DNA from: Chitinophagaceae bacterium
GTDB lineage: Bacteria; Bacteroidota; Bacteroidia; Chitinophagales; Chitinophagaceae
DNA length: 64,000 nt
Assembly (NCBI GenBank): GCA_027486835.1
Contig: JAIXOJ010000031.1
Location: 23,937 to 87,936, forward strand
Direction of reading: 5' to 3'
Part shown: piece by piece, positions 1-64,000 of the stretch
How positions within the stretch are numbered: position 1 is the first letter of the stretch
Layout: every line of letters starts with the position of its first letter
The notes under the pieces: generated by a model
The model's input: only the letters and a program-made list of their open reading frames with translations
Database searches by the model: none
What the model was told of the DNA's origin: nothing
Position numbers and translations under genes: made by a program

Positions 1-3000
1 CAACTGCTGGTATTTCAGCATCTGCAGCATCTGGCCCAATTCAAACAACTACTAGAACCTACAACGCTGCTACTACTACATTCAGCTATGAAGGCATTGC
101 AGCCCAATCAACTGGTGATGGTTTAGCATCAAGTGTTTATGGATTAACAATAAATAATAGTACGGGTCTTACCCTTACCAATGATGTTACTACAACAGGT
201 AAATTTACCCTTACCAGTGGTACTTTAACTTCTACCAGTGCCAATTTACTTACGATTGGAAGTGCTGCTACCATTACTGGTGGCTCCTCAGCATCTTTTG
301 TAAGCGGGCCAATGCAACATACAGTTACTGGCACTACCGCTTCGGCTAAACTATTTCCAATAGGAAAAAGCACAGCCTACAGTCCAGTAACATTAACTGC
401 TACGCAAGCATCCGCTACTTCTACTACCTATAAAGCTGAAGCATTTTTAGGTGGCTCTACTCCATCACATACTTTACCTGCTGAGTTATCTGTAGTATCT
501 GCGAATAGGTATTATTCTTTGTCTTCAAGTGCCAATAACTTATCAGCAGCTTCTATCACATTGGGTTATGATGCGAATGACTTAGGTAGTAGCATTTTAA
601 CTACAACTACATCAGCCAATATGCGTATAGCTCGTGGAAGCGGTACATGGGTTGATCTTGGTGGTGTAGGCACTGCACCTACTACAGGATCTATCACTTC
701 TACCAATAATTTCACTTCACTGGGAGACTTTGCCATAGCAAATGCTATTGTATTGGGTACCCCACCAAACTTGACTGCTGCAGTTGGTGCTACCGTATCA
801 GCCAATTACAACATCACATTTACCGATGATTTAGCATGGAGAAACGCCATTACCTCAGTTGTCTATGGTTCAACTACATTAACGCCTTCTACTGATTATA
901 CTATTGCTAGTGGTGTAATAACCATTAAGCCGAACGGAGCAGCAGGTGCTGCTTTAAGAACAGCAGGCTCTATCACCATCACGGTTAATGCTACTAACTA
1001 CGACGACGGAGTAGTAACACAAACTGTGGGTGCCGGTACAGCTACTAAGTTGGTAATCAAAACCCAACCAACCGCCCCTGCATCTAATGGAGCCGCATTG
1101 GCCACACAGCCTGCTGTATTTATCCAAGATGCATACAACAATACCACAACTAGTACTGCTGCTGTAACGATAGCAGTAGGTGCAGGTGGATGGACAATCG
1201 GTGGAACTACTACTATTAATGCGGTGAACGGTACGGCTACTTTCTCTGGCATAACTGCTGGAAGTGCTACCGCTGTTACTGGTGCTACCGCATCGATTAC
1301 TTCAGGTTCATTAACAGGATTAACTACTTCTTCATTCAATATCCCTAGTCCGGTTACTTATTACTGGGTTGGTGGTACAGGTGGTGGTGCTTGGAACACT
1401 GCTGTTTGGAGCTTAACCAAAGGTGGCTCGGCTGTTACTGCCTTTACTCCTGCTGCTACGGATGTATTCGTATTTGACGGGTCTAATATTGGTGCAGGAG
1501 CAACTGGTACTATCACTACCACAGGAGGTGCTTCTACTACTACTGTGGGAAGAATCGTATTGCAAAACAATGCGAACGTAATCTTTAACCAAACCTCTGC
1601 ACGAACATTCAACATTAGTGGAATGATAGGCACCGATTTGGATATTCCTTTTGGAAGTACATTAACCACTTCTGGTTCAAACACTACACTTATCGCTTTG
1701 GCTGCTGGTGCAACGGCTTCTATCTCTGGTACTTTAAATATTGGTCAAGCAGGTACAGGTACACACCAACTAACTGCTTTAAGTACAGGTGCAATTGTGG
1801 TGAACAGCACTGGTCAAGTAGTTGCCAACGTTACAAGCTCGGTTAGTATTTTCGGTACAGCTACAGATGGTAGTGTCATTTTTACCAATGGTTCAAAATT
1901 AACTAGCACTAAAGCTGGTGATCCATTTGGTGGGGTAGGTAAAAACGTTGTGGTGTTCCAATCTGGAAGCACGTACGAACTACAAAACAATAACCCACTC
2001 AATTTCTCTGGACATACGTTCTCTAATTTTATTTACAATAGTTCTTCATCTAGTGTAGTAACTACTCCTGGTAGTGCAGGAATTATATTTGATAACATCA
2101 CCATTTCTCAAAGGAGTTTCACTATTTCAGAAACAGGAACAGCCACTGTAATTAAAGGAAATGTAACAGTTGCTACCGGCGCCACCTTAATATTCGCACC
2201 AGCTTCTGCTGCAACCGTAACATTTGCTGGAACTGCTGCACAAACCATTACCAACAGCGGTACCTTAACCATCCCAGCATTGCAAACCATTGCCATTAAT
2301 AACAGCTTTGGTGTATCCCTCGGTTCTGCCATTACATCGTCTGGTGCTGTTGTTCTTACAACTGGCAAAGTGAATCTTGGCGCTTTCAACCTAACTGTGG
2401 CATCCATAACAGGAGGTAGTAGTACTGCTTATGTAAATGCTAGCGGTACAGGTAGATTGGCCATTAGCGCCATCACTTCTGCTGCCACAAGGGTATTTCC
2501 TGTGGGAACAGCAACTTCTTACACCCCGTTAACGGTAAGTAGCTTATCAGTAACAAGTACAGTTTCGGTTGGAGTTGCATCTACAATTACAAATGCAGTT
2601 GTTGATGCTACCAAAGTGTTGAATTTGCAGTGGGCTGTATTGGCATCCCCTACAGCTACTGCCACATTGAGCTATCAGTTTAATACCGCAAATAAAGCTT
2701 CTGGATTCTCTTTCAGTACGGCTTGTGACCTTGGTGTTTATACCTCTGCTTATGCAGTTTCTATTTTCACCACTCCTGCTAGTTCAATTCCAACAGGGTC
2801 TAATCCATTCACACTCACCAAATCAGGATTGTCAATTCCTGCATCTGGAACTAACTTGTATGTAATTGGCAATTTGAATGCTATTGCAGTACCTACCACT
2901 ACTACTTGGACTGGTTTTGCTAGTACCGATTGGAACAACTACCTCAACTGGACAGCACATTCACCTGTAAGTGGTGTAGATGCTAGCATTCCTTCAACTA

Positions 3001-4940
3001 GCCGCAAACCAGTTGTTGCTGGTACGCAAACAGTTAAAGCACTTACTGTGAGTAGCGGTGTTACTTTAACCAATAGTGGAACAATAAACGTTACTGGCAA
3101 TTTGTCCAATAATGGTAGCATCTCTGGAACAACCATTTTAAGTGGTACTTCCCTTCAAACAGTTAGCGGTATCGGAACCGTGAGTAACTTAACAGTAAAT
3201 AATACTGCCGGAGCAACCGTTACCAGCGGCAGCAACAAAGTGAACATCACTGGAGTGTTAACACTTCAATTAGGTACGTTAACTACCAATGGTAATGTGG
3301 TGTTGAAATCTAGCAGCATAGCCAATAGTGCCTTAGTAGCCCCGGTTGGTGTAGGTGGTAATTCTGGAATCATCAGCGGTACGGTACAGGTAGAACGCTT
3401 CATTCCTAAAGGATACCGTGCTTGGAGAGACATGGCACCGAGCGTATTTAATGCAGGTAGCATTTTCAACAACTGGCAAGAAGGTGGTAGCTATGCAAAT
3501 ACTGGTTACGGTGTATTTATTACGGGTACCACAGCAGTTACTGCTTCTAATGGAGTGGATGCCACCACTGGTTTAGACCAAACAGTCAATAGCGTAAAAT
3601 CTGCCTATACATTTACAGGTGGCACTTGGAATGCGGTTACCAACACCAAGACTACCAACCTAAATCCTTTCTTAGGATACCGTTTATTGGTTCGTGGCGA
3701 TAGAAGCTACAATATGTACACCACACCAGTTTCCACAGTGGGAACAACAGGGGTGTTACTAATGGTCAATGCTACTGCACTCCGTGCAACAGGTAATTTA
3801 GTTACTGGCAATGTGGTGTTCGCCACCTCTGGTATCACCAACACAGTAGCAGGCGCTACTTACAATAATGCTTCATTCGGATTGAACAGCACTACTGCCA
3901 CTGGTTTTAGTTCAGTAGCCAACCCTTATGTAGCACCATTGGATTGGAAAAACATCTGGGATAACGGACGTGCCACTAACCTTACTGCTGCCTATTATTA
4001 CCTAGACCCAACTATTGGTTCTACAGGTGCTTATGTATCGTATAACGCCTTCTCTGATGCATCCAGCAATGGAGTTGCAGCCACTAGGTACATACAAGCC
4101 GGTCAGGCTTTCTTTGTAGAAAACACTAGCACTTCGCCTAGCTTAACTATAACAGAAGCCGATAAGGCAATGTCAGCTACCAAAACATCGGTGTTTGGCA
4201 ATGCTAGTCGCAGTCGTTTGGCTATTAACTTGATGAAAGCAGACGGAGCTGAAATCAAACAAATGGATGGTGCAACAGTAGTGTTTGATAAGGCGTTTAG
4301 TAATGGCATCAGTAAAGAAGATGCAAGAAAGATGACCAACCCTGGTGAAAATCTAGCCATCAGTCGTGATGGTCAGGCTTTAAGCATTGAAGGTCGTCAA
4401 CCAGCAACTGCTGATGAAAGATTGCCATTGGCCATGAGCCAATTGACCAGCAGCGATTATCAATTATCTATCGATGCTTCTGCCTATAAAACAGACAACC
4501 TTGATGTTTACTTGGTAGATGCTTTCACCAAAAGCGAAACTTTGTTGACCAATGCCATCAACAACATCAGCTTTAATGTAGATGCTTCCAACCAAGCCAC
4601 TTATGCTAACCGTTTCAGCGTAGTATTTAAAGCCGCTTCCAAAGCAGCTACCACAACCACGCCGATTGTTACTAGCGGCATGAGTGTTTACCCTAACCCA
4701 ATGGTAGGTAATAACCTCACTGTTCGTTTGGGAAGTGAAGTAGTTGCAGGAAAGTATGAGGTAAGCATTACTAACAGCCTTGGACAAACCGTAAGTAAAT
4801 CAATCATGCTCCATAGCGGCGTTAATTCCGCAAAAACCATCACAACAGCTAGCAAGCTAGCTGGAGGGGTGTATCAGGTAACTATTACATCTTCCACCAC
4901 CAACCAAGCTATAGCCACCACTAAGCTTGCCGTAGAATAA
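1..4940 (+). CDS. 5'-partial giant T9SS-secreted surface/adhesin-like protein (paralog 1) ending in a type-A Por/T9SS C-terminal sorting domain
   Basis: Frame 3 is open from the window edge (no stop from nt 3 to 312) through 4940. The product is rich in Thr/Gly/Asn/Ser beta-strand repeats. It shares a conserved module (VQVERFIPKGYRAW...NNWQEGG...YLVDAF) and a C-terminal VYPNPMVGNNLTVRL...YQVTI tail with the other three giant ORFs. Confidence 0.85.
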   Translation, partial: TAGISASAASGPIQTTTRTYNAATTTFSYEGIAAQSTGDGLASSVYGLTINNSTGLTLTNDVTTTGKFTLTSGTLTSTSANLLTIGSAATITGGSSASFVSGPMQHTVTGTTASAKLFPIGKSTAYSPVTLTATQASATSTTYKAEAFLGGSTPSHTLPAELSVVSANRYYSLSSSANNLSAASITLGYDANDLGSSILTTTTSANMRIARGSGTWVDLGGVGTAPTTGSITSTNNFTSLGDFAIANAIVLGTPPNLTAAVGATVSANYNITFTDDLAWRNAITSVVYGSTTLTPSTDYTIASGVITIKPNGAAGAALRTAGSITITVNATNYDDGVVTQTVGAGTATKLVIKTQPTAPASNGAALATQPAVFIQDAYNNTTTSTAAVTIAVGAGGWTIGGTTTINAVNGTATFSGITAGSATAVTGATASITSGSLTGLTTSSFNIPSPVTYYWVGGTGGGAWNTAVWSLTKGGSAVTAFTPAATDVFVFDGSNIGAGATGTITTTGGASTTTVGRIVLQNNANVIFNQTSARTFNISGMIGTDLDIPFGSTLTTSGSNTTLIALAAGATASISGTLNIGQAGTGTHQLTALSTGAIVVNSTGQVVANVTSSVSIFGTATDGSVIFTNGSKLTSTKAGDPFGGVGKNVVVFQSGSTYELQNNNPLNFSGHTFSNFIYNSSSSSVVTTPGSAGIIFDNITISQRSFTISETGTATVIKGNVTVATGATLIFAPASAATVTFAGTAAQTITNSGTLTIPALQTIAINNSFGVSLGSAITSSGAVVLTTGKVNLGAFNLTVASITGGSSTAYVNASGTGRLAISAITSAATRVFPVGTATSYTPLTVSSLSVTSTVSVGVASTITNAVVDATKVLNLQWAVLASPTATATLSYQFNTANKASGFSFSTACDLGVYTSAYAVSIFTTPASSIPTGSNPFTLTKSGLSIPASGTNLYVIGNLNAIAVPTTTTWTGFASTDWNNYLNWTAHSPVSGVDASIPSTSRKPVVAGTQTVKALTVSSGVTLTNSGTINVTGNLSNNGSISGTTILSGTSLQTVSGIGTVSNLTVNNTAGATVTSGSNKVNITGVLTLQLGTLTTNGNVVLKSSSIANSALVAPVGVGGNSGIISGTVQVERFIPKGYRAWRDMAPSVFNAGSIFNNWQEGGSYANTGYGVFITGTTAVTASNGVDATTGLDQTVNSVKSAYTFTGGTWNAVTNTKTTNLNPFLGYRLLVRGDRSYNMYTTPVSTVGTTGVLLMVNATALRATGNLVTGNVVFATSGITNTVAGATYNNASFGLNSTTATGFSSVANPYVAPLDWKNIWDNGRATNLTAAYYYLDPTIGSTGAYVSYNAFSDASSNGVAATRYIQAGQAFFVENTSTSPSLTITEADKAMSATKTSVFGNASRSRLAINLMKADGAEIKQMDGATVVFDKAFSNGISKEDARKMTNPGENLAISRDGQALSIEGRQPATADERLPLAMSQLTSSDYQLSIDASAYKTDNLDVYLVDAFTKSETLLTNAINNISFNVDASNQATYANRFSVVFKAASKAATTTTPIVTSGMSVYPNPMVGNNLTVRLGSEVVAGKYEVSITNSLGQTVSKSIMLHSGVNSAKTITTASKLAGGVYQVTITSSTTNQAIATTKLAVE

Positions 4941-4970
4941 TAACGGGGGAGAATAGATACAAAAGAAGAA

Positions 4971-5007
4971 GAAGACTTCGCTCTAGTAGCGGAGTCTTCT
5001 TTTTTTA
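4971..5007 (+). terminator. Rho-independent terminator after giant gene 1
   Basis: Stem gaagacttcgc / gcggagtcttc (one G-U wobble) followed by a T7 run, 30 bp after the stop. Confidence 0.6.
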
Positions 5008-5366
5008 TGGCCTATTGTAAATTGCCAATAGCATCCTAAGAATAGCTATTGACCTTTGGTTTATTATTCCACAACCCAATACGCTTTGGTTAGTAGTAAT
5101 ACTTCATTACATTTTTATCCATAAAATCCTAATCAAGACCTACATCCATTGCTTATCATTTGCCAATTTTTTGGTTTTACCAAAATATACGTTTAGTTTG
5201 GCTCGTTCAGATAAGTTCATTTATTGGATGAAACCATCTTGCTAATAAAAGCATTGTGATTATTTGCAGCACAAAGCTTAGTTTTAATCTGTTTATGTTT
5301 TAATTTAATCTTTTTAGATGCTATTTTAGATAGGGGTTAACCTGTTTTCAACCGTTTTTGTGAATT

Positions 5367-6128
5367 ATGAGAAAATCGCTCTCTTTTTTAATCGTTGAGG
5401 ATCGTGCTGCAGTTGCACAGGATTTAAAAGAAATCTTGTCAGGTGTGGGCTATAGCAGTATCCTCATAACACGTACCGATGTGGAGGCGATGAATATATT
5501 AAGAGCTCAGGAAATAGATTTGGTACTCTGTAACATGAACCTCAATCAAACCAAATCTGGGATCGATTTAGCTAACCAAATCAACAACAACGTAAACATT
5601 CCCTTCATTTTTATTACCTCATTTGAGTCGGAAAGCGCACTTAAACAAGCCAAGGAAAACAGTCACGCTACTTATTTACTAAAACCATACAGCAGAAAAC
5701 AACTTTTAGCGGCCATAGAGTTTGCTATTTTCAATTATAGCCACAAGCAATTGAAGGCACTGCACCCCGAACTGCAAAAAGCCTATCACGAAGACGGCGA
5801 TTTAATCATCAATGGTCACTTATTAATTAAGGAGAATGCCCAGTATATTAAAATTCCTTTGTTAGATATTTGGTGGCTAGAGAGCAACATCAATTACTTA
5901 GAGGTAAAAACAGCGGAGAAGAATTACTTCATTAGGAGTTCCCTTAAAAAGGTGTATGCCCAACTTCCCAAGAATTATTTTGTGAAATGCCATAAGAAAT
6001 TTGTTATTAATACGGAAGCAGTAAATAGTTTCACCAATCATTTTGTTACCATCAGCGGCAACCAAATACCCATAAGTGCCATTAAACTAACCGAAGTATT
6101 AAGGGTAATGGGGTTGAAGCATCGATAA
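5367..6128 (+). CDS. LytTR-family response regulator with an atypical receiver domain (phospho-acceptor Asp replaced by Asn)
   Basis: N-terminal REC-like fold (LIVEDR, conserved T in FIFITSF, K in YLLKP) plus a C-terminal LytTR DNA-binding domain (LLDIWWLESNINYLEVKT...NYFVKCHKKFVIN). The canonical DLVLLD is DLVLCN here. Confidence 0.8.
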   Translation: MRKSLSFLIVEDRAAVAQDLKEILSGVGYSSILITRTDVEAMNILRAQEIDLVLCNMNLNQTKSGIDLANQINNNVNIPFIFITSFESESALKQAKENSHATYLLKPYSRKQLLAAIEFAIFNYSHKQLKALHPELQKAYHEDGDLIINGHLLIKENAQYIKIPLLDIWWLESNINYLEVKTAEKNYFIRSSLKKVYAQLPKNYFVKCHKKFVINTEAVNSFTNHFVTISGNQIPISAIKLTEVLRVMGLKHR

Positions 6129-6221
6129 AAAGATAGGAATTAGCCGTGGTTAATTGCTTTGATGAAGCTTGTTTAACAATAAAAGGTTGAACGTTTTTTG
6201 ATTTATTCGCAAGACAACGTT

Positions 6222-6530
6222 TTAATATTCTAACGGTTCTTGGTCGGTGCTTCTTATCCTTAAAATTCGGATTTCATTTTTGTAAATTCTGTACGCTACC
6301 CGATATCTGTATATTTCAATATAGCGGTAACTACCATCATTGTTCCTCTTATATTTATCTAAACCGTATCGCTCTGGATTAATACGCAAACCATCAATGG
6401 TGTCTAGTATTTTGTCAAGAAAGCTGTTAGCATTTTGAGTGGACTGCTCTTGTATATAATTATAAATGTTCCTTAGTTGTCTTTTCGATGGAGCATTCCA
6501 TAGAATTTCGTATTCAGGCCTTTCTACCAT
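6222..6530 (-). CDS. RelE/ParE-family type II toxin
   Basis: 102 aa with a RelE/ParE-like sequence pattern (ILWNAPSKRQLRNIYNYI...YRYIEIYRYRVAYRIYKNEIRILRI). Its start overlaps the stop of the upstream small gene by 7 bp. Confidence 0.7.
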   Translation of the reverse strand: MVERPEYEILWNAPSKRQLRNIYNYIQEQSTQNANSFLDKILDTIDGLRINPERYGLDKYKRNNDGSYRYIEIYRYRVAYRIYKNEIRILRIRSTDQEPLEY

Positions 6531-6748
6531 TGCTCTGCTTCTTTCCTCAATTCGCTATGTGTAATAAAATTTCCATTGTCATATTCAGCTTCGGATGCCT
6601 CAATTTCTTTGTTGTACTGTTCAATGCTAATGGTTTCTTGAAGGGCTTCCACCTTAGCTTCCAATAATGTGTATATTTCCTGAATTTGTTCATCTACAGC
6701 TTTGTCAATATACTGATGCAAATGCTTTCTAATTAATGCTATTTCCAT
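6524..6748 (-). CDS. Putative addiction-module antitoxin component
   Basis: 74-aa acidic protein (ISIEQYNKEIEASEAEYDNGNFITHSELRKEAEQW) directly upstream of, and overlapping, the RelE/ParE gene. Typical two-gene TA layout. Confidence 0.6.
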   Translation of the reverse strand: MEIALIRKHLHQYIDKAVDEQIQEIYTLLEAKVEALQETISIEQYNKEIEASEAEYDNGNFITHSELRKEAEQW

Positions 6749-7548
6749 TTCTCAACAATTTTGTGGAGGTTCGATTGAAATTATTATAAATTGAGGATGC
6801 AATCAAATGTATCATTAAAGCTAGTACAATCACTACCATTGATTTAAAAAGTTCACCACCATTTGCAGGCAGAAAGTTTCAAAGTAAGATGGCAAAGTCT
6901 AAAAACTAGCAAAAGCAAGCATCTCACTATGATTTTATAATGAAAGCAGAACACAGATAATTCCCCAATCAACAGTTTATAGACAGCCCTTTGGAACGAG
7001 GGTGTTTTTGGTTTTTTAGAGGATTACTCAAAAAATGAGTACATACGCTTAGTTTTTGAGTAAGGATTCATTATCCAATTGTACGGTTACTCTATTCAAG
7101 AGTAACTGTCCATTATTTATTTGTAAGAATGCTCAGTTTATGTGGAGAATTATTCAATAAATGAGGAACTATACAGTTAAAATGAGTAACTTGCCTTGAT
7201 TTTTAAGCAGAAATGTATTGTGGGTTGAAAAAAAGACGTTTAGTAACAGAAAAAATAGATTAACGAATAAAGAAACTGATTATGTTAAACATACTTTCGT
7301 ATAAGACAATAGAAGAAAAAATTGAGCAAATAAATTTTCCATTGTTCATTAATTACAGAATTGAGGACAATAAAACCAATACACATCAATTAGAAAAAAA
7401 ACTAGGGAAAGGAAAGGGCTTTTTTCAGCGCATGTTTAAAAAGTATGACCCATTGGTATCCATATTGGTTATCATGAGTATTGAGTTGCAATATAATTTG
7501 TTTGAACCCTTTTTAAGTTTATTGCCCGAGCCAATACGGCTGACCTGA

Positions 7549-7653
7549 AAAGAAAAGCAATTGCAAGAAGAAATAGCCAACCTAAAGAAGGAGTTGGAAA
7601 ACATGACTGTACAAAGAGATTTGCTGTTGAAAGTGGCTATGAAGGGTGGGTAA
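7549..7653 (+). pseudogene. Possible remnant of an IS3-family transposase OrfA C-terminus (leucine-zipper region)
   Basis: A short ORF translating to KEKQLQEEIANLKKELENMTVQRDLLLKVAMKGG* resembles the heptad-leucine C-terminus of IS3/IS150 OrfA proteins. No intact transposase follows, and the context is AT-rich and gene-poor. Confidence 0.3.
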
Positions 7654-7820
7654 GTAGCAGGTTTTGTGGAGTATTTCAAAATCCTATAAGGTTTCCAAAA
7701 ACCTTATGGGATTAAATAGGACGTAGATGTAAGTTAGTGCGAATACATTTGGGTTGTTTTGCGCAATTAGTTTGCGTAAATTTTTGAGTTGGAAGTAATT
7801 ATAAAGACGACCACAGAACA

Positions 7821-8546
7821 ATGGAAATACTAATTATCATAATTTCTGTAATTTTTTGCTTATTACTACTATCTATACCTTCGGTATTGACATACATATT
7901 GTTTAAGTACCTCAAAAGGAAAGGAGAAACTCAAAGAAAAGTTGGTCTTATAATTTTTGGACTGACAACAATACTTATGATAATTTATTCTGTTGTTTTT
8001 TTCAAAGACGGGGCGGGTTTTGGACCTGAATACAAAACAGTAGAGATAAAACAAGACATTGGCGGGAAACTAATTTGTAACTCAGTTTATAATGCCGACC
8101 TCCATTCTTGGCAATACAATGTTGATTACAAATACATCGACATTGATGGCGACACTTTAGACTTTACAAGTGGTTTCTTTTACGGACAAGAATGGGATGA
8201 AGATGAGCAAATAAAAAAGTATGACAATTGGTTAATTTTAAAAACAAGCTCTTGGAGGGGTTCAGACAGATTGATAATTAAAAATATTCAATCGGACACA
8301 ACAAAAATATTTGACATAGACAGTGAGTTCATAGAAGAGGACAGTTTGTGGGTGGCACAGAAAATTAAATCTTTAAAGAATTATTGTTGTGATGAAAGAT
8401 TTATCTATGAGATAAATGAAAATAAAATTTCAGTGATATATAAGTTCCCAACTGACGAACATTTGACACAAAAATATGGAGAGCGAAAAGTAACATATAC
8501 AATTGACACAAAAACTGGGAATATCAAAATGACGGAAATAAATTAA
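7821..8546 (+). CDS. Hypothetical membrane-anchored protein
   Basis: 241-aa ORF with two N-terminal hydrophobic helices (ILIIIISVIFCLLLLSIPSVL and VGLIIFGLTTILMIIYSVVFF) followed by a soluble domain of unknown family. Confidence 0.5.
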   Translation: MEILIIIISVIFCLLLLSIPSVLTYILFKYLKRKGETQRKVGLIIFGLTTILMIIYSVVFFKDGAGFGPEYKTVEIKQDIGGKLICNSVYNADLHSWQYNVDYKYIDIDGDTLDFTSGFFYGQEWDEDEQIKKYDNWLILKTSSWRGSDRLIIKNIQSDTTKIFDIDSEFIEEDSLWVAQKIKSLKNYCCDERFIYEINENKISVIYKFPTDEHLTQKYGERKVTYTIDTKTGNIKMTEIN

Positions 8547-8751
8547 CTATTCCCAAAAAGGGTTTTGCTACAAATAGGAGATTTGCAAACTTGAAGCTTT
8601 GTGGTTCTAAAATGTTTTGTACGCTGAAACCCGCCCGAATCCAAAGCCTGAAACTTTTAGCTTCAATGCCTTTATAGAATCCAGTGACCTTTACTTGCGG
8701 TTAAACTTGTAGCCGCTGGTTCATATATTCGAATCAATAAAAAATAAAGAA

Positions 8752-9051
8752 ATGGAAGCGATTAAAATAAGTGTAAACAAACAAATGGATGGCTACACAT
8801 TCAGTATTGCACCGTCTATTAGGGAAAAGCTTCGGAGTTGGTTTCCTAATTCGCATCCAGCAAACAACATTTTTGTTTCTTACGACTTAAAAAGTGATTT
8901 TGAGGTCTATTATGGCAAACTTGAAACGTTTATTTATCCAGCATTGCTGGGGGTAGATAACCTATCCGACCTTATTGAAAAGATTAATGAAATCTCATTT
9001 GTAGATACTCAAACAGGTAATGTATTACATACTCATAAGGTAACTGCGTGA
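8752..9051 (+). CDS. Hypothetical protein
   Basis: 99-aa ORF downstream of the membrane protein. No recognisable motifs. Confidence 0.35.
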   Translation: MEAIKISVNKQMDGYTFSIAPSIREKLRSWFPNSHPANNIFVSYDLKSDFEVYYGKLETFIYPALLGVDNLSDLIEKINEISFVDTQTGNVLHTHKVTA

Positions 9052-9084
9052 AGAAAAATTACCACCTTTATTTATTGCATCAAG

Positions 9085-9350
9085 CAATTGCAATTCTGTA
9101 AGTAAGTATCAATAAAATTGACTTGCAATAATGTTTTAGTTGTTTTCAGGCAATGTAAATCGTGCAACTGCTACACTTTTTTCGGCACAGAAGAGTAGTC
9201 CTTATGTCTTTGTAGTCAAGTAGATTAATGAGTTTATATTGACTCAAATACAATTGCAAATACACTGTATTCGCAATTGTATAGGGGGATTAAGCAGCTT
9301 CAAACCACCATTTGCAACATTGGGTTTAACAATTGCACTTTTCAATTGCT
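9085..9350. promoter_or_regulatory. Cluster of 8 CAATTGC/TTGCAA motifs upstream of giant gene 2, including a near-palindrome tacaattgcaaata...tattcgcaattgta
   Basis: Motifs sit at about 9085, 9091, 9124, 9251, 9274, 9313, 9330 and 9344 within 270 bp. That is far above chance for a 6–7-mer. Confidence 0.3.
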
Positions 9351-9426
9351 TACTTTGTGCGTTCGTTAATTGATTGCTAGTTTTTAAACTTCTGTTTGTA
9401 GTCCTTTTTATTGCTAATAGCCATTT

Positions 9427-12400
9427 ATGAAAGTGATGTTTACACGCTTGCTCGTATTGTTGTGTTGCCTCTATGCCACTAATGTTGTTGCCCAATATTA
9501 TCCTGGTGGAATGTCCAAGAGCAAAATAAATCTATGGTTCGATGCATCAGACACGGCCACGTTAACCAAGTCTTCTGGTCTAATTACGTCATGGAAGGAT
9601 AAAAGCAACAACTTATCTGCTGCACAAGCGACTACTTCTAGACAGCCAATATTAACCAGCCTCAACGGAAAAAATATTGTGGAGTTTAACGGCACTCAGG
9701 GGCTAGACATTGCTTACAATTCATTGCTAGTGCCAAACCAAGGATTTAACGTTGCACAAGTCTTGTATGTGTATGCAGATGCACCAACGAATGTGACCGA
9801 TTTTAGATCTGGTACTTTTTCCACCAATTCGGGCAACACGGGTTCGCCCTACATTGGCGTTCGGTATGTGGTAGTAGATGGTAAATACGAAATTGCTGCC
9901 AACAGAAACAATACAGGATACTATTACAGCCAATACGAAGACCTAAGAGGTAAATGGGCAATGGCCTCCACGACCTGTAATGCGGCAAACAGTAAGGTTA
10001 ATTTTTACTATAACGGTGCAGGTACCTTAAGTAGTACCGTTAGTGGTTATGTGAATAACAATACTGGGGGGGCTATTGGCAATCGGTTTGGTAATTATTC
10101 AGCCATTCATTGGGGGGTAAGCGAAACAGTTTTGGCGGGTTATGATGCCAAAAATTCTGGAAGAAGAATCATCGATTTATACCTAGCTACCAAATGGGGT
10201 ATGCGGGATACGTTGCAAAATAGTTATGGTAACCTATATGCACCTTTAGACGGAGCTTTTACCAATAATCTAGTAGGGATAGGTATAGAAAGTGCAGGCG
10301 ATACCACCAACGAAACTGGTTCCAACAATGGCTTGGGGTTGCAAAACATCAACGGGGTAACTGGATTTCTAAGAAAAGAAGGTAGTTATGTCCTTGCAGC
10401 CGACAATGGGTTATCAGGCAATGTAACAATGGCAACTGGCATTACTCGTTGGAACAGGAGTTGGTATGTGAACAAAACCGATGTATCGGGCTACGGGGGC
10501 TTGCTAAAAATAGTATTTGATTTCACTAGTTATGGTCAGGCCAATGCACTAGATACTGTCAACAACAACTACTACCTTTTATACAATCCAACCAATGGTT
10601 ATTACAATAGCGATAGCAATTATCTAGTCACAGTAAAATCTTATCAACAAGTGGCTGGTACCAAACAACTGGCTTTTTTACTTGATGGTATTGATGTAAA
10701 AAATGGTTTTTATACCCTTGTTTATGCGCCTAAAAATGGTAGTATGGCTGCATTGCCCAATTTGGCAAGTTTTGTAGCAGCCAGTGTTTCTGTGAGTCCT
10801 TCCCCCACTATTCCATCGGTATATTCTGGAAACACCTTCAACTATGTGCAAATAGATTCATCGGCCATCACTTATCCTGTAGCTTACTATAAAATTTATG
10901 CATCCGTTAATGGGGGTACATTAACAGCAATTGATAGCACCAATGGTACTACCAACTACTATGGTCATTATAATTTAACGAATGGCAACACGTATCTGTA
11001 CAAAATAAGTGCGGTATATGCCCCAGGCAAAGAGAGTGCATTATCTGATTCTGCCATTGGCATACCCAATAACAATACGCCACAATGGCTCATTCTGCCT
11101 CAATACAGTGAATCGGGCAAAATATTTATGGCGGCAGCCGCTCCATTGTCGGGTCTTCCGCTAAAATTCTCTTTTGAAAATGTTGCTGGTGGTGGACACT
11201 CTAGCGGTTTTCAACGGGCTTCCCAGTTTACAGATTCGCTGCTAACTGATGGAAATACCTATAGCTATCGATACCGATTTATGGACACCGTAATCGGTGC
11301 TGCAAGTTTGTCTGGATGGTCCACAACCCAATCGGTACTAATGACCGATTCTATACAAGGAGGTTATACCTATAATATGACCTACCTAGACCCCACCACA
11401 CCCTTTGCTCCTTATGGCATTGGGCCAGCTAATATTCTGCCTTCTAATCAAGATGTAACAGGGTTGCGTTTTATCAAGCATGTGCCGGCTGTAGGGCAGC
11501 ATCCCCGTATATTCTGTAGCCCATCCGATTCCACAGAAATTAGGTATCGATTAAAAAATACATCTGCAGGAGTGGCCGCTTCTCGGTTTATTCATGCCTA
11601 CACAACCTTGCTTCAATTGGGTAATTCCGGCTATAACAGAAATACTTTCTATAGTAGAGATACCTTGGGTAATATCTATTTCAGCAATGTAGGGGCTACA
11701 GACAGCAAAGCACTGTATGATTCATTGGCATTAGGAGACATTGGCGTTACTAATAATTATTCGAACTTATGGGGAGGTAATTATGCAAAGATGGCCTACA
11801 ACTTTTCCCATGAAGCCATGGAATGTTGGATTTATCGTAACCAAATAGATACTGTAACCAATACTTCCTACGCTACCCGTGCTAAGAAACTAGCTACCGC
11901 ACTCACGGTTTGGGCCAAGAAAGTGGTTGCAGATAATACCATCGTACCCAATTTAAACATGAGCAATTTTGGAGGATTACACAATGCCATTGCTTATGAT
12001 TTCTTATACGATCAAATGACCAAAAATCAACAAGATACCATTCGCATGGCCATCTTAAAAACTTTGCCTGACAGCAGCAAAGAGCATGGATGTTGGGCAC
12101 CTTCTTACACCACCACTACCAACTGGGCAACTTTTGGCGGTGAAATAACTTGCAATATTGCCGTTGAAGGCGAGCCTGGGTATTCTGCTAAAGATTCAGG
12201 ATTATTAAGAGGATGGGTAAAAACCGTTTGGAATTTCTTGACGTATGGTGTTTACCCAACTGGTAATATGTATGAAGGCATTGGTAAAAATCGATTGAAT
12301 GAATTTTTGCTAATAGCGATGGCCAAAAGAGGATATAGTGTATTGGGGCATCCCAATATCAGGGCATATGCTCAAAAGTATTTACCAGCAGTGGTGCAAC

Positions 12401-15400
12401 CCTTTGGTTATTCACTTATAGGGACAGACATACTAGGCGGGACAGGAACTGGCAGCCCATCTACCGGAGGATGGAAACATACTTTCATGGATATAGGTGG
12501 CTTGAAATGGGCTTTTCCAGCAGATAGCTCAGTAGATTTTATTTGGAAAAATGTAATGCAGCGTCAATATGCAAACCAACCAGGAATTACTAATAATTAC
12601 TACGCATACAATAATACGACTTGTGCTGATAATTATGGGGCTGGTTTCAATACCCATATTCCAGGTTTGATATTTGCCTCAAACTATTTCAGTGCACCTG
12701 TAACAAGCTATGCCAAAGCGGCATTAGGTAACAACAAGTTCTATTTTGATTCATTGGGTGGGCAGGCAGTTATGCGAAGTGGTTTCGACTCAACTTCTTC
12801 TATGGTATTTTTTGCTTGTAGGCAAGACGGAGGAGGGCATACCTACGCCAATAAGAATGAAATATTATACAGTGCATTAGGTAGAATTTGGTTTCCTAGG
12901 GTTACAACCATAGCCAGTAACCAAACCGTTTTTGATGTAGTATCTACTACTCAAGTGTCCAATGCTGTTTTGGTTAACGATTTGGGTGTTTCTCCCGATA
13001 CAGGTACCTCTTGGACATCTGGAATAGTGCCAGGCAAAATGGTGCATTTCCAAAAAACCGATAGTATCATGACCATTGCTGGTGATGCTACCAAAGCCTA
13101 TAGTTACCAATGGAACAGTGGTCCATTTGGTGGGTATCTGTATGACAATCCTTTGTTGAGTCCGCCTTCAGTTACGAAAGTCACCGATTCGTGGAATAAG
13201 TATAGATACAGCCCTTACTATTCCTTTGATAACACGGTAATGTATAACAGGCTTTCCTTTACAGACAATTTTACCCCACCATATTATTATGTACGCACCG
13301 TGGAGCGGCCATATTTCAATGGATTGATGAAAAAGGTGTTTAGAACCGTTTCGCTTATTCAGGCAACCAATCCATATGTAATTGTAGCGGATGACGTGCA
13401 AAAGGACAATGCTTCTAGCAACTATAAATGGATTACCCCTATTGCACCAGACTTAAGTGTTGACACCACTTATGCAAATCTGTCCAACAATAATTATCAA
13501 TTTGATGTGGTGTTAAAAGAACCTACGGCTACAGGCAACCGAAGATTGTTGATTCGACTACTCAATGCCAACGGAGCAATAAGCAGCACCATTGCTGGTA
13601 CCATCGACTCATCTACCTACTCCGCCACAGGTTTGCGGAGGTTTAAAATGGAAGCAAATGCTGTTGACCCGCAATTTAAAGTGCTGTTGTTTCCTTTTCA
13701 AAAAGGCGATGCACTTCCAGTAACCACTTGGAGTGCCGATAAATCCAAAGTATATGTAACCAATGCGGGGGTAACAAATACCATTTCATTTAGCTTAGAC
13801 AGCGCTGGACGAACCAATATTTTGCTCAATTCCTCCGATACCGGAATCAATTGGACAGGTGCAGTAAGCAGGGCATGGCACAATACAGGTAATTGGGCAA
13901 CAGGAAAAATACCCACTGCTACAGATAATGTGGTAATTCCTTCTGTTGGCATTACCAATATGCCTTTAGTAAGTACAGCCATTGCGTATGCCAATAAAAT
14001 ATCAATACAATCTGGGGCTACATTAACCATTGATTCTGTCTTACAACTATCTGGCGATTTGACTTTATTGGGCACTATCAATGGAACAGGTACGCTGAAA
14101 ACAACCAGCAATTCTACCAACCCCATACCCGCTGGTCAAACTTGGAATGTAAATATTGAGTACAACAAAACCACGGGTCTGCAAACCTTGGTGGGAGGCA
14201 CTTATAAAGGGCTTTCTGTGAATGCTACCACTACGGGTAGCACCTTTACCGCAGCCGCCAACTTAGTAGTCAATGGGATATTGAATATAGCCAACAATAA
14301 TACCCTAAACATGGGGGCTTACACGCTGTTGGGTAGCTTCACTAATGCTACTGGAAAGGGAATTTTGCTTACCCAAAGTACCTCAAACCCTTGTTTGGCT
14401 AGTAATGTAACTTGGGCTGGGCAGGTTCAATTCAATTCATTTAGTGGACCGCAATATGTTCCGGTTGGTACTTATCAAAACCTAAACATTAACACTACTT
14501 CATTTGGAACCATCACCGCCACTGGCAATATTTCGGTTGTAGATACACTGAAATTGGCCACCAAAGCAACACTTGATTTAGGAACGAACTTATTGGGCGG
14601 AACTTTGAAAATAGTGAGTGGAAATGGTACTTTAAAAACGGCGAATACTACTTCAACCGGTGCATTACCGCCTAATGCTACTTGGGCAGGCAATGTAGTA
14701 TACTATAGTAGCAGCACACAAACAGTTGCACCTGGAACCTATGTAAGTCTCGACCTTTCAGGAGGTAACAATGGGGCAAGAATTTTAGGCGGCAGTAATT
14801 ATCCCTCAGCTACCATCAACTTAACCGGTTCTTTGGTTGCTACCACGGGTACTGTTACTCCACTGCTAACAACCGTTATTTTCAAAGGCAACCAACAAAC
14901 GGTGCCAGCTATGCAGTTTTATAACCTAGACTTGACAGGTGGTTTTGCTACTCAATTTGTAAATGCTCCAGTGTATGTAAGTAATGTATTTACGCCAGCT
15001 TCTATCACGGACGCAGGAGGAATAGGTACGATTGTTTTCAATGGAACAGGTGCGCAAAACGTTCCTTCTTTTGGATATAATGGATTAACGCTTACAAATG
15101 CTAGAACAGGTAATATATCTATTCCTAGTACTATAACCCTTACAGGTAATTTATCCCTTGCTGGTTTGTCGTTTACTAGTGGAAGTTTGTCCTTTTCTGG
15201 TAATACCATTAACATGAGCGGAACTGCAGCACAAACAATTGATGGAAATGCAGCGATTCCTTATAACAACATCAATATTACCAATACGGCTGCAAATATT
15301 ACCGCAACCACTGACATTAGTATTAATGGGGCATTAGTAATTAATTCAGGTGCAACGCTTGATATGGGCACAGGTCAGTTGTTAGGAACAAACATCACGA

Positions 15401-18400
15401 ACAATGGTACAATTCGCACACAAAACACCAGCACCAATCCAATACCTAGTGGAATTAGTTACGGTGGAACAGTTCGCTATAATAGTACAACTGGCACTCA
15501 AAATATACTGGCTACTACGTATAATAATCTTGATATTTCTGGAGGTACTACTGCGGGTAGAATTTTACCCAATGGAGGAATAATTACCATCACTGGAAAT
15601 TATACGCCCAATACCGCAGGAACGTTAACTACCACAGGTTCTACAGTTTTATTTACTGGTAGTAATGCCCAAAGCATTGCCTCTGCCACCAGTTTTGCGA
15701 ATCTGCAATTGAATAAAACCAATACTGCTACAGCTTTAACCTTTAATGGAACTGTTTCAGTAAATGGCTTGCTATCTCTCACAAGGGGAAGAATTACAAC
15801 CTCCATCTCAGCTGGGCTTATACTTGCAAGTTCAGCTACCATTAGTGGAGGAAGTAGTACAGCTTATATAGATGGGCCACTGACTAGAACTGTTGTAGTA
15901 GGTAGTAACGTATATCCTTACCCAATAGGTATTTACAACGCCTCAACTGATTATTTCTTGCCCGATACCCTCACAGCAGCATCTGCGGCAGGTAATGTTA
16001 CCATCGCCGCTTTCAATGGAAGTACAGGTGGTACACCTGATGGTACTACCGTAACTAGCATCAGCACTAATGAATATTGGCGAGTTAGTTCAAGTGTGGC
16101 AAATACTATTGGTATTACTATTACACCTATAACACTTGGTAGCAACAGAGTGATTGCTCAGGGTAGTAGTAGTAGCACACCTGCTGCCACTTATAGTTTT
16201 AAAGGTGGTGCATTCACTAACACAAGTATTAACACTACTGGATTATCACTAACTGCCAATACCAATGCCTTCCTAGTTGCTGCCGTAGCCACCCTTACAG
16301 CACCTACCATTACAGCAGTTAGTTCTTGTGTACCATTAATTGCTGCGAATAATTTCTTTGCAAGGGATACTATAAATATAACAGGTACAGGCTTTGAAAG
16401 CGGAAGCGTGGTAACAGTAGGCGGTCAACCTGCCACTGTAGTATCTAATGCTGGTGTACCAACTACCCTTCGGGTTTTGGTTAGTGGTTCTGCTGCAACC
16501 AATATCATCACCGTGAGTAATGGTGGAGGCACCACTACTAGTGCAATAGCTACTTTAATTCCTGGTTATGCCACCAGAAACGATGGTTCTTGGAATACAG
16601 GAAGCACCTGGTTAGGTGGTGCTGTGCCTCCCGTAAACAATGCAGTTACAATCAGTAATACGCTTACGCTTGCAAGCAGTGTAGTTAATATTGGCAACAT
16701 GACGATTAACAGTAGCGCTTCAGTAAGTGCAGGAGGTATTGGTATGACCTTTAACGCGGGCATTACCATCACCAATAACGGCGCTTTTAGCTCTAGCAAT
16801 ACAGTTACTTTTAATGGTGTTGCTACTATTTCGGGTATTAATGCCATCACTTTTAATAACGTAACTACGGCGAGTGCATTAACATTTACAACTGCACCAA
16901 CTATCAATGGAAATTTAACCCTCAATAGTGGAGCATCCATTTTAGGCAATAGTCCTACTTACGGAGGAAGTGCTACGCTAGCTTACAATACGGGTGCTAC
17001 TACCCAAGTAGGTGTTGAATGGGCTGCTGGTTTAGCAAGCGGTGCAGGTGTACCACAAAACGTAACCATCGGTGCTGCTGTAGGCAATACAGTAGTTAGT
17101 TTCGGAACATCAAATACTTATCGACAGCTTAATGGCGCGCTCACTATCAGTGCAGCTACTACGGGAAATGGATTGATTTTGAGTACCGTAAGTGGGGGAG
17201 ATTTAAGAGTAGCAGGTGCAAGTGGTATTTCCGCCACACAAACTGCCACCAACGCTTATGGAAATGTGCCAGGTGGATTGGTTTGCAATGGCAGAATGGT
17301 CTTTTTCGTAGCTGCATCTGGAGCTCAATCACTTACAGGGCCTGCAACTGGTAATCCTTTGTCGCTAGATTACCTAACCATTGGTACAAATAGTTCTTCA
17401 ACCAACTCTATTAATATCGGTAGTGATTTGGCTATCACAGCTATTAATGGTGGAGCCCCTATTATTCAAACCAATTTACCTACAAGTTCAGTATCTGGTG
17501 GCACTTATATCAATGCCAACAATTCAGCGGTGTCCACTAGGAATGTAACCTTGGGTACTGTTGGGCAAACTTGTACGGGTACGGCCTATATAAGAGGGGG
17601 TGGAAGCAATCCAGCAAGCGTAACAATTAATGGAAACGGTACAGGAACTTTAAACTTAAATATCGACTTCGGCGGAGGCAACTCCAATGTAAATACCCTT
17701 ACTATTAGTAACGCCAATGTGGCTTTAGCCGCAGCCTTAACCGTGAAAGGTGCATTCAATCTTAATAGTGGAAGTTTCGATGTAGGTGCATTTAGTTTTT
17801 CGCCTAATAGCACATCCACTATCGGCGGAACGCTTAATTTATCATCCGTTACTGGCACAAAAACTTTCACCGGATTGGTTACTATCAACAGTGGCGGAAT
17901 TTGGAATAATACTGGAAATTCAGCAGTTACTTTCCAAGGGGGCATTACCAACAATGGCACATTCAATGCTGGCACTGGTACGCAAACCTTTAATACCAAT
18001 AACCAAGCATTAGCGGGTACAATCACTTGTGCTAATCTAACTGTTACCAGTCCTACTGTGCTTACCAATAATGGTACACTCACCGTTTCTACTGCACTTT
18101 CTGGTACGGGTACACTAACACAAGGGGTGTCTGATGTGCTCAACTTAAATGGTACTTATACGATAACCACTATAAATGCAACAGCTACAGACAATACCGT
18201 CAATTTCAATGGTGCTGCTGCGCAAACCATACCTGCCAATAGTTACTACCATTTGGGTATTGGTGGCACAAGAAACAATAATACCAATGTTACGCTTGCC
18301 AGCGGCACCATCAACATTGCCGGTAATTATACCCGTACTGCTGTGTTTAGTGGTACGGGCAAGTTGGATGCTGCAACTGGTACCCTTGTTTTTAACGGTA

Positions 18401-21285
18401 CGGTTGACCAAACCATCACAGCTAGCACTGCCGAAACCTTCAATAACCTCACCATCAACAATACCAAATCGGGTGGGGGAGTGGTTAATCTTGCCGTGAG
18501 TAACCTTACTTTATCTGGAACAACCAATGCACTCACCCTTACTAGCGGAAAGCTATCCTTGGGGTCAAGCAACCTTACCCTCAATAGTACTGGAGTCATT
18601 AATAGTGTGTCTGCTACAAATTATATTGTTGCAAGCGGCTCTGGTAGATTGGTAAGAAAAGCAGTAACCAGTGCAACCATTTTCCCAATAGGCACCGCTA
18701 CTAGTTATACCCCAATTACGGTAACGAACAACACAGCCTCAGATATAAGCGTGGGTGTAAGCCCTACCATCACCAATGCAGTTTCTGATTACTCCAAAAT
18801 TGTCAATTTACAATGGTCTGTTGCTTCGGCTTCTGCTACAACTTCTAGTACTTTATTGTATCAATTCAATACGGCTGACCAAGCTGCTTCTTTCTTAGTG
18901 GGCAATAGTTGTGAATTGGGCTATTATTCCAATGCTTATTCTGTAAGTACACTTGGAATACCTACTTCTCTTGGGTCAGGTGCTTATACACTCAATAAAT
19001 CTTCTTTAGCATTTGCTGCTGGAACTACTTATTTGTCTGTATTGGGTAATGTGAATGCTATTTCAAACAATTGCACAATTGGTACTTATGTGGGTGCAAA
19101 TGGGGGAGATGCCAATGCTGCTGGGAACTGGTGCGGAGGTGTGCCTACTGCGGCTACCAATATTATTATTGCTACCAATGCCCCTAGGTTAACAGCCAAC
19201 TTGTCAGTAAATAACATCACAAACAATGCAGGTATTCAATTGAACGGCTTTGCGCTCACCGTTAATGGAAACCTAATTGGTGCTGGTACCATAACTGGTT
19301 CGCCTACGTCTAGTTTGGTGGTGAAGGGTACAGGAACCCTTTTGTTGGATCAGTCCACCAATGGTACTACCAATGTGTTGAGTAATTTGACTATTAATAG
19401 CAGTGGAACAGTTACCCTAGGTAATGCGCTTCAAATAAAAAATGCAGTGTTTCCTACGGCTGGTGTTTTAGCTACTGGGGGTAATCTTACCCTATTGTCA
19501 AGTGCAACGGGTACTGCTCGCTTTGCTCAGGGCAATGTTAATGGTGGTTATGTTACAGGTAATATTACCACACAAGCATTCATTCCTGCAAAAGCGGCTA
19601 GAAAATATAGTTTCATTGGAAGCCCTGTTAGCCAATTGATAAGCAATGCTTGGCAGCAGCAAGTATATATTACTGGTGCTGGTTCGGGCGGTACTACCTG
19701 TGGTACTGGTGGTACACAATATAACAGTAATGGATTCGACAAAACCCTGACTAATACACCAAGTATGTTTACCTATAATGTAGCTCCTGTAAATGGTACA
19801 CGATGGGTATCCATTCCAAGCACCAATGCTACCAACCTCGCTCCGGGTAAAGGCTATCGCATCAATATTAGAGGTGACAGAAACCAAGGCACATGTAACG
19901 ACCAATTAAATAGCAACTCTCCTGCTGCGCCTACCAGTGTGGTGTTGAGTGCTACGGGTGCATTAACACAAGGCAACTTTGCAGTAACCCTTAACGATAC
20001 AGCCCAACATTTATACACTTTATTGGCAAACTCTTACCCCAGTCAAATTAGCTTTTCGGCTTTTAAAGCGGACAATTCCGCCATCAATAATAAAATGTGG
20101 ACGTATAGCCCATTGGGTAATGGCAATTACACCACCTATTCTAATGGCATCATTACCAATGCGGTAAGTGGTTACACCGATACCAATGGCGATTACATTG
20201 CCATTGCACAAGCGTTTTTTGTGGAGGCCAACAAAACAGGTACTACGGTTACTTTCCGCGAAACACATAAAGTGGACTCTGCTATCCCCAACTTTAATTA
20301 TTTCGGCACCGCCAATGCACACTTGTTACGCCTTGGCATGTACGCAACCAATGATTCGTTACTCGATGAAACGGCAGTGCGATTCAACCAATACGGTGGG
20401 GCAGATTATCAGCAAGCATGGGATGCCATTTCTTTTAGTGGAGGCAACCAATCCCTTGCAAGCCTCAAGGGGGCTACTGCTTTGGCCATTGCAACACATA
20501 GCGACACGCTACAGATAGACACCATCCATCTAGCAGTTCGCAGCAGCACTTTAGGTAATTTCCAATTGAAATTAAAAGATTGGAGTGGATTTGATGCCGC
20601 TACTTCCTTATTGCTCAAAGACAATTTCTTAGGCAATGTCCATAATCTCTTGGTGAATCCAGTGTATGATTTTACCGTAACCTCCGATACGGCTAGCAGT
20701 GGAAAACGACGTTTTGAGTTATGGTTTAATAAAACGGGCACATTACCTGTTCGTTTTGTAGCGGTTAACGGCAAGCGGGAAACTGGCAAGGCCATCATAC
20801 ATTGGAAAGTTGCCGACGCTGCTCGTCTTAGCCAATTTGTACTAGAGAAAAGGCAGGAGTCTGGTCAATTTTTTCCCATCACTACTGTATTAGCCACCCA
20901 AGCCACTGACTATGATGCAGTTGATTTGCAACCAAATAATGGGCTAGATCAGTACCGCATTAAAGCCTTGGATTTGGATAGGAAAGCCTATTACAGCCCC
21001 ATCATACAATTAACTGGCCGCGACAATGTGCCTAGCTTTAAGATTTACCCAACAGTAGTTGCTAGTCAGCAGTTACAATTGCACATTAATGACCAAGCTT
21101 CTGGCGAGGCCATGATAGATATGGTAGATGTTTTAGGCAAAATAGTATGGCGTAAGGCTGTTCGTTACACCGTTGGTGCAACCACTCAGGTGTTATCATT
21201 ACCACAGGTAGCTACAGGTACTTATCAGGTACGAGTTACTCAACAAGGCAGCCTTCGCTCCACCACCTCAATTGTGGTGCAATAA
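9427..21285 (+). CDS. Giant (3952 aa) T9SS-secreted surface protein (paralog 2). Order: signal peptide, LamG/concanavalin-like N-terminal region, heparinase II/III-like (alginate-lyase superfamily) region, long beta-helical-like Thr/Asn/Gly repeats, IPT/TIG-like segment, shared pre-CTD module, type-A T9SS CTD
   Basis: One uninterrupted 11.86-kb ORF. The N-terminus MKVMFTRLLVLLCCLYATNVVAQ is a signal peptide. An HPRIF... segment parallels HPRVLV... of the separate heparinase-like ORF at 49300. GGGHTYANKNEILYSALGRIWF resembles the HxHxD..G..l core of that family. The C-terminal FKIYPTVVASQQLQLHINDQASG...YQVRVTQQGSLRSTTSIVVQ is a CTD. Confidence 0.85.
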   Translation: MKVMFTRLLVLLCCLYATNVVAQYYPGGMSKSKINLWFDASDTATLTKSSGLITSWKDKSNNLSAAQATTSRQPILTSLNGKNIVEFNGTQGLDIAYNSLLVPNQGFNVAQVLYVYADAPTNVTDFRSGTFSTNSGNTGSPYIGVRYVVVDGKYEIAANRNNTGYYYSQYEDLRGKWAMASTTCNAANSKVNFYYNGAGTLSSTVSGYVNNNTGGAIGNRFGNYSAIHWGVSETVLAGYDAKNSGRRIIDLYLATKWGMRDTLQNSYGNLYAPLDGAFTNNLVGIGIESAGDTTNETGSNNGLGLQNINGVTGFLRKEGSYVLAADNGLSGNVTMATGITRWNRSWYVNKTDVSGYGGLLKIVFDFTSYGQANALDTVNNNYYLLYNPTNGYYNSDSNYLVTVKSYQQVAGTKQLAFLLDGIDVKNGFYTLVYAPKNGSMAALPNLASFVAASVSVSPSPTIPSVYSGNTFNYVQIDSSAITYPVAYYKIYASVNGGTLTAIDSTNGTTNYYGHYNLTNGNTYLYKISAVYAPGKESALSDSAIGIPNNNTPQWLILPQYSESGKIFMAAAAPLSGLPLKFSFENVAGGGHSSGFQRASQFTDSLLTDGNTYSYRYRFMDTVIGAASLSGWSTTQSVLMTDSIQGGYTYNMTYLDPTTPFAPYGIGPANILPSNQDVTGLRFIKHVPAVGQHPRIFCSPSDSTEIRYRLKNTSAGVAASRFIHAYTTLLQLGNSGYNRNTFYSRDTLGNIYFSNVGATDSKALYDSLALGDIGVTNNYSNLWGGNYAKMAYNFSHEAMECWIYRNQIDTVTNTSYATRAKKLATALTVWAKKVVADNTIVPNLNMSNFGGLHNAIAYDFLYDQMTKNQQDTIRMAILKTLPDSSKEHGCWAPSYTTTTNWATFGGEITCNIAVEGEPGYSAKDSGLLRGWVKTVWNFLTYGVYPTGNMYEGIGKNRLNEFLLIAMAKRGYSVLGHPNIRAYAQKYLPAVVQPFGYSLIGTDILGGTGTGSPSTGGWKHTFMDIGGLKWAFPADSSVDFIWKNVMQRQYANQPGITNNYYAYNNTTCADNYGAGFNTHIPGLIFASNYFSAPVTSYAKAALGNNKFYFDSLGGQAVMRSGFDSTSSMVFFACRQDGGGHTYANKNEILYSALGRIWFPRVTTIASNQTVFDVVSTTQVSNAVLVNDLGVSPDTGTSWTSGIVPGKMVHFQKTDSIMTIAGDATKAYSYQWNSGPFGGYLYDNPLLSPPSVTKVTDSWNKYRYSPYYSFDNTVMYNRLSFTDNFTPPYYYVRTVERPYFNGLMKKVFRTVSLIQATNPYVIVADDVQKDNASSNYKWITPIAPDLSVDTTYANLSNNNYQFDVVLKEPTATGNRRLLIRLLNANGAISSTIAGTIDSSTYSATGLRRFKMEANAVDPQFKVLLFPFQKGDALPVTTWSADKSKVYVTNAGVTNTISFSLDSAGRTNILLNSSDTGINWTGAVSRAWHNTGNWATGKIPTATDNVVIPSVGITNMPLVSTAIAYANKISIQSGATLTIDSVLQLSGDLTLLGTINGTGTLKTTSNSTNPIPAGQTWNVNIEYNKTTGLQTLVGGTYKGLSVNATTTGSTFTAAANLVVNGILNIANNNTLNMGAYTLLGSFTNATGKGILLTQSTSNPCLASNVTWAGQVQFNSFSGPQYVPVGTYQNLNINTTSFGTITATGNISVVDTLKLATKATLDLGTNLLGGTLKIVSGNGTLKTANTTSTGALPPNATWAGNVVYYSSSTQTVAPGTYVSLDLSGGNNGARILGGSNYPSATINLTGSLVATTGTVTPLLTTVIFKGNQQTVPAMQFYNLDLTGGFATQFVNAPVYVSNVFTPASITDAGGIGTIVFNGTGAQNVPSFGYNGLTLTNARTGNISIPSTITLTGNLSLAGLSFTSGSLSFSGNTINMSGTAAQTIDGNAAIPYNNINITNTAANITATTDISINGALVINSGATLDMGTGQLLGTNITNNGTIRTQNTSTNPIPSGISYGGTVRYNSTTGTQNILATTYNNLDISGGTTAGRILPNGGIITITGNYTPNTAGTLTTTGSTVLFTGSNAQSIASATSFANLQLNKTNTATALTFNGTVSVNGLLSLTRGRITTSISAGLILASSATISGGSSTAYIDGPLTRTVVVGSNVYPYPIGIYNASTDYFLPDTLTAASAAGNVTIAAFNGSTGGTPDGTTVTSISTNEYWRVSSSVANTIGITITPITLGSNRVIAQGSSSSTPAATYSFKGGAFTNTSINTTGLSLTANTNAFLVAAVATLTAPTITAVSSCVPLIAANNFFARDTINITGTGFESGSVVTVGGQPATVVSNAGVPTTLRVLVSGSAATNIITVSNGGGTTTSAIATLIPGYATRNDGSWNTGSTWLGGAVPPVNNAVTISNTLTLASSVVNIGNMTINSSASVSAGGIGMTFNAGITITNNGAFSSSNTVTFNGVATISGINAITFNNVTTASALTFTTAPTINGNLTLNSGASILGNSPTYGGSATLAYNTGATTQVGVEWAAGLASGAGVPQNVTIGAAVGNTVVSFGTSNTYRQLNGALTISAATTGNGLILSTVSGGDLRVAGASGISATQTATNAYGNVPGGLVCNGRMVFFVAASGAQSLTGPATGNPLSLDYLTIGTNSSSTNSINIGSDLAITAINGGAPIIQTNLPTSSVSGGTYINANNSAVSTRNVTLGTVGQTCTGTAYIRGGGSNPASVTINGNGTGTLNLNIDFGGGNSNVNTLTISNANVALAAALTVKGAFNLNSGSFDVGAFSFSPNSTSTIGGTLNLSSVTGTKTFTGLVTINSGGIWNNTGNSAVTFQGGITNNGTFNAGTGTQTFNTNNQALAGTITCANLTVTSPTVLTNNGTLTVSTALSGTGTLTQGVSDVLNLNGTYTITTINATATDNTVNFNGAAAQTIPANSYYHLGIGGTRNNNTNVTLASGTINIAGNYTRTAVFSGTGKLDAATGTLVFNGTVDQTITASTAETFNNLTINNTKSGGGVVNLAVSNLTLSGTTNALTLTSGKLSLGSSNLTLNSTGVINSVSATNYIVASGSGRLVRKAVTSATIFPIGTATSYTPITVTNNTASDISVGVSPTITNAVSDYSKIVNLQWSVASASATTSSTLLYQFNTADQAASFLVGNSCELGYYSNAYSVSTLGIPTSLGSGAYTLNKSSLAFAAGTTYLSVLGNVNAISNNCTIGTYVGANGGDANAAGNWCGGVPTAATNIIIATNAPRLTANLSVNNITNNAGIQLNGFALTVNGNLIGAGTITGSPTSSLVVKGTGTLLLDQSTNGTTNVLSNLTINSSGTVTLGNALQIKNAVFPTAGVLATGGNLTLLSSATGTARFAQGNVNGGYVTGNITTQAFIPAKAARKYSFIGSPVSQLISNAWQQQVYITGAGSGGTTCGTGGTQYNSNGFDKTLTNTPSMFTYNVAPVNGTRWVSIPSTNATNLAPGKGYRINIRGDRNQGTCNDQLNSNSPAAPTSVVLSATGALTQGNFAVTLNDTAQHLYTLLANSYPSQISFSAFKADNSAINNKMWTYSPLGNGNYTTYSNGIITNAVSGYTDTNGDYIAIAQAFFVEANKTGTTVTFRETHKVDSAIPNFNYFGTANAHLLRLGMYATNDSLLDETAVRFNQYGGADYQQAWDAISFSGGNQSLASLKGATALAIATHSDTLQIDTIHLAVRSSTLGNFQLKLKDWSGFDAATSLLLKDNFLGNVHNLLVNPVYDFTVTSDTASSGKRRFELWFNKTGTLPVRFVAVNGKRETGKAIIHWKVADAARLSQFVLEKRQESGQFFPITTVLATQATDYDAVDLQPNNGLDQYRIKALDLDRKAYYSPIIQLTGRDNVPSFKIYPTVVASQQLQLHINDQASGEAMIDMVDVLGKIVWRKAVRYTVGATTQVLSLPQVATGTYQVRVTQQGSLRSTTSIVVQ

Positions 21286-21532
21286 ATTAGGTGAACAAAG
21301 GTGCTATCCAATAATTTCAAGGCCATTATTGGTCATAGATGATTGGATAGCACCCACAGCCTTTATTGATTATTAGCATTATAGTACCAGGGTACATATT
21401 TATTGACATGTATTTGCAAAGGGAGCGTAGGAATTAGCCATGCCAAAATGGTGAAAAAAATAGTTTATTTGAAGACTTGCTTAAGAAATAGAAATACTGG
21501 GCAAGAAATAAAAATTTTAAAACAGATATAAA

Positions 21533-21787
21533 ATGACAACAAAAGGAATCATTGCAACAGTAGTAATTGCCAGTATGATAGTGGCACAGCCATTAATGGC
21601 ACAGTTTAGTGGTTCTGGGCCATCCACTTTAGCTCCCCCCATACCGCCCCCCCCACCACCAGTACCAGAAGTTCCTTTCGATGGTGGAATGAGCATTGTA
21701 TTACTTGCCAGTGGGATAGGCTATGCTTCAAAAAAATTAAAACAGCTTAAAGGCACACCAAACCAAGATACCAGTTTCATCGGCTAA
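21533..21787 (+). CDS. Mini-protein A: signal peptide + Pro-rich linker + conserved C-terminal PFDGG–TM helix–KK motif (putative sorting/anchor signal)
   Basis: 84 aa: MTTKGIIATVVIASMIVAQPLMAQ | FSGSGPSTLAPPIPPPPPPVPEVP | FDGGMSIVLLASGIGYASKKLKQLK. It lies 247 bp downstream of giant gene 2. The gene at 55126 shows near-identity in the C-terminal 22 residues. Confidence 0.6.
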   Translation: MTTKGIIATVVIASMIVAQPLMAQFSGSGPSTLAPPIPPPPPPVPEVPFDGGMSIVLLASGIGYASKKLKQLKGTPNQDTSFIG

Positions 21788-21792
21788 ATAAA

Positions 21793-21835
21793 TGGGCTAA
21801 TGCCATGCACATACAATGTGCATGGCATTAGCCCA
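21793..21835 (+). terminator. Perfect 19-bp-stem hairpin (gggctaatgccatgcacat / acaa / atgtgcatggcattagccc) directly after the mini-protein A stop
   Basis: Exact inverted repeat read from the sequence. No strong T-run follows, so it may be a terminator or an RNA-stability element. Confidence 0.5.
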
Positions 21836-21854
21836 AATTATTGCTTTACGAAAA

Positions 21855-21955
21855 AGTCGGTTTCTAGATACGCTGTGGGTAATTCCCCTCTTGAGGGGTG
21901 GCGGAACGCCGGGGTGGCAATTCCGCACAAGTTATACAACTAGGAAACATTGGCT
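21855..21955 (+). repeat. Structured ~100-bp repeat element, copy A (two hairpins: cccctc-tt-gagggg and ggcg-gaa-cgcc; conserved ggggtggcaattccgcacaagt core)
   Basis: About 85% identical to copy B at 27605..27715. The second hairpin differs by two compensatory double substitutions. Confidence 0.6.
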
Positions 21956-22126
21956 TCCAATCTCTTGCTCTGCTGATAATACTCTTCACTTGAAGGAGAA
22001 TATGGTTCTTATTTGAGCGATTGGCAAAACAGCACAATAACCACCCTCATCCATGAGTTTTATAAATGCCTATTACAACCATTTACTGAATTAGATAATT
22101 GTTTGTTTTTTAAAAGGCGTTATCAA

Positions 22127-22684
22127 TTAATTGATAAAGTCTTCCACATTGGGCATTTTCTCGAGTTGGTTATTTAATTTCTCTTCCATTTGCGAAAAGG
22201 TTTCATTTCCATTTAAAACTTTGGAAGCATATTCGTACGGATATAGGGATAATACAACTCCATTTTTGTTATATTTTAAGGTCATACCTCTTAATGGATA
22301 TTCTGGTTTTTCATCTTTATATAGTTTAAAACCATACTTTTTAATCAGAAAGTCGCTAAATGAAATAGCTAAAAACAAAGTTGCCTGTGCCTCGCCAAGT
22401 TGATAAGCTTTACAATACAATACAAATCCAAAACCTGCTTGGTCTGTCTGGTCAAGATTATTTGGGTGATTGATTGGGTCTTCCATTTTTCTTGTAATCT
22501 TATTGGCAATAAAATAACCTTCAACCATTTTTAAGCAACCATCAAGCATTTCAGCATCAATATTATCCTCTCTATATCTTTTTTCAAAATATTCGGTTGT
22601 GTGGATTCCATCAATGTTTAAACCTTCCTTTTCCGTTTCTTCTTCTTTCTTAGTTGAAAAGAATAGTTTTCTAAAAAAACTCAT
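22127..22684 (-). CDS. Hypothetical protein (185 aa)
   Basis: Clean ORF convergent with the mini-protein gene. No recognisable motifs. Confidence 0.45.
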   Translation of the reverse strand: MSFFRKLFFSTKKEEETEKEGLNIDGIHTTEYFEKRYREDNIDAEMLDGCLKMVEGYFIANKITRKMEDPINHPNNLDQTDQAGFGFVLYCKAYQLGEAQATLFLAISFSDFLIKKYGFKLYKDEKPEYPLRGMTLKYNKNGVVLSLYPYEYASKVLNGNETFSQMEEKLNNQLEKMPNVEDFIN

Positions 22685-22839
22685 ACTGTTTGTTTATAAT
22701 TTCTATTGATTAAATGTTTGGCGTTAACGAAGGCTTCCAATTTCTTTTCCACTATGGTATTAACCCTATCGTTGCAATATTCCCCCTTTTTTGTTTAAAA
22801 TAAAGATGCATTGCTGAACTTGCCGGACAGCAGCAATAA

Positions 22840-23721
22840 CTACCAATTCAATGCCTCTGGAATTTGATCAAACAATTTTTTCCAATTACGGTCTTCTGTC
22901 TTGTATAAGACCGTTTTTATAGCATACCAAACTGAAGGGTGTTGATAATTTTGGATATAAGCTCTATAGCTTTCTTTAATTTCATTTTTTATATGCTCTA
23001 GTGGTCGTGTAAAATCGAAACGTCCTTCGTTTGGTCGTAGTACTTCTTGAAGTTCTTCTATTGTCTTTGAGTTTGATATTCTCACAATTCTTTCCAAGCA
23101 ATCATAGTAATGATTTGCAGCACTTTTTCTTGCTGCTACTAACACATCCCTTTCATTCAATTCTAAAATACGAAGTGTATAATTGGCTTTATTGAAACTT
23201 TTTTTGTCTTCTTCGGTGGAAATAATTATTTCGAATCGATGGGTGTAGGGGTTCAACACCATAAAATCATTCGGATTTTCTGTCCTTGGATTGATGAATG
23301 CAATTTCATTATGCGGAGGTTTATTCCCACGTTCCGTTTTTGTTACGCTATTGTCTGTAGCGTTGATAACATAGCATTTGTCTAGTTTAAATCCTGAATT
23401 ACAGGTCTTGCAAGCCAAGAGATAATTATCCCATACAAAAGCATGTTCAGGAAAGAATGATTTTGGATAAATATGTTCTATATCCCCTGCCTCATTTTGC
23501 TCACAATAATTACAAACACCCGTAAAAACGCACAAGTCAAATAATTCGCTTTTGATCGTTTCAAATGCCGCTTTTGTTAGTCCTGAACTTTTTGCATTCC
23601 AAAGGGCTTTTGCTTTTGCAGCCTGCTGTTCAAAGGTGGTTTCAGCATTTATTTGAGCTTGCAAATCAGCTAAGGTTTTCTGCGTATTGGCATCTAAGGT
23701 TTTAGTTAGCAATCGAATCAT
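22840..23721 (-). CDS. HNH-nuclease-motif protein, PtuB-like partner of the upstream ATPase (Septu-like)
   Basis: Carries CNYCEQNEAGDIEHIYPKSFFPEHAFVWDNYLLACKTCNSGF, a CxxC...H...P...N...CxxCN HNH pattern. Its start overlaps the ATPase stop by 20 bp. Confidence 0.65.
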   Translation of the reverse strand: MIRLLTKTLDANTQKTLADLQAQINAETTFEQQAAKAKALWNAKSSGLTKAAFETIKSELFDLCVFTGVCNYCEQNEAGDIEHIYPKSFFPEHAFVWDNYLLACKTCNSGFKLDKCYVINATDNSVTKTERGNKPPHNEIAFINPRTENPNDFMVLNPYTHRFEIIISTEEDKKSFNKANYTLRILELNERDVLVAARKSAANHYYDCLERIVRISNSKTIEELQEVLRPNEGRFDFTRPLEHIKNEIKESYRAYIQNYQHPSVWYAIKTVLYKTEDRNWKKLFDQIPEALNW

Positions 23722-25036
23722 CGGTACTTAGTATTTGTAGTAACTCATGCCTTTCGTTTTCTTCCTCGTTAGTGATTTTGCCAAGTGCCGATAACACGTT
23801 TAGTCTTCCCAAACGTTCCAGTTTTTCAGCAGATTTAGCAGACCGCACTGCCTCTTTGCCAAATAACTCCGTACCGTAAGCATCTAGTATGTTGCCATAA
23901 ATGAGCTTTTCTTTTTCAGTTCCCGTAATTTCATTGATAACTACCGCCCCGTTTGCAGCTTCCAATCGCCAGATACTCCCCTTATCACAAGCACGGCATA
24001 TCAAAGGGCTATGTGTTGTTACGATAAATTGTAAATCGGGAAAATGTTGTGTAAACCAACCACCTATTTTGGTTTGCCAGCTTGGATGCAAGTGGGCATC
24101 TACCTCATCTATCAAAACAACCCCAGGCAGTTTTATTTGATTGGTAGCTGCTAAATCTTTAAACACCGGTTCATGACCAAAAGTAATAATCAGCTGACGA
24201 ATCAATTCAAAAGTCAAACTAAGAATAGAACGAAAACCATCACTTAATTGCGTAACAGGAAAATTATTACCAGATGCATCTTTAAAAATGGGCAGTTCAT
24301 CCACTTTTTCAAACCTTACCCCATTTGGCAGCAATCCACTTTTATTTACAAAATGTTTTATGTTATCTAAAATAATACCCGATTCAGATTCCTCTAGGCC
24401 ATATTCCTTTTCCTTTAGCCGTTTATAATCAAGGCTTTTTATCCAAGCTAGCACTTCGGTTAATGCAGCACCTTCATCAAAAACGCTTAAGTGCGCGCCA
24501 ACTTTAGGTGACGAAAGATACACTTTGTCTAATTCTGGATTTCCTCCAGTAAATCTTCTAAAGGAACCAAAGCCTGCCGAGAACCATCCTTTGCCAGTAC
24601 CCCAGTTGTAATTATTTTCTTTATCTGGGTGTTTTATAGATTTCAAATTTGCATCCCCAATTTCAAAATTATAATTATCACGTAGTATTACTTTTTTGTC
24701 AGTATCAATAAAAAGAATCGCATTGCAAATAAGATCTAACTCTTCTATATTTGTTTTGCTTTTACCTGTATTTTCATCGATTTCTTTATCAGTAGTAATA
24801 AAAACACATGTACTCCCAAACGCTTCCCCCTTTCTTAACCATTCATTCCAATCAGCACGGATAGCATGAGCTTCAATAGGACCAATCAAGGCCAATGAAA
24901 CTGCTTTTATGAAAGTAGATTTACCAGAACCATTGTCTCCAATCAATACATTCCATCCCGCATAATGGGGATGAAAGTCGATTGTAAGGGCTTCAATTAA
25001 TCCAATATTTAAAAGCTTTACTCTATCTATATACAT
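23702..25036 (-). CDS. ABC/SMC-like ATPase of the AAA_15/AAA_21 (OLD/RecF-like) family, PtuA-like
   Basis: Has Walker A GDNGSGKST, ABC signature LSDGFRSILSL, Walker B VVLIDEVDAHLHP and H-loop VTTHSP. 444 aa, immediately upstream of the HNH gene. Confidence 0.7.
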   Translation of the reverse strand: MYIDRVKLLNIGLIEALTIDFHPHYAGWNVLIGDNGSGKSTFIKAVSLALIGPIEAHAIRADWNEWLRKGEAFGSTCVFITTDKEIDENTGKSKTNIEELDLICNAILFIDTDKKVILRDNYNFEIGDANLKSIKHPDKENNYNWGTGKGWFSAGFGSFRRFTGGNPELDKVYLSSPKVGAHLSVFDEGAALTEVLAWIKSLDYKRLKEKEYGLEESESGIILDNIKHFVNKSGLLPNGVRFEKVDELPIFKDASGNNFPVTQLSDGFRSILSLTFELIRQLIITFGHEPVFKDLAATNQIKLPGVVLIDEVDAHLHPSWQTKIGGWFTQHFPDLQFIVTTHSPLICRACDKGSIWRLEAANGAVVINEITGTEKEKLIYGNILDAYGTELFGKEAVRSAKSAEKLERLGRLNVLSALGKITNEEENERHELLQILSTDDSIAN

Positions 25037-25305
25037 TAAGTACCAATTTAAAATTCGTGATATTTTTTCTCAACTTGATTACAAGTTCTTTAATTTGGTA
25101 AAGAAAAGCGATTTATTGCTTTGTGAGATTATTGGGGTAATAAAAGAAAAAAGCCCTGGGCGAAATCTTTGCCTTGTGCATCTCTCCCAAATATTCAAAT
25201 CCTATTTTTAAAAGGCAACACCAAACCTAATTCGAATAACACCTTTCTATTTCCAAATAAGCCCCAGCAGCAGGTTTGCGACAGCAATAGCCCTAAAACG
25301 CCGAT

Positions 25306-25520
25306 AAACATCAATCGAGGTTCAATAAACATCAATCAAGGTCTGATAGACATCAATCGAGGTCTGATAGACATCAATCAAGGTCTGATAGACATCAATC
25401 GAGGTTCGATAGACATCAATCAAGGTCTGATAGACATCAATCGAGGTCTGATAGACATCAATCGAAGTGCGATAGACATCAATCGAGGTGCGATAGACAT
25501 CAATCGAGGTCTGATAGACA
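25306..25520. repeat. Tandem array of ~10.5 copies of a 21-bp unit (agacatcaatcgaggtctgat, with cg/ca and ct/gc variants)
   Basis: Repeats read directly from the sequence, with no spacers between copies. The predicted ORF 25169..25528 is just the in-frame translation of the repeat. Confidence 0.9.
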
Positions 25521-25700
25521 GAAATTGAACTTTTTACACCTTTTTGGATAGTTTTTGCTCTAGAAAAGGATAAAAAAGTGATATTTTTAAGTTTTAACTT
25601 TTCAATTAGATATTTTAACGGTGACGACGATTGCGCAATTCAAATTCTTTTTTTACTTTCGCTTCTGAAATTCATTTAAGAACATTAAAAAGCAATTATT

Positions 25701-26378
25701 ATGGAATTTTATAGTATCCCAGCAAGTGTATCACAATTTGACGTTTACCAAGAATCGCTTTATGATTTAGTTACCAAAAATGCCTCTGATTGGGGTATCC
25801 CCGCAGCCGTTGTGGCCAAATTAACCGCATTGCGCAACAAATGGGCACCAGCCTTCAAATTGCAAGCGGACGAATACACCGCTAGCAAGGCCAATAAAAT
25901 TACTCGGGATACTATAAGAAAGGAATATGAGACCGAGATTAAAAACATTATTGAACAATATTTACTCAACAAAAGCACCATTGCCGAAGATAAAAAGGGA
26001 ATGATTGGGATAAAAACCAAAAAAACACCTACTTCCACCAAGGGCGAATTAAAAGGATTTCCAGTTATTGAAGTTCGTATCAATGGTTCGTTGGCACATA
26101 GCATTGTTTTTCGCGATTCCATTGCTACTAAAAGCAAGGCGAAACCAAAGGGTGTTGCTTTTTGCGAATTGCGTTATAAAGTGATAGATACTGGCACGGC
26201 TGGGCCTATTAGTGCAGATGATTTTACAGGATATGAGCTTATTTCTTCTAGTGGTGATAATGTTCGCTTTCCAGAGACGTACCGCGGCAAAACCGCCCAC
26301 TACTTTGCTCGCTGGCGCAGAATAGATGGCTCAACAGGCTCTTGGAGTGCTTTTACAGATGGTGGAGTAATTAGTTAA
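25701..26378 (+). CDS. Hypothetical protein (225 aa), founder of a small paralog family
   Basis: Clean ORF 180 bp downstream of the 21-bp array. A frameshifted paralog fragment with the same downstream terminator sequence lies at 46140..46560 (minus). Confidence 0.55.
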   Translation: MEFYSIPASVSQFDVYQESLYDLVTKNASDWGIPAAVVAKLTALRNKWAPAFKLQADEYTASKANKITRDTIRKEYETEIKNIIEQYLLNKSTIAEDKKGMIGIKTKKTPTSTKGELKGFPVIEVRINGSLAHSIVFRDSIATKSKAKPKGVAFCELRYKVIDTGTAGPISADDFTGYELISSSGDNVRFPETYRGKTAHYFARWRRIDGSTGSWSAFTDGGVIS

Positions 26379-26401
26379 TTCCTGAATAGGTTATGATTAT
26401 T

Positions 26402-26446
26402 AAGCTCGAATGGACTACTACGTAAGTCTGTTCGAGCTTTTTTTAT
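26402..26446 (+). terminator. Rho-independent terminator (aagctcgaa...ttcgagctt + T7)
   Basis: Hairpin plus T-run 24 bp after the stop. The same motif is present after the pseudogene copy. Confidence 0.6.
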
Positions 26447-26883
26447 GGCTAATCTGACTACAAGGGCTTTTTACTTTTTAGTGATTCAAGATAAATGGCA
26501 AGGGGGTATGCAGGTCAAGAGGGGAATATTATAATGAATAAAACAACCAGAATAGTCCTTGCTATGTTGTATAAAAGTTTTATTCTTTTCCTTTCTTCAA
26601 GTGTTAAACAGTTGTGGTAAGGTAAAATGTCACCCAAGGCAAACAAGTTTTATCATCCAAATAAGTAAGGGCAAAATATCATAAAACGCACGCCATTCAG
26701 GCGTTCTAGTTCCCTATCCATAGGAGCTTGCGTTTATACAGATTTTATAGGTGCAAGACTATATCCGTTAGGTAAGCAAAGCGGGGTTTGGCTCAGTAAA
26801 AAAGAAATACCCCCATCCAATGTAACTTCTATTAGTAGGCAGGGTCTGTTGGTTTAATATTAACATAAAACGATTGTAATTAA

Positions 26884-27522
26884 ATGAAAAAGCAATTTTC
26901 AGTTATTGCCCTGCTTTGCCTTGTGATAGTTATTTGCGCAGCCTTTGTAAGCCCTAAGAATGTATTAATCGTGGGCGATTCTATCTCCATAGGTTATTTC
27001 CCAGTGGTTCAAAAAGCATTAGCCCCCGATGTGGTAGTAGAACACAACAGTGGAAATGGCGGTAACACAAAAAGAGGGGTTGACCGCATAGAACAATGGT
27101 TGGGCACCAAGCAATGGGATGTAATCCTTTTCAATTTTGGTCTGCATGACTTAGCAAGGATTGATTCTGCCCACAAATACGATGAAGTAAATGGAAAAGT
27201 GGAGATAACCATTGAAGAGTACAAAAAGAACCTCACCACCATTGTAAACAAGCTCAAAGAAACCACGGCCACCCTCATTTTTGCCACCACTACAGAAGTA
27301 CCCCCTAATGCCAAGGGACGTTTAGTGCAAGACGTGCCATTATACAACGCAGCGGCACTAGAAGTAATGAAAAAGAACGGCATTCAGGTGCTTGATCTTT
27401 ATACTCCATCACTAACCATCCACCCAGCCAATTCAAAGCCCGGCAATGTTCATTATACCGAAGCAGGTTACGAACTATTAGCAGCACCAATAATCAAAGC
27501 CATAAAAGCGGCCCTCAAATAA
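26884..27522 (+). CDS. Secreted SGNH/GDSL-family hydrolase
   Basis: Signal peptide, GDSIS (block I), GNGGNT, and NFGLHD motifs. Confidence 0.7.
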   Translation: MKKQFSVIALLCLVIVICAAFVSPKNVLIVGDSISIGYFPVVQKALAPDVVVEHNSGNGGNTKRGVDRIEQWLGTKQWDVILFNFGLHDLARIDSAHKYDEVNGKVEITIEEYKKNLTTIVNKLKETTATLIFATTTEVPPNAKGRLVQDVPLYNAAALEVMKKNGIQVLDLYTPSLTIHPANSKPGNVHYTEAGYELLAAPIIKAIKAALK

Positions 27523-27604
27523 CATAATGTTAGCAACATACGTTATGCAACAGGAAAACTTTGGCCCTCCCGTACTATTTTCACTGTTTCACTTCTTTAA
27601 AAAA

Positions 27605-27715
27605 AGCCAGTTTCTAAATACTCGGTGGACAATTCCCCTCTCGAGGGGTGCCCAAAGGGCGGGGTGGCAATTCCGCACAAGTCATACAACAGGAAAACTT
27701 TGGCCGCCACAAACT
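27605..27715 (+). repeat. Structured ~100-bp repeat element, copy B (hairpins cccctc-tc-gagggg and gccc-aaa-gggc)
   Basis: Aligns with copy A. It is flanked by the direct repeat caacaggaaaactttggcc at 27549 and 27698. Confidence 0.6.
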
Positions 27716-27744
27716 ATTACTCTATTAAATAAATAAAAAATAGC

Positions 27745-27765
27745 AAAGGGTGCATAAAAGTTTTT
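27745..27765. repeat. Solo/partial terminal repeat of the MITE-like element (gggtgcataaaagtttttcgc)
   Basis: Matches the left terminal inverted repeat of the elements at 46989 and 63390. No right arm is present. Confidence 0.35.
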
Positions 27766-28096
27766 CGCTTTTTCTGCACAAAACTGCAATGCTGTTGATG
27801 TGTGATATATGCTAACTACCGGAAAAGAAAGTTAGATGCGCCAAATAAACAAAGTATAAAAATGTCTTGCAATCAATACCAGGCTAACATTCCAGTTCCC
27901 TCTCTTTTGGAGAGGGGTTGGAGTGAGGTTTAAATTAGGGGGGCGAAAAACGTTAATGCTCCCATCCATTTTCAGGTTTTCCCACTTTGAATCAGTAAAC
28001 TGTAGCAGGTGGTTTCAATATACTTTCTTGCTAAATAAAACCACCCACTTACCACTTACTAGTTTACTTTGCTCACTTATTCATATCTCTTTTATC

Positions 28097-29224
28097 ATGC
28101 GTATTGGCATAGTTTGTTACCCCACATTTGGCGGAAGCGGCGTTTTAGCTACAGAATTGGGCAAGGCTTTGGCCGACAAAGGACATCAGGTTCATTTCAT
28201 CACCTACCAGCAACCCGTGAGGCTAAATGTGTTTAACACCAATATCTTTTACCACGAAGTAAGGGTGCCTACCTATCCATTATTTGACTATCCTCCTTAC
28301 GAAATTGCCCTTGCAAGCACCATGGTAGATGTCATTATCAACCACGACCTCGATTTGCTCCATGTGCACTATGCCATCCCACACGCCTCTGCGGCTTACA
28401 TGGCCAAGCAGATTGTAAAAAAGAAAATTGGCAGAGAAATTCCCGTAATCACTACCCTTCATGGTACGGACATTACCTTGGTGGGCCGCGATAAAACCTA
28501 TGAACCCGTGGTTACTTTCTCTATTAATGAAAGCGACGCCATCACGGCAGTATCCGAAAATTTAAGGGAAGAAACCTATAAAAATTTCGACATTGTAAAG
28601 GACATTTCGGTAGTTACCAATTTTGTGGACATCAGTCGTTTCGATAAAAAACCCATCGATGCTTTCAAAAAAGTAATAGCACCCAATGGCGAGAAAATTT
28701 TGGTCCACGCCAGTAATTTCAGAAAGGTAAAGCGGGTTAACGATGTAATAAAAGTGTTTAGTGAAGTGAGGGCATTTCTCCCTGCTAAACTATTAATGGT
28801 GGGCGATGGTCCAGAGCGATCTTCGGCAGAAGAACTAGCAAGGTTGTTGGGCATTGCAGAAGACATTCGTTTTGTAGGCAAGCAAGAGCAAATGGAAGAA
28901 ATACTGGCAGTGAGCGATTTGTTTTTATTGCCCAGCGAATATGAAAGTTTTGGTCTTGCCGCACTAGAAGCTATGGCTGCGAAAAATGTAGTGATTAGTA
29001 CCAATGCAGGTGGTTTGCCAGAGGTAAATGTGCAAGGGAAAACAGGCTTCTTAGCCAATGTGGGCGATGTAGCCGCCATGAGCGATTTTGCCATCTCCTT
29101 GCTAAAGAATGAAGATTTGCTCTCGCAAATGAAAACCAACGCCTATGAACATGCCTTGAATTTTGACATCAGCCGCATTGTTCCTCATTATGAAGCAATT
29201 TATAAACAATTCTGCCGCATGTAG
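28097..29224 (+). CDS. bshA: GT4 glycosyltransferase, N-acetyl-alpha-D-glucosaminyl L-malate synthase (bacillithiol biosynthesis BshA-like)
   Basis: MRIGIVCYPTFGGSGVLATELGKALADKGHQVHFITY and an EX7E-type C-terminal GT4 fold. The start was moved to the ATG at 28097, because the upstream part of the ORF covers repeat elements. Confidence 0.7.
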   Translation: MRIGIVCYPTFGGSGVLATELGKALADKGHQVHFITYQQPVRLNVFNTNIFYHEVRVPTYPLFDYPPYEIALASTMVDVIINHDLDLLHVHYAIPHASAAYMAKQIVKKKIGREIPVITTLHGTDITLVGRDKTYEPVVTFSINESDAITAVSENLREETYKNFDIVKDISVVTNFVDISRFDKKPIDAFKKVIAPNGEKILVHASNFRKVKRVNDVIKVFSEVRAFLPAKLLMVGDGPERSSAEELARLLGIAEDIRFVGKQEQMEEILAVSDLFLLPSEYESFGLAALEAMAAKNVVISTNAGGLPEVNVQGKTGFLANVGDVAAMSDFAISLLKNEDLLSQMKTNAYEHALNFDISRIVPHYEAIYKQFCRM

Positions 29225-29776
29225 CTTCCTTGGGAGTGTCTAAACTTTCATTTCGTCAATCCAATAAGTAGGCTCTATATCTGTTTCATTCCACAGCTTA
29301 ATGCCTACATCAACTTTCCATTGTAGGGTAGTAATCATCCGTTTTTAATGGCGCTTGCCAGAGAAACTGCCGCTCCATTGCTTTAGCCAAATCTAGGCTA
29401 TGCGTTAGGGTTAAATTGTCCTTTGCATCCTCCGCTCTTGTACTATCCAAACTATTCCAATATTTATGGCAGCATAGTGAAAGCTTGGGATAAAAAGGCA
29501 GCGACATGGAAAATCTTTTTGCACAGTGGGTTGTGTATAAGCGAATAAAAAGACGGTATAACTTTTTGAAATAGTGCATAAACGGGCATTCAGATGTGGA
29601 AAAATAGGGTTTAGCTGTGCATAGAGGGTGAATGGGGTGTGGATTAAAATAACTCACCCAAAATTGGAATTAACCAATTTGTTAGCCCATATTCGTTGCC
29701 CCCCAGCACTAATGGCAAGCGGAATCTTGCAGTTAGTGCTGGGCTTTTTTAACCTCTTTAAATTGTACAAAAGCTA

Positions 29777-31387
29777 GTGGATATTACCAGTTTAAATAAA
29801 GACAGGAAACGAAGAAAAGTGCCCAGCATCGATTTGAGCAATATCGGTTCTGGCAAAGTACAACCTCAAGCAAGAGAACTAGAAGAGGCTGTGTTGGGGG
29901 CAATAATGTTGGAGAAAGGTGCTTTTGATACGGTGAGCGAAATCTTAAAACCAGAATGTTTCTACGTACAGGCGCATGAACATATCTACCGGTGTATGAT
30001 GAGCTTGGAGCAAAAAAGCCAGCCCATAGATATACTTACGGTAGTAGAAGAGCTTCGTTTCAAAGAATTATTAGAGTCAATTGGAGGCCCTTATTTTGTT
30101 ACTAAACTCACCAATTCGGTGGTTAGTGCGGCCAATATTGATGCCCACGCTAGAATTGTGCTCCAAAAGTTTATCCAACGGGAGTTGATTAGAATTAGTG
30201 GTGAAATTATTGGCGAAGCCTATGAAGACAGTACCGATGTATTTGATTTGCTGAATACAACGGAAGAAAAGATTTTTAACGTAACCAAAAACTTCCTTAA
30301 ACAAGATTATAAGGAAATGGGTACTGCTTTAGCACAAGCAGTGATGCGTATTGATGATTTGCGTACCAAAACAGAAGATATTTCTGGGGTACCTAGTGGC
30401 TTTGCATCGCTAGATAGGGTAACATTTGGTTGGCAACCTACCGATTTGATTATCCTAGCAGCACGTCCTTCAGTGGGTAAAACGGCTTTTGCTTTAAACC
30501 TAGCACGCCATGCCGCATTAAACACCTCTAAGCCCACCGCAGTGGGGTTTTTTAGTCTGGAAATGAGTGCTGCGCAATTGGTGCAACGGATATTAAGTGC
30601 GGAAAGTGAAATTCCTTTGGAGAAAATTAGCCGGGGTAAAATGGAAGATTATGAATACCAACAATTGCATACCAAGGGTATCAAAAAGCTGGAATCAGCC
30701 CCCATATTCATCGACGATACGGCCTCTTTAAACATTTTCGAGTTCAGAGCCAAAGCCAGAAGACTGGTAAACAAGCACAACGTAGGCATCATTATGATTG
30801 ACTATTTACAGTTGATGAGTGGCAGTGCCGACAAAAACAGTAATCGGGAACAAGAGATTAGCACCATCTCTCGAAATCTGAAAGCTTTAGCAAAAGAGTT
30901 GAACATTCCCATTATTGCACTGAGCCAGTTGAGTCGTGCGGTTGAAACCAGAAAGGAGAGCAAGATGCCCCAGTTAAGCGATTTGAGGGAATCTGGTGCC
31001 ATTGAGCAAGATGCGGATATGGTAATGTTTATCTATAGACCTGAGTACTATGAAAACATGACGAATGAGCATGGAGAAAGTACCAAGGGCGAAACGCATA
31101 TTAGAATTGCCAAACACCGTAATGGCTCATTAGAGAATATTAGGCTACAAGCACATCTACACATCCAGCGTTTTGAAGATATTGATGATAACAACAACCG
31201 ACCAGGCGGTAGTAATAATTTAGGTGGAGGCAACTTCAAGCCCATACCCTCCGGGCCTTTGAGTCCATTGGGAGGTGCTCCTGCTGGTGCTGGAACAGCC
31301 AATGGCGGTGGTAAGTTCTTTGTTCAAGGAAGTAAAATGAACACAGGCGATTTTGATGCTGGCGCAGAATTAGATGCACCTTGGTAA
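29777..31387 (+). CDS. dnaB: Replicative DNA helicase DnaB with an unusual ~70-aa Gly-rich C-terminal tail
   Basis: DnaB N-domain (EEAVLGAIMLEKGAFD), Walker A ARPSVGKTAFALNLA, and motifs IIMIDYLQLM, SQLSRAVE, ESGAIEQDADMV. The 5' end is assigned to a GTG, so the start is uncertain. Confidence 0.85.
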   Translation: MDITSLNKDRKRRKVPSIDLSNIGSGKVQPQARELEEAVLGAIMLEKGAFDTVSEILKPECFYVQAHEHIYRCMMSLEQKSQPIDILTVVEELRFKELLESIGGPYFVTKLTNSVVSAANIDAHARIVLQKFIQRELIRISGEIIGEAYEDSTDVFDLLNTTEEKIFNVTKNFLKQDYKEMGTALAQAVMRIDDLRTKTEDISGVPSGFASLDRVTFGWQPTDLIILAARPSVGKTAFALNLARHAALNTSKPTAVGFFSLEMSAAQLVQRILSAESEIPLEKISRGKMEDYEYQQLHTKGIKKLESAPIFIDDTASLNIFEFRAKARRLVNKHNVGIIMIDYLQLMSGSADKNSNREQEISTISRNLKALAKELNIPIIALSQLSRAVETRKESKMPQLSDLRESGAIEQDADMVMFIYRPEYYENMTNEHGESTKGETHIRIAKHRNGSLENIRLQAHLHIQRFEDIDDNNNRPGGSNNLGGGNFKPIPSGPLSPLGGAPAGAGTANGGGKFFVQGSKMNTGDFDAGAELDAPW

Positions 31388-31451
31388 GCTGTCAACAAGG
31401 TAAAATCAGGCAACAGCCAATTGATATTTTAGTACGGAAATAAAGTCACTT

Positions 31452-31548
31452 AGGGTGCATAAAAGTTTTTTTCATTACAGCTTTCACCAGATTGGTGGAG
31501 TTATGATGGAGGTTTAACTAATAACTCCAAAAACTTTTATGCATCATC
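31452..31548. repeat. Degenerate MITE-like element copy (gggtgcataaaagttttt ... aaaaacttttatgcatcatcc) with a different interior
   Basis: Terminal inverted repeats match the 46989 and 63390 elements with a few mismatches. Confidence 0.4.
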
Positions 31549-31619
31549 CACTTCGTAAATCGTTTACTGGCATCACCTACCAGCAAATACAGTACGGGAA
31601 TCTCCTATTTTTGCCCACG

Positions 31620-32756
31620 ATGTGTTATTGGAAAAAATTGGCCTGCCTTTTTACTTGCTTGTTTATTACCTGTATGGTAATAGCTCAAGACATAGCCAAA
31701 ACCACTCAATTGCCCACCACAGAAGAAAGTAGCAAAGCAAACACTAGTCAAAAAGACAGTTCAAAGTCACCTGCCAAACGCCTACCTAAAGACACCAGTT
31801 TAAAACCTACTTGGAAACCACCACGCCCAAAACCGCAGAAAGACAGTTTGGGCAAAATGCTGGGCATCATAAAAAAGGATACAGCCCATGTTAGTACAGA
31901 TACTTTGCTAAATCAGGATTCTCTGCTTGTTGCCCAAAGAAAGCTCGACTCTCTAAAATCAGATAGTACAGCAAAAGCCAATGCTGCCAAACTGCTGCTA
32001 ACAAAGAAAAATGATACCTCTACCTATGCTGCTGTATTCTACTGCGAGTATTTGCCCATCCATTTACCTGCAAAGCCCTTGCTGGAAAAAGAACGCAATG
32101 CAACCTCAAACGAAGAATTGTTTTATCTGCTTACGGGTGCTGTGTTCCTGATTGCTATTACTAAACTTATTTTTCCAAAGTATTTCAGCAACATGTTTTT
32201 GTTGTTTTTTCAAACCTCCCATAGACAAAAGCAGGCAATTGAAAATTTAGCCAATAATAAGATTTCTTCCTTGTTGTTTAACCTTGCTTTTGTGTTGTCT
32301 TTTGCCATCTATTTAACTTTATTACTGGGTTATAATGGTTTGGTTAGGTACTCATTTTGGAACCTACTTCCATACAGCTTAGCTATAATCGCTTGCATCT
32401 ATTTAATCAAGTTCGTTTTTTTATACTTTGTAGGGTGGGCGTTCAACGAAGAAAAAGCTGTTTCAAGTTATTCTTTCGTGGTGTTTATTAGCAATAAGTT
32501 GCTGGGAATCATTCTCCTGCCATTTATTTTTTTAGTGGCTTTTAATAGTGGGGCTGCCATCTCCGTCTATTTTACCATCACTTATTATCTTTTTGGTGCG
32601 GCTTTGCTGTATCGTTTTTTTATTGCGGTTAGTTCATTAAGAACGCAGTTAAAGCTAAGCGTACTTCATTTTACTTTGTACCTTTTTTCAATAGAGATAC
32701 TTCCATTAATGCTCCTGTACAAGGCTTTATTCCAGCTTATCATGCATGGGATTTAA
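31620..32756 (+). CDS. DUF4271-like polytopic membrane protein (Lys/Ser-rich N-terminal region, C-terminal multi-TM domain)
   Basis: The start is set at MCYWKKLACLFTCLFITCMVIAQ (signal/TM-like). The ORF as called begins inside the MITE-like repeat. It sits upstream of hemD, as is common in Bacteroidota. Confidence 0.55.
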   Translation: MCYWKKLACLFTCLFITCMVIAQDIAKTTQLPTTEESSKANTSQKDSSKSPAKRLPKDTSLKPTWKPPRPKPQKDSLGKMLGIIKKDTAHVSTDTLLNQDSLLVAQRKLDSLKSDSTAKANAAKLLLTKKNDTSTYAAVFYCEYLPIHLPAKPLLEKERNATSNEELFYLLTGAVFLIAITKLIFPKYFSNMFLLFFQTSHRQKQAIENLANNKISSLLFNLAFVLSFAIYLTLLLGYNGLVRYSFWNLLPYSLAIIACIYLIKFVFLYFVGWAFNEEKAVSSYSFVVFISNKLLGIILLPFIFLVAFNSGAAISVYFTITYYLFGAALLYRFFIAVSSLRTQLKLSVLHFTLYLFSIEILPLMLLYKALFQLIMHGI

Positions 32757-32791
32757 TTTATACAGGGTAGATTAAGAATATAATAACGATT

Positions 32792-33583
32792 ATGCACACG
32801 ATTTTGCCTACTAACAAGTTGCAGCCATTTCAGCTATTAATTGGTCAACAAAAACCAGAGAGCGATAAATCTCCTTTTTTCGAATTAGAGAGAAAATTTG
32901 GCGTACAACTAACATTTGCCCCATTTATTAAAATTGAGGCATTTAGTTCCAAAGAATTTAGAAAACAGAAAATTGATTTGACAAAATTTTCGGGAGTTAT
33001 TTTAACCACTAAAAATGCGGTTGATTATTATTTCAAGACACTGGAGGAACAAAAGATTCCAATAAGTGTAGAAACGAAATATTATTGTTCCACCGAATCT
33101 ATTGGGCTGTATTTGCAGAAATTTATTGAATACCGGAAGCGAAAGATTTTTTTTGGTGTTGACGGCACCAATAAAAGCCTTTTTGAAATCATCATTAAGC
33201 ACAAAGCACCTAACTATTTATATGTATGCAGCGAAAACCAGCAGGATTCCTCCATACTTCAATGGTTAAAGGAGCAACAGTTTGATTACCAACTCGCATT
33301 TATGTACAGAAGTGTTAGCTGCGATTTGAAAGAGGTATTCAATCAAAAACATTTCGACATGATTTGCATTTTTACCCCAAGCGGGTTAAAAAGTTTACAA
33401 GACAACTTCCCCAATTTTGTACAAAACGATTTACTAATTGGTGCTTATGGCGAGAATACTATTAGAGCTGTGGAGGAAGCGGGGTTGCGTATAGATTTAA
33501 AAGCTCCCAAACCCAAAGCATTGACAATGGCAGCAGCAATAGATCAGTTTTTCACGGCGGCGCAAGTAGGTGTACAAGCATAA
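32792..33583 (+). CDS. hemD: Uroporphyrinogen-III synthase (HEM4 family)
   Basis: 263 aa. The FSGVILTTKNAVDYYFKTL segment and overall length and pattern are typical of HemD. Confidence 0.65.
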   Translation: MHTILPTNKLQPFQLLIGQQKPESDKSPFFELERKFGVQLTFAPFIKIEAFSSKEFRKQKIDLTKFSGVILTTKNAVDYYFKTLEEQKIPISVETKYYCSTESIGLYLQKFIEYRKRKIFFGVDGTNKSLFEIIIKHKAPNYLYVCSENQQDSSILQWLKEQQFDYQLAFMYRSVSCDLKEVFNQKHFDMICIFTPSGLKSLQDNFPNFVQNDLLIGAYGENTIRAVEEAGLRIDLKAPKPKALTMAAAIDQFFTAAQVGVQA

Positions 33584-33626
33584 AAAAAGCCCCAACCTAT
33601 TATCTACAGGTTGGGGCTTTTTTTAT
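33584..33626. terminator. Bidirectional rho-independent terminator between the convergent hemD and lpxA genes
   Basis: A-run, gccccaacct / aggttggggc stem, then T-run. Confidence 0.7.
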
Positions 33627-33639
33627 AGCTAAAGGCTTA

Positions 33640-34437
33640 TTACTCTTCGCCCCCAGCAAGTTTTCCAAATCTTTTGATGATTCCTCTTCCGCTGTCTCGT
33701 ATAAACGTAACTATTTCGTCACGCTCGTCTGTAGGCGTAATCTCTTCTTCAATGAAGTCTATAGCTTGTGAAGTATTTAATCCTTTGCTATAAATGACTC
33801 TATAAATGTCCAATATATGGTTGATTTGTACCAAAGAGAATCCACGTCGTTTTAATCCCACACTATTTACGCCACCATAACTCAAAGGATTTCTAACGGC
33901 TTTGATATAAGGCGGCACATCTTTACTAACTAGACTTCCACCCGCAACAAATGTATGCTGACCTATATGTACAAATTGGTGTACGGCACTTACTCCTCCC
34001 ACCACAGCCCAATCGCCAATGACCACGTGACCAGCTAGTTGTACGCTATTGCTAAGTATGCAGTTATTACCAATAATACAATCGTGCGCTACATGGCAAT
34101 AGGCCATTATCAAGCAATTAGTACCCACTTTGGTTTTTCCTCGGTCGTTTGTACCTCTATTGATGGTTACGAATTCCCGAATTGTGGTGTTGTCGCCAAC
34201 TTCTACGGTTGTTTTTTCGCCATTAAACTTTAAATCTTGGGGGATTGCACCAATTACTGCACCTGGAAAAATGCGGCAATTTTTTCCAATCCTTGTTCCT
34301 TCCATGATGGTAACATTACTACCAATCCATGTGCCTTCACCAATAACAACATCACCGTGGATAACGGTGAATGGGTCAATTTTTACATTTGATGCTACTT
34401 TAGCATTAGGGTCTATGTATGTATAAGGGTGCGTCAT
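33640..34437 (-). CDS. lpxA: Acyl-ACP–UDP-N-acetylglucosamine O-acyltransferase
   Basis: Left-handed beta-helix hexapeptide repeats with MTHPYTYIDPNAKVASNVKIDPFTVIHGDVVIGEGTWIGSNVTI. The start was moved to the internal Met at 34437. Confidence 0.85.
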   Translation of the reverse strand: MTHPYTYIDPNAKVASNVKIDPFTVIHGDVVIGEGTWIGSNVTIMEGTRIGKNCRIFPGAVIGAIPQDLKFNGEKTTVEVGDNTTIREFVTINRGTNDRGKTKVGTNCLIMAYCHVAHDCIIGNNCILSNSVQLAGHVVIGDWAVVGGVSAVHQFVHIGQHTFVAGGSLVSKDVPPYIKAVRNPLSYGGVNSVGLKRRGFSLVQINHILDIYRVIYSKGLNTSQAIDFIEEEITPTDERDEIVTFIRDSGRGIIKRFGKLAGGEE

Positions 34438-34551
34438 CCGATTGTTTCGGGGTTTAGTGGCTAACAAAGATTGCATACGTTAGCCCCATTAATAAAAAAG
34501 ATGCCAAAAAATTAATTCTCTAAAAAAAAGTACAAAAAATGATAGAATTAA

Positions 34552-35958
34552 CTAATTACGCTTTACTAGTTGTGCAACAAGGTCTGCTTCGGTAGTTACT
34601 TTTCCATTAACATACACGGTGCCTCTCATGCTGCAAATGCCTCTTCTTATTGGTTCTAACAATTCCATTTTTAAAATCATGGTATCGCCAGGAATCACCT
34701 TTTGTTTGAATTTGCAATTATCAATTTTCAAAAAATAAGTATCAAATTGTCCTTCAGGCATTAGGTTAATGCAAAGAATACCACCCGTTTGTGCCAAAGC
34801 CTCAATTTGAAGTACTCCTGGCATAACAGGATTATTTGGAAAGTGTCCTTGGAAAAACCACTCATTAAAAGTGACGTTCTTAATGCCAATGATATGCTTA
34901 TCAGATAGTTCCGTAACCTTATCTACTAATAAGAAAGGGAATCGGTGAGGTAAAGTTTTCTCAATTTTTTCCAAATTGAAAACGGGAGGGAGGGAAGGAT
35001 TATAAACAGGTACGTCTTTAACGTGCTTGTTCTTTTTTATGTATTGTTTAATTTTTTTCGCAAAAGCAACGTTTGAACTATGTCCAGGTCTGTTGGCAAT
35101 AATTCTCGCTTTTATAGGGTAGCCTATCAAGGCTAAATCACCCACCACGTCTAAGAGTTTATGCCTAGCGGGTTCATTGGGAAACCTTAGTTCTAGGTTA
35201 TTCAAATAGCCTTCAGTTTTCACTTCAATTTTATCTCTGTTGAAAACCTTGGCAAGCCGAGCCATTTCTTGGTCAGATACCTGCCTGTCCACCACAACAA
35301 TGGCATTATTGATATCCCCACCTTTTATTAAATCATGCTCTAAAAGCATTTCCAACTCATGTAAAAAGCAAAAGGTTCTGCAAGGGGCAATCTCTGTTTT
35401 AAAATCACTGATTCTTTTTAGCCCCGCATGTTGCGTACCCAGCACAGGGCTATTGAAATCGATAAGGGTAGTAATCTGATACTCCATGGAAGGCAAAGCC
35501 ACCATTTCTACTCGTTTTTGCTCATCGTAGTGGAATATATTTTCATCTATACTGTACCAAGCTTTTGCAGCATCTTGTTCTGTTACTCCTGCTTTTTCTA
35601 TAAGTTCAATAAAAGGATGAGAACTTCCATCCATTATGGGGATTTCTGGGCCATCTAGTTCTATAAGTGCATTGTCAACACCCATTCCTACTAACGCCGC
35701 CAGTATATGTTCAACTGTACTTACCTTGGCATCACCCACTTGGAGGGTGGTACCTCTGCTGGTGTCAGTTACCAAATCGCAATCAGCTTTTATTAAAGGT
35801 TGGTTAGGTAAATCTATTCTTTGAAATTGTAATCCAAATCCTGGATTAGCTGGTTTAAGGGTCATGCCAACCAAGATTCCCGTGTGTAAACCTGTTCCAG
35901 TAATATTTATAGAACCACTTATGGTGTGCTGTTTGTCCGGGTTAAAGTTTATATCCAT
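34552..35958 (-). CDS. lpxC/fabZ: Bifunctional UDP-3-O-acyl-GlcNAc deacetylase / 3-hydroxyacyl-ACP dehydratase (Bacteroidota-type LpxC–FabZ fusion)
   Basis: N-terminal LpxC (GTGLHTG...) and C-terminal FabZ hotdog (FFQGHFPNNPVMPGVLQIEALAQTGGI). 468 aa. Confidence 0.9.
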   Translation of the reverse strand: MDINFNPDKQHTISGSINITGTGLHTGILVGMTLKPANPGFGLQFQRIDLPNQPLIKADCDLVTDTSRGTTLQVGDAKVSTVEHILAALVGMGVDNALIELDGPEIPIMDGSSHPFIELIEKAGVTEQDAAKAWYSIDENIFHYDEQKRVEMVALPSMEYQITTLIDFNSPVLGTQHAGLKRISDFKTEIAPCRTFCFLHELEMLLEHDLIKGGDINNAIVVVDRQVSDQEMARLAKVFNRDKIEVKTEGYLNNLELRFPNEPARHKLLDVVGDLALIGYPIKARIIANRPGHSSNVAFAKKIKQYIKKNKHVKDVPVYNPSLPPVFNLEKIEKTLPHRFPFLLVDKVTELSDKHIIGIKNVTFNEWFFQGHFPNNPVMPGVLQIEALAQTGGILCINLMPEGQFDTYFLKIDNCKFKQKVIPGDTMILKMELLEPIRRGICSMRGTVYVNGKVTTEADLVAQLVKRN

Positions 35959-36167
35959 TAAAATTATTTTTCAAGGGCGCAAAAATAAGCCTTCACACGA
36001 GGTTTTGAATAATTGTTTTTTACAACGAAAAGCAGGTGCTTTTACTATGCTGTTGTGTAATAAACCATCTGTACATAAATAACTAAGGAACAGAATTTAC
36101 ACGTAAAAAGTAATGGAGAATACTTTTTTTGGCAAAATAGATGTAGGTACATATATTTGCGCCTACA

Positions 36168-36626
36168 ATGAAATTAGAAGAGGCAATAAAGAGTTCAAAA
36201 TTTAAAAGTGAAGTGCATAAAGCAGTGCTGCATGTGCTTTATACTGCATGGTGGCTTAAAACTTTAACGGTAAAAGAGTTGAAGCAATTTGGTATTACTC
36301 ACGAACAGTACAATGTTTTGAGAATTCTAAAAGGTAAACATCCTGAAACAATGTGTGTGAAAGATATTGCTAGCAGAATGATTGAAAAGAACTCCAATGT
36401 GCCGAGAATAATTGACAGACTGGTGGCTAAACAGCTTGTAGAACGTAATAATTCGGAAAGGGATAAAAGGGAGACGGTGATGCAAATTACCCAGAAAGGG
36501 ATGGAACTGTTAGTAGCCTCTACAGAGGTAATGGAGAATAAATATGTCAACTGTTTTACATTACCAGAAGAGGATGCAGTCGTTTTAAACGATTTATTAG
36601 AAAAAATACGGGCAGTAAACCTGTAG
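36168..36626 (+). CDS. MarR-family transcriptional regulator
   Basis: Winged-helix core ...VKDIASRMIEKNSNVPRIIDRLVAKQLVERNNSERDKRETVMQITQKG. Confidence 0.75.
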   Translation: MKLEEAIKSSKFKSEVHKAVLHVLYTAWWLKTLTVKELKQFGITHEQYNVLRILKGKHPETMCVKDIASRMIEKNSNVPRIIDRLVAKQLVERNNSERDKRETVMQITQKGMELLVASTEVMENKYVNCFTLPEEDAVVLNDLLEKIRAVNL

Positions 36627-36677
36627 TTTTTTTTACCCTAATACATGTATATACACTTAAATTAAAAGAATAAAAAA

Positions 36678-37388
36678 ATGAAAACAATTTTGCACAAAGC
36701 TGACTCTAGAGGTCATGCAAATCATGGGTGGTTAAATAGCCATCATACCTTCAGTTTCGCTGGTTATTACGATCCATCAAGGATGCACTTTGGAGCATTG
36801 CGTGTACTAAATGATGACACGGTGGCTCCTGGAATGGGTTTTGGAAAACATCCACATGACAATATGGAGATTGTATCCATACCGCTAAGTGGTAATTTAG
36901 AACATCAGGATACCACCGGACGCAATGAGATTATTATGCAAGGTGATGTACAAATCATGAATGCGGGTAGTGGGATTGCCCATAGCGAAAAAAATGCTAG
37001 CAGAACAGAAGATGTAAAGTTTTTACAGATTTGGGTGATGCCAAAAGAAAAAAACATTCCGCCTCGGTACGAACAAAAATCATTTCCTTTAAATGAAAGG
37101 AAAAACAAGTTAACAACTGTGGTAGCGCCCGATGATGCACAAGCCGTTTGGATAAACCAGAATGCTTGGTTTACACTTGGGGCTCTTGACAAAGAAACAA
37201 CAGCTCAATATCAATTGCACCAGCAGCAAAATGGCGTATATGCATTTGTAATTAGAGGGAATGTCTCACTAAATGGTGTTGAACTTTCTGAAAGAGATGG
37301 ACTTGGGATTACAGAATCTAGCACCATAGATATAACCGCTGTATCCAATACAGAGGTATTGTTCATTGAAGTTCCTATGACCTTTTAA
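36678..37388 (+). CDS. Pirin-family cupin protein
   Basis: GFGKHPHDNMEIVSIPLSG and the pirin metal-binding His pattern. Confidence 0.75.
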   Translation: MKTILHKADSRGHANHGWLNSHHTFSFAGYYDPSRMHFGALRVLNDDTVAPGMGFGKHPHDNMEIVSIPLSGNLEHQDTTGRNEIIMQGDVQIMNAGSGIAHSEKNASRTEDVKFLQIWVMPKEKNIPPRYEQKSFPLNERKNKLTTVVAPDDAQAVWINQNAWFTLGALDKETTAQYQLHQQQNGVYAFVIRGNVSLNGVELSERDGLGITESSTIDITAVSNTEVLFIEVPMTF

Positions 37389-37392
37389 ATAA

Positions 37393-38298
37393 ATGATAAT
37401 GACCAACTATCGTTCTGTTCAACAGATAATACACGCTGAAATGATTGACATGGGTGGCTTTCCAGTAAGGCAGGCTTTTCCTTCTAATAAGGCAGGCCAA
37501 ATTGACCCATTTTTATTGCTGCACCATGCCAAAGTAAAAGTGCCAACACATATTCCTACCAGTAAGGCAGGCGTTGGGCCACACCCGCATAGGGGCTTTT
37601 CACCAGTCACGTTTATTTTTGAGGGTGGGGTACATCACCAAGATTCTAGGGGAAACAACAACATTGTTTATGAAGGAGGTATCCAATGGATGAATGCTGG
37701 CATGGGAATAATTCACAGTGAACGACCACCGCACAATATTCAGGAAATAGGGGGTGTACAGGAAATCATACAGTTATGGGTAAATACTCCTGCTGCTCAT
37801 AAGCTTGACCAGCCGCAATATATACCTGCTGCAAAAAATGAGATACCCTTTATTGAAACTGCCGATGGATTAGCTAGAGTGAACCTAATTTCTGGTGAAT
37901 TAAATGGAGTGAAAGGGGTTATTCCAACATTTACTGAGGTAAACACTTTTACAGGAACTTTCCAAAAAGGAGGGAGTTTCGAATTTGTTATTCCACAAGC
38001 ACATAATGCGTTCATTTACTTGCTAAGCGGTGAAATTTCCATAGAAACCGCTGCTGGTGCGGAATCTATAAAGAGCAACTATATAGCGGTGTTCAACAAT
38101 GACGGAAATGCTTTTAGCATCACAGCAACAGAAGATGCGAGGATTTTTATTGGTTCTGGCCTGCCTTTGAACGAACCCATAGCTGCTCATGGGCCATTTG
38201 TGATGAACAACCAAACAGAAATTTTGGAAGCATTTAGAGATTATCAGCTAGGCAAAATGGGCGTACTAATCGAAGACGGCGAACCTGTGGAAGTTTAG
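37393..38298 (+). CDS. Pirin-family cupin protein (second paralog, 4 bp after the first)
   Basis: GVGPHPHRGFSPVTFIFEGGVHHQDSRGN. Confidence 0.75.
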   Translation: MIMTNYRSVQQIIHAEMIDMGGFPVRQAFPSNKAGQIDPFLLLHHAKVKVPTHIPTSKAGVGPHPHRGFSPVTFIFEGGVHHQDSRGNNNIVYEGGIQWMNAGMGIIHSERPPHNIQEIGGVQEIIQLWVNTPAAHKLDQPQYIPAAKNEIPFIETADGLARVNLISGELNGVKGVIPTFTEVNTFTGTFQKGGSFEFVIPQAHNAFIYLLSGEISIETAAGAESIKSNYIAVFNNDGNAFSITATEDARIFIGSGLPLNEPIAAHGPFVMNNQTEILEAFRDYQLGKMGVLIEDGEPVEV

Positions 38299-38384
38299 CA
38301 GAAACATTTTGAGTTTTTTATTGAGTTTTTTATTTAATCATTAACCGCCTCTTTTAAAAAAACAGAGGCACAATTTTTACAATT

Positions 38385-38912
38385 ATGGCTATTTACAAAT
38401 TAGACGCTTTACACAGCGAAATCACTTTTAAAGTGAAACACTTGATGATCAGTACAGTTACTGGCAGTTTTACGCAATTTGACGCCACAATGGAAGCTGA
38501 ATCAGATGATTTTAGCGATGCTACCATTCATTTTTCGGCGAATGTGGGGAGTATTTCAACAGGTAATGAACAGCGGGATGGACACTTGAAGAGTGACGAT
38601 TTCTTTGCAGCGGAAAAATTTCCAACGTTGAGTTTTGTGGGTACTTCTTTTAAAAAAGTAACCGATAGCAATTATGAATTGTTGGGCAATTTGACAATTA
38701 AAGAAGTTACCCAGCCTGTTACACTTGCGGTAGAGTACGGCGGTGCAATGACGGATTTTTATGGTCAATCAAAAGTTGGTTTTGACATCACGGGCAAGAT
38801 TAGCCGTTCTGCTTTTGGATTAACTTGGAGCGCAGTAACTGAAGCTGGCGGGGTGGTTGTGAGCGATGAAGTAAAGCTTCAGTTGGCAGTACAATTGGTA
38901 AAGCAAGGATAA
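38385..38912 (+). CDS. YceI-family protein
   Basis: YKLDALHSEITFKVKHLMISTVTGSFTQFDATME. The YceI beta-barrel signature, with a length of about 175 aa. Confidence 0.7.
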   Translation: MAIYKLDALHSEITFKVKHLMISTVTGSFTQFDATMEAESDDFSDATIHFSANVGSISTGNEQRDGHLKSDDFFAAEKFPTLSFVGTSFKKVTDSNYELLGNLTIKEVTQPVTLAVEYGGAMTDFYGQSKVGFDITGKISRSAFGLTWSAVTEAGGVVVSDEVKLQLAVQLVKQG

Positions 38913-38954
38913 TAAAAAGAAAAGGGTAATTTTTACACTTAAATTAATATAAAG

Positions 38955-39320
38955 ATGGCTATTGTTAAACAAATTCCGGCGTTGTTGCTAGGGTTATTAT
39001 TTGTAGTTTTTGGAGCGATTTTCTTTTTACACCTACCCATGCCCCCGATGGATGGTGATGCCGCGGCTTTTTCTGGGTTACTGTATAAAACAGGCTATTT
39101 GACTATAGTTAAGGTATTAGAAGTTGCCATAGGAATTTTGCTTTTAGTTAAGCCTACACGTGCGTTGGGCTTGGTTTTGATTGCACCGATTGTTGTAAAT
39201 ATTTGTTTGTTTGAGTTGCTAATTGCACAGAAACCCGGTATTGGAGTGGCTTTGGTCTTGGTGAACGCAGTTGGTATCTTTTTAGCTAAAGAAAAGTACT
39301 TAGGAATCATCAAATCATAA
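38955..39320 (+). CDS. Small integral membrane protein (possibly DoxX-like)
   Basis: 121 aa with three or four predicted TM helices. DoxX/YceI adjacency is common. Confidence 0.4.
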   Translation: MAIVKQIPALLLGLLFVVFGAIFFLHLPMPPMDGDAAAFSGLLYKTGYLTIVKVLEVAIGILLLVKPTRALGLVLIAPIVVNICLFELLIAQKPGIGVALVLVNAVGIFLAKEKYLGIIKS

Positions 39321-39649
39321 TTGAACGCTAACAAAGGAAGGTTTCATCAACTATTTAATTGCGCCTGTTTATGGTATTAATATACTATAAACAGGCGCAG
39401 TTTTTTGCAGTAAACCATTGTGCATAATCTGCAACCAATTTTTATCTAATTGCCTTTGGTGCGATAAATTCTGCATTGAAAACTTGGCCACTTCAAGTAA
39501 ATAATCCAACTAAAGATGTTGTTTAAAATCCGTCATTAATTTACTCATGCATTTGTTGTATAAATGTGTGGTTAAAAAATTCATTCCTCATGTTTTATGT
39601 ACCTCTGACAACAACTTTTTTACTGGTTTGAAGAGGGAAAGCTTTGACT

Positions 39650-40250
39650 TAAAAATGGGTATATATTTATTGCGCACGAATCTGAGCAACCCTAACATGC
39701 CAATACATTAAATGCGCATTAATTTATTTGGCTTGAACTCAGGCATATATATATTGAGCATTAATGCGTAGGGCTTAAACATGTGGCATACATATAACGA
39801 GCATTAATGCGAGTGTATTAAACATTCAAATTGTTAATGAAAACATCGTTAATACGCACGTGAACATGAGCCTTACTAACGCAAACACGTTCATCACATA
39901 CGTGAACATTAGCATTACAGATGTAAACACAGACATCACACACGTGAGCATGATGATTACTGACGTGAACATGACCATTTTGTACGTGAACATGCGCATT
40001 AATATAAACAACACTAATGCAAGAAAAGAAAAAACGGATGAAAGAGACGTGAACATAAGCTTTATAGACACAAACATGAACTTTAGAGAGGTGAACACGG
40101 GGGAAAGAGATGTGAAAACATAGGATAAAGACATGAACACGGAAGAAAGAAACGAGAACACATAGGATAGAGACGTAAACATGAATGTTAGAGACGTGAT
40201 CACGGAAATAATGAGCATGATTAAGCGTTGATGGAATGCGGAAATACCGT
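39650..40250. repeat. Degenerate direct-repeat region with ~21-bp periodicity (core A(G/C)ACGTGAACATG, about 17 copies) preceded by gcattaatgcg-type repeats
   Basis: Read directly from the sequence. Low-complexity His/Val-rich ORFs on both strands are artefacts of the repeat. Confidence 0.7.
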
Positions 40251-40658
40251 TGCACTAAGTGAAATGGTACTGCTTTGCCAAACTGTAGCGCCTGAATGAT
40301 GGGTGCGGTGTATTTGTAAAAAGGTGTTTGAAAAAAGAAAGGTAATGTAATTTAAACTGCTTCAGGTTCTTCCCCCCAGCCCCTCGCATAAGGTGAGGGG
40401 CATAGCGAACGACTTTTATGTACTCTTCCTCATTTAAAATGGGAGTGCTACTAGCCTTAATTTTTTCTTTTTAGCAGCAAGAACCATTCATGGAATTCAT
40501 CCATAATTCAGCGTTTGCCGAAAAAGTGTAGGATATATGTTATCGTATGTATAAAACCCTATTTTTACTGCACCCACTTTTAGAGAATGGGTAATGGGAG
40601 TGTTGGCTCATTAATGTATTGATTACACCTTTTTTAAAAATAAATTAATCATAAAACC

Positions 40659-43600
40659 GTGTTTAGCATGAAACAGAGAAAGCCACTAGTTTGGTTAGTA
40701 GGTATGTCGTTAGTTGTGTTTTTTTCAACTATTCATTTAAGCTTTGGCAAAGCTGTATTTGCCAACCATAAAGAGGATAGAATTACTACCCCTCCATCGA
40801 ACAAACAAGCAACTCATGCAGTAAATGAACTTGAGCGTAAGCAAAGAATCCCTATTAGCCCCACCGCTACCCCAACCATTAGTTCCTTTTCGCCCGCCAT
40901 TGCCTGCCCTGGCAGTACGGTGAATATTGTGGGTACTGATTTTACTGGGGCTACTGCTGTACGATTTGGGGGTGTTGCTGCGGCTTCTTTTGTTGTTAAT
41001 TCTGCCACGAGCATTTCGGCTGTTGTGGCTGCGGGGGGTGTCAATGGCGTGGTTACTGTCACTACCCCAAGCGGCACTGCTACTAGTGCCACCAGTTTTT
41101 CAGTGGGTAGCGGCACGGTGGCTTATGCCTATATGACCAACTATGCCGACAATAATGTGAGCATCGTTAATACATCCACAGGTGTTGTTAGTTCCACCCT
41201 TGCCGTGGGTGCAACGCCATCTGGTGTAGCGGTTAACCCAAGTGCTACACGCGTCTATATTGCCAATTCAGGCGATAATACCATTAGTGTTATCAATACA
41301 AGCACCAATACTGTATCTGCCACTATTACTGTTGGTACCCAACCAGTAGGCATAGTGGTAAGCCCAGATGGCAGCAAGTTATACGTGACCAATTTTGGAG
41401 AAAACACCGTTAGCGTTATAAATACTAGCACAAACACCGTAACTACAACTCTAACGGTGGGCAGTGGTCCTACCGCCATTGTTATAGCTCCAGATGGCAC
41501 CAAAGTGTATGTGGCCAATAGTTTTGCCAATACCGTTAGCGTCATCAATACTTCCAACAACACCGTTAGCACACCGATGGTATTTACTGCTTTCACTTAC
41601 CCTGCGGGGCTTAGTATCAACAGTACAGGTACCGTTTTGTATGTGGCCAATCAATTTAAGAATACGGTTAGCTTCATCAGCACTGCAAGCAATACCATTA
41701 CAAAAACCGTTGCTGTAGGCAAAAACCCTATAGGATTAACCCTAAGTTCAGACAATGCCACGCTTTATGTGGCCAACAATGGTGGTAATTCTGTGAGCGT
41801 GGTGAATACAACAACAGCAACAGCTACTGCTACGGTTAACGTAGGTAGTGCACCCTTCGGATTGAGCGTTACACCCGACGGCTCTAAAGTGTATGTGGCA
41901 AATAATGGAGGCAACACGGTTAGCGTTATTAATACGAGCAACAATACGGCTGGAACATCTATTACCGTTGGTGGGTCACCTTTTGGTTTTGGTAATTTTA
42001 TGGCTAGTGTTGTTACCCCTTGTTTACCCACTATCAGTTCATTTACCCCCACCACAGCAGCTTTAGGCACAACAGTAACCATTTCGGGTACTAATTTATC
42101 AGGAGCCACAGGGGTGAAGTTTGGAGGTGTGGCTGCCACTTCTTTTTCGGTAATTAACAGCACTACCATTACTGCGGTAGTGGGTAGTGGTGCTACTGGG
42201 GATGTAGCTGTTACTACTTCTGGCGGTACTGCTACTAAAAGCGGTTTTACTTTTTGTACTAACGTTACCCCATCTGTTACCATTTCTGCAAGTGCTGCTA
42301 CCATTTGCTCAGGGAGTAGCGTCACTTTTACCGCAGTACCCACAAACGGAGGTAGTAGCCCTAGCTATCAGTGGAAAAAATTCAACACCAATGTGGGTAC
42401 CAATAGTGCCACTTTTACTACTTCCACCTTGGCCAATGGTGATTCTATATTGTGTGTAATGACCGCTAACAATGCCTGCCAAACCACCCCTACGGCAACA
42501 AGCAAACTTATTGGTGTAAGTGTGTATGCCACACCCGCTTCGCCATTTATATCGGGTGGCACTTGCGTGGGCAGTACTTTACAGGTGACCCCATCTAACA
42601 ATCTATCGCAGATTGATTGGCGACTTAACGGAAACACCATAAGTTCTGTGACCAATTTCGGAAGCAGTGGCAACACGTTCGCTGGGGGTAATGGTAGTGG
42701 TAGTGGCGTTAGCCAATTGAATTTGCCTATTGGGGTAATGCTCGATAATGCAGGCAATGTATATGTGAGTGATGGCAGTAACAACCGTGTTGTAAAATGG
42801 GCACCTGGTGCTTCAACTGGGGTAGTGGTAGCTGGGGGCAATGGTGCAGGCAATGGCTTAAAGCAATTACAATTTCCCGAAGGCATTTATGTGGACGGAA
42901 GCAATAGCGTATATGTAGCCGATAATAATAATCACCGAGTTGTGAAATGGACTTCTGGTGCTTCGGCAGGCGTATTGGTGGCTGGTGGAAATGGCCAAGG
43001 CAGTGCCGCCAACCAATTAAATTATCCCGATGGTATTTATGTGGATGCCAATGCTACAATATACATTGCCGATGCCTTTAACCACCGCATTCAAAAATGG
43101 ACGGCTGGGGCAACCACAGGTGTTACGGTTGCAGGAACTGGCATCAGTGGTAGCGGAGCCAGCCAATTAAATTCACCCTTAGGCGTGTTTGTGGATGGAG
43201 TAGGTACGGTTTACATAGCCGATTTCAACAATCATAGAGTACAAAAATGGACGGCTGGTGCATCATCTGGTGTTACGGTAGCGGGAGGCAATGGCCAAGG
43301 TAGTGCGGCTAACCAATTGAACAATCCAACTAGTGTATATGCCGACGAAGTGGGCAATGTGTATGTATCTGATTATGGTAACCACCGTGTTCAAAAATGG
43401 ACAGTGGGAGCTACCACTGGCGTTACCGTTGCTGGGGGCAATGGCAATGGCATTACCGCCCTTCAATTATCTAACCCCAACGGTATTTATTTAGATGGAT
43501 CTGGTAACTTATATGTAGCCGATGGGGGCAATAACCGTGTACAAGGGTATGCCGCAGGAGCTATTAAAAGCAACAGCTACACTACCACCGCGGCCGGTAC

Positions 43601-45986
43601 TTACACCGCCAAAGTATATAGCACGGGCGGCTGTGCTGCCACTAGCGGTAGTGTGGTGGTGAATGCAACTGTTAAGCCATCTATATCTATATCATCTAGT
43701 GGTGCAAGTACTTGTGCGGGTACCACCGTATTCTTTACAGCAGTTCCTACTAATGGTGGTACAAGCCCTATCTACCAATGGAAAATCAATGGCGTGAATA
43801 TCGCTGGTGCTATGGCAAATACTTATTCAAGTAATAGTTTGCCTAACAACAGTTTAGTAAGTTGTGCACTCACCAGTAATGCTGCATGTGCCAGCCCCAC
43901 CGATACTACCAGCAATTTTATATTCATCAGTTACAATAGTACGCCCAATTTATGGACAGGCAACACTAGTACAGACTGGTCTGTAGCCAGCAATTGGTGT
44001 AGCAATACCGTACCCACCAGTGGAGCAGACATTAATATTCCTGTAGTATCCAATGGGCGATACCCTGCTTTAGCTAGCAACACTACTATTGGAAGTATTA
44101 ATCTGGCTGCTGGTGCTAGCCTACAACTCAATGGCAAAACCCTCACCATCAATGGAGCAGTTGCGGGTACGGGTGTTCTTAAAGGTTCTACTACATCGGG
44201 CTTAGTGGTCAACAGCAGTAGCACTTCTACTTTTTATTTCAACAAAACAGCTACCGACACATTGCTTGGCACACTCACCATTAGCGGCAGCGGTGGTGCT
44301 AAACTGGGTAATGGCTTGGGTATAACCAGTTTACTTTCCCTCAATGCGGGCAACCTTGACCTCAATGGTAATAACCTTACTTTAGAATCCACCTCCATTT
44401 CAGCCACTGCGGTGGTAGGGTCTGTAACAAATGGTGCAACTATTGCGGGTAAGGTAACGGTGGAACGTTTTATTCCCAAAGGCTTTAAAGCTTATCGGCA
44501 GTTGAGTGCGGGCGGGGTGTACAATGCTGGTTCATTCTTTAACAATTGGCAAGAAGGCGGCAACAAGCCTAGTGGCTATGGTACACATATTATTGGCAAC
44601 AAAAGCACTACGGCTGGCTTTAACACCACTACAGGACTAGACAACACCGTTAATGGCAAAAGGGGCTTGTTCATTTATACCAATGGTGGTTGGGATTCCA
44701 TCGGCAATACCAAAACCACCAATATCGATCCCTGTATGGGTTACCACATTGGTATGTTTGGCGACAGAACGGTGAACTTATACCAATCTAATTTTGATGC
44801 ATCAAGCGCTTTGGTTACGGCAACAACGATCCGTACAACGGGTCAATTATTAACTGGTTCTGTTACCTATACCAGCACTAGCACCACTGGTTCATTTGGT
44901 ACCAGTAGTGCTAAACTAAATACCGCCAATAATGCGGGCAGCTTGGTGGGCAATCCTTATGCTTGCGCCATCGATTGGCACAGTCTAACCAAAACGGGCT
45001 TGACCAATAGTTATTACTATTTCGACCCCACTTTCCTCATTAGCAATAGCTATCAAGTGTTTGTGTCTTATAACGCCACATCGGGTACCAACAGCAATCC
45101 GGGCAATTCAAAAATTAACCGTTACATACAACCTGGTCAGGCATTTTGGGTGGAGAATACGGCTAGCAGCGGCACCAGGCAGTTGGTGATTAGCGAAAGC
45201 AACAAAGTGACCAATCAAGCTTACACGGCAGTGTTTGCCTCCGAAAAGCGGGTGAACCGTTTGGCTATTACCCTTTGGAAAAACATTCCTAGTAAAGGCA
45301 ATACCAATATCGATGGTGCTGTGGCCGTGTTTGATGCACCATTTACTACTGAATTAGGTGATGAAGACACCAAAAAAATGCCCAACAGTCACGAAGACCT
45401 AGCCATCTTAGCGCAGCAAACTCCATTGGCCATCAATGGGCAACCCGCACCCAAAGCTGGAGATCGAATGCTGTTGCAATTGGACAAATTAGTGCCTGGT
45501 GTTTCGTATGAACTGCGTTTGGACGGTAGTGAATGGCAGTCTGAGGGCTTAACTGCTTATTTGGTAGATCAATACTTACAGAAAGAAACGCCTTTGGGCA
45601 GTGGTGTTTTGCACTACACTTTCACCAGCGCCTCCCCCTCCAATAATGAACAGCGGTTTAGCATAGTATTTAGCCAAAAACCCGCTTCGGCCAGCTATGC
45701 TACCACCCAAATTCTGCCCGCTGTTTACGCAGTTTACCCTAACCCAGTAGTAGGCAAAAAAGCAACCCTTAGTCTTACCAATGTACCAGCAGGAAAATAC
45801 ACCTTGGCTTGGTATAACGCTATGGGTCAGTGTATTACTAAACAACCAGTTTATCACGCCGCTGGTAGTGGCAACATAACTTACCCACTTTCTGCTATTA
45901 ATAGCAAAGGATTTTTTAACCTTCAATTGACTAACGACAAGGGCGAAGTGGTGTACACACAATCTGTATTAGTGGTTAGGGATTAG
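40659..45986 (+). CDS. Giant (1775 aa) T9SS-secreted surface protein (paralog 3). Order: IPT/TIG-like domains, YVTN beta-propeller repeats, NHL repeats, Cys-containing Ig-like modules, shared pre-CTD module, type-A CTD
   Basis: Signal peptide, YVANSGDNTISVINTSTNTV-type YVTN repeats, NHRVVKWT-type NHL repeats, VERFIPKGFKAYRQL...NNWQEGG module, and C-terminal VYPNPVVGKKATLSL...VLVVRD. Confidence 0.85.
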   Translation: MFSMKQRKPLVWLVGMSLVVFFSTIHLSFGKAVFANHKEDRITTPPSNKQATHAVNELERKQRIPISPTATPTISSFSPAIACPGSTVNIVGTDFTGATAVRFGGVAAASFVVNSATSISAVVAAGGVNGVVTVTTPSGTATSATSFSVGSGTVAYAYMTNYADNNVSIVNTSTGVVSSTLAVGATPSGVAVNPSATRVYIANSGDNTISVINTSTNTVSATITVGTQPVGIVVSPDGSKLYVTNFGENTVSVINTSTNTVTTTLTVGSGPTAIVIAPDGTKVYVANSFANTVSVINTSNNTVSTPMVFTAFTYPAGLSINSTGTVLYVANQFKNTVSFISTASNTITKTVAVGKNPIGLTLSSDNATLYVANNGGNSVSVVNTTTATATATVNVGSAPFGLSVTPDGSKVYVANNGGNTVSVINTSNNTAGTSITVGGSPFGFGNFMASVVTPCLPTISSFTPTTAALGTTVTISGTNLSGATGVKFGGVAATSFSVINSTTITAVVGSGATGDVAVTTSGGTATKSGFTFCTNVTPSVTISASAATICSGSSVTFTAVPTNGGSSPSYQWKKFNTNVGTNSATFTTSTLANGDSILCVMTANNACQTTPTATSKLIGVSVYATPASPFISGGTCVGSTLQVTPSNNLSQIDWRLNGNTISSVTNFGSSGNTFAGGNGSGSGVSQLNLPIGVMLDNAGNVYVSDGSNNRVVKWAPGASTGVVVAGGNGAGNGLKQLQFPEGIYVDGSNSVYVADNNNHRVVKWTSGASAGVLVAGGNGQGSAANQLNYPDGIYVDANATIYIADAFNHRIQKWTAGATTGVTVAGTGISGSGASQLNSPLGVFVDGVGTVYIADFNNHRVQKWTAGASSGVTVAGGNGQGSAANQLNNPTSVYADEVGNVYVSDYGNHRVQKWTVGATTGVTVAGGNGNGITALQLSNPNGIYLDGSGNLYVADGGNNRVQGYAAGAIKSNSYTTTAAGTYTAKVYSTGGCAATSGSVVVNATVKPSISISSSGASTCAGTTVFFTAVPTNGGTSPIYQWKINGVNIAGAMANTYSSNSLPNNSLVSCALTSNAACASPTDTTSNFIFISYNSTPNLWTGNTSTDWSVASNWCSNTVPTSGADINIPVVSNGRYPALASNTTIGSINLAAGASLQLNGKTLTINGAVAGTGVLKGSTTSGLVVNSSSTSTFYFNKTATDTLLGTLTISGSGGAKLGNGLGITSLLSLNAGNLDLNGNNLTLESTSISATAVVGSVTNGATIAGKVTVERFIPKGFKAYRQLSAGGVYNAGSFFNNWQEGGNKPSGYGTHIIGNKSTTAGFNTTTGLDNTVNGKRGLFIYTNGGWDSIGNTKTTNIDPCMGYHIGMFGDRTVNLYQSNFDASSALVTATTIRTTGQLLTGSVTYTSTSTTGSFGTSSAKLNTANNAGSLVGNPYACAIDWHSLTKTGLTNSYYYFDPTFLISNSYQVFVSYNATSGTNSNPGNSKINRYIQPGQAFWVENTASSGTRQLVISESNKVTNQAYTAVFASEKRVNRLAITLWKNIPSKGNTNIDGAVAVFDAPFTTELGDEDTKKMPNSHEDLAILAQQTPLAINGQPAPKAGDRMLLQLDKLVPGVSYELRLDGSEWQSEGLTAYLVDQYLQKETPLGSGVLHYTFTSASPSNNEQRFSIVFSQKPASASYATTQILPAVYAVYPNPVVGKKATLSLTNVPAGKYTLAWYNAMGQCITKQPVYHAAGSGNITYPLSAINSKGFFNLQLTNDKGEVVYTQSVLVVRD

Positions 45987-46139
45987 TGGTTAGTTGAGTG
46001 CATAATTTACTTTCTTAACCTTAGCTATTGTCAACCTCCCGATTATTCAGTTAGTCGGGATGTTTTTTTGATGGAACTCCCTACACTTCTAAGAGGGAGA
46101 GAGAAGTATTAGGATAACTCTGTTTTCAAAACCGCTGTA

Positions 46140-46560
46140 CCCTGATTATCCTGTACTCAAACAAAAAAAGCCAGACCAGACAACTTTAGTAGCCCATTCG
46201 AGCTTAAATAATAATAACCTATTCAGAGATTACAATTATTCCGCCATCTGTAAAAGTACTCTAAGGATCAGTGGAGTCATATTTTCTGAGGCAGCAAGCA
46301 AAATAGTGTGCGATTTTTAGGCGGTGCGTCTCAGGAAAGCGAATACTATCACCACTAGAAAAAATTAACTCATATCCTGTAAATTCTTCTGCACTAATTG
46401 GTCCAGCTGTGCCAGTATCTATTACATTATAACACAATTTACAAAAGCAACACCCTTTGGTTTCGCCTTACTTTTAGCAGCTATGGAATTGCGAAAAACA
46501 ATGCTGTGTGTCAATGAACCATTGATACGATCTTCAATTAATGGATGTCCTTTTTATTCG
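46140..46560 (-). pseudogene. Frameshifted, 5'-truncated paralog of the 225-aa gene at 25701..26378, including its downstream terminator sequence
   Basis: Minus-strand translation gives ...IEDRINGSLTHSIVFRNSIAAKSKAKPKGVAFVNCVIM* then, after a frameshift, DTGTAGPISAEEFTGYELIFSSGDSIRFPET... This matches ...IEVRINGSLAHSIVFRDSIATKSKAKPKGVAF...DTGTAGPISADDFTGYELISSSGDNVRFPET of the intact gene. Downstream it carries taagctcgaatgg(g/a)ctacta. Confidence 0.6.
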
Positions 46561-46579
46561 CTTCAAACCAGCCGCTATT

Positions 46580-46750
46580 TGACGGCAACCAAACGAAGCC
46601 TCCGCGAGCCTCTCGTCAACTGACGGCAGCCAAACGGAGCCTCCGCGAGCCTCTCGTCAACTGACGGCAACCAAACGGAGCCTCCGCGAGCCTCTCGTCA
46701 ACTGACGGCAATCAAACGGAGTCTCCGCGACCCTCTCGTCAACTGACGGC
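46580..46750. repeat. Tandem array of 4.2 copies of a 41-bp unit (tgacggcaaccaaacggagcctccgcgagcctctcgtcaac)
   Basis: Read directly from the sequence. It lies immediately 5' (on the coding strand) of the pseudogene. Confidence 0.9.
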
Positions 46751-46988
46751 TGAAAAAAGAAGCTTTTTACAATAAGAAATCAATTGAGGGAAAGCCCATC
46801 GAAGCATCCAACCGCTTGAAATCAATTGATGGCGAAAGATTAACCCTCTTTGCAGTTAAGTATTTGGAGAAATCTGCTTGTCATGCGTTGGTTGGTTTCG
46901 GGGTTTAGTTGGAGTGACTACAAATTTTCTTTTCTTTACTGAGCGCTTTTGTATCTCAGCATTTCAAATATGGTTGCTGCTTTTTAAT

Positions 46989-47091
46989 TGGGGGTGCGTA
47001 AAAGTTTTTCGCTATGAAGCTTCGTTTTAACTTATACAGGGTTTCAAACCCTATATAAGTTTGCGAAAGGGGCGAAAAACTTTTACGCACC
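46989..47091. mobile_element. MITE-like element: 21-bp terminal inverted repeats gggtgcgtaaaagtttttcgc / gcgaaaaacttttacgcaccc around an ~60-bp structured core (gggtttcaaaccc hairpin)
   Basis: Perfect TIRs. A second full copy at 63390..63490 carries the same core in inverted orientation, with TIR positions co-varying (gcgt/acgc vs gcac/gtgc). Confidence 0.55.
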
Positions 47092-47207
47092 CAACCAGAT
47101 TGGCTTATTTCCCTTCTGGAAATATCTAGGACTAAAGCATACAAGATATAAATGGTACTAAGCACTCTCCGGACCATTGACACTTGTTATGAATAACCAA
47201 CAGAAAT

Positions 47208-49145
47208 CTATCTAGGTACTTCCAACTTATTGTTTTCTCGCTTTACGTCGGCCAATCGAAAGCTAGGGTCTATTTCTATTGATTTAATATCCTTCAAATT
47301 ACGAGAAATGCTAAGCGTATAGGTAGGATGCGTCCATTTCCATTCAGGTGCTATAACCCTTGGCAAGTTGTCTTCTTGCAGCTTATAGCCAAAGAGTAAA
47401 TCAAGTGGCACATAATACAATTCTTTGCTACCATCTTTATAACTGATTAACACATCCACAGGCATAGGCATTTTGCCAAGCCGTTTAAGGGTAATTTCGG
47501 TTTTATTGTTCACCAGTTCAATATTACCCACTGCATAATCAATGGTTTTGATACTATTAACCCAATATTCTTTGTACCACTGCAAATGCAAGCCACTTAC
47601 CTTTTCCGCCACTCGAATAAAGTCATTGGCATTGGGATGTTTAAATCGCCACTGGTTGTAATATTCATGTAAAATAACATTCCGTACACTGTCACCCACT
47701 ATGTAGCCCAACTGCGCCAAAAACACCGCACCCTTAGCATATGATGCCGCTGAATAACCAAAATTGGTGTTGAAATGATCAGCATGGGTAGATAGCGGTT
47801 CCTCATAAGGACTCGCTGCAAGATTAAAGTAGCCAGCATAGCTATCGGCCTGTTTAAGGGGTAAATCATCCTTTTCTTTAGCGTAAGTAGCGGCATTCGC
47901 TGCTTTAGTGGCTGCATTAACAAAGGGCGATTGGGTAGCCCAATTGGCATTGTAATAATCGGTTACTTCATTTTCGGCAAAAGAGGTAAATCCTTCATCC
48001 ATCCAAGCAAAAAGGCTTTCGTTAGTACCCAATAAATGCTGGTACCAATTGTGCATCCATTCATGGAAAACAGCCCCTAGCCCTGGCCCTCTTAGCAAAG
48101 TAGCCATGGCATATTCCATTCCACCATCACCACCTTGTATAAAGGAATATTGCGGATAAGGATATTTTCCATAATGGCTTTCTATAAAGGGTAATACCTT
48201 TTCTGCGGCATACAAAATATTGCTCCAAGCACTGTCTGTACGTTTATCGCCCGCTTTGTAAACCACATGCAAGGTTACACCACGGGTTTTCTTAGATAGG
48301 TGTTTAAAATTGGGATCGGCAGCCCAAACAAAATCATGGATATTTTCCCCTTTAAAGTTCCAAGTTATTGTTTTTCCAGTAGCGGCAGGCACTTTTACAC
48401 CCGCATCTTCATAGCCAAAACCGATGGAATTCGCATTTTGTAAAACGCCCGTACCAGCAATTAGGTAGTTTTTATCGATGGTTATTTTTACATCATAATC
48501 ACCCCACACGCCATAAAACTCACGAGCTATATAAGGGTTAGCATTCCACCCTTGGTAATCGTATTCCACCATTTTAGGATACCATTGACTCATACTAAAC
48601 CGCACCCCCTCGGCATTATCTCTACCGCTTCGGCGGATTTGCAAAGGAACTTGCGCTTGAAAAGCCAACTCAAGATTGGTTTTGCTTCTAGGCAAAATGG
48701 GTTTACTTAGTCTTACTTCCAGTATCGTTTCATGGTTAACCAAGGTTTGAGCAACCCCGTTTATTTTAATGCTATTTACCCGCTGGTACCCAATTTGGTC
48801 TTCGGTAAGTTTACTGATTCGGTCGCGAACCCTACCATCCCAGTCAAGTCGTGGTTCTCCGTTTCTGCTAGTGCCTAGTACGGTTTTACCTAGTTCTTGG
48901 CTTCTCACATCCATGCTGCTATTAGGCTGGAATGCATTCCAATACAAATGAAAAAACAACTTGTCCAATGTATCGGGCGAATTATTGATATACTCAATTA
49001 CTTCAGTACCCGAAAATTGATTGGCATCTACATCCACTTGCACAGCAATATTGTATTTTATACGCTGCTGCCAACGGTCAGACTGTGCAACAACTGATTG
49101 GCACAGTAAGCAACAAATAACTACTCTAAATATCCAATTTAACAT
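47208..49145 (-). CDS. Secreted M1-family zinc metallopeptidase (aminopeptidase N-like)
   Basis: Signal peptide, HEWMH (HExxH) and downstream WMDEGF zinc ligand. 645 aa. Confidence 0.75.
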   Translation of the reverse strand: MLNWIFRVVICCLLCQSVVAQSDRWQQRIKYNIAVQVDVDANQFSGTEVIEYINNSPDTLDKLFFHLYWNAFQPNSSMDVRSQELGKTVLGTSRNGEPRLDWDGRVRDRISKLTEDQIGYQRVNSIKINGVAQTLVNHETILEVRLSKPILPRSKTNLELAFQAQVPLQIRRSGRDNAEGVRFSMSQWYPKMVEYDYQGWNANPYIAREFYGVWGDYDVKITIDKNYLIAGTGVLQNANSIGFGYEDAGVKVPAATGKTITWNFKGENIHDFVWAADPNFKHLSKKTRGVTLHVVYKAGDKRTDSAWSNILYAAEKVLPFIESHYGKYPYPQYSFIQGGDGGMEYAMATLLRGPGLGAVFHEWMHNWYQHLLGTNESLFAWMDEGFTSFAENEVTDYYNANWATQSPFVNAATKAANAATYAKEKDDLPLKQADSYAGYFNLAASPYEEPLSTHADHFNTNFGYSAASYAKGAVFLAQLGYIVGDSVRNVILHEYYNQWRFKHPNANDFIRVAEKVSGLHLQWYKEYWVNSIKTIDYAVGNIELVNNKTEITLKRLGKMPMPVDVLISYKDGSKELYYVPLDLLFGYKLQEDNLPRVIAPEWKWTHPTYTLSISRNLKDIKSIEIDPSFRLADVKRENNKLEVPR

Positions 49146-49299
49146 ACAAATGGCTACTTTACAGATAAAGAAAGCAGCAATTATATGATATACCTATAAC
49201 ACCTCAAACATTTAACCCATAAACGACCTCATCATTTAACCTTTTGTACTTTTTAACCTTGAGAAAAATGGAATATTCACCCATGCTTATCTGCTACAT

Positions 49300-51621
49300 T
49301 TGCTCTCTAACGAATTGCTTATGAACTTATTGCCACCCGTTGTAAAACAAGTAAGCAGCGCATTATTGCTTATCTGTTTATCTTTTTTTACTACACTAGC
49401 TCAAAATAAATACCCTGTAAAAATGCCCACCCATCCCCGTGTATTGGTAACGGTAAAGGATATTCCAGCATTAAAAGAGCGCATTCAACATCCTGATTTT
49501 GCTTCGCTAATGCGGGCATATAAAGAACAAAAAGAATATGCCACAGATGGGGTATCTGCCAATGGCGAACCAGATGAACACATTCGGCAGAAAATTGAAT
49601 CGCTGGCTTTTGATTATTTGCTCAACTCAAGTGCAGCAAAAGAAGCTGGGTTGGCTGCGGTACAATTGATACAGATTTATCTGCCTTCAATTACCAAAAC
49701 AAAGGGCTATCACCAGAATGCACATACCTACGATGCGGTTTTTACAGCAGCATTGGTGTATGATTGGTGCTATGATTTGCTGGATACAGCCACTAAAACC
49801 AAACTGATTGCACAAATGAAAAACACAAGCTGCTTGGCTGAGTATTGCATCTTTAAAAATACCCCCAAACAATACCTCAATGGCCACTATGGCGAGTATG
49901 CCCCCTCTGTGTTTTTGGCAATGGGCTTGGCTATTTATGACGAACAGCAGGACGTGTTCGACTTTGCCTACCAAGAACAGGTGGAACGTTTTGCCCCCAC
50001 CCGCAATCCGTGGTATGCTTCGGGGGCGCATCATCAGGGTAGTCAATATATCCATGTGCGCTATGGCAATGAGCTGTTGCAGGCTTTTTTGTTGGATAAA
50101 TTGGGCATTAGTCCATACAAAAGAGAAATAAGCACCGTGGCATTTCGGGAGCTGTACGCCAATATTCCCCAAGCAACCGATATGGACGGTATGCCCGAGG
50201 GAGATTGTCACAACAACATTACCATGGGCAATCATTATATGGCCTTTGTTCCCATTGCTGCTACGCTTTCGAAAAATCCTTTTTTGCAAGGGTATGCTCA
50301 AATGAGCCTAGAGAAGTTATCCGAAATCCCTACAAGGGCTTTTCTCTTCTACAATCCTTTATTAAGCGCTGCACCATTTGACAGCTTACCATTGAGCCGT
50401 TTCTTCTCTTCACCTTCTGGATTAATGATTGCCCGCACCAAGTGGGACATAGACAAAAAGGGCAAACCCTCCGATGCCATGGTGGTGCTGATGAATATGC
50501 GGGAATACAATGCTAAAAACCATGTTCACTTAGATGTGGGGCATTTTGGCATTTATTATAAAGGTCATTTGGCTTTAGATGCAGGTATTTATCAAGGCAA
50601 AGACCCCAACAATGAATGGGGTAAGCTGAACTATGTGAACTATTATGCCCGCACCGTGGCCCACAATTCCTTGCTCATCCTCGACCCCAACGAACCCACG
50701 CCTTACGAAGGCTCTAACATTAAAGCTACATCAAGAGATGGTGGGCAGTTTTCGTTTAAAAACCGTGCGTTCGACAGTATTCAAGAAATGTTTGCGGCGG
50801 ACAAATCTGCCGAAATATTAGCCCATGAAATTAGTAAGGGTATGAGTCCAGACTATACCTACTTGATGGGCGACATGACAAGGGCGTATAATGTGCCGAG
50901 AAACGTAGCCGTTTATCCTGCAAAAGCCGATACGGTGAGAAGAAGTTTTGTGTTCTTGAACCTGCACAACCCACAAGTGCCCGGCGCATTGATCGTGCTG
51001 GACAAAGTGGTAAGCACCAATGATTCTTTCCAAAAAAAGTGGGTACTGCATTCGCAGAACGAACCCACCGTTAGCAATGGCAGCATCAGCTTAGAAAGCA
51101 CGGAAGCAGGGAGGAACGGCAAGTTGGTAAACGAAGTGCTGCTTCCCCAGTTCGGCAACCGACAAATAGAAAAGATTGGCGGTGAAGGCAAAGAATACTG
51201 GGTGGACGGCAAAAACTGGGGTACGGTAACCCAGCAGGACGCCGGCAGATGGCGGATAGAACTATCGCCCAAAACAGCCGCGAAATCAGACAACTTTTTG
51301 AACGTGATCCAAGTGATGGATGCCGCGCCATCGCCCAAAACATTGCCCGTTGCAAAAGCTTTTTCGACCGAAGGCAATTATGTAGCCATTACCATAGACA
51401 ATAGAATAGTAGCCCAACACCTGCGCTTATGCACCAACGCAGCCCCCATCACTTTCACCATTGGGGATAAAAAGAAAGTGTATCATGCTTTGGTAACCGA
51501 CTTGAAAACTGGCAAATGGAAAGTGTATGGAAAGCAGATAGTGACTGTAGCGAAGGATGCAGGTACTGCTTATTTTGATACAAAAGGAGGAATGGTTAAG
51601 ATGGAGTGGGTAGGGGAATGA
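49300..51621 (+). CDS. Heparinase II/III-family (alginate-lyase superfamily) polysaccharide lyase-like protein
   Basis: NHVHLDVGHFGIYYKGHLALDAGIYQ...YYARTVAHNSLLILD matches the HxHxDxGxF...D.G.Y...HNt core. It also has an N-terminal HPRVLVTVKDIPALKERI and a signal peptide. Confidence 0.7.
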   Translation: MLSNELLMNLLPPVVKQVSSALLLICLSFFTTLAQNKYPVKMPTHPRVLVTVKDIPALKERIQHPDFASLMRAYKEQKEYATDGVSANGEPDEHIRQKIESLAFDYLLNSSAAKEAGLAAVQLIQIYLPSITKTKGYHQNAHTYDAVFTAALVYDWCYDLLDTATKTKLIAQMKNTSCLAEYCIFKNTPKQYLNGHYGEYAPSVFLAMGLAIYDEQQDVFDFAYQEQVERFAPTRNPWYASGAHHQGSQYIHVRYGNELLQAFLLDKLGISPYKREISTVAFRELYANIPQATDMDGMPEGDCHNNITMGNHYMAFVPIAATLSKNPFLQGYAQMSLEKLSEIPTRAFLFYNPLLSAAPFDSLPLSRFFSSPSGLMIARTKWDIDKKGKPSDAMVVLMNMREYNAKNHVHLDVGHFGIYYKGHLALDAGIYQGKDPNNEWGKLNYVNYYARTVAHNSLLILDPNEPTPYEGSNIKATSRDGGQFSFKNRAFDSIQEMFAADKSAEILAHEISKGMSPDYTYLMGDMTRAYNVPRNVAVYPAKADTVRRSFVFLNLHNPQVPGALIVLDKVVSTNDSFQKKWVLHSQNEPTVSNGSISLESTEAGRNGKLVNEVLLPQFGNRQIEKIGGEGKEYWVDGKNWGTVTQQDAGRWRIELSPKTAAKSDNFLNVIQVMDAAPSPKTLPVAKAFSTEGNYVAITIDNRIVAQHLRLCTNAAPITFTIGDKKKVYHALVTDLKTGKWKVYGKQIVTVAKDAGTAYFDTKGGMVKMEWVGE

Positions 51622-51759
51622 TGATGGTGTAAAGTTCTTGTAACGAAAAAGGGTTGCCAACCATTTGCACGTTGATAACCCTTTTTTTATGATGCTTTAA
51701 TAGGTAAGAAACTGCTCCTTAAATTGATAAAACCGTAGAAAAGTTTATCCAATCTTCAT

Positions 51760-52023
51760 TTAATCAATTTCAATTGATTGTTCAAATAATACATCTGGAC
51801 AAAAATCAACTCCATTTCTCCAAGATAATGCGCCAAAGGAATCAATCGATACTTGCTTGAAATTTTCAACATCAAGCAATTCTTGCATGATTGGCGTGTT
51901 GGGAAATTGGTTTAACAAGCGACCTATATTTACTCTACGCAATTTCTTTGCTTCCTCAAATAAACAATCAATCGTATAATTATCCGTATTTATCTTCTCG
52001 ATGTGTGTAATAGTTTGTAGCAT
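51760..52023 (-). CDS. DUF2442-like small protein
   Basis: 87 aa, paired with the adjacent DUF4160-like gene 9 bp upstream. Confidence 0.5.
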   Translation of the reverse strand: MLQTITHIEKINTDNYTIDCLFEEAKKLRRVNIGRLLNQFPNTPIMQELLDVENFKQVSIDSFGALSWRNGVDFCPDVLFEQSIEID

Positions 52024-52032
52024 GGTTATAAA

Positions 52033-52296
52033 TTAATGAAGTGGTTCAATTTTTTCCCAAGTTGCAGGATTATTATTTAATGTTTGGAAATTGAGTAGTA
52101 GTTCATCTTCATGCAAAACGCACCATGCTTGAATCATCTTCAATTGTTTGTTTGGCATAAATCCTTCGATAACTTCTGATGTTTTGATGTCAATTATAAC
52201 CTTATTTCCTTGATATTCGGCATGAAAATGAGGTGGTACATGGTCAGCAAAGAACATTTTTATCAATATTCCATAAAATCTACAAATCTCTGGCAT
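52033..52296 (-). CDS. DUF4160-like small protein
   Basis: 87 aa with FADHVPPHFHAEYQGNKVIIDIKTSEV. DUF4160–DUF2442 is a frequently paired two-gene module. Confidence 0.5.
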   Translation of the reverse strand: MPEICRFYGILIKMFFADHVPPHFHAEYQGNKVIIDIKTSEVIEGFMPNKQLKMIQAWCVLHEDELLLNFQTLNNNPATWEKIEPLH

Positions 52297-52401
52297 AACA
52301 TAAATTTTTCTTTTCAGAAGCTGGAAGTAAAAATAGTTCTAGAGAGCAATAAAGCAATAAATGATTGAGAACTGCCGAAGGTAAAGTTGTTTGTACCATC
52401 A

Positions 52402-52998
52402 TTAACAAGCCCATTCTTGGGGCTTAAATGTTTTATAGTCGTTCATGATTGTAACGGAATCGCCGCTTGGTTTCAATACGAAAAGACCTTTCTTCTCGGC
52501 ATACACATCAACTCCTTTTCCTACAATCATACCCGCCACCCCTGCTAACAAGGTTTTGCCTTGCGCTCCGGGCATTGGGTAAGATTGGATTTTTTTCATT
52601 CTTTCTAAATGGGCATCCACATCATCAATTTTGAGGGTGTTCTTCACTTCTAGGGCAACAACATATTTTTGATTGTAAATCAGAATATCGATTTCATACA
52701 CAAACCTGCCGTCCTCGTCCTGCATTTCGAAGTGATCAGCAATGGAGTGCACGGGTATTCCCCAACTTTTAAACTTATTGATTACATCTGCACGAACCTG
52801 TTCCTCAGCAAAACGGCCTAAAGTGTCCCCCAAATCGGCAATTTTTTTGTTTACTTCCCTGCTTATTTTCTCCATTCGCTTGTCGGTTTCAGCAAATTGC
52901 TGCTTTAAATCTTGAGTCAGCTTTTCGCTTAATTTTTCCATCCGCTTATCCGATTCCGCAAAAAGTTGTAAGATGCCTTCGATAGTTAGTTCAGCCAT
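52402..52998 (-). CDS. PD-(D/E)xK nuclease-fold protein (DUF3782-like) with two N-terminal coiled-coil repeats
   Basis: Two repeats of FAE(S/T)DKRMEK(L/I)S(E/R). Core YEIDILIYNQKYVVALEVKNTL gives D...E-V-K. The start was moved to MAELTIEG at 52998. Confidence 0.5.
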   Translation of the reverse strand: MAELTIEGILQLFAESDKRMEKLSEKLTQDLKQQFAETDKRMEKISREVNKKIADLGDTLGRFAEEQVRADVINKFKSWGIPVHSIADHFEMQDEDGRFVYEIDILIYNQKYVVALEVKNTLKIDDVDAHLERMKKIQSYPMPGAQGKTLLAGVAGMIVGKGVDVYAEKKGLFVLKPSGDSVTIMNDYKTFKPQEWAC

Positions 52999-53122
52999 AA
53001 ATCTAGAATTTTTGTAAAAATAAATGCTCTTTGGTTTGGGATAAAAACAACTAACTGGATGTATTATATTTACTTGTAGTTGCATGCAAATAAACAACAC
53101 TGCATCTATTTGCTAGTGCGTT

Positions 53123-54145
53123 TTAATGCCTTCTTTTCACCTGCACTATACGAATGTTTTTACCTTGAACATCAATGATTACATTATCTGTTTGCAGCGT
53201 TGGTGGTTTAGTGATGTCCGATTCCGAGTAACCATTAAAATGACTAAAGTTAACACAATGATTATCTCTTGAAATTGCTAAACCAGACGCATGATTCGAT
53301 TTTGGAACAGTATTGTCGTTGAAAGAATCAACTAGCTCAAACCGATTATTGATATACTTACCGATATAAGCATTTGGATTGGATAGCTGCAATGCGAATA
53401 AAGTGTCTTGTACCATAAAATTTAGAGCAGTTATTTCAAAAGGGATTTCAAGTATGGGTACCTCATTAGCATATTTCTTGTTGATTTTAGATATGTAGTA
53501 GTTAGGAGGATACAATTTTTCAAAACTTTTTGTTTTGGAAACATACAAATAAGGGTAACACACACCAAATTGAATTTGATCTTCAACTTCAATGATTTTT
53601 TCAGGATTCTTTACTAAATAGGAAATGTGTTGTGTGCTTAATATATAGCCGAGATGCGTTTTAAATACTTGACTTATCATAACAGTTGGAAAATAGAACC
53701 ATTTTCTGGTATGTTTATGGTAGAAGAAAGTGGCACCATAGCTACTTTCTTCACCATCAACTGTACACATTGGGTAAGTAAAATAAATCCTGTATGCAGA
53801 GTCGTCATAAATGGCTTTGTTGCCAAATTGTTTATCTACAATCGAGTCTTCTGTTACATAACTTGATTCGAATTGATTCAATAAAGAATCTTGATCCAAC
53901 AATTGAAGCTGATTAGCGGCAGCGGTATCTAATATTAAATCTAGAGAATAAGCTATTAGCTTCTTTTTTTCATCCCAAAAGAAGAAATGTTGATTTAAAA
54001 ATTTGATTGTACTAATCGGAGTGTCAACTATAATACCCTGATAGGTCAGTTGAAATTTTTGATTGCTTTCAATAGCTGGTTTTGGTTTACAAGAAACCAA
54101 TAATGCCATAACTATCAGATAAGTAAATGAATGCTTCATGTCCAA
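53123..54145 (-). CDS. Hypothetical lipoprotein
   Basis: Signal peptide with a lipobox (LLVSC). 340 aa with no recognised domain. Confidence 0.5.
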   Translation of the reverse strand: MDMKHSFTYLIVMALLVSCKPKPAIESNQKFQLTYQGIIVDTPISTIKFLNQHFFFWDEKKKLIAYSLDLILDTAAANQLQLLDQDSLLNQFESSYVTEDSIVDKQFGNKAIYDDSAYRIYFTYPMCTVDGEESSYGATFFYHKHTRKWFYFPTVMISQVFKTHLGYILSTQHISYLVKNPEKIIEVEDQIQFGVCYPYLYVSKTKSFEKLYPPNYYISKINKKYANEVPILEIPFEITALNFMVQDTLFALQLSNPNAYIGKYINNRFELVDSFNDNTVPKSNHASGLAISRDNHCVNFSHFNGYSESDITKPPTLQTDNVIIDVQGKNIRIVQVKRRH

Positions 54146-54391
54146 AATTGATGGGTTTCAAATTTCTCTTAGAAAATTTAATGCTCTTGGAAAACATCCA
54201 AGTTTTATGGCAATATAGGGTTTGCATGTTATCAGCTTTCCTCCTACAGCGACCATCACATTCACTCACTTTCTTCATCCCAAAATGAAATCAGGTGTTC
54301 ATCTAGAAAACAAGATCCTAAGTGCAATAAAAAAGAGCCATCAACCGAAGCTGATGACTCTTTTTTTTAATGCCTTTTTGATAACAGTGTA

Positions 54392-54580
54392 CTATTTCTT
54401 TTTGTTTTTGTACAGTTTGTTCACTCCGTAAGAAGCACCCGCTGCCAGCAACAAAGAAATACCACCATCAATTGGAGCAGCACCACCACCGCCAGAACCT
54501 GGAGGGGTTGCATGAGCTACTGTTGCGGCCAAGAACAACACAACTGTCATCGTAATCATTTGAACCAAATTCTTCTTCAT
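54392..54580 (-). CDS. Mini-protein C: signal peptide + Gly-rich linker + IDGG–TM helix–KNKKK
   Basis: 62 aa: MKKNLVQMITMTVVLFLAATVAHA | TPPGSGGGGAAP | IDGGISLLLAAGASYGVNKLYKNKKK. Same architecture as 21533 and 55126. Confidence 0.5.
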   Translation of the reverse strand: MKKNLVQMITMTVVLFLAATVAHATPPGSGGGGAAPIDGGISLLLAAGASYGVNKLYKNKKK

Positions 54581-55052
54581 AATTTTTTTTCAGTTTTTGC
54601 CCTCATCCCCTAAAGAGTGCATTATTTAAATTAAATTTCCTACATAGGGTATATAGGAATTTGCTAAATGAGATAATTAAGCTACGATCAAATTACCCAT
54701 TGAAATATGAGACTGTGGCAAAATAAGGATTCATTTGTAAAAAACAAACCGTATTTCCAAAATAGGTGGGTTTTGCATATTTATGATCAACTGTTGGGCG
54801 TACAAATACTAAATAATATAGTAAGCCTTTCTTTCCAAAACCCCCTTTGAGAGATATTGGCTTAGCACATCAATCTAAATAGCTACAATTTAACAATTAT
54901 AGTGAGTGTGAAAGCTGATAGTTCTTATACCTCTTTCCCAACCATTTTCCATAAGCGAGGGCTAGCGAAATTTATAATAACACTATGCATAATGTAGGTC
55001 AATACAATTTAGGACATTAGCGATAGTATAGTAAACCCCTTCTTCCTTTGTC

Positions 55053-55093
55053 ACAAAAAAGGCACAGCTCAATATAAATCAGTGCTGTGCCTT
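55053..55093 (-). terminator. Rho-independent terminator of the giant-4 + mini-protein B operon
   Basis: Stem aggcacagc / gctgtgcct followed by a T-run on the minus strand, 35 bp after the mini-protein stop. Confidence 0.6.
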
Positions 55094-55125
55094 TACACAA
55101 AAAGATGGTCGGTTTATGACTGTAA

Positions 55126-55365
55126 TTATTTTTTGGGGCTGCCGATGCTTTTGATTTTCTTAGCGGCATAGCCAATGCCACTAGCTGCTAAGACCAAACT
55201 CATGCCTCCATCAAAAGGAATGACTGGGCCACCGCCAGTTGTTGGAAATCCACCACCGCTACCACCGCCACCTGGGGTAGTACCACCACCCCCAAACTGG
55301 GCAGATAGTTGTAAGGAAACCAAAGCCGCAGCCCCCATCAATACTGTTTTAAATATCTTTTTCAT
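55126..55365 (-). CDS. Mini-protein B: signal peptide + Gly-rich linker + PFDGG–TM helix–KK motif, probably co-transcribed with giant gene 4
   Basis: 79 aa: MKKIFKTVLMGAAALVSLQLSAQ | FGGGGTTPGGGGSGGGFPTTGGGPVIP | FDGGMSLVLAASGIGYAAKKIKSIGSPKK. Only 13 bp separate it from the stop of the 1233-aa gene. Confidence 0.6.
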   Translation of the reverse strand: MKKIFKTVLMGAAALVSLQLSAQFGGGGTTPGGGGSGGGFPTTGGGPVIPFDGGMSLVLAASGIGYAAKKIKSIGSPKK

Positions 55366-55377
55366 GCCTTTTCTTTT

Positions 55378-58300
55378 TTACCTTATAAATAATGATGCTG
55401 AACAAACCTTAGATGACTCATTGTTGAGTACAATAGTATAAAAACCTGATGATATAGACGCATTTAATTCAATTGTATATTTGCCAGCACCTCCTAGATG
55501 TTTAATGGATTGACGAATCTCTACCTTGCCTAAAGCATTGTAAACAACTACTTGGTAGTTCCCTTTGGGTAATGCCTCGCAGAAAAGCTGTATTTTATTA
55601 TCCACTACAGGATTGGGAAATACTCGGATACTTGCTTTACCGTCATTCTGGGTATTGGCTATGATTGGGTTAAACTTAGCATTTGCAAATTGGATACTAA
55701 AGCGTTCTGTACTGCCTTCGTAATGACCAAACCTATACTCCAATCCTTCCGTTTCTATCTTGACTTGTTTACCCAACAAAGCATCTACCAAAAAGGCTTC
55801 TTGGCCTTTACTGCTAAATTCAGTAGCATCAATATGTAATTGATAGGAGGTATTAGGTACTAAATTCCAAAGCTTTAATGGTAAAATATCACCAGCATTC
55901 GGCATGGGCAAACCATCGATAGAAATATCTTGATTACCCTCTACAATTGCGAGGTTCTCTTTTGAATTCTGCATTTTTTTAGCATCCTCGGCTCCATATG
56001 CTTTGGCGTATTCTTGGTCAAACACGGCCACCGCTCCATCTATGTTTTTACTACCGATGCCTTCCAGATTTTTCCATAGACTGATAGCCAATCTATTAAT
56101 TGGTTTTGAAGTTTTATACACTGCCGTAAATGATTGGTTGGTTACTTTGTTGCTCTCTGCAATTACTAGTTGCCTTGTACTGTTGCTAGCTGTATTCTCC
56201 ACCCAAAATGCTTGTGCAGGTTGTATGTAACGGTTGATTTTAGATAAGGTGGGGTTACTATTTGTTCCAGTACTTGCATTGTAGGATACAAAGACTTGGT
56301 AACTATTACTCACCAAAAAAGAAGGGTCAAAATAATAATAGTTGTTGGTTAATCCTGTTTTGGTTACTGCGTGCCAGTCGATGGCACAAGCATAAGGATT
56401 CGCAATAAAACTACCCGCATTATTAACCGTTGAAAGTTTGGCTGAACTTGTACCAAAGCCTCCACCAGTTGTGTTAGTCGTTCCAAAAGTAATTGTCCCT
56501 GTTACCAATTGTCCTGTTGTTCTGATGGTAGTTGCGTTGGTCATGCTACTAGAAGTGTCAAATTTATTTTGGTAGAGGTTTACATTTCTGTCGCCAAACA
56601 TGGCTACATGATAACCAATACAGGGGTCAATATTGGTGGTTTTTGTATTGGCTATGGAATCCCAAGCATTGTTTGTGTAAATAAACAATCCCCTGTTTCC
56701 GTTGGTGGTGTTATCCAGTCCTGTAGTAGCATTAAAGCCAGGGCTTGTACTTTTATTTCCTATAATGTACGTACCATATCCCATTGGCCTACTTCCTTTT
56801 TCCTGCCAATTATTAAAGAATGAACCAGCATTATACACGCCTCCTGCACCTAACTGGCGATAGGCTTTAAAGCCTTTAGGAATATAGCGTTCTACAGTTA
56901 CACTGCCTGTAATAGTTGCACCATTAGTTATTGGGCCAACAGCTGCAGTGGCTGAGATAGAAGTTGATTTTAGGGTTAAAAAATTTCCGTTAAGGTTGAG
57001 GTTACCAGCGTTTAGTGAGAGCAATCCAGTGATTCCCACACCCGTTCCCAATTTGGCACCGCCTGTTCCGCTAATGGTTAAAGCGTTTAATAAAGAATCG
57101 TTCGCTACTTTGTTGAAGTACACAATAGACGTACTGCTACTGTTCACCACCAAACTGGATGTTGATGATCCTTTCAATACCCCCGTACCCGACACCAAAC
57201 CATTGATGGTAAGGGTTTTTCCGTTGAGGCTCAGACTTGTTCCTGTAGGCAAAGAAAGGTTGCTAATTGCCGTATTTGCAGCTAACACGGGATAACGCCC
57301 TGTTGCCACAACAGGAATATTGATGTTGCTGCCTGCAAGCGGTACAGTATTGCTACACCAGTTGCCACCAACTGACCAATCCGTGCTAATAGCTCCTGTC
57401 CAAGTATTGGCAACACCAGTTACTGTAATGGTGATGGCATTGCTGGTTACTTGGGTTGGTACTGCACAAGTGGCGTTACTGTTTAATACGGCAGTTACTT
57501 TATCATTATTGGCCAATGAGTTACTACTATAGGTGTTGCCAGTAGCCCCAACGGAACTACCATTTACATACCACAAAGGAGCGGCAGTTCCTGCATTAGC
57601 TGTATTGGCAGTGAACGAAACACTAGTACCTGCGCAAATGGATGTTTTATTAGCCACAATAGAAATGGAAGGCGTGAGGTTAGCGTTCACAGTCATCTTT
57701 ACGGAGTTACTTGTGGCAGAAGTGGTAGTAGCACAGGTGACATTGCTTGTTAAAACAACTGATATTAAGTCATTATTTGCCAAGGTTGATCTAGTGAAAG
57801 TGGGTGCGGTTGCCCCAGAGATATTTATACCGTTAATTTTCCATTGGTAGGAAGGGCTTCCTCCTCCGTTAGTAATAACGGAAGAAAACGTAACACTACT
57901 TCCAGAACAAATATTACTAGCACTAGCATTAATACTAATGGTAGGGGTAACTTTTGGGTTAACGGTCACTTTGATGCTATTGCTCGTTTTCGTAGGAGGA
58001 ATGGCGCATACCGCATTACTAGTAATTGTACAAGTTATAGCATCGTTGTTAACTAGACTGCTTACGCTATAAGTAGCCGATGTGGCTCCAGTGATGGGAA
58101 CACCATTTTTGTTCCATTGGTAAGAAGGACTTGTTCCGCCATTGGTAATAGACGCAGAGAAAGTAATAGAAGTACCGGTACATATAGTGGTGGCTGTTGC
58201 GTTGATAGCAATAGTTGGCGTTACTGGGATACAAAGTACAAATCCAGCTAAACTTGCAGTGCCCGTTGGCCCTACCACTGACACCGTTCCACTTGCACCA

Positions 58301-59079
58301 CTAGCCACCACTGCTGAAATAGTGCTATCATTTAGTACAGTAAATGAGGAAGCGGCCACCCCACCGAAACTAACACTACTGGCTCCAGTAAACGAACTAC
58401 CACTTATGGTAATGGTAGATCCCGCTGGGGCTACCGTTGGTGTAAAACTGGTAAGTGTAGGCACACTGCGAACAAAGGCAATACTACCTATAAAACCTCT
58501 TGGATACCTAAAGGGCATAAAAGGTAAATTATCTCCTGACCATCCTACGTTTCCACCAGTAATAATATTAACATTGCCAGCGGTTGCGGTATACACAGTT
58601 TCATCAAACAAACCTTCATAACTGAGGCCTTGCCCGCTACCGTCGTCGGCATTAACACAAAAGCCATAGGTTCGTCCTGGTGGAACAACCACATATAAAG
58701 CATCGGTTAGCATATTTACCCCCGCAGTGCCAGCAATAGTACCAGTACCCGCACTTACCCATCCATTTAAGCCATCACCAACATCGCCCTGAGTCCAAGT
58801 ATCACTGGAAGACAGAACGGCAGTGGGATTATACAAAACCGTCCAATTATGATTGCCTGCATTGAGTAGGTGGCAGCTTACCGTGTTTACAGTGATAGGA
58901 AATACGTTGTTATTTTGAACATTGAAAATGATAGAGTTAAATGCATAATTATTGAAAGAATGCGATGTGGTAACTGTTGTTTGCGCATTCAAGCCGTTGG
59001 TAAGGCAAACAAGCAGCACTAATATTCCTATCTTGGTGAAAGCGTATAGGTTTTTCATTTTTGAAACCAAGTAATCCAT
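55378..59079 (-). CDS. Giant (1233 aa) T9SS-secreted surface protein (paralog 4): IPT/TIG-like domain, four Cys-containing Ig-like modules, shared pre-CTD module, type-A CTD
   Basis: Signal peptide. Four ~75-aa modules with C..G(S/T).V(T/S)F.A....GG(T/S)(S/A)P.YQW(K/N). About 75% identity to paralog 3 over the VERYIPKGFKAYRQL...NNWQE region. C-terminal VFPNPVVDNKIQLF...SLFIR. Confidence 0.85.
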   Translation of the reverse strand: MDYLVSKMKNLYAFTKIGILVLLVCLTNGLNAQTTVTTSHSFNNYAFNSIIFNVQNNNVFPITVNTVSCHLLNAGNHNWTVLYNPTAVLSSSDTWTQGDVGDGLNGWVSAGTGTIAGTAGVNMLTDALYVVVPPGRTYGFCVNADDGSGQGLSYEGLFDETVYTATAGNVNIITGGNVGWSGDNLPFMPFRYPRGFIGSIAFVRSVPTLTSFTPTVAPAGSTITISGSSFTGASSVSFGGVAASSFTVLNDSTISAVVASGASGTVSVVGPTGTASLAGFVLCIPVTPTIAINATATTICTGTSITFSASITNGGTSPSYQWNKNGVPITGATSATYSVSSLVNNDAITCTITSNAVCAIPPTKTSNSIKVTVNPKVTPTISINASASNICSGSSVTFSSVITNGGGSPSYQWKINGINISGATAPTFTRSTLANNDLISVVLTSNVTCATTTSATSNSVKMTVNANLTPSISIVANKTSICAGTSVSFTANTANAGTAAPLWYVNGSSVGATGNTYSSNSLANNDKVTAVLNSNATCAVPTQVTSNAITITVTGVANTWTGAISTDWSVGGNWCSNTVPLAGSNINIPVVATGRYPVLAANTAISNLSLPTGTSLSLNGKTLTINGLVSGTGVLKGSSTSSLVVNSSSTSIVYFNKVANDSLLNALTISGTGGAKLGTGVGITGLLSLNAGNLNLNGNFLTLKSTSISATAAVGPITNGATITGSVTVERYIPKGFKAYRQLGAGGVYNAGSFFNNWQEKGSRPMGYGTYIIGNKSTSPGFNATTGLDNTTNGNRGLFIYTNNAWDSIANTKTTNIDPCIGYHVAMFGDRNVNLYQNKFDTSSSMTNATTIRTTGQLVTGTITFGTTNTTGGGFGTSSAKLSTVNNAGSFIANPYACAIDWHAVTKTGLTNNYYYFDPSFLVSNSYQVFVSYNASTGTNSNPTLSKINRYIQPAQAFWVENTASNSTRQLVIAESNKVTNQSFTAVYKTSKPINRLAISLWKNLEGIGSKNIDGAVAVFDQEYAKAYGAEDAKKMQNSKENLAIVEGNQDISIDGLPMPNAGDILPLKLWNLVPNTSYQLHIDATEFSSKGQEAFLVDALLGKQVKIETEGLEYRFGHYEGSTERFSIQFANAKFNPIIANTQNDGKASIRVFPNPVVDNKIQLFCEALPKGNYQVVVYNALGKVEIRQSIKHLGGAGKYTIELNASISSGFYTIVLNNESSKVCSASLFIR

Positions 59080-59844
59080 ACGAATAATTTTATTTAATTC
59101 GTTGCGAAAGTAACGGAATCAATCAGAAAGAATTGACAGTAGAAAAAGTAATGAATTTTATGTGGGTGCATTGATGTTTTCCTAGGGATTAATTATACTA
59201 TGTCTTGTTTTAAAAAAAACACGATCGTTTGCTAGGTGAGGGTGGCTTAACATTTATATGTTTCTGAGATATTACATTGATGTCCGATTCCCGCCAAGTA
59301 AAATTTGTCCAGTCGTTGGCTATTTCTTAGGAAAATAGCTTTTGCTGTAAAATAAGTAATATTTCCTGCAGAAATGCGGCTAATGTCAGTGTTATTCTCC
59401 CCCAATTGATCGAGGGAGTTTGTTCATCTGAGCGGCCGTCTATTGAAAATTTTTCATAGGGTTATCCAAAAAAGGTCATGATTTTCTACCTTCTAATAAC
59501 ATAAACAACAAAATAACTTGATTGAATGGTACTAAAGGCACATTTAAGCCACTGATGTGTACAATTAAATCAACGCTCATTCTGGATAATAAAATGGTGC
59601 TAGCGAATTATTAGACGTGCAAAAAGATGTCTGTAAATAATATTAAGCATTTATGGGTGAAGTTGGGTAGAAGTGATATTATGTGGATTGGTTTGTTTGC
59701 CAACATGTATTCGTAAGGAAGCTTTAAAAATTTGGAAGGTCTAACTGCTAAGAATTCAGACTTTGTTTTTTTCCCCCTTTTAAATTCAATGAGCCAAATT
59801 TATTTTTACACGAGCACTTACTTCCTACTACGTATCATTCTCTT

Positions 59845-60258
59845 TTATTTTGCATCGGAATCTTCAAAAAAATGGGCGATCGCTTCAATGTTTTTAATCT
59901 CTTTACATACAGTTACGTTGAGGCTTTTCTCCAAATAGCCAATAACCTGAGTATATTCTTTTGCTTTTTCTTTATCTGGTTGTGAAACGGACGAGCTAAC
60001 CATCATTACATAAAACCGATTGTCATTGGGTATATCTTGGAGGGAGTTTAGAAATTCCCAACCATTCATTACTGGCATATTGATGTCCAGCAGTACCAAA
60101 AAGAAATTACCCTCTTTATCATTAGCGATATATTCATAGGCGGCCTTACCATCAGAAAATGCTAAAGGATCCAATGAAATATTTGACTTAGCCAAAATAC
60201 GCTTATGCATTAAGGTAATTACAGGGTCATCGTCAACAATCAAAACTTTTAAACTCAT
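59845..60258 (-). CDS. Single-domain CheY-like response-regulator receiver
   Basis: VLIVDDDP and the canonical FLVLLDINMPVMNGWEFL, with conserved T and K positions. Confidence 0.8.
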   Translation of the reverse strand: MSLKVLIVDDDPVITLMHKRILAKSNISLDPLAFSDGKAAYEYIANDKEGNFFLVLLDINMPVMNGWEFLNSLQDIPNDNRFYVMMVSSSVSQPDKEKAKEYTQVIGYLEKSLNVTVCKEIKNIEAIAHFFEDSDAK

Positions 60259-60449
60259 GGCAAAATAGGTTTATAGTTAGTCAGGGTTGGAGCAGAATAT
60301 ACTCAATCAAATAATTAGTACCACATTGCAGTGAAGTAGCCTAATTTTTTTAAAAGTAGTGTTTATGTTGAAATAAATACCAAGAAAAAAATGAAGTGGA
60401 TAAAATTGGGTATATCCCAAGTTTTATAATTGAAATGTTATCCAACTGT

Positions 60450-60502
60450 TAGTAAAGCAAAAATGCCGAATAAAACGGAATAAATTCCATCTTATTCGGC
60501 AT
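60450..60502 (-). terminator. Rho-independent terminator after bcp
   Basis: 11-bp stem atgccgaataa / ttattcggcat with a structured loop and a T-run on the minus strand. Confidence 0.6.
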
Positions 60503-60516
60503 TGTAATAACCTTAA

Positions 60517-60993
60517 TTAATGAGTACTTAGTTCATCCCAAGCGGCTAGTATTTCTTCCGTATGGTTTTTAGTATCAGGTTTGGCGATAATTTTTTTAAT
60601 TTTTCCAGCTTCGTCAATTAAAAAAGTAGTACGGGTAGTACCCATGTAGGTTTTGCCCATAAACTTTTTTTCGCCCCAAAGATTGTAAGCATCTACTATT
60701 TTCTTTTCCTCATCGGAAACCAAGGGGAAGGGGAGATTGAATTTCTCTTCAAATTTTTTGTGGCTTTTCACGTTATCAACGCTCACGCCCACTATTTGAA
60801 AACCTTTGTCAAGCAAAAGCTGGTAATTATCTCTCAGGTTGCAAGCTTGTGCTGTACACCCTGGAGTATCGTCTTTTGGATAAAAGTAAAGCACCAATTT
60901 TTGACCTATAAAATCTTTAAGGGCTATTGTTTTTCCATTTTGGTCTAAGGCTTTAAAACTAGGGGCCTTAGTTCCTTCTTTTAATACTGCCAT
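60517..60993 (-). CDS. bcp: Thiol peroxidase, peroxiredoxin Q/Bcp family
   Basis: LVLYFYPKDDTPGCTAQAC peroxidatic-Cys motif. 158 aa. Confidence 0.85.
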   Translation of the reverse strand: MAVLKEGTKAPSFKALDQNGKTIALKDFIGQKLVLYFYPKDDTPGCTAQACNLRDNYQLLLDKGFQIVGVSVDNVKSHKKFEEKFNLPFPLVSDEEKKIVDAYNLWGEKKFMGKTYMGTTRTTFLIDEAGKIKKIIAKPDTKNHTEEILAAWDELSTH

Positions 60994-61276
60994 TGTAATC
61001 AGTTAAATCTGTTCTATTAAAAAGAATCTATCTATTGAAGCAGTGAAATGTAGGGTAATAACCCTCATATTTACCTATTTACGGGATTCCGTTCTAATTA
61101 CAACTGTATTTTAACAGTAAAAAGCCCCTATAGATGATTGTATGTACTAAAAAGAGCTATTGATTAGTTCCATTATAGACCACTAACTTAAAAATTAGGC
61201 TGTAGTATAAATAGGTTCAGTACGGTAATAGAACCCTCAATATTTATTCTATTCAAGTACTGTATAGCGGGAGCAA

Positions 61277-63211
61277 TTATTCAACATTTGACGGATTCTC
61301 TTGGAGCGGCGGTAGTTTGGAATCCATCGCTTTTTTTACATCCATTAGTTCCATCAACTTAAGCCCTAGCAATCCATCCATAGACGAACCTTGTCCATTT
61401 GCACCACCAATCAATACATCTGGTATCAATTTTATCCTGCCTTTAGATAGCTCTTCTGTTATTTTATAGCGGGTAAAGTTCTCGCCTCCCAATGCCTTTA
61501 CAGCCAGCTCATAAGCCTCGGCGGTTGATTTACCAACGGCTAATATTTTACCAGCCTCGGCATTACCAGTAAGACTAATTTTTTCTGCTTCTGCTGCTGC
61601 TCTAAGTTTAATGGCTTCCGATTCTGCAACTGCGCGTGCCTTGGTAGCTTCTGCTTCGGCAAACGCCCTCATTTTAGTAGCTTCTGCTTCGGCACCTACG
61701 GCTAGTTTTACGCCTGCTGCGTCACCTTCTGATTTTTTTACGGTAGCACTTGCTGTTTTCTCCGCTATTTCCACACTTTGTTGTGCTTTTACGATATCCT
61801 TTTGCATATCAGCGATAGCGGTTTCTTTTTCCATTCCTTGCCTAGTTTCTTGCGCACTTTTTTGAGTGTCGTAAGTTACTTTTTGCTCCTCGGCTAGCTT
61901 ACGATCGGTAAGTGTTTTCATCAATGATTCGGGTGGTACAATGTCGCCAATTAAAGTATCTACTGCATTTACATTGTATTCATCCAGCACACGTTTAATG
62001 TGCTCTTTCGCAGATTCCTGCCTTTCTTTTCTTGAACTGAGGAATGAAATAACATCGCTGTCTTGTGCGGAGTTTCTGAAATAGTTGCCAATAGTCGGTT
62101 CCAATACCTGAGAAACCAGATTTACCATATTGCCAAAGCGGGCAATCACTTTGGGGGCTTCTGTGGTGGGTACGTGGATAATTTGTGCTACATCTAAATT
62201 AAAAGGAAAACCATCCCTAGAGCGCACGGTAATGGTGGACAGATTCTTATCTAAGTTGTGTGCTTCACTTCTTGCGCTAGCCCAGTTCAGCACTAAATTG
62301 GTGGTTGGTACCAACTCCACTTTCATGATGTACTTGTTAATAGGGTATTTACCAGGGCCTAATGGCTCTAGCCATACGCCTTTGAACCCTTTTTCAACAA
62401 TGTTGCCATGCTTAAACTCTGCGCCAGTAGTGTCTCTGCCTTCTTGACCAATGTAGGAAATTACCACGCCTACATATCCAATTGGAATCTCTGTCATGGG
62501 TGTTTCTTCCAATTGTACGGCCCAAGGATTGATATTATAGGAACCGGCCAATATTACTTGTGGCTGCAAACCCCTGTTGCCCCCATTTTTTATGAATTTA
62601 TCAAAATCTTGAAAGTTGTTATGACCTTCCACCAATTTACCTGCAATTTGCCCTTCATCAATGGGTTGACCGTCCAGTGTTGTAACGATGCCTACCCTAC
62701 TTTCCTGTATCCGAATCATTTCGGTGGTGGTCACTTGAAAAAGCTGGGTGTTAATACGATAAGAACCAGCCGTGATGTAATCGGTTTGTCGCCCTCTTTG
62801 TCCACCATTAACTAAAAACTTTTCTGCATCTTGAAAATTATCGCACTCCACACTTCTGGCCAAAATATTACCCGTAGGTATTTCTGAACCATCCTTTGCC
62901 ATGATAAGGCCAATTTGTCCTTCGGGAATAATGGTAAAATGTTCCATTGTTACCCCATATTGCCAGAACCATTTACCAAAGTACAAGCCAGGGGCGAGGG
63001 TTTTGGCTTGGAAGCCAGCTTCGCCTTTTGTGGCTATGATGCGTCCATCTGGAAGTGCTTTTTCATCACCAAATAGCACGAACTTTTTGGTTACCAACCC
63101 AATCTTGTCCTCTGGTACGATCACCATTCCAAATAGAAAACGAAGAATTAATTTGTAAGAAGCTATCGCAGCTATGAGGAGAAATAGCCACCAAAAATTT
63201 AAAATTTGCAT
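61277..63211 (-). CDS. Flotillin-like SPFH/band-7 membrane protein
   Basis: N-terminal TM helix, SPFH domain, and a long Ala/Glu-rich coiled coil (AEAEATKMRAFAEAEATKARAVAESEAIKLRAAAEAE). 644 aa. Confidence 0.75.
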   Translation of the reverse strand: MQILNFWWLFLLIAAIASYKLILRFLFGMVIVPEDKIGLVTKKFVLFGDEKALPDGRIIATKGEAGFQAKTLAPGLYFGKWFWQYGVTMEHFTIIPEGQIGLIMAKDGSEIPTGNILARSVECDNFQDAEKFLVNGGQRGRQTDYITAGSYRINTQLFQVTTTEMIRIQESRVGIVTTLDGQPIDEGQIAGKLVEGHNNFQDFDKFIKNGGNRGLQPQVILAGSYNINPWAVQLEETPMTEIPIGYVGVVISYIGQEGRDTTGAEFKHGNIVEKGFKGVWLEPLGPGKYPINKYIMKVELVPTTNLVLNWASARSEAHNLDKNLSTITVRSRDGFPFNLDVAQIIHVPTTEAPKVIARFGNMVNLVSQVLEPTIGNYFRNSAQDSDVISFLSSRKERQESAKEHIKRVLDEYNVNAVDTLIGDIVPPESLMKTLTDRKLAEEQKVTYDTQKSAQETRQGMEKETAIADMQKDIVKAQQSVEIAEKTASATVKKSEGDAAGVKLAVGAEAEATKMRAFAEAEATKARAVAESEAIKLRAAAEAEKISLTGNAEAGKILAVGKSTAEAYELAVKALGGENFTRYKITEELSKGRIKLIPDVLIGGANGQGSSMDGLLGLKLMELMDVKKAMDSKLPPLQENPSNVE

Positions 63212-63389
63212 GATTGCCTTTTTATTGTTTTATAAAATTATTGGCAAAAGTATAGGCTTGTTTTGATGTCGTTTATTTAATTTTTCTTTCTTCTAACGTC
63301 CTAGTCACTACTCGGTAAAAAAGGTTGCGCATCTTGTTTTTATTAATTCTACAGCGCTCATTATATTGTTACGAATTCTACAACTAGTC

Positions 63390-63490
63390 GGGTGCACAAA
63401 AGTTTTTCGCCGCCATCGCAAACTTTTAAAGGTTTTCAAACCCTATAAAAGTTAAAACGAAGCTTCAAAGCGAAAAACTTTTGTGCACCC
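63390..63490. mobile_element. MITE-like element, second full copy (gggtgcacaaaagtttttcgc ... gcgaaaaacttttgtgcaccc), inverted core relative to the 46989 copy
   Basis: Perfect 21-bp TIRs. The interior ggttttcaaaccct...aagttaaaacgaagcttc is the reverse complement of the 46989-copy interior. Confidence 0.55.
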
Positions 63491-63730
63491 CTTTCTTTGC
63501 CCAGAGTGCTTGTATTGTTTATTGTATCCACTAAAAAATGTGTTGCTTAATTTTAAATAGTTAAGACAATCTGTTTGCTCGAGAATTATTTCGTGTCAAC
63601 AACTGAAGTTTAGCCTAAGAAATATGTAATTATTCTGTAGATGGCGGTAATATAAAACTCATTTTTTGCAAAATCAATTTACAATTAAATTAATTGTTTA
63701 GGCTTCTTTGGTTATTTCTCTAAGATAATT

Positions 63731-64000
63731 ATATCAGCGAAGGCGAGGAATATATCAGCGAAGGCGAGGAATATGTCAGCGAAGGCGAAGAATATGTCAG
63801 CGAAGGCGAAGAATATGTCAGCGAAGGCGAAGAATATATCAGCGAAGGTGAGGAATATATCAGCGAAGGCGGGGAATATATCAGCGAAGGTGAAGGATAT
63901 ATCAGCGAAGGTGAGGAATGTATCAGCGAAGGTGAGGAATATATCAGCGAAGGTGAGGAATATATCAGCGAAGGTGAAGAATATATCAGTGAAGGTAAGG
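63731..64000. repeat. Tandem array of at least 13 copies of a 21-bp unit (atatcagcgaaggcgaggaat, with variants) running to the window edge
   Basis: Read directly from the sequence. It lies 240 bp downstream of the MITE-like copy. Confidence 0.9.

Follow-up and report, generated by a model that had tools for sequence, protein, structure and literature searches.

The genes described here encode cargo-less preproteins of 60–85 aa, which we call minis. Their closest described relatives form the PID-CTERM/XrtX family, which they resemble in a C-terminal motif–helix–basic tail, in a cargo-less length of 50–110 aa and, in related genomes, in the gene order mini, exosortase, small membrane protein. 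The sorting-domain model of that family, NF046080 ('PID-CTERM protein-sorting domain'), was curated with exosortase X (XrtX, NF046081) and an XrtX-associated membrane protein (NF046082), and the consecutive accessions suggest that curators treated all three as a single system when building the models. The family is thus already in the databases, and the genes reported here add members to it. The Bacteroidota exosortases (XrtF, XrtX and XrtY) still lack a demonstrated function or substrate, and our literature search found neither a paper on PID-CTERM or XrtX nor an experiment showing PID-CTERM cleavage. In F. johnsoniae, the XrtF exosortase system (Fjoh_1448, Fjoh_1449) includes an adjacent small membrane partner, and when xrtF or its associated gene is deleted, surface colonization, biofilms and zorbs are impaired just as they are on loss of porU or porZ, the genes for T9SS attachment; the substrates of XrtF are stated there to be unknown (PMC10936215).

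Other systems are more distant. PEP-CTERM/XrtA (EpsH) also combines a signal peptide with a three-part tail, read by a polytopic membrane cysteine transpeptidase, and many PEP-CTERM proteins are short and of low complexity, but the signature is PEP and the system is linked, in Proteobacteria and further phyla, to loci for exopolysaccharide and not to T9SS cargo genes. The GlyGly-CTERM/rhombosortase and PGF-CTERM/archaeosortase A systems have the same tail layout but differ in enzyme families or motifs, and their substrates contain real cargo domains. In archaeosortase A (ArtA), tail removal is coupled to the attachment of a lipid-containing moiety. Rhombosortase also couples tail removal to attaching a lipid-containing moiety, and both serve as precedents for such a step.

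A likeness in gene position only connects the minis to the PorP/SprF-like shuttle: searches of Pfam and NCBIfam gave no PorP/SprF homology, PID_CTERM being the sole match. PorP/SprF-like partners are outer-membrane proteins of ~300–400 aa that serve type B CTDs, whereas the minis are far smaller, nonhomologous and found beside type A CTDs. What the two arrangements have in common is a partner for one cargo in the gene immediately downstream, which in the shuttle is needed in step with that cargo (PMC12618676, PMC9143113). No cargo-adjacent partner for type A cargo was found described in the T9SS literature that we searched.

Three mini-preproteins in the window

The window is the whole 64-kb stretch of DNA that was analyzed. 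A first-pass annotation had proposed that three ORFs in it share a signal peptide, a Gly/Pro-rich linker and a conserved C-terminal block, with no cargo domain between the signal peptide and what looked like a sorting signal, and all three translations bear this description out. ORF1 (21533..21787, + strand), classed from its translation, NF046080 and PF28310 as a predicted PFDGG-type PID-CTERM mini-preprotein of 84 aa, reads MTTKGIIATVVIASMIVAQPLMA|QFSGSGPSTLAPPIPPPPPPVPEVPFDGGMSIVLLASGIGYASKKLKQLKGTPNQDTSFIG, the bar marking the predicted signal-peptide cut. Its signal peptide covers about aa 1–23 (..PLMA|Q, cleavage context ..LMA|QF), its linker is Pro-rich and its sorting domain occupies aa 47–71 (nt 21671–21745). 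ORF2 (55126..55365, – strand) is a predicted PFDGG-type mini-preprotein of 79 aa by translation, NF046080 and profile comparison; after a signal peptide of about aa 1–22 (..LSA|Q, context ..LSA|QF) it continues as QFGGGGTTPGGGGSGGGFPTTGGGPVIPFDGGMSLVLAASGIGYAAKKIKSIGSPKK, with a Gly-rich linker and a sorting domain at aa 50–72 (nt 55150–55218). The 62-aa product of ORF3 (54392..54580, – strand), by translation and NF046080 a canonical PID-CTERM mini-preprotein, has a signal peptide of about aa 1–24 (..AHA|T, context ..AHA|TP) followed by TPPGSGGGGAAPIDGGISLLLAAGASYGVNKLYKNKKK and a sorting domain at aa 35–59 (nt 54404–54478). As read from the sequences, each of the three joins a signal peptide to a C-terminal motif–helix–basic cluster, made of (P)(F/I)DGG(M/I)S, some 14 small or hydrophobic residues and a Lys-rich tail. 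A six-frame motif scan found no further copy in the window.

In a search of NCBIfam with E values up to 10, NF046080 was the only family reported for this trio of proteins; PEP-CTERM, GlyGly-CTERM and LPXTG signal models gave no match. ORF3 scores 48.8 bits over the whole model (positions 1–25; cutoff 26) and is therefore a plain member of the named class. ORF1 (24.2 bits, model positions 1–24 of 25) and ORF2 (17.4 bits) fall under the cutoff, and they depart from PID-CTERM/XrtX in having PFDGGMS instead of PIDGG(I/L)S and linkers of about 30 instead of 15 aa. Alignment of a profile of 58 PFDGG minis with one of seven PID minis was nevertheless end to end (hhalign, 98.9% probability, E 3.4e-17), so that by profile comparison ORF1 and ORF2 would form a PFDGG subfamily homologous to PID-CTERM and lying just under its cutoff. 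A Pfam search gave no match for the minis, the copy searched being one without PF28310; a protein identical to ORF1 (P0002) and two close relatives of ORF2 (P0004 and P0005) carry precomputed matches to PF28310, which is recorded on most relatives and is named 'PID_CTERM' in the gene tables. The tail layout is that of a sorting signal, as first proposed, and is of the exosortase kind. The first-pass annotation erred in assigning the motif to no named CTERM class, since it is PID-CTERM (NCBIfam NF046080, Pfam PF28310). It had also held that a match to an existing sorting-domain model of known function would count against its reading: such a model exists, but its function is only predicted.

Profile searches returned >280 PFDGG-type and >5000 PID-type relatives. 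The best 120 of the >280 PFDGG matches are 60–114 aa long, and the best 120 of the >5000 PID matches, all with PF28310, are 52–125 aa. When the last 32 residues of ORF3 were compared with 1.84 billion representative proteins by an exhaustive phmmer search without word filter, all 43 significant matches were proteins of 47–108 aa with the domain at the C-terminus, and no ORF of more than 130 aa bore the motif in ~0.8 Mb of related loci. A cargo-less architecture is the norm for the PID-CTERM family, and the small size noted for the three ORFs is general among their relatives.

These genes are under selection as proteins. Across 81 copies, P, D, G, G and S never vary and F and M hardly do, while codon entropy at positions 1, 2 and 3 is 0.66, 0.54 and 1.32 bits, the third position reaching up to 1.9. 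Free third-position variation on an invariant motif implies translation of these genes and purifying selection on them; homologues elsewhere number in the thousands. The helix, MSLMLAASGIGYA, is also strongly conserved among minis.

A heuristic rule was used to place cleavage sites in 374 family members (177 PFD-type and 197 PID-type). From the predicted cut to the Asp of the motif, the median distance is 30 residues for PFD-type proteins; for PID-type proteins it is 15, with a minimum of 10. The exported stretch consists of 23%–27% Gly, 19%–23% Pro, 10%–15% Asp and 0.1%–0.3% Lys, with any Lys at all in just 14 of the 374 sequences. By the same heuristic rule, the first mature residue is Gln in 174/177 PFD-type and 129/197 PID-type proteins, which fits the Bacteroidetes Q-rule, whereby an N-terminal Gln exposed by signal-peptide cleavage is cyclized to pyroglutamate (PMC5837995, PMC10653852). 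The cytoplasmic tails of PID-type proteins have a median length of 14 aa.

Pairing with T9SS cargo genes

Both giant genes upstream of ORF1 and ORF2 had been taken for T9SS genes, and each product indeed ends in a type A CTD above the TIGR04183 cutoff of 23 bits. The partner of ORF1 is a 3952-aa type A cargo protein (9427..21285, + strand; CTD at about nt 21043–21282), whose C-terminal 149 aa score 28.9 bits; on the whole protein Pfam Por_Secre_tail (PF18962) reaches 18.4 bits, under its threshold. The partner of ORF2 is a 1233-aa type A cargo protein (55378..59079, – strand), scoring 30.4 bits against TIGR04183 at aa 1153–1223 and containing Ig/PKD-like domains (matches to Ig_3 and PKD_3). 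Distances agree with those first given: 12 nt, as measured, from the stop of the 1233-aa gene to the start of ORF2, and 247 nt from the 3952-aa gene to the start of ORF1.

An inverted-repeat scan found a terminator-like hairpin (55058..55094, – strand; 11-bp stem, 15-nt loop, T-run) some 30 nt past the ORF2 stop and none between the 1233-aa gene and ORF2. This hairpin would end a joint transcript of the two genes, and its presence only 3' of ORF2 supports the shared terminator that the first-pass annotation proposed, which is plausible. From the layout, ORF2 would be transcribed together with its cargo gene. For ORF1, transcription with or right after the 3952-aa gene is likely, and a promoter in the 247-nt gap may be the alternative; 6 nt past its stop is a perfect palindrome with a 20-bp stem (21793..21835, neither strand assigned), which occurs once in the window and is probably a bidirectional terminator. 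ORF3, 545 nt downstream of ORF2, is a transcription unit of its own, with its own hairpin and T-run after the stop (54329..54366, – strand; inverted repeat). Neither of the two other T9SS type A proteins encoded in the window (312–4940 and 40659–45986) is followed by a mini. The pairing is therefore not universal from the cargo side, some type A genes having no mini.

The arrangement recurs in other genomes. Scanning one genome per species for PFDGGMS[LI]xL yielded 75 loci from about eleven Chitinophagaceae genomes, mostly freshwater MAGs but including Parasediminibacterium sp. JCM 36343, and one contig from a MAG labeled uncultured Bacteroides sp. (L030). By our own ORF calls, most PFDGG minis with upstream sequence lie 60–120 bp after a same-strand ORF of 800 to >3300 aa. 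TIGR04183 was found in 43/46 upstream proteins from the Chitinophagaceae genomes, and a local CTD model was positive for 46 of 50 directly upstream ORFs versus 28 of 345 other ORFs from these loci (Fisher p ~1e-35, with an odds ratio of 130). About 20 further minis have a contig end within 400 bp upstream, and few have one downstream; this would be expected if assemblies break there in repetitive large genes.

A second, independent set was drawn from metagenomes with the PID-type profile: the 80 loci found and three earlier ones together carry 89 minis. Its upstream ORFs are on the same strand in 73 cases and on the opposite strand in two, and 13 minis lie where a contig ends. Gaps have a median of 49 bp, both sets having medians of about 50–80 bp, and TIGR04183 was detected in 57/62 distinct upstream C-termini. 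The layout of T9SS gene, then mini, is seen again on long contigs with three more distant PID minis. Overall, ~90% of minis directly follow a gene for T9SS type A cargo, sharing its strand and lying at an operon-like distance. Homologues thus do recur after T9SS-CTD genes, in Chitinophagaceae and in metagenome samples, at positions that are clearly nonrandom.

All-against-all clustering of 603 neighboring ORFs found no conserved third gene beside the PFDGG minis beyond syntenic orthologues. Many partner proteins have a conserved 'YYRIK' domain just before the CTD, but it does not account for the pairing, since T9SS proteins that lack a mini have it just as often.

Exosortase genes beside the minis

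The first-pass annotation had pointed to XrtF, rhomboid or sortase-like genes as possible partners. Of these the exosortase kind fits, with the amendment that XrtX-type is more exact, XrtF being the second-best model, at 65–100 bits. At five related Chitinophagaceae loci (L004, L057, L072, L076 and L077), a PID mini overlaps by 1 nt the gene for a polytopic membrane protein of 196–199 aa, which is followed by a 122–126 aa protein, a T9SS protein of ~1200 aa and a PFDGG mini. Scores of 37–55 bits against the TIGR04178 signature (cutoff 23) mark the polytopic protein as an exosortase. For L004 and L057 the best model is NF046081 (XrtX), at 120–143 bits versus 65–67 bits for XrtF; the exosortases of L072 and L076/L077 were identified by homology and a recorded Exosortase_EpsH match. 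With 120–143 bits, these exosortases of the PFDGG lineage remain under the XrtX cutoff of 170. At four metagenome loci (L085, L091, L122 and L125), the exosortase after the mini exceeds that cutoff (192–219 bits) and is followed by an NF046082-like protein, and the exosortase of L082 scores 169.7 bits. An XrtY-like exosortase takes the place of XrtX at two loci.

A local exosortase model detected an exosortase in 15 of the 83 loci of the second set, 13 of these directly after the mini, and in lineages without the 1-nt overlap the mini lies 2–90 bp upstream of the exosortase. The complete order of T9SS cargo, PID mini and exosortase was seen at 18 loci. The cargo proteins beside the mini–XrtX operons have only Por_Secre_tail in common: one has PKD_6, GEVED and MopE, another IgGFc_binding and Big_1, and in three it is the sole domain. 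Within the 64-kb window, tblastn found no xrtX homologue, a further difference from the PID-CTERM/XrtX arrangement.

The curated XrtX substrates are hence cargo-less minis that in many lineages sit, in ~90% of cases, directly after T9SS type A cargo genes, and this pairing is a concrete genetic link between exosortase and T9SS. Our literature search found no paper linking exosortase substrates to T9SS cargo genes. The link appears to be unpublished, although the curators' family descriptions, which were outside this search, may already note it.

Possible roles of the mini-preproteins

On balance we favor, as a reasonably probable account, that the minis are exosortase substrates which deliver a short peptide, and that they are expressed together with type A cargo, probably so that this cargo can be attached to the surface. 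A mini would be transcribed with its cargo gene or just after it. Sec would then export the preprotein and signal peptidase I would cleave it, usually at A|Q, with the Q-rule giving a pyroglutamate N-terminus, and the short C-terminal helix would hold it in the inner membrane with the Lys-rich tail in the cytoplasm. An XrtX-type exosortase is predicted, from family membership and gene adjacency in other genomes, to recognize and cut the P(I/F)DGG–helix–basic signal, and might pass the peptide on, by the C-terminus so created, to an acceptor in the envelope, for example a lipid or glycan. The transferred peptide would have 10–35 residues, acidic and rich in Gly, Pro and Asp, with neither Lys nor Arg. 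The last step is the most tentative: the processed peptide would most likely aid the attachment or retention of the neighboring cargo at the surface. Because the type A CTD alone is common to the partner proteins, a role in surface attachment, after CTD removal, is suggested, and the shared deletion phenotype of xrtF, porU and porZ in F. johnsoniae gives this reading independent support. Against this account we count the lack of an xrtX in the window, the scores of ORF1 and ORF2 under the NF046080 cutoff, those of the PFDGG-lineage exosortases under the XrtX cutoff and the two type A genes of the window that have no mini.

Several of these observations would also suit a protein that is never cut. 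The minis could be stable single-pass inner-membrane microproteins, with a tiny periplasmic part, a conserved helix and a basic cytoplasmic tail, that act as accessories of a particular cargo, for instance in handover from the Sec translocon or in periplasmic quality control of the T9SS protein, the adjacent exosortase being an unrelated or regulatory neighbor. The conservation of the helix MSLMLAASGIGYA itself and the 14-aa median of the PID-type tails exceed what a disposable anchor needs, and an unprocessed membrane protein fits them as well. The 15 of 83 loci with an exosortase and the window with none point the same way, and one mini per cargo gene has the look of a stoichiometric partner, comparable to SprF downstream of type B cargo (PMC12618676). 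Yet a three-part tail at the very C-terminus characterizes the substrates of exosortases and archaeosortases, in several lineages the end of the PID mini and the start codon of the exosortase share 1 nt while in others the mini lies 2–90 bp upstream, curators modeled the tail as a sorting domain alongside XrtX, and a periplasmic part of 10–15 residues is very short for a chaperone. We consider an unprocessed protein unlikely. That the minis are precursors of secreted, modified (bacteriocin- or RiPP-like) or signaling peptides is very improbable: small size, Gly-richness and high copy number would fit, but they have Sec signal peptides and not leader peptides, clustering revealed no recurring modification enzymes or ABC exporters nearby, and it is the membrane tail that is conserved and not the exported peptide. 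Small size, and nothing else, would suggest spurious frames in low-complexity intergenic DNA, a notion that we reject as next to impossible given relatives by the thousands, purifying selection by codon-position entropy and a fixed position and strand.

A more specific form of surface attachment would make the mini itself a gene-encoded linker between cargo and cell surface: XrtX would fix the peptide by its C-terminus to a surface-reaching glycolipid, and the T9SS sortase PorU would then join the cargo, by its cleaved C-terminus, to the peptide's N-terminus. PorU processes the type A CTD, which is all that the partner proteins share, and the gene pairing would supply the anchor in step with the cargo. 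PorU uses the alpha-amine of the Ser or Gly of the linking sugar in P. gingivalis (PMC7468200), and deletion of xrtF phenocopies that of porU or porZ (PMC10936215). Against this, Gln at the predicted +1 position of most minis would become pyroglutamate and block the only amine (PMC5837995, PMC10653852), in a peptide that has almost no Lys, and there is no known route to the cell surface. Since the predicted pyroglutamate and the missing Lys would leave no amine, we hold this model to be improbable. It is similarly doubtful that the minis join the two sorting machines in a broader sense, with a glycolipid-bound peptide made by an XrtX/XrtF-type exosortase being used by PorU/PorZ for cargo retention. 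If true, such a linker between the two machines would explain the purpose of the Bacteroidota exosortases, and also how type A cargo is retained in Bacteroidota without a described counterpart of A-LPS. To our knowledge, no counterpart of the anionic-LPS (A-LPS) anchor of P. gingivalis has been described in many Bacteroidota.

For annotation, two features of the mini genes matter: they mark a subset of T9SS cargo, and at 60–85 aa they are easily missed by gene callers. The PFDGG subfamily differs from PID-CTERM/XrtX in its expansion, a few Chitinophagaceae genomes having ~13–14 copies or more each.

Type A cargo with and without mini-proteins

Two large T9SS type A proteins of the window, encoded at 312-4940 (+) and 40659-45986 (+), have no downstream gene for a PID-CTERM mini-protein, that is, a signal peptide followed by a Gly/Pro linker and a sorting tail. 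A Shr-like heme-binding domain is found in one of them, NHL beta-propeller repeats in the other. The pairing is therefore limited to a subset of the type A cargo, and mini-proteins accompany part of it, not all. Immediately N-terminal of the type A C-terminal sorting domain, most T9SS proteins of the lineage share a conserved segment of ~60 aa with the motif YYRIKA..G...YSN; it is seen in proteins encoded upstream of the PFDGG-type mini-proteins at loci L001-L075 and in the window's 3952-aa T9SS protein (about nt 20836-21040). A local model detects it in 66 of 74 T9SS proteins, whether a mini-protein is present or not.

Exosortases at other loci

At two further loci, an exosortase gene adjoins a PID-type mini-protein gene (L162, 7330-7971; L130, 7238-7837). 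Both enzymes are nearest to XrtY, which outranks XrtX at each locus, and score 120-125 bits against an XrtY cutoff of 160; two exosortase subfamilies, XrtX and XrtY, may share one PID-type signal. The XrtX-like exosortase at L078 (9155-10999) is more distant (103 bits); its gene follows that of a 269-aa polytopic membrane protein and precedes genes for proteins of 134 aa and 1563 aa, the latter a T9SS protein. No mini-protein gene lies beside this exosortase or after the 1563-aa T9SS gene.

Neighboring genes and non-coding elements

The window's T9SS loci flank genes for an M1-family peptidase (47208-49145, -) and a heparinase II/III-like lyase (49300-51621, +; 445 bits to the HepB model, under the cutoff of 600). 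Two overlapping genes at 22840-25036 (-) encode proteins of 444 and 293 aa that, judged from profile scores, resemble the PtuA ATPase and PtuB HNH nuclease of Septu or retron-Ec78-type anti-phage defence. The scores of 125 and 52 bits, respectively, are far under the equivalog cutoffs; Pfam matches to AAA_21, AAA_15, and HNH are consistent with the likeness.

Within the 1.2-kb gap 3' of the 1775-aa T9SS gene sits a tandem repeat (46580-46750) with 4.2 copies of a 41-bp unit at 95% identity. An Rfam search with it gave no match, and a CRISPR-like array was ruled out because spacers are absent. Between the convergent gene for the 84-aa mini-protein ORF1 (21533-21787, +) and a 185-aa ORF (22127-22684, -) lies a perfect palindrome (21793-21835) whose stem measures 20 bp and whose loop measures 3 nt. 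It occurs once in the window and is longer than is usual for a terminator.

Follow-up and report, generated by a model that had tools for sequence, protein, structure and literature searches.

A 45-nt two-hairpin repeat module in a Chitinophagaceae contig, its family in distant bacterial phyla and its adjacency to DUF559 genes

A 64,000-nt stretch of a Chitinophagaceae contig (hereafter the window) contains two similar repeats, each a short distance past a gene on the + strand. What kind of element are they? The original prediction had favored a structured non-coding element over small open reading frames (ORFs), and had named an sRNA, a 3'-UTR element and a REP-like element as options.

Two composite repeats in gene 3' spacers

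The two copies, described beforehand as ~100 bp long and ~85% identical, were indeed present and slightly longer, at 21851-21960 (copy A) and 27601-27712 (copy B), both on the + strand. Their alignment was gap-free across the first ~105 nt at 82-84% identity, with 84% mean column identity and 82% identity over 109 nt ungapped; blastn reported 84.4% identity over 90 nt (E=2e-14). A sensitive self-search and a covariance-model search with filters off did not find a third full copy in the 64-kb window. The predicted conserved core was borne out: a 22-nt sequence, GGGGTGGCAATTCCGCACAAGT, and the 20-nt block of hairpin 1, AATTCCCCTCTNGAGGGGTG, each occurred exactly twice in the window, compared with 0.00-0.01 occurrences expected from shuffles. 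Each copy holds a 45-nt core module that was matched over its full length by model R1, a covariance model built from 96 distinct copies of the module. The features of the window are as follows.

21851-21960, + strand: copy A, ~110-nt composite repeat (repeat family D6; blastn against copy B; alignment A1)
27601-27712, + strand: copy B, ~110-nt composite repeat (repeat family; blastn; alignment A1)
21877-21921, + strand: core module of copy A, consisting of AATT, hairpin 1, TG, hairpin 2 and GGGGTGG (model R1, 53.6 bits, E=2.4e-16, full length)
27627-27671, + strand: core module of copy B (model R1, 52.3 bits, E=7.1e-16, full length)
21885-21898, + strand: hairpin 1 of copy A, CCCCT-CTTG-AGGGG (sequence; single-sequence and consensus folds)
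27635-27648, + strand: hairpin 1 of copy B, CCCCT-CTCG-AGGGG (sequence; single-sequence and consensus folds)
21900-21910, + strand: hairpin 2 (the variable hairpin) of copy A, GGCG-GAA-CGCC (sequence; consensus fold; family covariation)
27650-27660, + strand: hairpin 2 of copy B, GCCC-AAA-GGGC (sequence; consensus fold)
21911-21917, + strand: G-tract of copy A, GGGGTGG, which nearly repeats the 3' arm of hairpin 1 (alignment A3)
21856-21865, + strand: 5' arm of copy A, pairing with 21942-21954 in a possible closing helix or imperfect terminal inverted repeat
21942-21954, + strand: 3' arm of copy A in the same possible closing helix or inverted repeat (consensus fold)
27537-27579, + strand: partial third copy of 43 nt, 3' terminal segment only (family D10; 79% identity to 27676-27718)
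21793-21835, no strand assigned: perfect 20-bp palindrome located past the 84-aa ORF stop and before copy A, a neighbor outside the repeat (terminator-like scan, both strands)

Between copies A and B, two of the four pairs of hairpin 2 were flipped from G-C to C-G with pairing kept, which agrees with the compensatory substitutions that had been claimed; one base of the loop differed. This 11-nt hairpin took up 5 of the roughly 14 differences between the copies in their first 90 nt. Two simple origins of the difference were rejected. The reverse complement of hairpin 2 of copy A is not hairpin 2 of copy B, so the hairpin was not inverted, and template-switch correction of a quasi-palindrome, possible for one copy pair, would as the sole cause leave a family-wide free stem with fixed flanks unexplained.

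The ends of the ~110-nt unit may be weakly complementary, with a closing helix possible: the consensus fold of copies A and B, based on two sequences and including many G·U pairs, predicts ten pairs, four of them with one-sided changes that preserve pairing, and 4 of the 10 pairs in copy A are G·T. Just upstream of copy B lies the 43-nt partial extra copy of the 3' end of the element. The direct repeat that had been noted around copy B, an exact 19-nt match of CAACAGGAAAACTTTGGCC at 27548-27566 and 27687-27705 (blastn 19/19), is part of it. Since this repeat is derived from the element itself and resembles the 3' end of copy A, it is not a target duplication.

Both copies occupy spacers at gene 3' ends. 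Copy A starts 64 nt and copy B 79 nt past the upstream stop codon, close to the ~70–80 bp after + strand stops given beforehand. The gene upstream of copy A is an 84-aa ORF (stop at 21787) that matched the PID-CTERM sorting domain at 24.2 bits, slightly below the 26-bit cutoff, and the gene downstream is on the minus strand with its 3' end toward the copy. Copy B has a GDSL lipase gene (stop at 27522) on one side and bshA on the other. The stretch between the copies has a low GC content and carries a Septu defence pair, PtuA (E=4.8e-135) and PtuB (E=4.4e-75); GC content falls from ~0.43-0.46 to 0.31-0.36 directly after copy A, over 22000-25800. A sigma-70-type promoter scan, which leaves out promoters of the Bacteroidota type, gave no match at copy B.

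The BshA protein of the window is 85% identical to that of Hydrotalea. In its nearest relatives (89% and 85% identity), the bshA locus shared no synteny with the window and had no module, and no module was detected in 66 kb from the nearest available relatives. Synteny with these relatives was too poor for an empty site to be found. The 64-kb window has no DUF559 gene, the neighbor of the module in other genomes (see below), and copies A and B are therefore orphans in gene 3' spacers.

A shared 45-nt module with covarying hairpins

The 45-nt core reads AATTCCCCTC-NN-GAGGGGTG, followed by the variable hairpin and CGGGGTGG. Among the matches listed, the hairpin 1 pattern AATTCCCCTCNNGAGGGGTG (18 specified bases) was found in at least 112 stretches from 56 genomes and ~12 phyla; by arithmetic, 18 specified bases in 596 Gb would give ~17 matches by chance. 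The rest of the module was present in 110 out of 134 of the pattern matches listed. Nearly all matches continue with TG, a perfect hairpin of free sequence and length, and (A)CGGGGTGG. Model R1 produced 158 and 49 further matches in the fetched loci, some 40 of them outside the search pattern, and several genomes had 6-9 separate module matches each among those listed.

According to record titles, the carriers comprise Patescibacteria (several classes), Bacillota, Thermotogaceae, Ignavibacteria/Kapabacteria, Nitrospirota, Limisphaerales, Hyphomicrobiales, Desulfobulbaceae, Sulfurovum, Bdellovibrionales and Simkania, and, within Bacteroidota, Pedobacter, Parasediminibacterium, Flavobacterium, Saprospiraceae and one Chitinophagaceae metagenome-assembled genome (MAG). 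They also span Chlamydiota, and the assignments of some carriers that are MAGs may reflect binning errors. One viral contig (L119) carried the module; plasmid, phage and E. coli genome collections gave no meaningful match.

Outside the 45-nt module, the flanks were unconserved between genera, and we therefore regard the ~110-nt unit as a lineage-specific composite around a shared module. Parasediminibacterium showed a weak echo of the 3' extension of the window copies and of the upstream GGTTTCTAG. The exact window-specific 20-mer core GGGGTGGCAATTCCGCACAA had no match in the species-representative genomes and the metagenome set, and a looser pattern with the Chitinophagaceae-type 3' extension had none in metagenomes; the ~110-nt composite was therefore not found outside the window. 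We found no description of the hairpin sequence or of the module in the searchable literature.

The flips between copies A and B proved to be a small sample of very strong covariation across about 100-150 copies elsewhere, which upholds the claim of a selected hairpin structure. Across 96 copies, hairpin 2 showed 165 double-sided changes, compared with 57±5 in column shuffles, and none of 500 shuffles reached as high a value. The proportion of paired cells was 87%, versus 73% in shuffles, and fell to 40-55% when the partners were slid by 1-3 columns. A larger model-fitted alignment of 144 distinct copies agreed with this result. Non-compensatory stem changes in further copies had been named as evidence against the proposed structure; in the 96 copies, pairing of hairpin 2 was instead kept. 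Even within one Thermotogaceae MAG, copies had different compensated stems (AACC/GGTT, AATC/GATT and AGTC/GACT).

Hairpin 1 was 99.7% paired in the 144 distinct copies, with three C-G to U-A compensations, and its conservation is partly an ascertainment effect because hairpin 1 was the search pattern. Similarly, conservation of the G-tract does not constitute independent evidence because the copy-selection pattern fixed the G-tract in alignment A3. A variant of hairpin 1 found by the model, CTCCTC/GAGGAG, occurred in three copies (L008, L009 and L084), in all of which the G-tract had changed jointly to GGAGGTGG; the C-tract and both G-tracts therefore co-vary.

The stems of hairpin 2 range from 3 to 14 bp, with modes at 4 and 6-7 bp, and begin with G-C. 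Their mismatches were G·T in 14 cases versus A·C in 3, and their loops were GAA (27), GTA (12) or GCA (5), a total of 44, versus 4 for TTC. Most long forms have a G·A pair beneath the closing G-C. The written strand is the folding strand, and the repeat, which is non-coding, is selected for pairing in its hairpins. Triloops of the C-GNA-G type, with sheared G·A pairs, are a signature of very stable mini-hairpins of single-stranded DNA rather than RNA; according to Hirao and colleagues, such triloops are reportedly unusually stable. Because of these triloops, we lean toward a single-stranded DNA form, which is most likely the folded state, possibly also with RNA when the element is transcribed. 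The strand asymmetry and the wobble pairs are compatible with RNA as much as with single-stranded DNA.

Genomic behaviour and DUF559 neighbors

Among the matches listed, 114 out of 134 copies (85%) were intergenic, that is, outside ORFs of at least 120 aa. Spacers between co-directional genes held 31 sense and 22 antisense copies, and convergent spacers held 20 copies versus 9 in divergent spacers, again among the matches listed. Copies occurred as singles, as inverted dimers in both senses and as tandem runs. Copies or dimers were also found in frame inside the RNB (RNase R), tRNA-synt_1 (class I aminoacyl-tRNA synthetase), TGT and TatD domains, each of these host domains being about 30-46 residues longer than its Pfam profile, and module copies lay inside T9SS C-terminal domains as well. 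A multi-copy, extragenic and near orientation-neutral distribution with arrays fits the REP-like option best; the sRNA and 3'-UTR options found no support from computation. On this pattern, the family probably behaves as selfish mobile DNA of the REP/MITE type, its mobility being something we infer.

We clustered 1022 ORFs from the flanks of 112 loci in 56 genomes. No widely shared family emerged among the matches listed, and one small cluster consisted of DUF559 proteins (PF04480), which have a Vsr-like PD-(D/E)XK domain and whose genes directly adjoin modules. DUF559 was the sole gene family tightly adjacent to modules among the matches listed. In most of the 13 DUF559 loci, among them the five chosen solely by protein similarity (below), inverted modules bracket the gene, with at least one module upstream in the gene orientation, at least one inverted module downstream, and outward-facing AATTCCCC ends; the layout does not hold for L037 and L055a. 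One locus (L040), for instance, has a module at 26-74 (+), the gene at 100-507 and a module at 509-558 (-), and L078 likewise has a full inverted bracket. The remaining layouts were looser: L116 has modules upstream and, on its downstream side, an inverted match that is unusually long, in L071 and L090 the modules are confined to the upstream side, and the sole module of L055b lies ~510 nt downstream of its DUF559 gene.

The association also held in the reverse direction. When DUF559 homologues were picked by protein similarity alone, modules flanked the gene in 5 out of 5 loci (L120-L124; E values of 1e-12 to 1e-20), three of which come from one Kapaibacterium lineage and two of which (L120 and L122) share a duplicated segment that also takes in the upstream gene. 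Two of the five proteins were merely 54% identical to the query. One Kapaibacterium contig carried two DUF559 copies that are 99% identical, and DUF559 proteins from two MAGs, one of Limisphaerales and one of Saccharibacteria, were 75% identical. DUF559 is not the sole small gene to be bracketed, given that a HicA-like toxin gene lies between inverted modules at another locus (L007). The literature on DUF559 made no mention of flanking repeats, and the association between module and DUF559 was not found in the searchable literature.

DUF559 has been placed together with Vsr and the EDxHD homing endonuclease I-Bth0305I (PMC3424549, PMC3239194, PMC9403480), a grouping that makes a selfish nuclease role for DUF559 plausible. 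The closest solved structure to the DUF559 protein is 3hrl, an uncharacterised Neisseria protein. We know of no transposase that consists of a PD-(D/E)XK domain only, and the proposed enzyme would therefore be without precedent for mobilising repeats alone.

Taking these results together, our preferred explanation, to which we assign a probability of about 0.6, is that the window repeats derive from a palindromic DNA element of the REP/MITE kind that is, or once was, mobile, and that they are orphan copies of it and non-autonomous. Its functional core would be the 45-nt module, made up of a fixed hairpin (AATTCCCCT-CTTG-AGGGG), a hairpin that stays paired while varying freely in sequence and length, and a G-tract, CGGGGTGG, in which the 3' arm of hairpin 1 is mirrored. 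A DUF559 nuclease may recognise the module and drive its spread by cut-and-repair homing or by transposition, and solitary modules such as those in copies A and B would be left-over or trans-mobilised copies. In the window genome, the module sits inside a lineage-specific ~110-nt unit with weakly complementary ends, and that unit was presumably duplicated. The analysis demonstrated neither an event of transposition or homing nor an empty site or a target-site duplication.

A more specific proposal, which we put forward as tentative and on the whole doubtful, is that the module serves both for recognition and as the terminal repeat of unrecognised mobile units of ~0.55-0.6 kb, each a DUF559 gene between inverted modules; units and orphan modules would have spread within and between phyla, with the nuclease acting on a folded single strand or on inverted dimers. 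If true, such units would parallel REP-RAYT in function while relying on another nuclease fold, and DUF559 would be a possible mobilising enzyme for palindromic repeats that have no RAYT, offering a candidate answer to why some REP-like super-families are without a dedicated transposase. A 45-nt module with an invariant 20-nt hairpin would then have spread through at least 12 bacterial phyla, even in frame in essential genes. The main interest lies in the family and its link to DUF559, rather than in the window locus: the bracketing suggests a testable function for PF04480, a very large domain of unknown function. Used in annotation, model R1 would flag modules and avoid the calling, as protein, of spurious small ORFs and of odd N-terminal extensions on neighboring genes (NSPLEGW..., IPLLRGG...).

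Alternative explanations and known repeat systems

An element acting as RNA, whether as a 3'-UTR stabiliser against 3' exonucleases, a terminator-like stop or a + strand small RNA, is an explanation we consider unlikely, although it draws on several of the same observations. Copies A and B are both in the sense direction, 64-79 nt downstream of + strand genes; among the matches listed, copies whose upstream ORF is on the same strand are mildly in excess (60 vs 38) and gene 3' ends are preferred; covariation is strong; and G·U-type wobbles outnumber A·C (14 vs 3). Moreover, classical REPs stabilise upstream mRNA (PMC3733652). However, 22 of the 53 listed copies in co-directional spacers are antisense to the genes, and in-frame copies in coding regions and inverted or tandem arrays do not suit an RNA. 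The loops are mostly GNA triloops instead of the GNRA or UNCG tetraloops typical of RNA, and single-sequence folds of the + strand of copies A and B were no more stable than shuffles (z = -0.70 and +0.24). The Rfam scan suggested in the original prediction matched no family to the element: Rfam 15 gave no match at gathering score in the window and nothing over the modules in 18 loci, and permissive scans returned only microRNA or sRNA matches at chance level. An intrinsic terminator was rejected; a terminator-like scan flagged neither copy, and among the matches listed a T-rich tail followed only 15 out of 110. An RNA-level role is compatible with the mobile-DNA explanation, and an added effect on upstream genes is no more than conceivable.

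Copies A and B might instead be recombination sites (attL/attR-like) or hotspot boundaries of an inserted 5.6-kb Septu island. They are direct repeats flanking 21961-27600, PtuA and PtuB lie inside this segment, GC content drops immediately past copy A, and the viral contig has two direct pattern copies 3.9 kb apart, with more model matches between and beyond them. We rejected them as att sites and consider the island explanation very improbable, given that the att pair of one event starts identical whereas these copies are 82-84% identical with compensatory changes. There is no integrase or recombinase between the copies, and the right GC boundary is not at copy B: GC content recovers about 1-1.7 kb before it, and the segment includes a GDSL lipase gene of normal GC content. 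Most members of the family elsewhere are singles or close dimers, and no empty site was found at loci whose synteny is unconserved.

It is also very unlikely, in our estimation, that a host protein, for instance gyrase, a repressor or a nucleoid-associated protein, binds the module and that the element is kept for chromosome organisation instead of mobility, with GGGG(T/A) present three times, once inverted. This would account for the three co-varying GGGG/GGAG cores (one inverted in the 5' arm, one in the 3' arm and one as the G-tract further downstream) and for fixed parts that are almost invariant in copies found by the hairpin 1 pattern or by a model derived from such copies, and REP/BIME elements of E. 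coli are binding sites for IHF, gyrase and Pol I (PMC2817692). Nevertheless, a double-stranded site explains neither the strand-asymmetric loops and wobbles nor a hypervariable yet perfectly paired hairpin between the sites. The module is patchy among close relatives, and apart from the DUF559 neighbors no candidate protein is common to all carrier phyla. That the repeats are small protein-coding genes is hardly credible. One frame is open through both copies (21816-22016 and 27527-27736), giving ORFs of 66 aa and 69 aa that share a GWQFRTS frame; however, several frames are open over the core on both strands, the differences between copies A and B cluster at paired stem positions and alter the peptide freely, and elsewhere the module lies in all frames and orientations relative to ORFs. 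A six-frame peptide profile, in which GSGSG linkers may have weakened the search, found no homologue in 5.8 billion proteins, and these ORFs are merely open frames, in line with the earlier preference for a structured non-coding element.

For the mobile-DNA explanation, a close known parallel is REP/REPIN-RAYT, as described in PMC3116915 and PMC2817692. As there, the module family consists of short, mostly extragenic palindromes, several per genome in some carriers, with a preference for convergent spacers and the 3' ends of genes; single copies and inverted dimers both occur, strand-specific folding is indicated, and inverted copies bracket a candidate nuclease gene. The module-DUF559-module layout of other genomes is reminiscent of a RAYT gene with REPs on either side, or of a transposase gene between inverted repeats. 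The module is a short stem-loop repeat in its own right, with two covariation-supported hairpins in 45 nt. By contrast, a REP has one palindrome and no such pair of hairpins with a G-tract, and the GTAG tag of REPs is absent beside either hairpin in the window copies and in the consensus of alignment A3. No RAYT (HUH Y1, IS200-like) gene was found in 0.8 Mb of flanks among the matches listed, the flanked gene being DUF559. The breadth of the family is likewise unusual, in that REP-like repeats are normally lineage-specific, with REP families restricted to a species or genus, whereas the fixed part of the module is identical across about 12 phyla.

CGTC-tagged REPs are palindromes found in several phyla, including Bacteroidetes, Chlorobi and Thermotogae, with "no dedicated transposase" (Di Nocera et al. 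2013, PMC3733652), and they often form head-to-head dimers and are sometimes intragenic (PMC3733652). Their palindrome is flanked by a terminal CGTC tag, of which TGTC and CCTC are variants, and by a CCA tail. Long forms of hairpin 2, when read on the minus strand, give CGTC-stem-loop-stem-CCA, with identical tag and tail. The window copies, which read CCACCCCGGCG... and CCACCCCGCCC..., differ in having CCA and no CGTC, and other short forms of the module in Bacteroidota also do not have CGTC. Stems of CGTC-tagged REPs are 8-9 bp starting from two A-T pairs, with loops of 4-5 nt (PMC3733652), whereas those of the module are mostly 4-7 bp with 3-nt loops. GGGGTGG and CCACCCC are absent from the supplementary tables of PMC3733652, and the peptides of CGTC-tagged REPs (such as VIPGLDPGIH) are unrelated to the module.

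Rickettsia palindromic elements (RPEs) are, like the module, selfish palindromes that sit in frame in housekeeping genes without destroying them; they differ in having an unrelated sequence, a length of 100-150 bp, a distribution limited to Rickettsia and no known nuclease partner. MITEs such as Correia/NEMIS, ERIC and BOX resemble the window unit, which is non-coding, appears to have imperfectly complementary ends and has a partial extra copy at copy B. Unlike them, the unit shows no clear terminal inverted repeat, demonstrable target-site duplication or parent insertion sequence. No insertion sequence was found; the DUF559 cassettes, for their part, end in modules and have no known transposase.

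Homing endonucleases of the Vsr-like/EDxHD type, such as I-Bth0305I, resemble DUF559 in being encoded by a small gene, present in several copies per genome and shared across distant phyla. They are located within group I introns or between split inteins, and each is directed at one specific gene (PMC3239194, PMC2677866), whereas the DUF559 gene, a candidate nuclease gene judging from its sequence, lies between inverted dispersed repeats. The paper on Vsr-like homing endonucleases describes 5' hairpins that are unrelated to the module. Other DUF559 subfamilies apparently have other G-rich palindromes upstream.

Septu pair between the repeat copies

A complete Septu defence pair was found on the - strand between copies A and B, the two direct repeats of the window. 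The pair (22840-25036) lies within a low-GC stretch (0.31-0.36 vs ~0.43) that begins immediately 3' of copy A. Upstream of this copy, we observed a short ORF whose PID-CTERM match scored 24.2 bits, below the cutoff of 26, followed by a palindrome.

Features flanking copy A
21533-21787, + strand: 84-aa ORF, proline-rich stretch and PID-CTERM protein-sorting domain
21793-21835, after the 84-aa ORF: perfect 20-bp palindrome, scored as a terminator-like feature on each strand
22840-23721, - strand: PtuB HNH nuclease (PADLOC E=4.4e-75)
23702-25036, - strand: PtuA ATPase (PADLOC E=4.8e-135)

Modules around and within genes of other genomes

The 45-nt two-hairpin module shared by both copies brackets or adjoins genes elsewhere. 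Type I restriction S-subunit-like ORFs contain or adjoin a multi-module DUF559 cassette, which carries a small Vsr-like nuclease gene, in a Saccharibacteria MAG (L078, 4711-5546) and a Limisphaerales MAG (L116, 85-1714), and the two DUF559 proteins share 75% identity. In Candidatus Brachybacter algidus, two inverted modules enclose a HicA-like toxin gene (L007, 3589-4065); therefore, small genes bracketed by modules are not limited to DUF559.

Modules or inverted module dimers were also inserted in frame within genes encoding RNase R, a class I aminoacyl-tRNA synthetase, tRNA-guanine transglycosylase and TatD DNase, and likewise within T9SS C-terminal domains, adding about 10-45 residues (for example, NSPLEGW...DGV or ATPQEGN).

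In-frame module insertion sites
L084: ~4336-4431
L037: ~5039
L079: ~5819
L055: ~6556
L117: 1295 and 4113

Module arrays and a viral contig

In Parasediminibacterium contig 4, a non-coding tandem repeat of ~613 bp embeds three modules (~7.7-9.0 kb; L032 7702 to L036 968). Only one contig in the viral collection, L119, bears modules: two direct pattern copies spaced 3.9 kb apart (4583-4602 and 8461-8480), together with three additional matches from the covariance model search (7360-7406, 9816-9864 and 10708-10792). All five matches share a single strand, as do copies A and B of the window, which are likewise in direct orientation.

Other repeats in the window

Spacers in this genome are repeat-rich. 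A second palindromic repeat type, TTCCCTCTCTTTTGGAGAGGGGTTGGAGTGAGGTTT, may represent a module family related to the 45-nt module. Its GTTGGAGTGAGGTTT part also adjoins the DUF559 cassettes in the genome of a Kapaibacterium; there, it is a duplicate of the final codons of the T9SS gene lying upstream.

Repeats other than the module
27895-27930: second palindromic type; outside the window, L040 ~570-640 and L120 ~3130-3180
27940-27968 and 47069-47097: short dispersed repeat GGGGCGAAAAAC...
47029-47061 and 63421-63453: 33-nt palindrome AACTTATACAGGGTTTCAAACCCTATATAAGTT
25260-25574: tandem array, 21-bp period, 11 units
46539-46784: tandem array, 41-bp period, 5 units
63688-63981: tandem array, 21-bp period, 9 units

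What the first reader, a model, noticed from the sequence alone, without database searches (positions are those of the whole stretch)
22840..25036. Septu-like two-gene defence candidate (ABC-type ATPase + HNH nuclease) in a repeat-flanked accessory patch
A 444-aa AAA_15/AAA_21-type ABC ATPase (Walker A GDNGSGKST, signature LSDGFRS, Walker B LIDEVDAHLHP) sits upstream of a 293-aa protein with a CxxC...H..P...N...CxxCN HNH motif. The two overlap by 20 bp. This matches the PtuA–PtuB gene order of Septu-family anti-phage systems. The HNH partner is longer than typical PtuB and has a distinct C-terminal half. The pair is bounded on one side by structured repeat copy A and a hypothetical gene. On the other side it is bounded by a 10-copy 21-bp tandem array. 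This is the kind of context where defence islands sit.
Basis: partly seen in the sequence, partly recalled or inferred. Interest (0 to 1): 0.6.

Follow-up and report, generated by a model that had tools for sequence, protein, structure and literature searches.

The report
Ordinary stand-alone Septu (PtuA–PtuB) defence operon
The two overlapping genes are an intact, textbook two-gene Septu anti-phage system (PtuA ATPase plus PtuB HNH nuclease) in a Chitinophagaceae genome, from a common, already catalogued subfamily, so the call is right but the locus is ordinary.

Summary
A 444-aa ABC-type ATPase (23702-25036, minus strand) and a 293-aa HNH protein (22840-23721, minus strand) overlap by 20 nt, and all catalytic motifs are intact.

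Both match PADLOC Septu profiles end to end: PtuA E=4.8e-135 and PtuB E=4.4e-75. AlphaFold models of both find only solved PtuA or PtuB chains as significant or top PDB matches.

In 31 of 31 related loci with enough upstream DNA, a ptuA homologue lies directly upstream of ptuB. The overlap is exactly 20 nt in 25 of them.

No reverse transcriptase or retron RNA is nearby, so this is stand-alone (type I) Septu.

- **"Distinct C-terminal half".** The PADLOC PtuB model covers the whole protein. More than 300 full-length relatives of about 289 aa exist, mostly in Bacteroidota. Only the last ~50 residues (invariant HPSVW motif, terminal Trp) extend beyond solved PtuB structures.
- **"Defence island".** No other gene scanned in the window is a credible defence-family match, and the neighbours are housekeeping genes. 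The downstream 185-aa gene, the 21-bp array and the 109-nt repeats do not travel with PtuAB elsewhere. Low GC (0.31-0.37 against 0.41-0.43) does suggest horizontal acquisition.

Verdict: a new member of a known kind, of low interest.

The parts
23702..25036 (-). ptuA: 444-aa ABC/OLD-type ATPase of Septu (Walker A K39, signature S265-D266-G267, Walker B D310/E311, H-loop H342; C-terminal helices 400-435)
   Evidence: - PADLOC PDLC00269 PtuA, E=4.8e-135, protein 1-440 against profile 1-433 of 446.
- Pfam AAA_21, AAA_15 and SMC_N.
- PDB sequence hits to E. coli Septu PtuA 8ee4 and to retron Ec83/Ec78 PtuA.
- AF2 model pTM 0.77; the top 50 Foldseek PDB hits are all PtuA chains.
- The motifs are invariant in 23 aligned homologues.
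22840..23721 (-). ptuB: 293-aa HNH (beta-beta-alpha-Me) nuclease of Septu. Zn-finger C70/C73/C104/C107, catalytic H83, N99, N108, helical C-terminal domain 173-292 with a clade-specific tail (~242-293, HPSVW 261-265, W280, W293)
   Evidence: - PADLOC PDLC00340 PtuB, E=4.4e-75, protein 1-293 against profile 1-268 of 268.
- NCBIfam TIGR02646 and retron PtuB hits, both below cut-off.
- Profile against PDB: Ec78 PtuB 1.6e-13, E. coli Septu PtuB 8ee7_C 7e-5.
- H83 aligns with Ec78 PtuB H57.
- AF2 pLDDT 90.2, pTM 0.83; the top 8 Foldseek PDB hits are all PtuB chains and the next hit has E>2.
23702..23721 (-). 20-nt ptuA/ptuB coding overlap (the ptuB ATG lies inside the last codons of ptuA); inferred translational coupling
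   Evidence: Read directly from the sequence. The same 20-nt overlap is found in 25 of 31 related loci; the other six have 8-32 nt. It is also seen in Runella slithyformis L001 and in L126 and L127.
22127..25036 (-). Low-GC segment holding hyp185, ptuB and ptuA; probably horizontally acquired. hyp185 (22127-22684) is a neighbour, not a system component
   Evidence: - GC is 0.314 (hyp185), 0.355 (ptuB) and 0.372 (ptuA), against 0.41-0.43 for orf225, SGNH, GT, dnaB and the giant ORF.
- No hyp185 homologue was found next to PtuAB in 84 loci.
- hyp185 homologues sit in unrelated contexts.

Best explanation
This is an intact stand-alone (type I) Septu anti-phage system.

**Shown here.**
- ptuA and ptuB are co-oriented, and the ptuB start codon lies 20 nt inside ptuA.
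- PtuA is an ABC/OLD-family ATPase with all nucleotide-binding and hydrolysis motifs.
- PtuB is a zinc-stabilised HNH nuclease with its catalytic His and Asn residues, plus a helical C-terminal domain.

**Inferred from characterised homologues.**
- The overlap couples translation of the two genes.
- PtuA oligomerises (a hexamer in E. coli Septu) and holds PtuB through its C-terminal helices, giving a 6:2 complex.
- ATP binding keeps the nuclease silent.
- Phage infection relieves the inhibition. PtuB then cuts nucleic acid, which stops phage replication at the cost of host growth.

The substrate and the trigger of this Chitinophagaceae version are unknown.

The extra ~50 C-terminal residues of PtuB most likely enlarge the helical PtuA-docking domain.
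For: - **Sequence profiles.** PADLOC best hits are full-length PtuA (449 bits) and PtuB (251 bits).
- **Folds.** The top 8 PDB matches of the PtuB model are PtuB chains (E 2.5e-5 to 9e-3; next hit E>2), and the top 50 of the PtuA model are all PtuA chains.
- **Catalytic residues.** They are present and invariant. H83 aligns with Ec78 PtuB H57, whose H57A mutant loses defence (PMC12819146). K39/D310 and H83/N99 correspond in motif and spacing to K43/D316 and H75/N91, which are essential in Septu EcB88 (PMC13096335).
- **Synteny.** PtuA lies directly upstream on the same strand in 31 of 31 subfamily loci and in 38 of 38 more distant loci. The overlap is exactly 20 nt in 25 of 31.
- **No retron.** The only unassigned ORFs of at least 120 aa between 21.3 and 27.9 kb are hyp185 and orf225, and neither has a Pfam, PADLOC or NCBIfam hit. 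There is no Rfam hit. The retron-type PtuA equivalog scores 125 bits against a cut-off of 500, and the protein has the stand-alone size of 444 aa.
- **Mechanism literature.** The 6:2 complex, ATP inhibition and DNA nicking of E. coli Septu are as summarised in PMC12640716. tRNA-Tyr cleavage is from PMC13096335. A tail-fibre trigger and PtuB-CTD/PtuA-CTE docking are described in PMC12819146.
Against: - There is no functional evidence for this locus or for any member of its Bacteroidota-rich clade.
- Identity to structurally or functionally characterised PtuA and PtuB is low (15-20% in structural alignments).
- Pfam HNH hits are just below the gathering score, and TIGR02646 is below its cut-off.
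- The PtuA model has low confidence over 122-186.
- Oligomeric state, ATP regulation, substrate and trigger are all transferred by homology. Reported substrates differ between homologues.
- The locus is not in a defence island.
Confidence: 0.9

Rival explanations
1. A modification-dependent (type IV-like) restriction pair: an ATPase plus an HNH nuclease that attacks modified phage DNA, rather than acting as an abortive Septu effector.
For: Both proteins also hit the paired PADLOC models named mREase_IV. PDLC03660 matches the ATPase at 9e-44 over 33-406. PDLC03661 matches the HNH protein at 5e-11.
Against: These hits are far weaker than the Septu hits (148 against 449 bits; 41 against 251 bits) and are only partial for the HNH protein. 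Structural neighbours are exclusively PtuA and PtuB. The two categories may in any case be overlapping annotations of one superfamily.
Confidence: 0.04
2. A retron-associated (type II Septu, retron I-A) effector pair whose RT and ncRNA were missed.
For: NCBIfam and PDB sequence searches hit retron Ec78/Ec83 PtuA and PtuB. PADLOC ATPase_I-A and HNH_I-A also hit.
Against: - There is no ORF with RT similarity and no room for one. Upstream of ptuA lie a 21-bp array and a divergent 225-aa ORF without RT hits.
- There are no Rfam matches.
- The retron equivalog scores are 125 of 500 and 52 of 150 bits.
- PtuA, at 444 aa, lacks the N-terminal extension of the 542-552-aa retron PtuA chains (PMC12819146).
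- Homologous loci in Runella, Chitinophaga and metagenomes are also two-gene.
Confidence: 0.02
3. A three-gene system in which the downstream 185-aa gene (22127-22684) is a functional partner, such as an immunity or regulatory factor.
For: It is on the same strand, only 155 nt downstream. No convincing terminator lies between it and ptuB. It shares the low GC content.
Against: No homologue lies next to PtuAB in 84 related loci. Its 108 homologues, up to 76% identical, sit in unrelated neighbourhoods without PtuAB. It has no PADLOC, Pfam or NCBIfam hit.
Confidence: 0.03
4. A housekeeping DNA-repair ATPase (RecF/RecN/SMC-like) with an unrelated HNH gene beside it.
For: Pfam SMC_N scores 41 bits, just above its cut-off. 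Weak N-terminal hits to RecN, RecF and Rad50 models were found.
Against: Those hits cover only the P-loop N-terminus and lie far below family cut-offs: RecN 31 of 408 bits and RecF 22 of 172 bits. Strict gene pairing with a conserved overlap argues for one two-part machine.
Confidence: 0.01

Closest known systems
Stand-alone Septu (type I) PtuAB, e.g. E. coli Septu (PDB 8EE4/8EE7/8EEA/8SUX) and Septu EcB88
   Same: - Two co-oriented genes, ptuA then ptuB.
- An ABC/OLD-type ATPase of similar size (444 aa against a 465-aa PDB chain) with Walker A/B, signature and H-loop motifs.
- An HNH nuclease with CxxC...H...N...CxxC(N) and a helical C-terminal domain.
- No RT.
- Fold matches to 8eea and 8sux chains.
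   Different: - Low sequence identity, about 16-20% in structural alignments.
- PtuB is 293 aa against 243 aa for 8ee7_C: about 10 extra N-terminal and 35-50 extra C-terminal residues carrying an invariant HPSVW motif and a terminal Trp.
- The host is Chitinophagaceae rather than Enterobacteriaceae or Bacillus.
- The activity is untested.
PADLOC Septu subfamily models PDLC00269 (PtuA) and PDLC00340 (PtuB)
   Same: Both align end to end at E=4.8e-135 and 4.4e-75, so this is the subfamily the locus belongs to. About 320 PtuB homologues of ~289 aa are found in Runella, Chitinophaga, Pedobacter, Fluviicola and Saprospiraceae. There are 352 clusters (at 50% identity) with E<=1e-30.
   Different: The nearest relatives are only 56-60% identical. 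No member of this clade has been characterised, as far as the papers searched show.
Retron type I-A (Ec78/Eco7, Ec83/Eco4) PtuAB, 'type II Septu'
   Same: Homologous ATPase and HNH effector. These are the best PDB sequence hits for PtuB. The catalytic His is aligned, and PtuA's C-terminal helices dock the PtuB C-terminal domain.
   Different: There is no RT, ncRNA or msDNA. PtuA lacks the N-terminal extension. The NCBIfam equivalog cut-offs are not reached.
Other OLD-family ATPase defence systems (Gabija GajA, PARIS AriA/AriB, OLD)
   Same: A related ABC ATPase core. PADLOC AriA scores 7e-26 and PDB AriA 2.6e-4.
   Different: The nuclease partner is HNH on a separate protein, not TOPRIM or DUF4435. 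The scores are much weaker.

Membership tests
Septu type I (stand-alone PtuAB) | PtuA: ABC/OLD-type ATPase matching PtuA profiles over its full length | tested here: met
   PADLOC PDLC00269 E=4.8e-135, protein 1-440 against profile 1-433 of 446. The top 50 Foldseek PDB hits are all PtuA chains.
Septu type I (stand-alone PtuAB) | PtuA ATPase motifs intact (Walker A Lys, Walker B Asp/Glu, signature, H-loop) | tested here: met
   K39, D310/E311, S265-D266-G267 and H342 are present, and invariant in 23 homologues.
Septu type I (stand-alone PtuAB) | PtuB: HNH nuclease matching PtuB profiles | tested here: met
   PADLOC PDLC00340 E=4.4e-75, 1-293 against 1-268 of 268. Profile against PDB PtuB gives 1.6e-13 (Ec78) and 7e-5 (8ee7_C). 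The top 8 Foldseek hits are all PtuB. Caveat: Pfam HNH (20.6 against 21.4 bits) and TIGR02646 (37 against 52 bits) fall just below their curated cut-offs.
Septu type I (stand-alone PtuAB) | HNH catalytic His and Asn residues and Zn-binding Cys pairs present | tested here: met
   C70, C73, H83, N99, C104, C107 and N108 are invariant. H83 aligns with Ec78 H57. The motif is present in 36 of 36 loci.
Septu type I (stand-alone PtuAB) | ptuA immediately upstream of ptuA-co-oriented ptuB in one operon | tested here: met
   There is a 20-nt overlap in the window. PtuA lies upstream in 31 of 31 and 38 of 38 related loci.
Septu type I (stand-alone PtuAB) | Absence of an associated reverse transcriptase and ncRNA | tested here: met
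   There is no RT-like ORF and no Rfam hit.
Septu type I (stand-alone PtuAB) | Confers phage resistance dependent on the ATPase and HNH activities | not testable with these tools
   This needs plaque assays with K39A, E311Q and H83A mutants.
Septu type I (stand-alone PtuAB) | PtuA oligomer binding PtuB (6:2) with an ATP-inhibited nuclease | not testable with these tools
   No multimer prediction or biochemistry was available. Only the monomer folds agree.
Retron type I-A / type II Septu | Adjacent retron RT and msr/msd ncRNA; PtuA with N-terminal extension; NCBIfam NF041760/NF041761 equivalog scores | tested here: not met
   No RT or ncRNA was found. Scores are 125 of 500 and 52 of 150 bits. 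PtuA is 444 aa against 542-552-aa retron PtuA chains.
RecF/RecN/SMC repair ATPases | Full-length match above the family cut-off | tested here: not met
   RecN scores 31 of 408 bits, RecF 22 of 172 and SMC 19.5 of 729. The hits cover the N-terminal P-loop only.
Gabija / PARIS / OLD | ABC ATPase coupled to a TOPRIM or DUF4435 nuclease | tested here: not met
   Neither protein has a TOPRIM hit. The AriA hit is weaker (7e-26) than the PtuA hit. The partner is an HNH protein.
Defence island (contextual claim) | Several defence systems clustered nearby | tested here: not met
   PADLOC scans of the 30 other ORFs examined across the 64-kb window gave no credible hit. The weak CARF-like hit is a MarR regulator.

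The most novel reading that the evidence does not exclude
The ~50-residue C-terminal tail of PtuB marks a Bacteroidota-rich Septu clade. It spans ~242-293 and carries an invariant HPSVW motif, W280 and a terminal Trp, and no solved PtuB has it. In this reading the nuclease has gained an extra module that changes how it docks on PtuA, or that senses a different trigger or substrate than the E. coli systems do. The strictly conserved but unmodellable PtuA segment 145-186 could be its partner surface.
Probability: 0.12. Interest if true: 0.3.

Novelty: new member of a known kind. Interest (0 to 1): 0.12.

Why it matters
It matters little beyond annotation. The locus adds one more uncharacterised Septu operon from a freshwater or soil Chitinophagaceae lineage, and a survey preprint already lists Septu among the most frequent bacterial defence systems (bioRxiv 10.1101/2024.10.26.620412).

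Three modest points of value remain:
- It documents a large, coherent long-PtuB clade with a conserved 20-nt ptuA/ptuB overlap and a conserved C-terminal tail that no structure yet covers.
- It shows that Septu here is a solitary low-GC insertion among housekeeping genes, not part of an island.
- It separates the flanking repeats and the tandem array from the defence system.

Tried and rejected
1. **Empty-site test.** I fetched 80 loci around the orthologous GT4 glycosyltransferase from Chitinophagaceae genomes (best 87% aa identity; Hydrotalea, Sediminibacterium and Parasediminibacterium relatives). None has PtuAB, hyp185, orf225 or SGNH within 10 kb. No other window gene is syntenic there either, so the test cannot define insertion borders and is inconclusive.
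2. **Own contig.** An exact-sequence look-up of the window's PtuB found no gene record, so the organism is known only at about family level.
3. **The 109-nt repeat as an element boundary.** The two copies are only 82% identical with compensatory stem changes, so they are not fresh target-site duplications. They have no Rfam family and their MFE is not better than shuffles. The core is absent from 127 fetched loci and from metagenome contigs. I rejected it as part of the system.
4. **The 21-bp tandem array as a Septu feature.** No comparable array lies beside ptuA in Runella or Chitinophaga. Two other intergenic arrays occur elsewhere in the window. I rejected it as system-specific.
5. **hyp185 as a third component.** Rejected.
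6. **Phage or plasmid carriage.** Viral contigs hold only distant, partial relatives of at most 49% identity. There is no match in GenBank phages. Two plasmid matches are 31-36% identical.
7. **Defence island.** Rejected.
8. **Key paper.** The Li et al. 2024 Septu structure paper (PMC12318543) is not held, so its findings are cited second-hand from PMC12640716 and PMC12819146.
Full report
**Observation**

One is 23702..25036 (444 aa) and the other is 22840..23721 (293 aa). They share 20 nt, at 23702-23721.

The quoted motifs are all present:
- In the ATPase: Walker A GDNGSGKST at 33-41 (K39), signature LSDGFRS at 264-270, Walker B LIDEVDAHLHP at 308-318 and an H-loop TTHSP at 340-344.
- In the second protein: CNYC at 70-73, DIEH at 80-83, N99 and CKTCN at 104-108.

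The flanking features are also real:
- The 21-bp tandem array runs 25303-25520, with 10.4 copies at 89% matches.
- The 109-nt repeat at 21851-21959 has a direct partner at 27601-27709, 82% identical.

**What it is**

Against PADLOC, both proteins have full-length best hits to Septu models:
- PtuA PDLC00269: E=4.8e-135, residues 1-440 on profile positions 1-433 of 446.
- PtuB PDLC00340: E=4.4e-75, residues 1-293 on profile positions 1-268 of 268.

Pfam sees AAA_21, AAA_15 and SMC_N in the first protein. It gives borderline HNH hits in the second.

NCBIfam's retron-Ec78 PtuA and PtuB equivalogs hit but stay far below their cut-offs, at 125 of 500 and 52 of 150 bits. RecN and RecF score 31 of 408 and 22 of 172 bits, over the P-loop only.

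By sequence, the ATPase matches solved PtuA chains: E. coli Septu 8ee4 and retron Ec83/Ec78. The HNH protein matches solved retron PtuB chains. With a profile of 24 homologues it also reaches the E. coli Septu PtuB 8ee7_C.

AlphaFold models support the same assignment:
- PtuB: pLDDT 90.2, pTM 0.83. Its top 8 PDB matches are all PtuB chains, and the next hit has E>2.
- PtuA: pTM 0.77. All 50 listed PDB matches are PtuA chains.

**Catalytic competence**

In an alignment of 24 PtuB homologues, C70, C73, H83, N99, C104, C107 and N108 are invariant. H83 aligns with H57 of retron Ec78 PtuB, and the H57A mutant abolishes defence (PMC12819146).

In Septu EcB88, PtuA K43 and D316 and PtuB H75 and N91 are essential (PMC13096335). 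Here the corresponding motif residues are K39, D310, H83 and N99, and the His-to-Asn spacing is the same 16 residues.

The PtuA motifs are invariant in 23 homologues. Both ORFs cover 100% of their homologues, so neither is a pseudogene.

**Synteny**

The ~289-aa PtuB homologue follows a PtuA homologue in all four loci retrieved individually:
- Runella slithyformis: 20-nt overlap.
- Chitinophaga sancti: 32-nt overlap.
- Two metagenomic contigs: 20-nt overlap each.

Neighbours differ in each case.

Across 84 loci, including 80 metagenome loci retrieved with the PtuB alignment:
- All 31 full-length subfamily loci with at least 300 bp of upstream DNA have ptuA directly upstream on the same strand.
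- The overlap is exactly 20 nt in 25 of those 31.
- All 38 more distant loci with enough upstream DNA also have a PtuA-like gene upstream.

This is a conserved two-gene unit. The overlap suggests translational coupling, which is an inference.

**Type**

Retron-linked PtuAB is called type II Septu and makes up about 7.6% of Septu systems (PMC12640716).

No retron is present here:
- Between 21.3 and 27.9 kb, the only ORFs of at least 120 aa besides ptuA and ptuB are hyp185, orf225 and an SGNH hydrolase. None resembles a reverse transcriptase.
- Rfam finds nothing at gathering thresholds, and only a chance miRNA-like hairpin at E=0.62.
- PtuA has the stand-alone size, not the 542-552 aa of the retron PtuA chains.

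So this is stand-alone, type I Septu.

**The "distinct C-terminal half"**

This claim is overstated, for four reasons:
- The PADLOC PtuB model covers the protein to its last residue.
- Profile alignment to Ec78 PtuB runs from 67 to 241, against chain positions 40-205 of 216.
- About 320 homologues of ~289 aa align over 100% of the length at 46-58% identity. They come mostly from Bacteroidota: Runella, Chitinophaga, Pedobacter, Fluviicola and Saprospiraceae.
- An exhaustive profile search finds 352 clusters (at 50% identity) with E<=1e-30. Most of the best ~100 are 283-312 aa with full-length coverage.

What is true is narrower. The solved PtuB chains are 215-266 aa, and the last ~50 residues here go beyond them. 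Those residues form helices 241-292 and carry invariant H261-P-S-V-W265, W280, F284, P288 and W293.

[quoted passage not shown] The simplest reading is therefore an enlarged docking domain, which is an inference.

**Context**

This is not a defence island. PADLOC scans of the 30 other ORFs examined across the window found only a weak CARF-like hit. Pfam shows that hit to be a MarR regulator.

The neighbours are:
- a 3952-aa protein with a weak T9SS sorting domain;
- an SGNH hydrolase, DnaB, HemD, LpxA and LpxC/FabZ, and pirins;
- a GT4 glycosyltransferase.

The GC content of hyp185, ptuB and ptuA is 0.314, 0.355 and 0.372. Adjacent genes are at 0.41-0.43 (profile). That fits horizontal acquisition of about 2.9 kb.

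The downstream 185-aa gene belongs to a conserved hypothetical family of Bacteroidota, with 108 homologues up to 76% identical. Those homologues occur in unrelated neighbourhoods and never beside PtuAB in the loci examined.

Two further features are not specific to the system:
- Tandem arrays also occur at 46539-46784 and 63688-64000. They are absent beside ptuA in Runella and Chitinophaga.
- The 109-nt repeats show a compensatory hairpin change. They have no family match and no copies elsewhere in the data searched.

An attempt to find an empty site in relatives failed, because no gene order is shared with the nearest available genomes, which are at most 87% identical in the GT4 protein.

**Mechanism (inferred from homologues)**

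E. coli PtuA and PtuB form a 6:2 complex that cleaves or nicks DNA on activation, and ATP binding inhibits the nuclease (Li et al. 2024, as summarised in PMC12640716).

Septu EcB88 and retron-Eco7 instead deplete tRNA-Tyr by cutting its variable loop during infection. [quoted passage not shown]

A phage tail fibre has been reported as a Septu trigger (PMC12819146).

For this locus only three things are shown: the parts list, the intact motifs and the gene coupling. Assembly, regulation, trigger and substrate are all inferred.

**Verdict**

The locus is a new, uncharacterised member of a well-known and very common defence family, from a subfamily already represented in PADLOC. I score its interest as low.

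The only mildly novel angle is the clade-specific PtuB tail, together with the conserved but poorly modelled PtuA segment 145-186.

Noticed in passing
window 21851-21959 and 27601-27709 (+): A pair of direct 109-nt repeats, 82% identical, brackets 5.75 kb. An internal hairpin changes compensatorily between the copies (GGCG-GAA-CGCC against GCCC-AAA-GGGC). There is no Rfam family, the MFE is not better than shuffles, and the 22-nt core is absent from 127 fetched loci and from metagenome contigs.
   Followed up: partly
window 25303-25520; 46539-46784; 63688-64000: Three intergenic tandem arrays: 21 bp x 10.4, 41 bp x about 6, and 21 bp x at least 14 (this one runs off the window end). Their units are unrelated or only weakly similar. 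Such arrays seem to be a feature of this genome rather than of the Septu locus.
   Followed up: partly
window 21793-21835: A perfect 20-bp-stem hairpin with a 3-nt loop (dG -37.9 kcal/mol, z = -9 against shuffles), with T-rich tails on both strands. It looks like a bidirectional terminator between the small 84-aa ORF and the hyp185/ptuBA unit.
   Followed up: partly
window 22127-22684 (-): A 185-aa hypothetical protein with very low GC (0.314). It belongs to a family of 108 homologues, up to 76% identical, spread across different Bacteroidota families (Flavobacterium, Pedobacter, Dokdonia, Ferruginibacter) in unrelated contexts. It has no domain hit in any library.
   Followed up: partly
window 25701-26378 (+): A 225-aa ORF divergent from ptuA. 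It has no hit in Pfam, PADLOC, NCBIfam, PHROGs or GenBank phages, and its GC (0.414) looks native.
   Followed up: partly
window 9427-21285 (+): A giant 3952-aa ORF rich in Thr, Asn, Gly and Ser. Its C-terminus has a weak T9SS sorting domain (Por_Secre_tail, 24 bits, below cut-off), so it is probably a secreted surface or adhesin protein.
   Followed up: partly
PtuA residues ~122-186 (window ~24479-24673, -): This segment holds many invariant residues (W145, G150-W-F-S153, R160-R-F162, G164-G165, H182-L-S184), yet AlphaFold confidence is below 50. It may be an oligomer or partner interface.
   Followed up: no
locus L126 1-9226: In this metagenomic contig, one of the closest PtuAB homologues (57% and 49% identity) sits directly beside a CBASS-like cluster of a patatin, a DncV-like nucleotidyltransferase and an E1/E2-like protein. 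In other genomes, then, this Septu clade does occur in defence islands.
   Followed up: no
window 21533-21787 (+): An 84-aa ORF with a hydrophobic N-terminus and a proline run (PPIPPPPPPVPEVP), with no family hit. It may be a small secreted or membrane protein, or may not be a gene.
   Followed up: no

Follow-up and report, generated by a model that had tools for sequence, protein, structure and literature searches.

Results

A 21-bp repeat array precedes an uncharacterised gene

The window, by which we mean the whole 64-kb stretch of DNA analysed here, carries short-period tandem arrays (delimited with TRF), an intact and a damaged copy of one gene, and a repeated hairpin element, laid out as follows.

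25303-25520, + strand: tandem array, period 21, 10.4 copies, 89% matches, unit GATAGACATCAATCGAGGTCT
25521..25700, + strand: spacer of 180 bp between array and start codon
25654-25661, + strand: candidate Bacteroidota-type -7 box, TACTTTCG, at about -44, opposite TATATTTG in an alignment to the two nearest homologous loci
25701-26378, + strand: gene for a 225-aa protein of an uncharacterised family
26402-26446, + strand: intrinsic terminator of that gene, a 15-bp stem followed by a T run, kept in the pseudogene copy
39742-40203: degenerate array, period 21/42
46161..46565, - strand: 5'-truncated, frameshifted paralogue with its terminator (tblastn and DNA alignment), covering codons ~115-225 and ~85% identical to 26044-26446
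46580-46750, - strand: tandem array adjoining the pseudogene, period 41, 4.2 copies, 95% matches
46990..47087, - strand: nested hairpin element of ~100 nt, MFE -48 kcal/mol, z -11, ~240 nt upstream of the 41-bp array
63390..63490, + strand: second copy of the hairpin element, MFE -44 kcal/mol, z -9, ~240 nt upstream of the 63730 array
63730-64000, + strand: tandem array cut by the window end, period 21, at least 12.9 copies, 92% matches, unit TATATCAGCGAAGGTGAGGAA

The initial annotation had described about 10.5 units of 21 bp at 25306..25520, a 225-aa gene beyond them at 25701..26378, and another 21-bp array that starts near 63731 and leaves the window. TRF agrees on both arrays (10.4 copies at 25303-25520 and 12.9 at 63730-64000), and the ORF is real, begins ~180 bp past the array end and has a clean intrinsic terminator behind it, called at 26402-26439. 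The degenerate array at 39742-40203 had been overlooked, and tblastn of the window with family proteins places no family gene beside it. Units in the window arrays run head to tail without spacers, and because unique spacers are lacking we can exclude a CRISPR array. The arrays are also polar. Each unit of the 25303-25520 array carries a single GAGG/AGGT purine motif on the sense strand of the 225-aa gene, and each 41-bp unit carries GAGAGGCTC and GCGGAGGCTCC on the sense strand of the pseudogene. In the array at 63730-64000 a GAGG/AGGA purine motif lies on the + strand, so its cognate gene, if any, would lie 3' on the + strand, beyond the window.

When 270 family proteins were searched against the window by tblastn, two copies were found, the intact gene and the minus-strand remnant (best segment 46240-46458). 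The remnant has suffered a 1-nt deletion, a 2-nt deletion and an in-frame stop. The proposal that the same layout recurs on the minus strand at 46140..46750 is borne out by TRF, tblastn and alignment, which recover the 41-bp array with 4.2 copies, the frameshifted and 5'-truncated paralogue, and the terminator. Homology begins at about codon 115, some 15-20 nt beyond the array, so the array does occupy the place of the N-terminal half, as had been suggested. A single deletion of ~520 bp would explain the truncated copy. Recombination between paralogues by way of their arrays, also raised in the initial annotation, is unsupported because the array sequences are unrelated. The two hairpins have the same orientation relative to their arrays and differ from each other by compensatory changes, and this element may be part of the upstream region of the module. 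That the 63730 array shares it with the pseudogene array hints, indirectly, at a family gene past the window end.

A widespread family with a predicted FN3-type domain

The 225-aa protein is predicted to fold into an N-terminal three-helix bundle (residues ~10-93), a disordered basic linker and a C-terminal FN3-type beta sandwich (121-222). An FN3 domain is a seven-strand beta sandwich in which a Trp/Arg ladder lies close to the last strands, towards the C terminus, and the family protein has both the seven strands and the ladder. The N-terminal helices of the model exceed helix-turn-helix length, and the C-terminal half of family members is basic, with a median pI of 8.8. Recurrent motifs are SKAKPKGV and GKTAHYFARWRR..GSTG.W. 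Neither Pfam nor PHROGs contains a family matching the protein, and NCBIfam and PADLOC return weak matches only; NCBIfam NF052641, "PQLLE family protein", gives such weak matches in 6/140 relatives, and we found no mention of NF052641 or of the PQLLE family in the literature.

A word-indexed search returned 7 relatives of the 225-aa protein, and an exhaustive profile search returned 3,586 clusters, defined at 50% identity, at E<=1e-3 and 1,627 at E<=1e-10. The best 150 of the 3,586 clusters are nearly all ~220 aa long, and the longer family members contain no informative domain fusions. By source name, relatives come from Pirellulaceae, Planctomycetaceae, Phycisphaerae and Gloeobacteraceae MAGs, and a genome scan added homologues in Roseibacillus ishigakijimensis and a Treponema MAG; the phylum breadth of the family rests on a handful of named records. 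The identical protein occurs on one other contig only, a 1,037-bp short-read contig that is broken inside the array.

The genes around these loci are varied. Divergently upstream of the window gene is a Septu pair (PtuA, E 4.8e-135; PtuB, E 4.4e-75), and downstream are a GDSL lipase, a GT4 glycosyltransferase and DnaB; giant surface-type proteins are also encoded in the window. Elsewhere, locus contexts are chromosomal and include SusC/D loci and ordinary metabolism, with scattered defence and mobile neighbours: HepT/MNT at one locus (L001), methylases, Eco57I, AAA_21, nSTAND3, transposases and an integrase. Other neighbours include a ResIII helicase and an N6 methylase. All-against-all clustering of flanking ORFs revealed no conserved neighbour, and a Pfam survey of 133 neighbouring proteins yielded 135 families, none of them recurrent. 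An XRE gene ahead of the Roseibacillus array was considered as a partner and rejected, as it recurs in no other locus. Phage origin was likewise set aside: among 2.9 million IMG/VR viral contigs there are 5 family loci, versus 358 confirmed matches in the metagenome scan. Given that no neighbour is conserved, the module consists of the array, the spacer, one gene and the terminator.

Array and gene are paired across phyla

The initial annotation tied tandem arrays to this gene family, and we examined that claim in relatives. In the 600 nt upstream of non-redundant homologous loci, most of the loci surveyed being from one clade, the strongest period is 21, 42 or 63 in 57/59, with a median best autocorrelation of 0.72. 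Control regions show such a period in 9/64 cases downstream and in 9/88 far flanks, with a median of ~0.45. A metagenomic sample of 80 loci from a clade other than that of the window gene was analysed with TRF and by autocorrelation over lags of 8-69, and over this full sample, redundant loci included, the best lag in the 600 nt upstream of the family gene is 21, 42 or 63 in 76/79 loci. Periods of 10-11 or 31-32 bp are never the best lag upstream of family genes in the autocorrelation scan. The claim therefore holds well beyond the window, in loci of Bacteroidota type, in Verrucomicrobiota and Spirochaetota, and in loci of Planctomycetota or cyanobacterial type. The pairing of array and gene is strongly supported as general, in at least five bacterial phyla.

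At the closest homologous locus (68% identity), a 21-bp array built from an unrelated unit stands 215 bp before the gene, and the Roseibacillus homologue (28% identity) has a 21-bp array of 10.7 copies 147 bp upstream. Planctomycete-type loci have arrays of 21 bp x 9.8, 42 bp x 4.6 and 21 bp x 10.1, and the Treponema MAG contig starts inside a 21-bp array. Across loci the arrays reach 13.5 units, end 76-310 bp from the start codon and always lie on the 5' side of the family gene. Unit sequences are unrelated between clades and range from 30% to 62% GC; the 21-nt period and its multiples stay constant. This strict 21/42/63 periodicity across such a range of composition fits the earlier remark that the unit lengths correspond to two or four helical turns. 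Family members that lack an array are L096 and three of the five viral-contig loci (L090-L092).

The arrays also leave traces in sequence records. Contigs L003, L004, L006 and L019 begin within an array or just past it, and the number of contigs that start in this way indicates that short-read assemblies break there. In GC-rich homologues, some N-terminal "extensions" are translated arrays with 7-aa repeats (NLNLALA in one, GTVAIPG-type in another).

The arrays are non-coding, polar and variable in copy number

Coding heptad repeats can be ruled out, as there is no codon-position bias either between loci or within arrays. For one pair of loci, 196/867 upstream positions differ, distributed over codon positions as 54, 79 and 63, versus 15, 12 and 41 in the family genes; the same 867 positions contain no indel at this 23% divergence. 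Within-array variation is flat over codon positions (181, 185, 187). The longest stop-free frame is longer on the sense strand than on the antisense strand in 48/55 loci. An open sense frame is absent from five arrays, no ORF with an ATG start is present in the window array, and not every locus has a long upstream ORF.

Hairpins in a sense-strand RNA are not supported either by folding energy, which does not differ between array strands, or by G-U counts: with composition allowed for, symmetric positions show no G-U excess on the sense strand (279 G-T mismatches versus 362 A-C). Comparison of arrays and loci with known RNAs in Rfam and with tRNAs, as possible integration sites, yielded no match. 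Many units read as palindromes about their centre, and relative to column-permuted arrays dyad symmetry is enriched (mean z 1.5; 43/50 positive, 19/50 with z>2; p 4.5e-8). By the same control it is not significant in the window's arrays or in Roseibacillus.

Outside a large AT-rich clade, 10/10 arrays, three of them from the window, carry GGAG/GAGG/AGGA roughly once in each unit on the sense strand, at a density of 1.06 per unit there versus 0.12 on the antisense strand. Within the AT-rich clade these motifs have no strand bias. Units within a clade share a core and vary elsewhere: the core is RAGGTY in the window's subgroup and a central AAAnTTT in the AT-rich clade, where flanks of GGAA/TTCC type can be made out by eye. 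Arrays may have only half of the 21-mer in common even where the proteins are 97-98% identical. Comparing copy numbers between relatives reveals variation: one unit is present in 6.5, 7.4, 11.5 and 13.5 copies in loci whose proteins are 94-99% identical.

Promoter candidates lie on either side of the array

Promoter assignments here are consensus matches, and on these the evidence for promoter position conflicts between clades. A candidate sigma-70 promoter (11/12 matches) separates array from gene in the Treponema locus (L006), and the spacer of this candidate contains the best unit-like match there. A unit-like operator at the promoter is not general among the loci and is absent from the window. 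The candidate -7 box of the window likewise lies between array and gene. In the AT-rich clade, which is the largest, strict TAnnTTTG boxes are scarce in this interval; a conserved TAnnTTTG box instead lies upstream of the array and is followed by a gap-free ~230-nt leader that ends, right before the array, in a strong hairpin with compensatory changes. No terminator was seen between array and 225-aa gene in the window.

Discussion

The loci described here present a non-coding array that is associated with one gene family, keeps its period, varies in copy number and is polar, next to a gene with no partner whose product has a predicted FN3-type fold. Our tentative reading, to which we would assign a probability of roughly 0.4, is that the array is a DNA platform phased at two helical turns, that it is occupied by one protein unit per repeat, most economically the product of the adjoining gene, and that it controls that gene. 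Array and gene would then form a self-contained two-part module, with the array as a cis-acting DNA element whose sole invariant is the 21-bp period. As 21 bp make up two turns of B-DNA, successive units would face the same side of the helix. A protein that occupies each unit once would then assemble into a phased, co-operative nucleoprotein array immediately before the promoter. If the binder is the gene's own product, attached through its basic FN3 half, the result could be autoregulation or titration, and gain or loss of units would retune the dose while keeping the helical phase.

Four steps of this reading are inferred: the array works as DNA, a protein occupies it, this protein is the FN3 protein, and the output is transcriptional control. 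A period that stays constant while the units are unrelated and range from 30 to 62% GC is best explained by a physical constant of duplex DNA; two turns of B-DNA give 21 in the simplest way, and neither RNA nor coding yields such a number. The own product is the most economical binder because no other gene is conserved and the unit sequence differs from locus to locus. We favour a phased DNA platform because the arrays are non-coding, give no sense-RNA signal, have candidate promoters downstream in two clades, share cores within clades and come without a partner gene. The enriched dyad symmetry, the basic C-terminal half of the protein and the range of copy numbers in near-identical loci count in its favour as well.

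Other observations speak against a DNA platform. FN3 is not, to our knowledge, a bacterial DNA-binding fold, and the N-terminal helices of the model are too long for a helix-turn-helix. The window's own arrays lack significant dyad symmetry. The box and leader that precede the array in the AT-rich clade fit a transcribed array better, and a GGAG/GAGG/AGGA motif confined to the sense strand is also expected of an RNA element. A DNA platform leaves unexplained both the long open sense frame and the 867 nt without indels, and arrays may agree in only half of the unit where the proteins are 97-98% identical. There is also an array without a family gene (39742-40203), and there are family members without an array (L096, L090-L092).

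The main rival is a serious one, though we consider it rather unlikely: a long 5' leader transcript would include the array, which would act as RNA, its 21-nt units binding or folding for the FN3 protein or a cellular factor and so controlling translation, stability or assembly of the gene product. Such leaders have parallels, as toxI repeats bind ToxN and CsrB-type sponge RNAs carry GGA repeats. The arrangement in the AT-rich clade, with its box, gap-free ~230-nt leader and compensated hairpin before the array and few boxes after it, is what this explanation predicts. It would also account for the invariable 5' position of the array, the sense polarity of Shine-Dalgarno-like/GGA motifs in 10/10 arrays outside that clade, the strict conservation of length (867 nt without indels at 23% divergence) and the one stop-avoiding sense frame, as expected if ribosomes traverse a long leader. 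However, the open sense frame is missing from five arrays, folding energy is equal on both strands, Rfam gives no match, and with composition taken into account G-U does not exceed A-C at symmetric positions of the sense strand. Many units are palindromic through their centre, a symmetry that an RNA loop does not need. In Treponema a candidate promoter, and in the window's subgroup a conserved -7 box, lie 3' of the array, and a constant of 21 nt across phyla has no RNA explanation.

Among the closest known systems are the type III toxin-antitoxin loci (ToxIN, CptIN, TenpIN, AbiQ/antiQ), whose units measure 34-45 nt. They too consist of a tandem non-coding array with one small gene directly 3' of it in the same orientation, stand alone and are often found near defence genes. 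Unlike them, the module has units of 21 nt in up to 13 copies, no signal of sense-strand RNA structure, and an FN3 protein in place of the ToxN/AbiQ endoribonuclease fold, with no consistent PADLOC match. Type III loci are also marked by a promoter before the repeats and a terminator separating these from the toxin gene; here, candidate promoters lie 3' of the array in L006 and 5' of it in the AT-rich clade, and no terminator is seen between array and gene in the window.

Another explanation, which we regard as improbable, dispenses with a binder. On this view the array is a structural stretch of DNA upstream of the promoter, intrinsically bent or prone to cruciform extrusion, that serves as a spacer and keeps the phase, and slippage in 21-bp steps would tune expression as in a VNTR. 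That the period is kept and the sequence is not, that copy number is polymorphic between near-identical loci, that each unit in the AT-rich clade contains one AAAnTTT-type tract, that the enriched dyad symmetry favours cruciform extrusion and that a comparable array at 39742-40203 stands elsewhere without a gene would all be in keeping with it. But A-tracts are absent from GC-rich arrays, and structural DNA does not explain why a single gene family should retain an array in five or more phyla, why other periods that would keep the phase, of 10-11 or 31-32 bp, are absent, or why there are clade-specific core motifs and strand polarity. Expression-tuning VNTRs, such as the 7-bp repeats before the Haemophilus hmw genes, invite comparison. 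As at such contingency loci, the gene is separated from the DNA further upstream by repeats whose number differs among close relatives; unlike there, where units of 1-9 nt alter reading frame or promoter spacing, the unit is a non-coding 21 bp outside the -35/-10 interval. We know of no contingency locus at which a single gene family retains the same period in different phyla.

Last, the array and gene could be the remnant or core of a mobile replicon, with the repeats as iterons or a partition centromere and the gene as initiator or centromere-binding protein, as tandem ~21-bp direct repeats beside a single gene (compare iterons/rep and parC/parR), one locus with a unit-like site inside a candidate promoter, and variable neighbourhoods often rich in defence and mobile elements (Septu, HepT/MNT, methylases, transposases, integrase) might suggest, but this is very improbable given a protein without a winged-helix Rep, ribbon-helix-helix or ParB fold, the lack of any nearby ParA, ParM or TubZ NTPase or replication gene, the chromosomal housekeeping contexts and just 5 matches in 2.9 million viral contigs.

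Iteron replicons such as those of R6K pi, pPS10 RepA and P1 RepA have iterons of 19-22 bp, and like the module they have head-to-tail repeats about two turns apart adjoining one gene, with element-specific sequence and, at one of our loci, a repeat-like site in the promoter. Tandem repeats of 17-22 bp at about two turns, which mark iterons, are present (as 21, 42 or 63) in 57/59 loci. The module differs in having a protein modelled as a helical bundle plus FN3 rather than a winged-helix Rep, with no Rep initiator family found for it in Pfam or NCBIfam, in being chromosomal without origin features or replication genes, and in having longer arrays (up to 13.5 units) at 76-310 bp from the start. 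The kinship with iterons that the initial annotation had raised is therefore not upheld, the protein being no Rep initiator and the contexts being chromosomal with no replication or partition partner. Type II/Ib plasmid partition centromeres, such as R1 parC with ParR or the 12 x 43 bp of F sopC with SopB, share a long phased array upstream of the presumed binder's gene, which in the module too would form a co-operative, autoregulating nucleoprotein array; the module has no partner NTPase, its protein lacks a ribbon-helix-helix or ParB fold, and the locus is not plasmid-borne. The module is thus not an iteron replicon, a type III toxin-antitoxin system, a partition site or a CRISPR array. The literature we searched (on 21-bp repeats, the PQLLE family and repeat-array defence systems) and the databases we searched contain no description of the pairing, and there is a real chance that the array-gene pair is categorically new.

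One might go further and speculate that the FN3 protein represents a new class of sequence-specific nucleic-acid binder that polymerises once per 21 nt on a private array, and that array and gene are an autonomous, rapidly co-diversifying cross-phylum module whose function (an epigenetic switch, a dosage counter, or a defence or exclusion device) has no described counterpart. We hold this reading to be on the unlikely side.

In practical terms, the arrays break short-read assemblies and lead gene callers to predict spurious ORFs made of repeats and wrong N-terminal extensions. The protein family comprises thousands of clusters in at least five phyla and has so far gone unannotated, and its non-coding signature is unusually clear, with a 21-bp period that outlasts complete turnover of the sequence. 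If the protein does not bind the array, the strict period needs another cause, and two helical turns as the selected quantity would be of note in themselves. If it does, the family would provide a new bacterial nucleic-acid-binding fold together with natural, orthogonal pairs of protein and site.

Sequence elements around the window's arrays

A complete Septu anti-phage pair occupies the minus strand upstream of the first array, in divergent orientation (window 22840-25036), and an unannotated ORF shares its low-GC stretch (0.35).

22127-22684: unannotated ORF, 185 aa
22840-23721, minus: PtuB (E 4.4e-75)
23702-25036, minus: PtuA (E 4.8e-135)

A nested hairpin element of ~100 nt is present twice. 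Both copies lie upstream of a repeat array, at a distance of ~240 nt, and element and array are oriented to each other alike in the two cases.

46990-47087, minus: hairpin copy, z -11
63390-63490, plus: hairpin copy, z -9

Between the two copies we see compensatory changes in both stems, with a GT/AC swap in the outer one. There are no further copies in the window, and the element is absent before the first array.

The window also holds a fourth, degenerate array, situated within the 1.3-kb intergenic gap that precedes a 1,775-aa NHL-repeat protein (40659-45986).

39742-40203: degenerate 21/42-bp array, units like GACGTGAACATNNNCATTACA

We found neither the family gene nor a remnant of it near this array, and no dyad symmetry within it.

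Features of the homologous loci

The sole neighbor of the family gene to show any recurrence is a small protein carrying a Por_Secre_tail domain (type IX secretion sorting), encoded immediately upstream in ~7 loci from two subgroups (L001, at 4419-5162; L024, L025, L028, L030, L048 and L056). In three Planctomycete-type loci the array is closed by a short palindrome, GGAATG-N(3-6)-CATTCC, formed by the final unit and, behind it, part of a unit in inverted orientation.

L094, 3826-3850: array-end palindrome
L095, 3904-3925: array-end palindrome
L097, 3889-3915: array-end palindrome

At the Roseibacillus ishigakijimensis locus L005 (NZ_JAENIO010000002.1, 9329-10660), codon 87 of the homologue is an in-frame TAA, which could stem from a sequencing error, mark a pseudogene or be read through. 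The array there begins 8 nt after the end of an XRE-type HTH ORF, and every 21-nt unit can be read as a mini-ORF, ATG GCT CCG GGA GCT CAA TAA, with GGGAG lying 8 nt upstream of the following unit's ATG. Elsewhere, gene callers have translated the arrays (protein records P0064 and P0079; locus L088, 7203-7967), which then appear as false N-terminal extensions of 7-aa repeats or as separate, array-overlapping "hypothetical proteins" of 250 aa.

Upstream frame and conserved leader

In 48 of 55 loci, the stop-free frame upstream of the gene is far longer on the sense than on the antisense strand. Two such regions (L073 2127-3023 and L079 419-1285) have diverged at 196 of their 867 positions without an indel between them or an in-frame stop in either; the substitutions nevertheless lack codon bias. 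In the AT-rich clade, an alignment of upstream regions (L039 2250-3000, L026, L081, L078, L080, L063 and L073) contains, ahead of the array, a TAnnTTTG box that resembles a promoter element and a conserved non-coding leader, free of gaps over ~230 nt, which terminates in a hairpin whose 13-17 bp stem carries compensatory changes. No Rfam family matches this leader, which may represent a small RNA gene in its own right.
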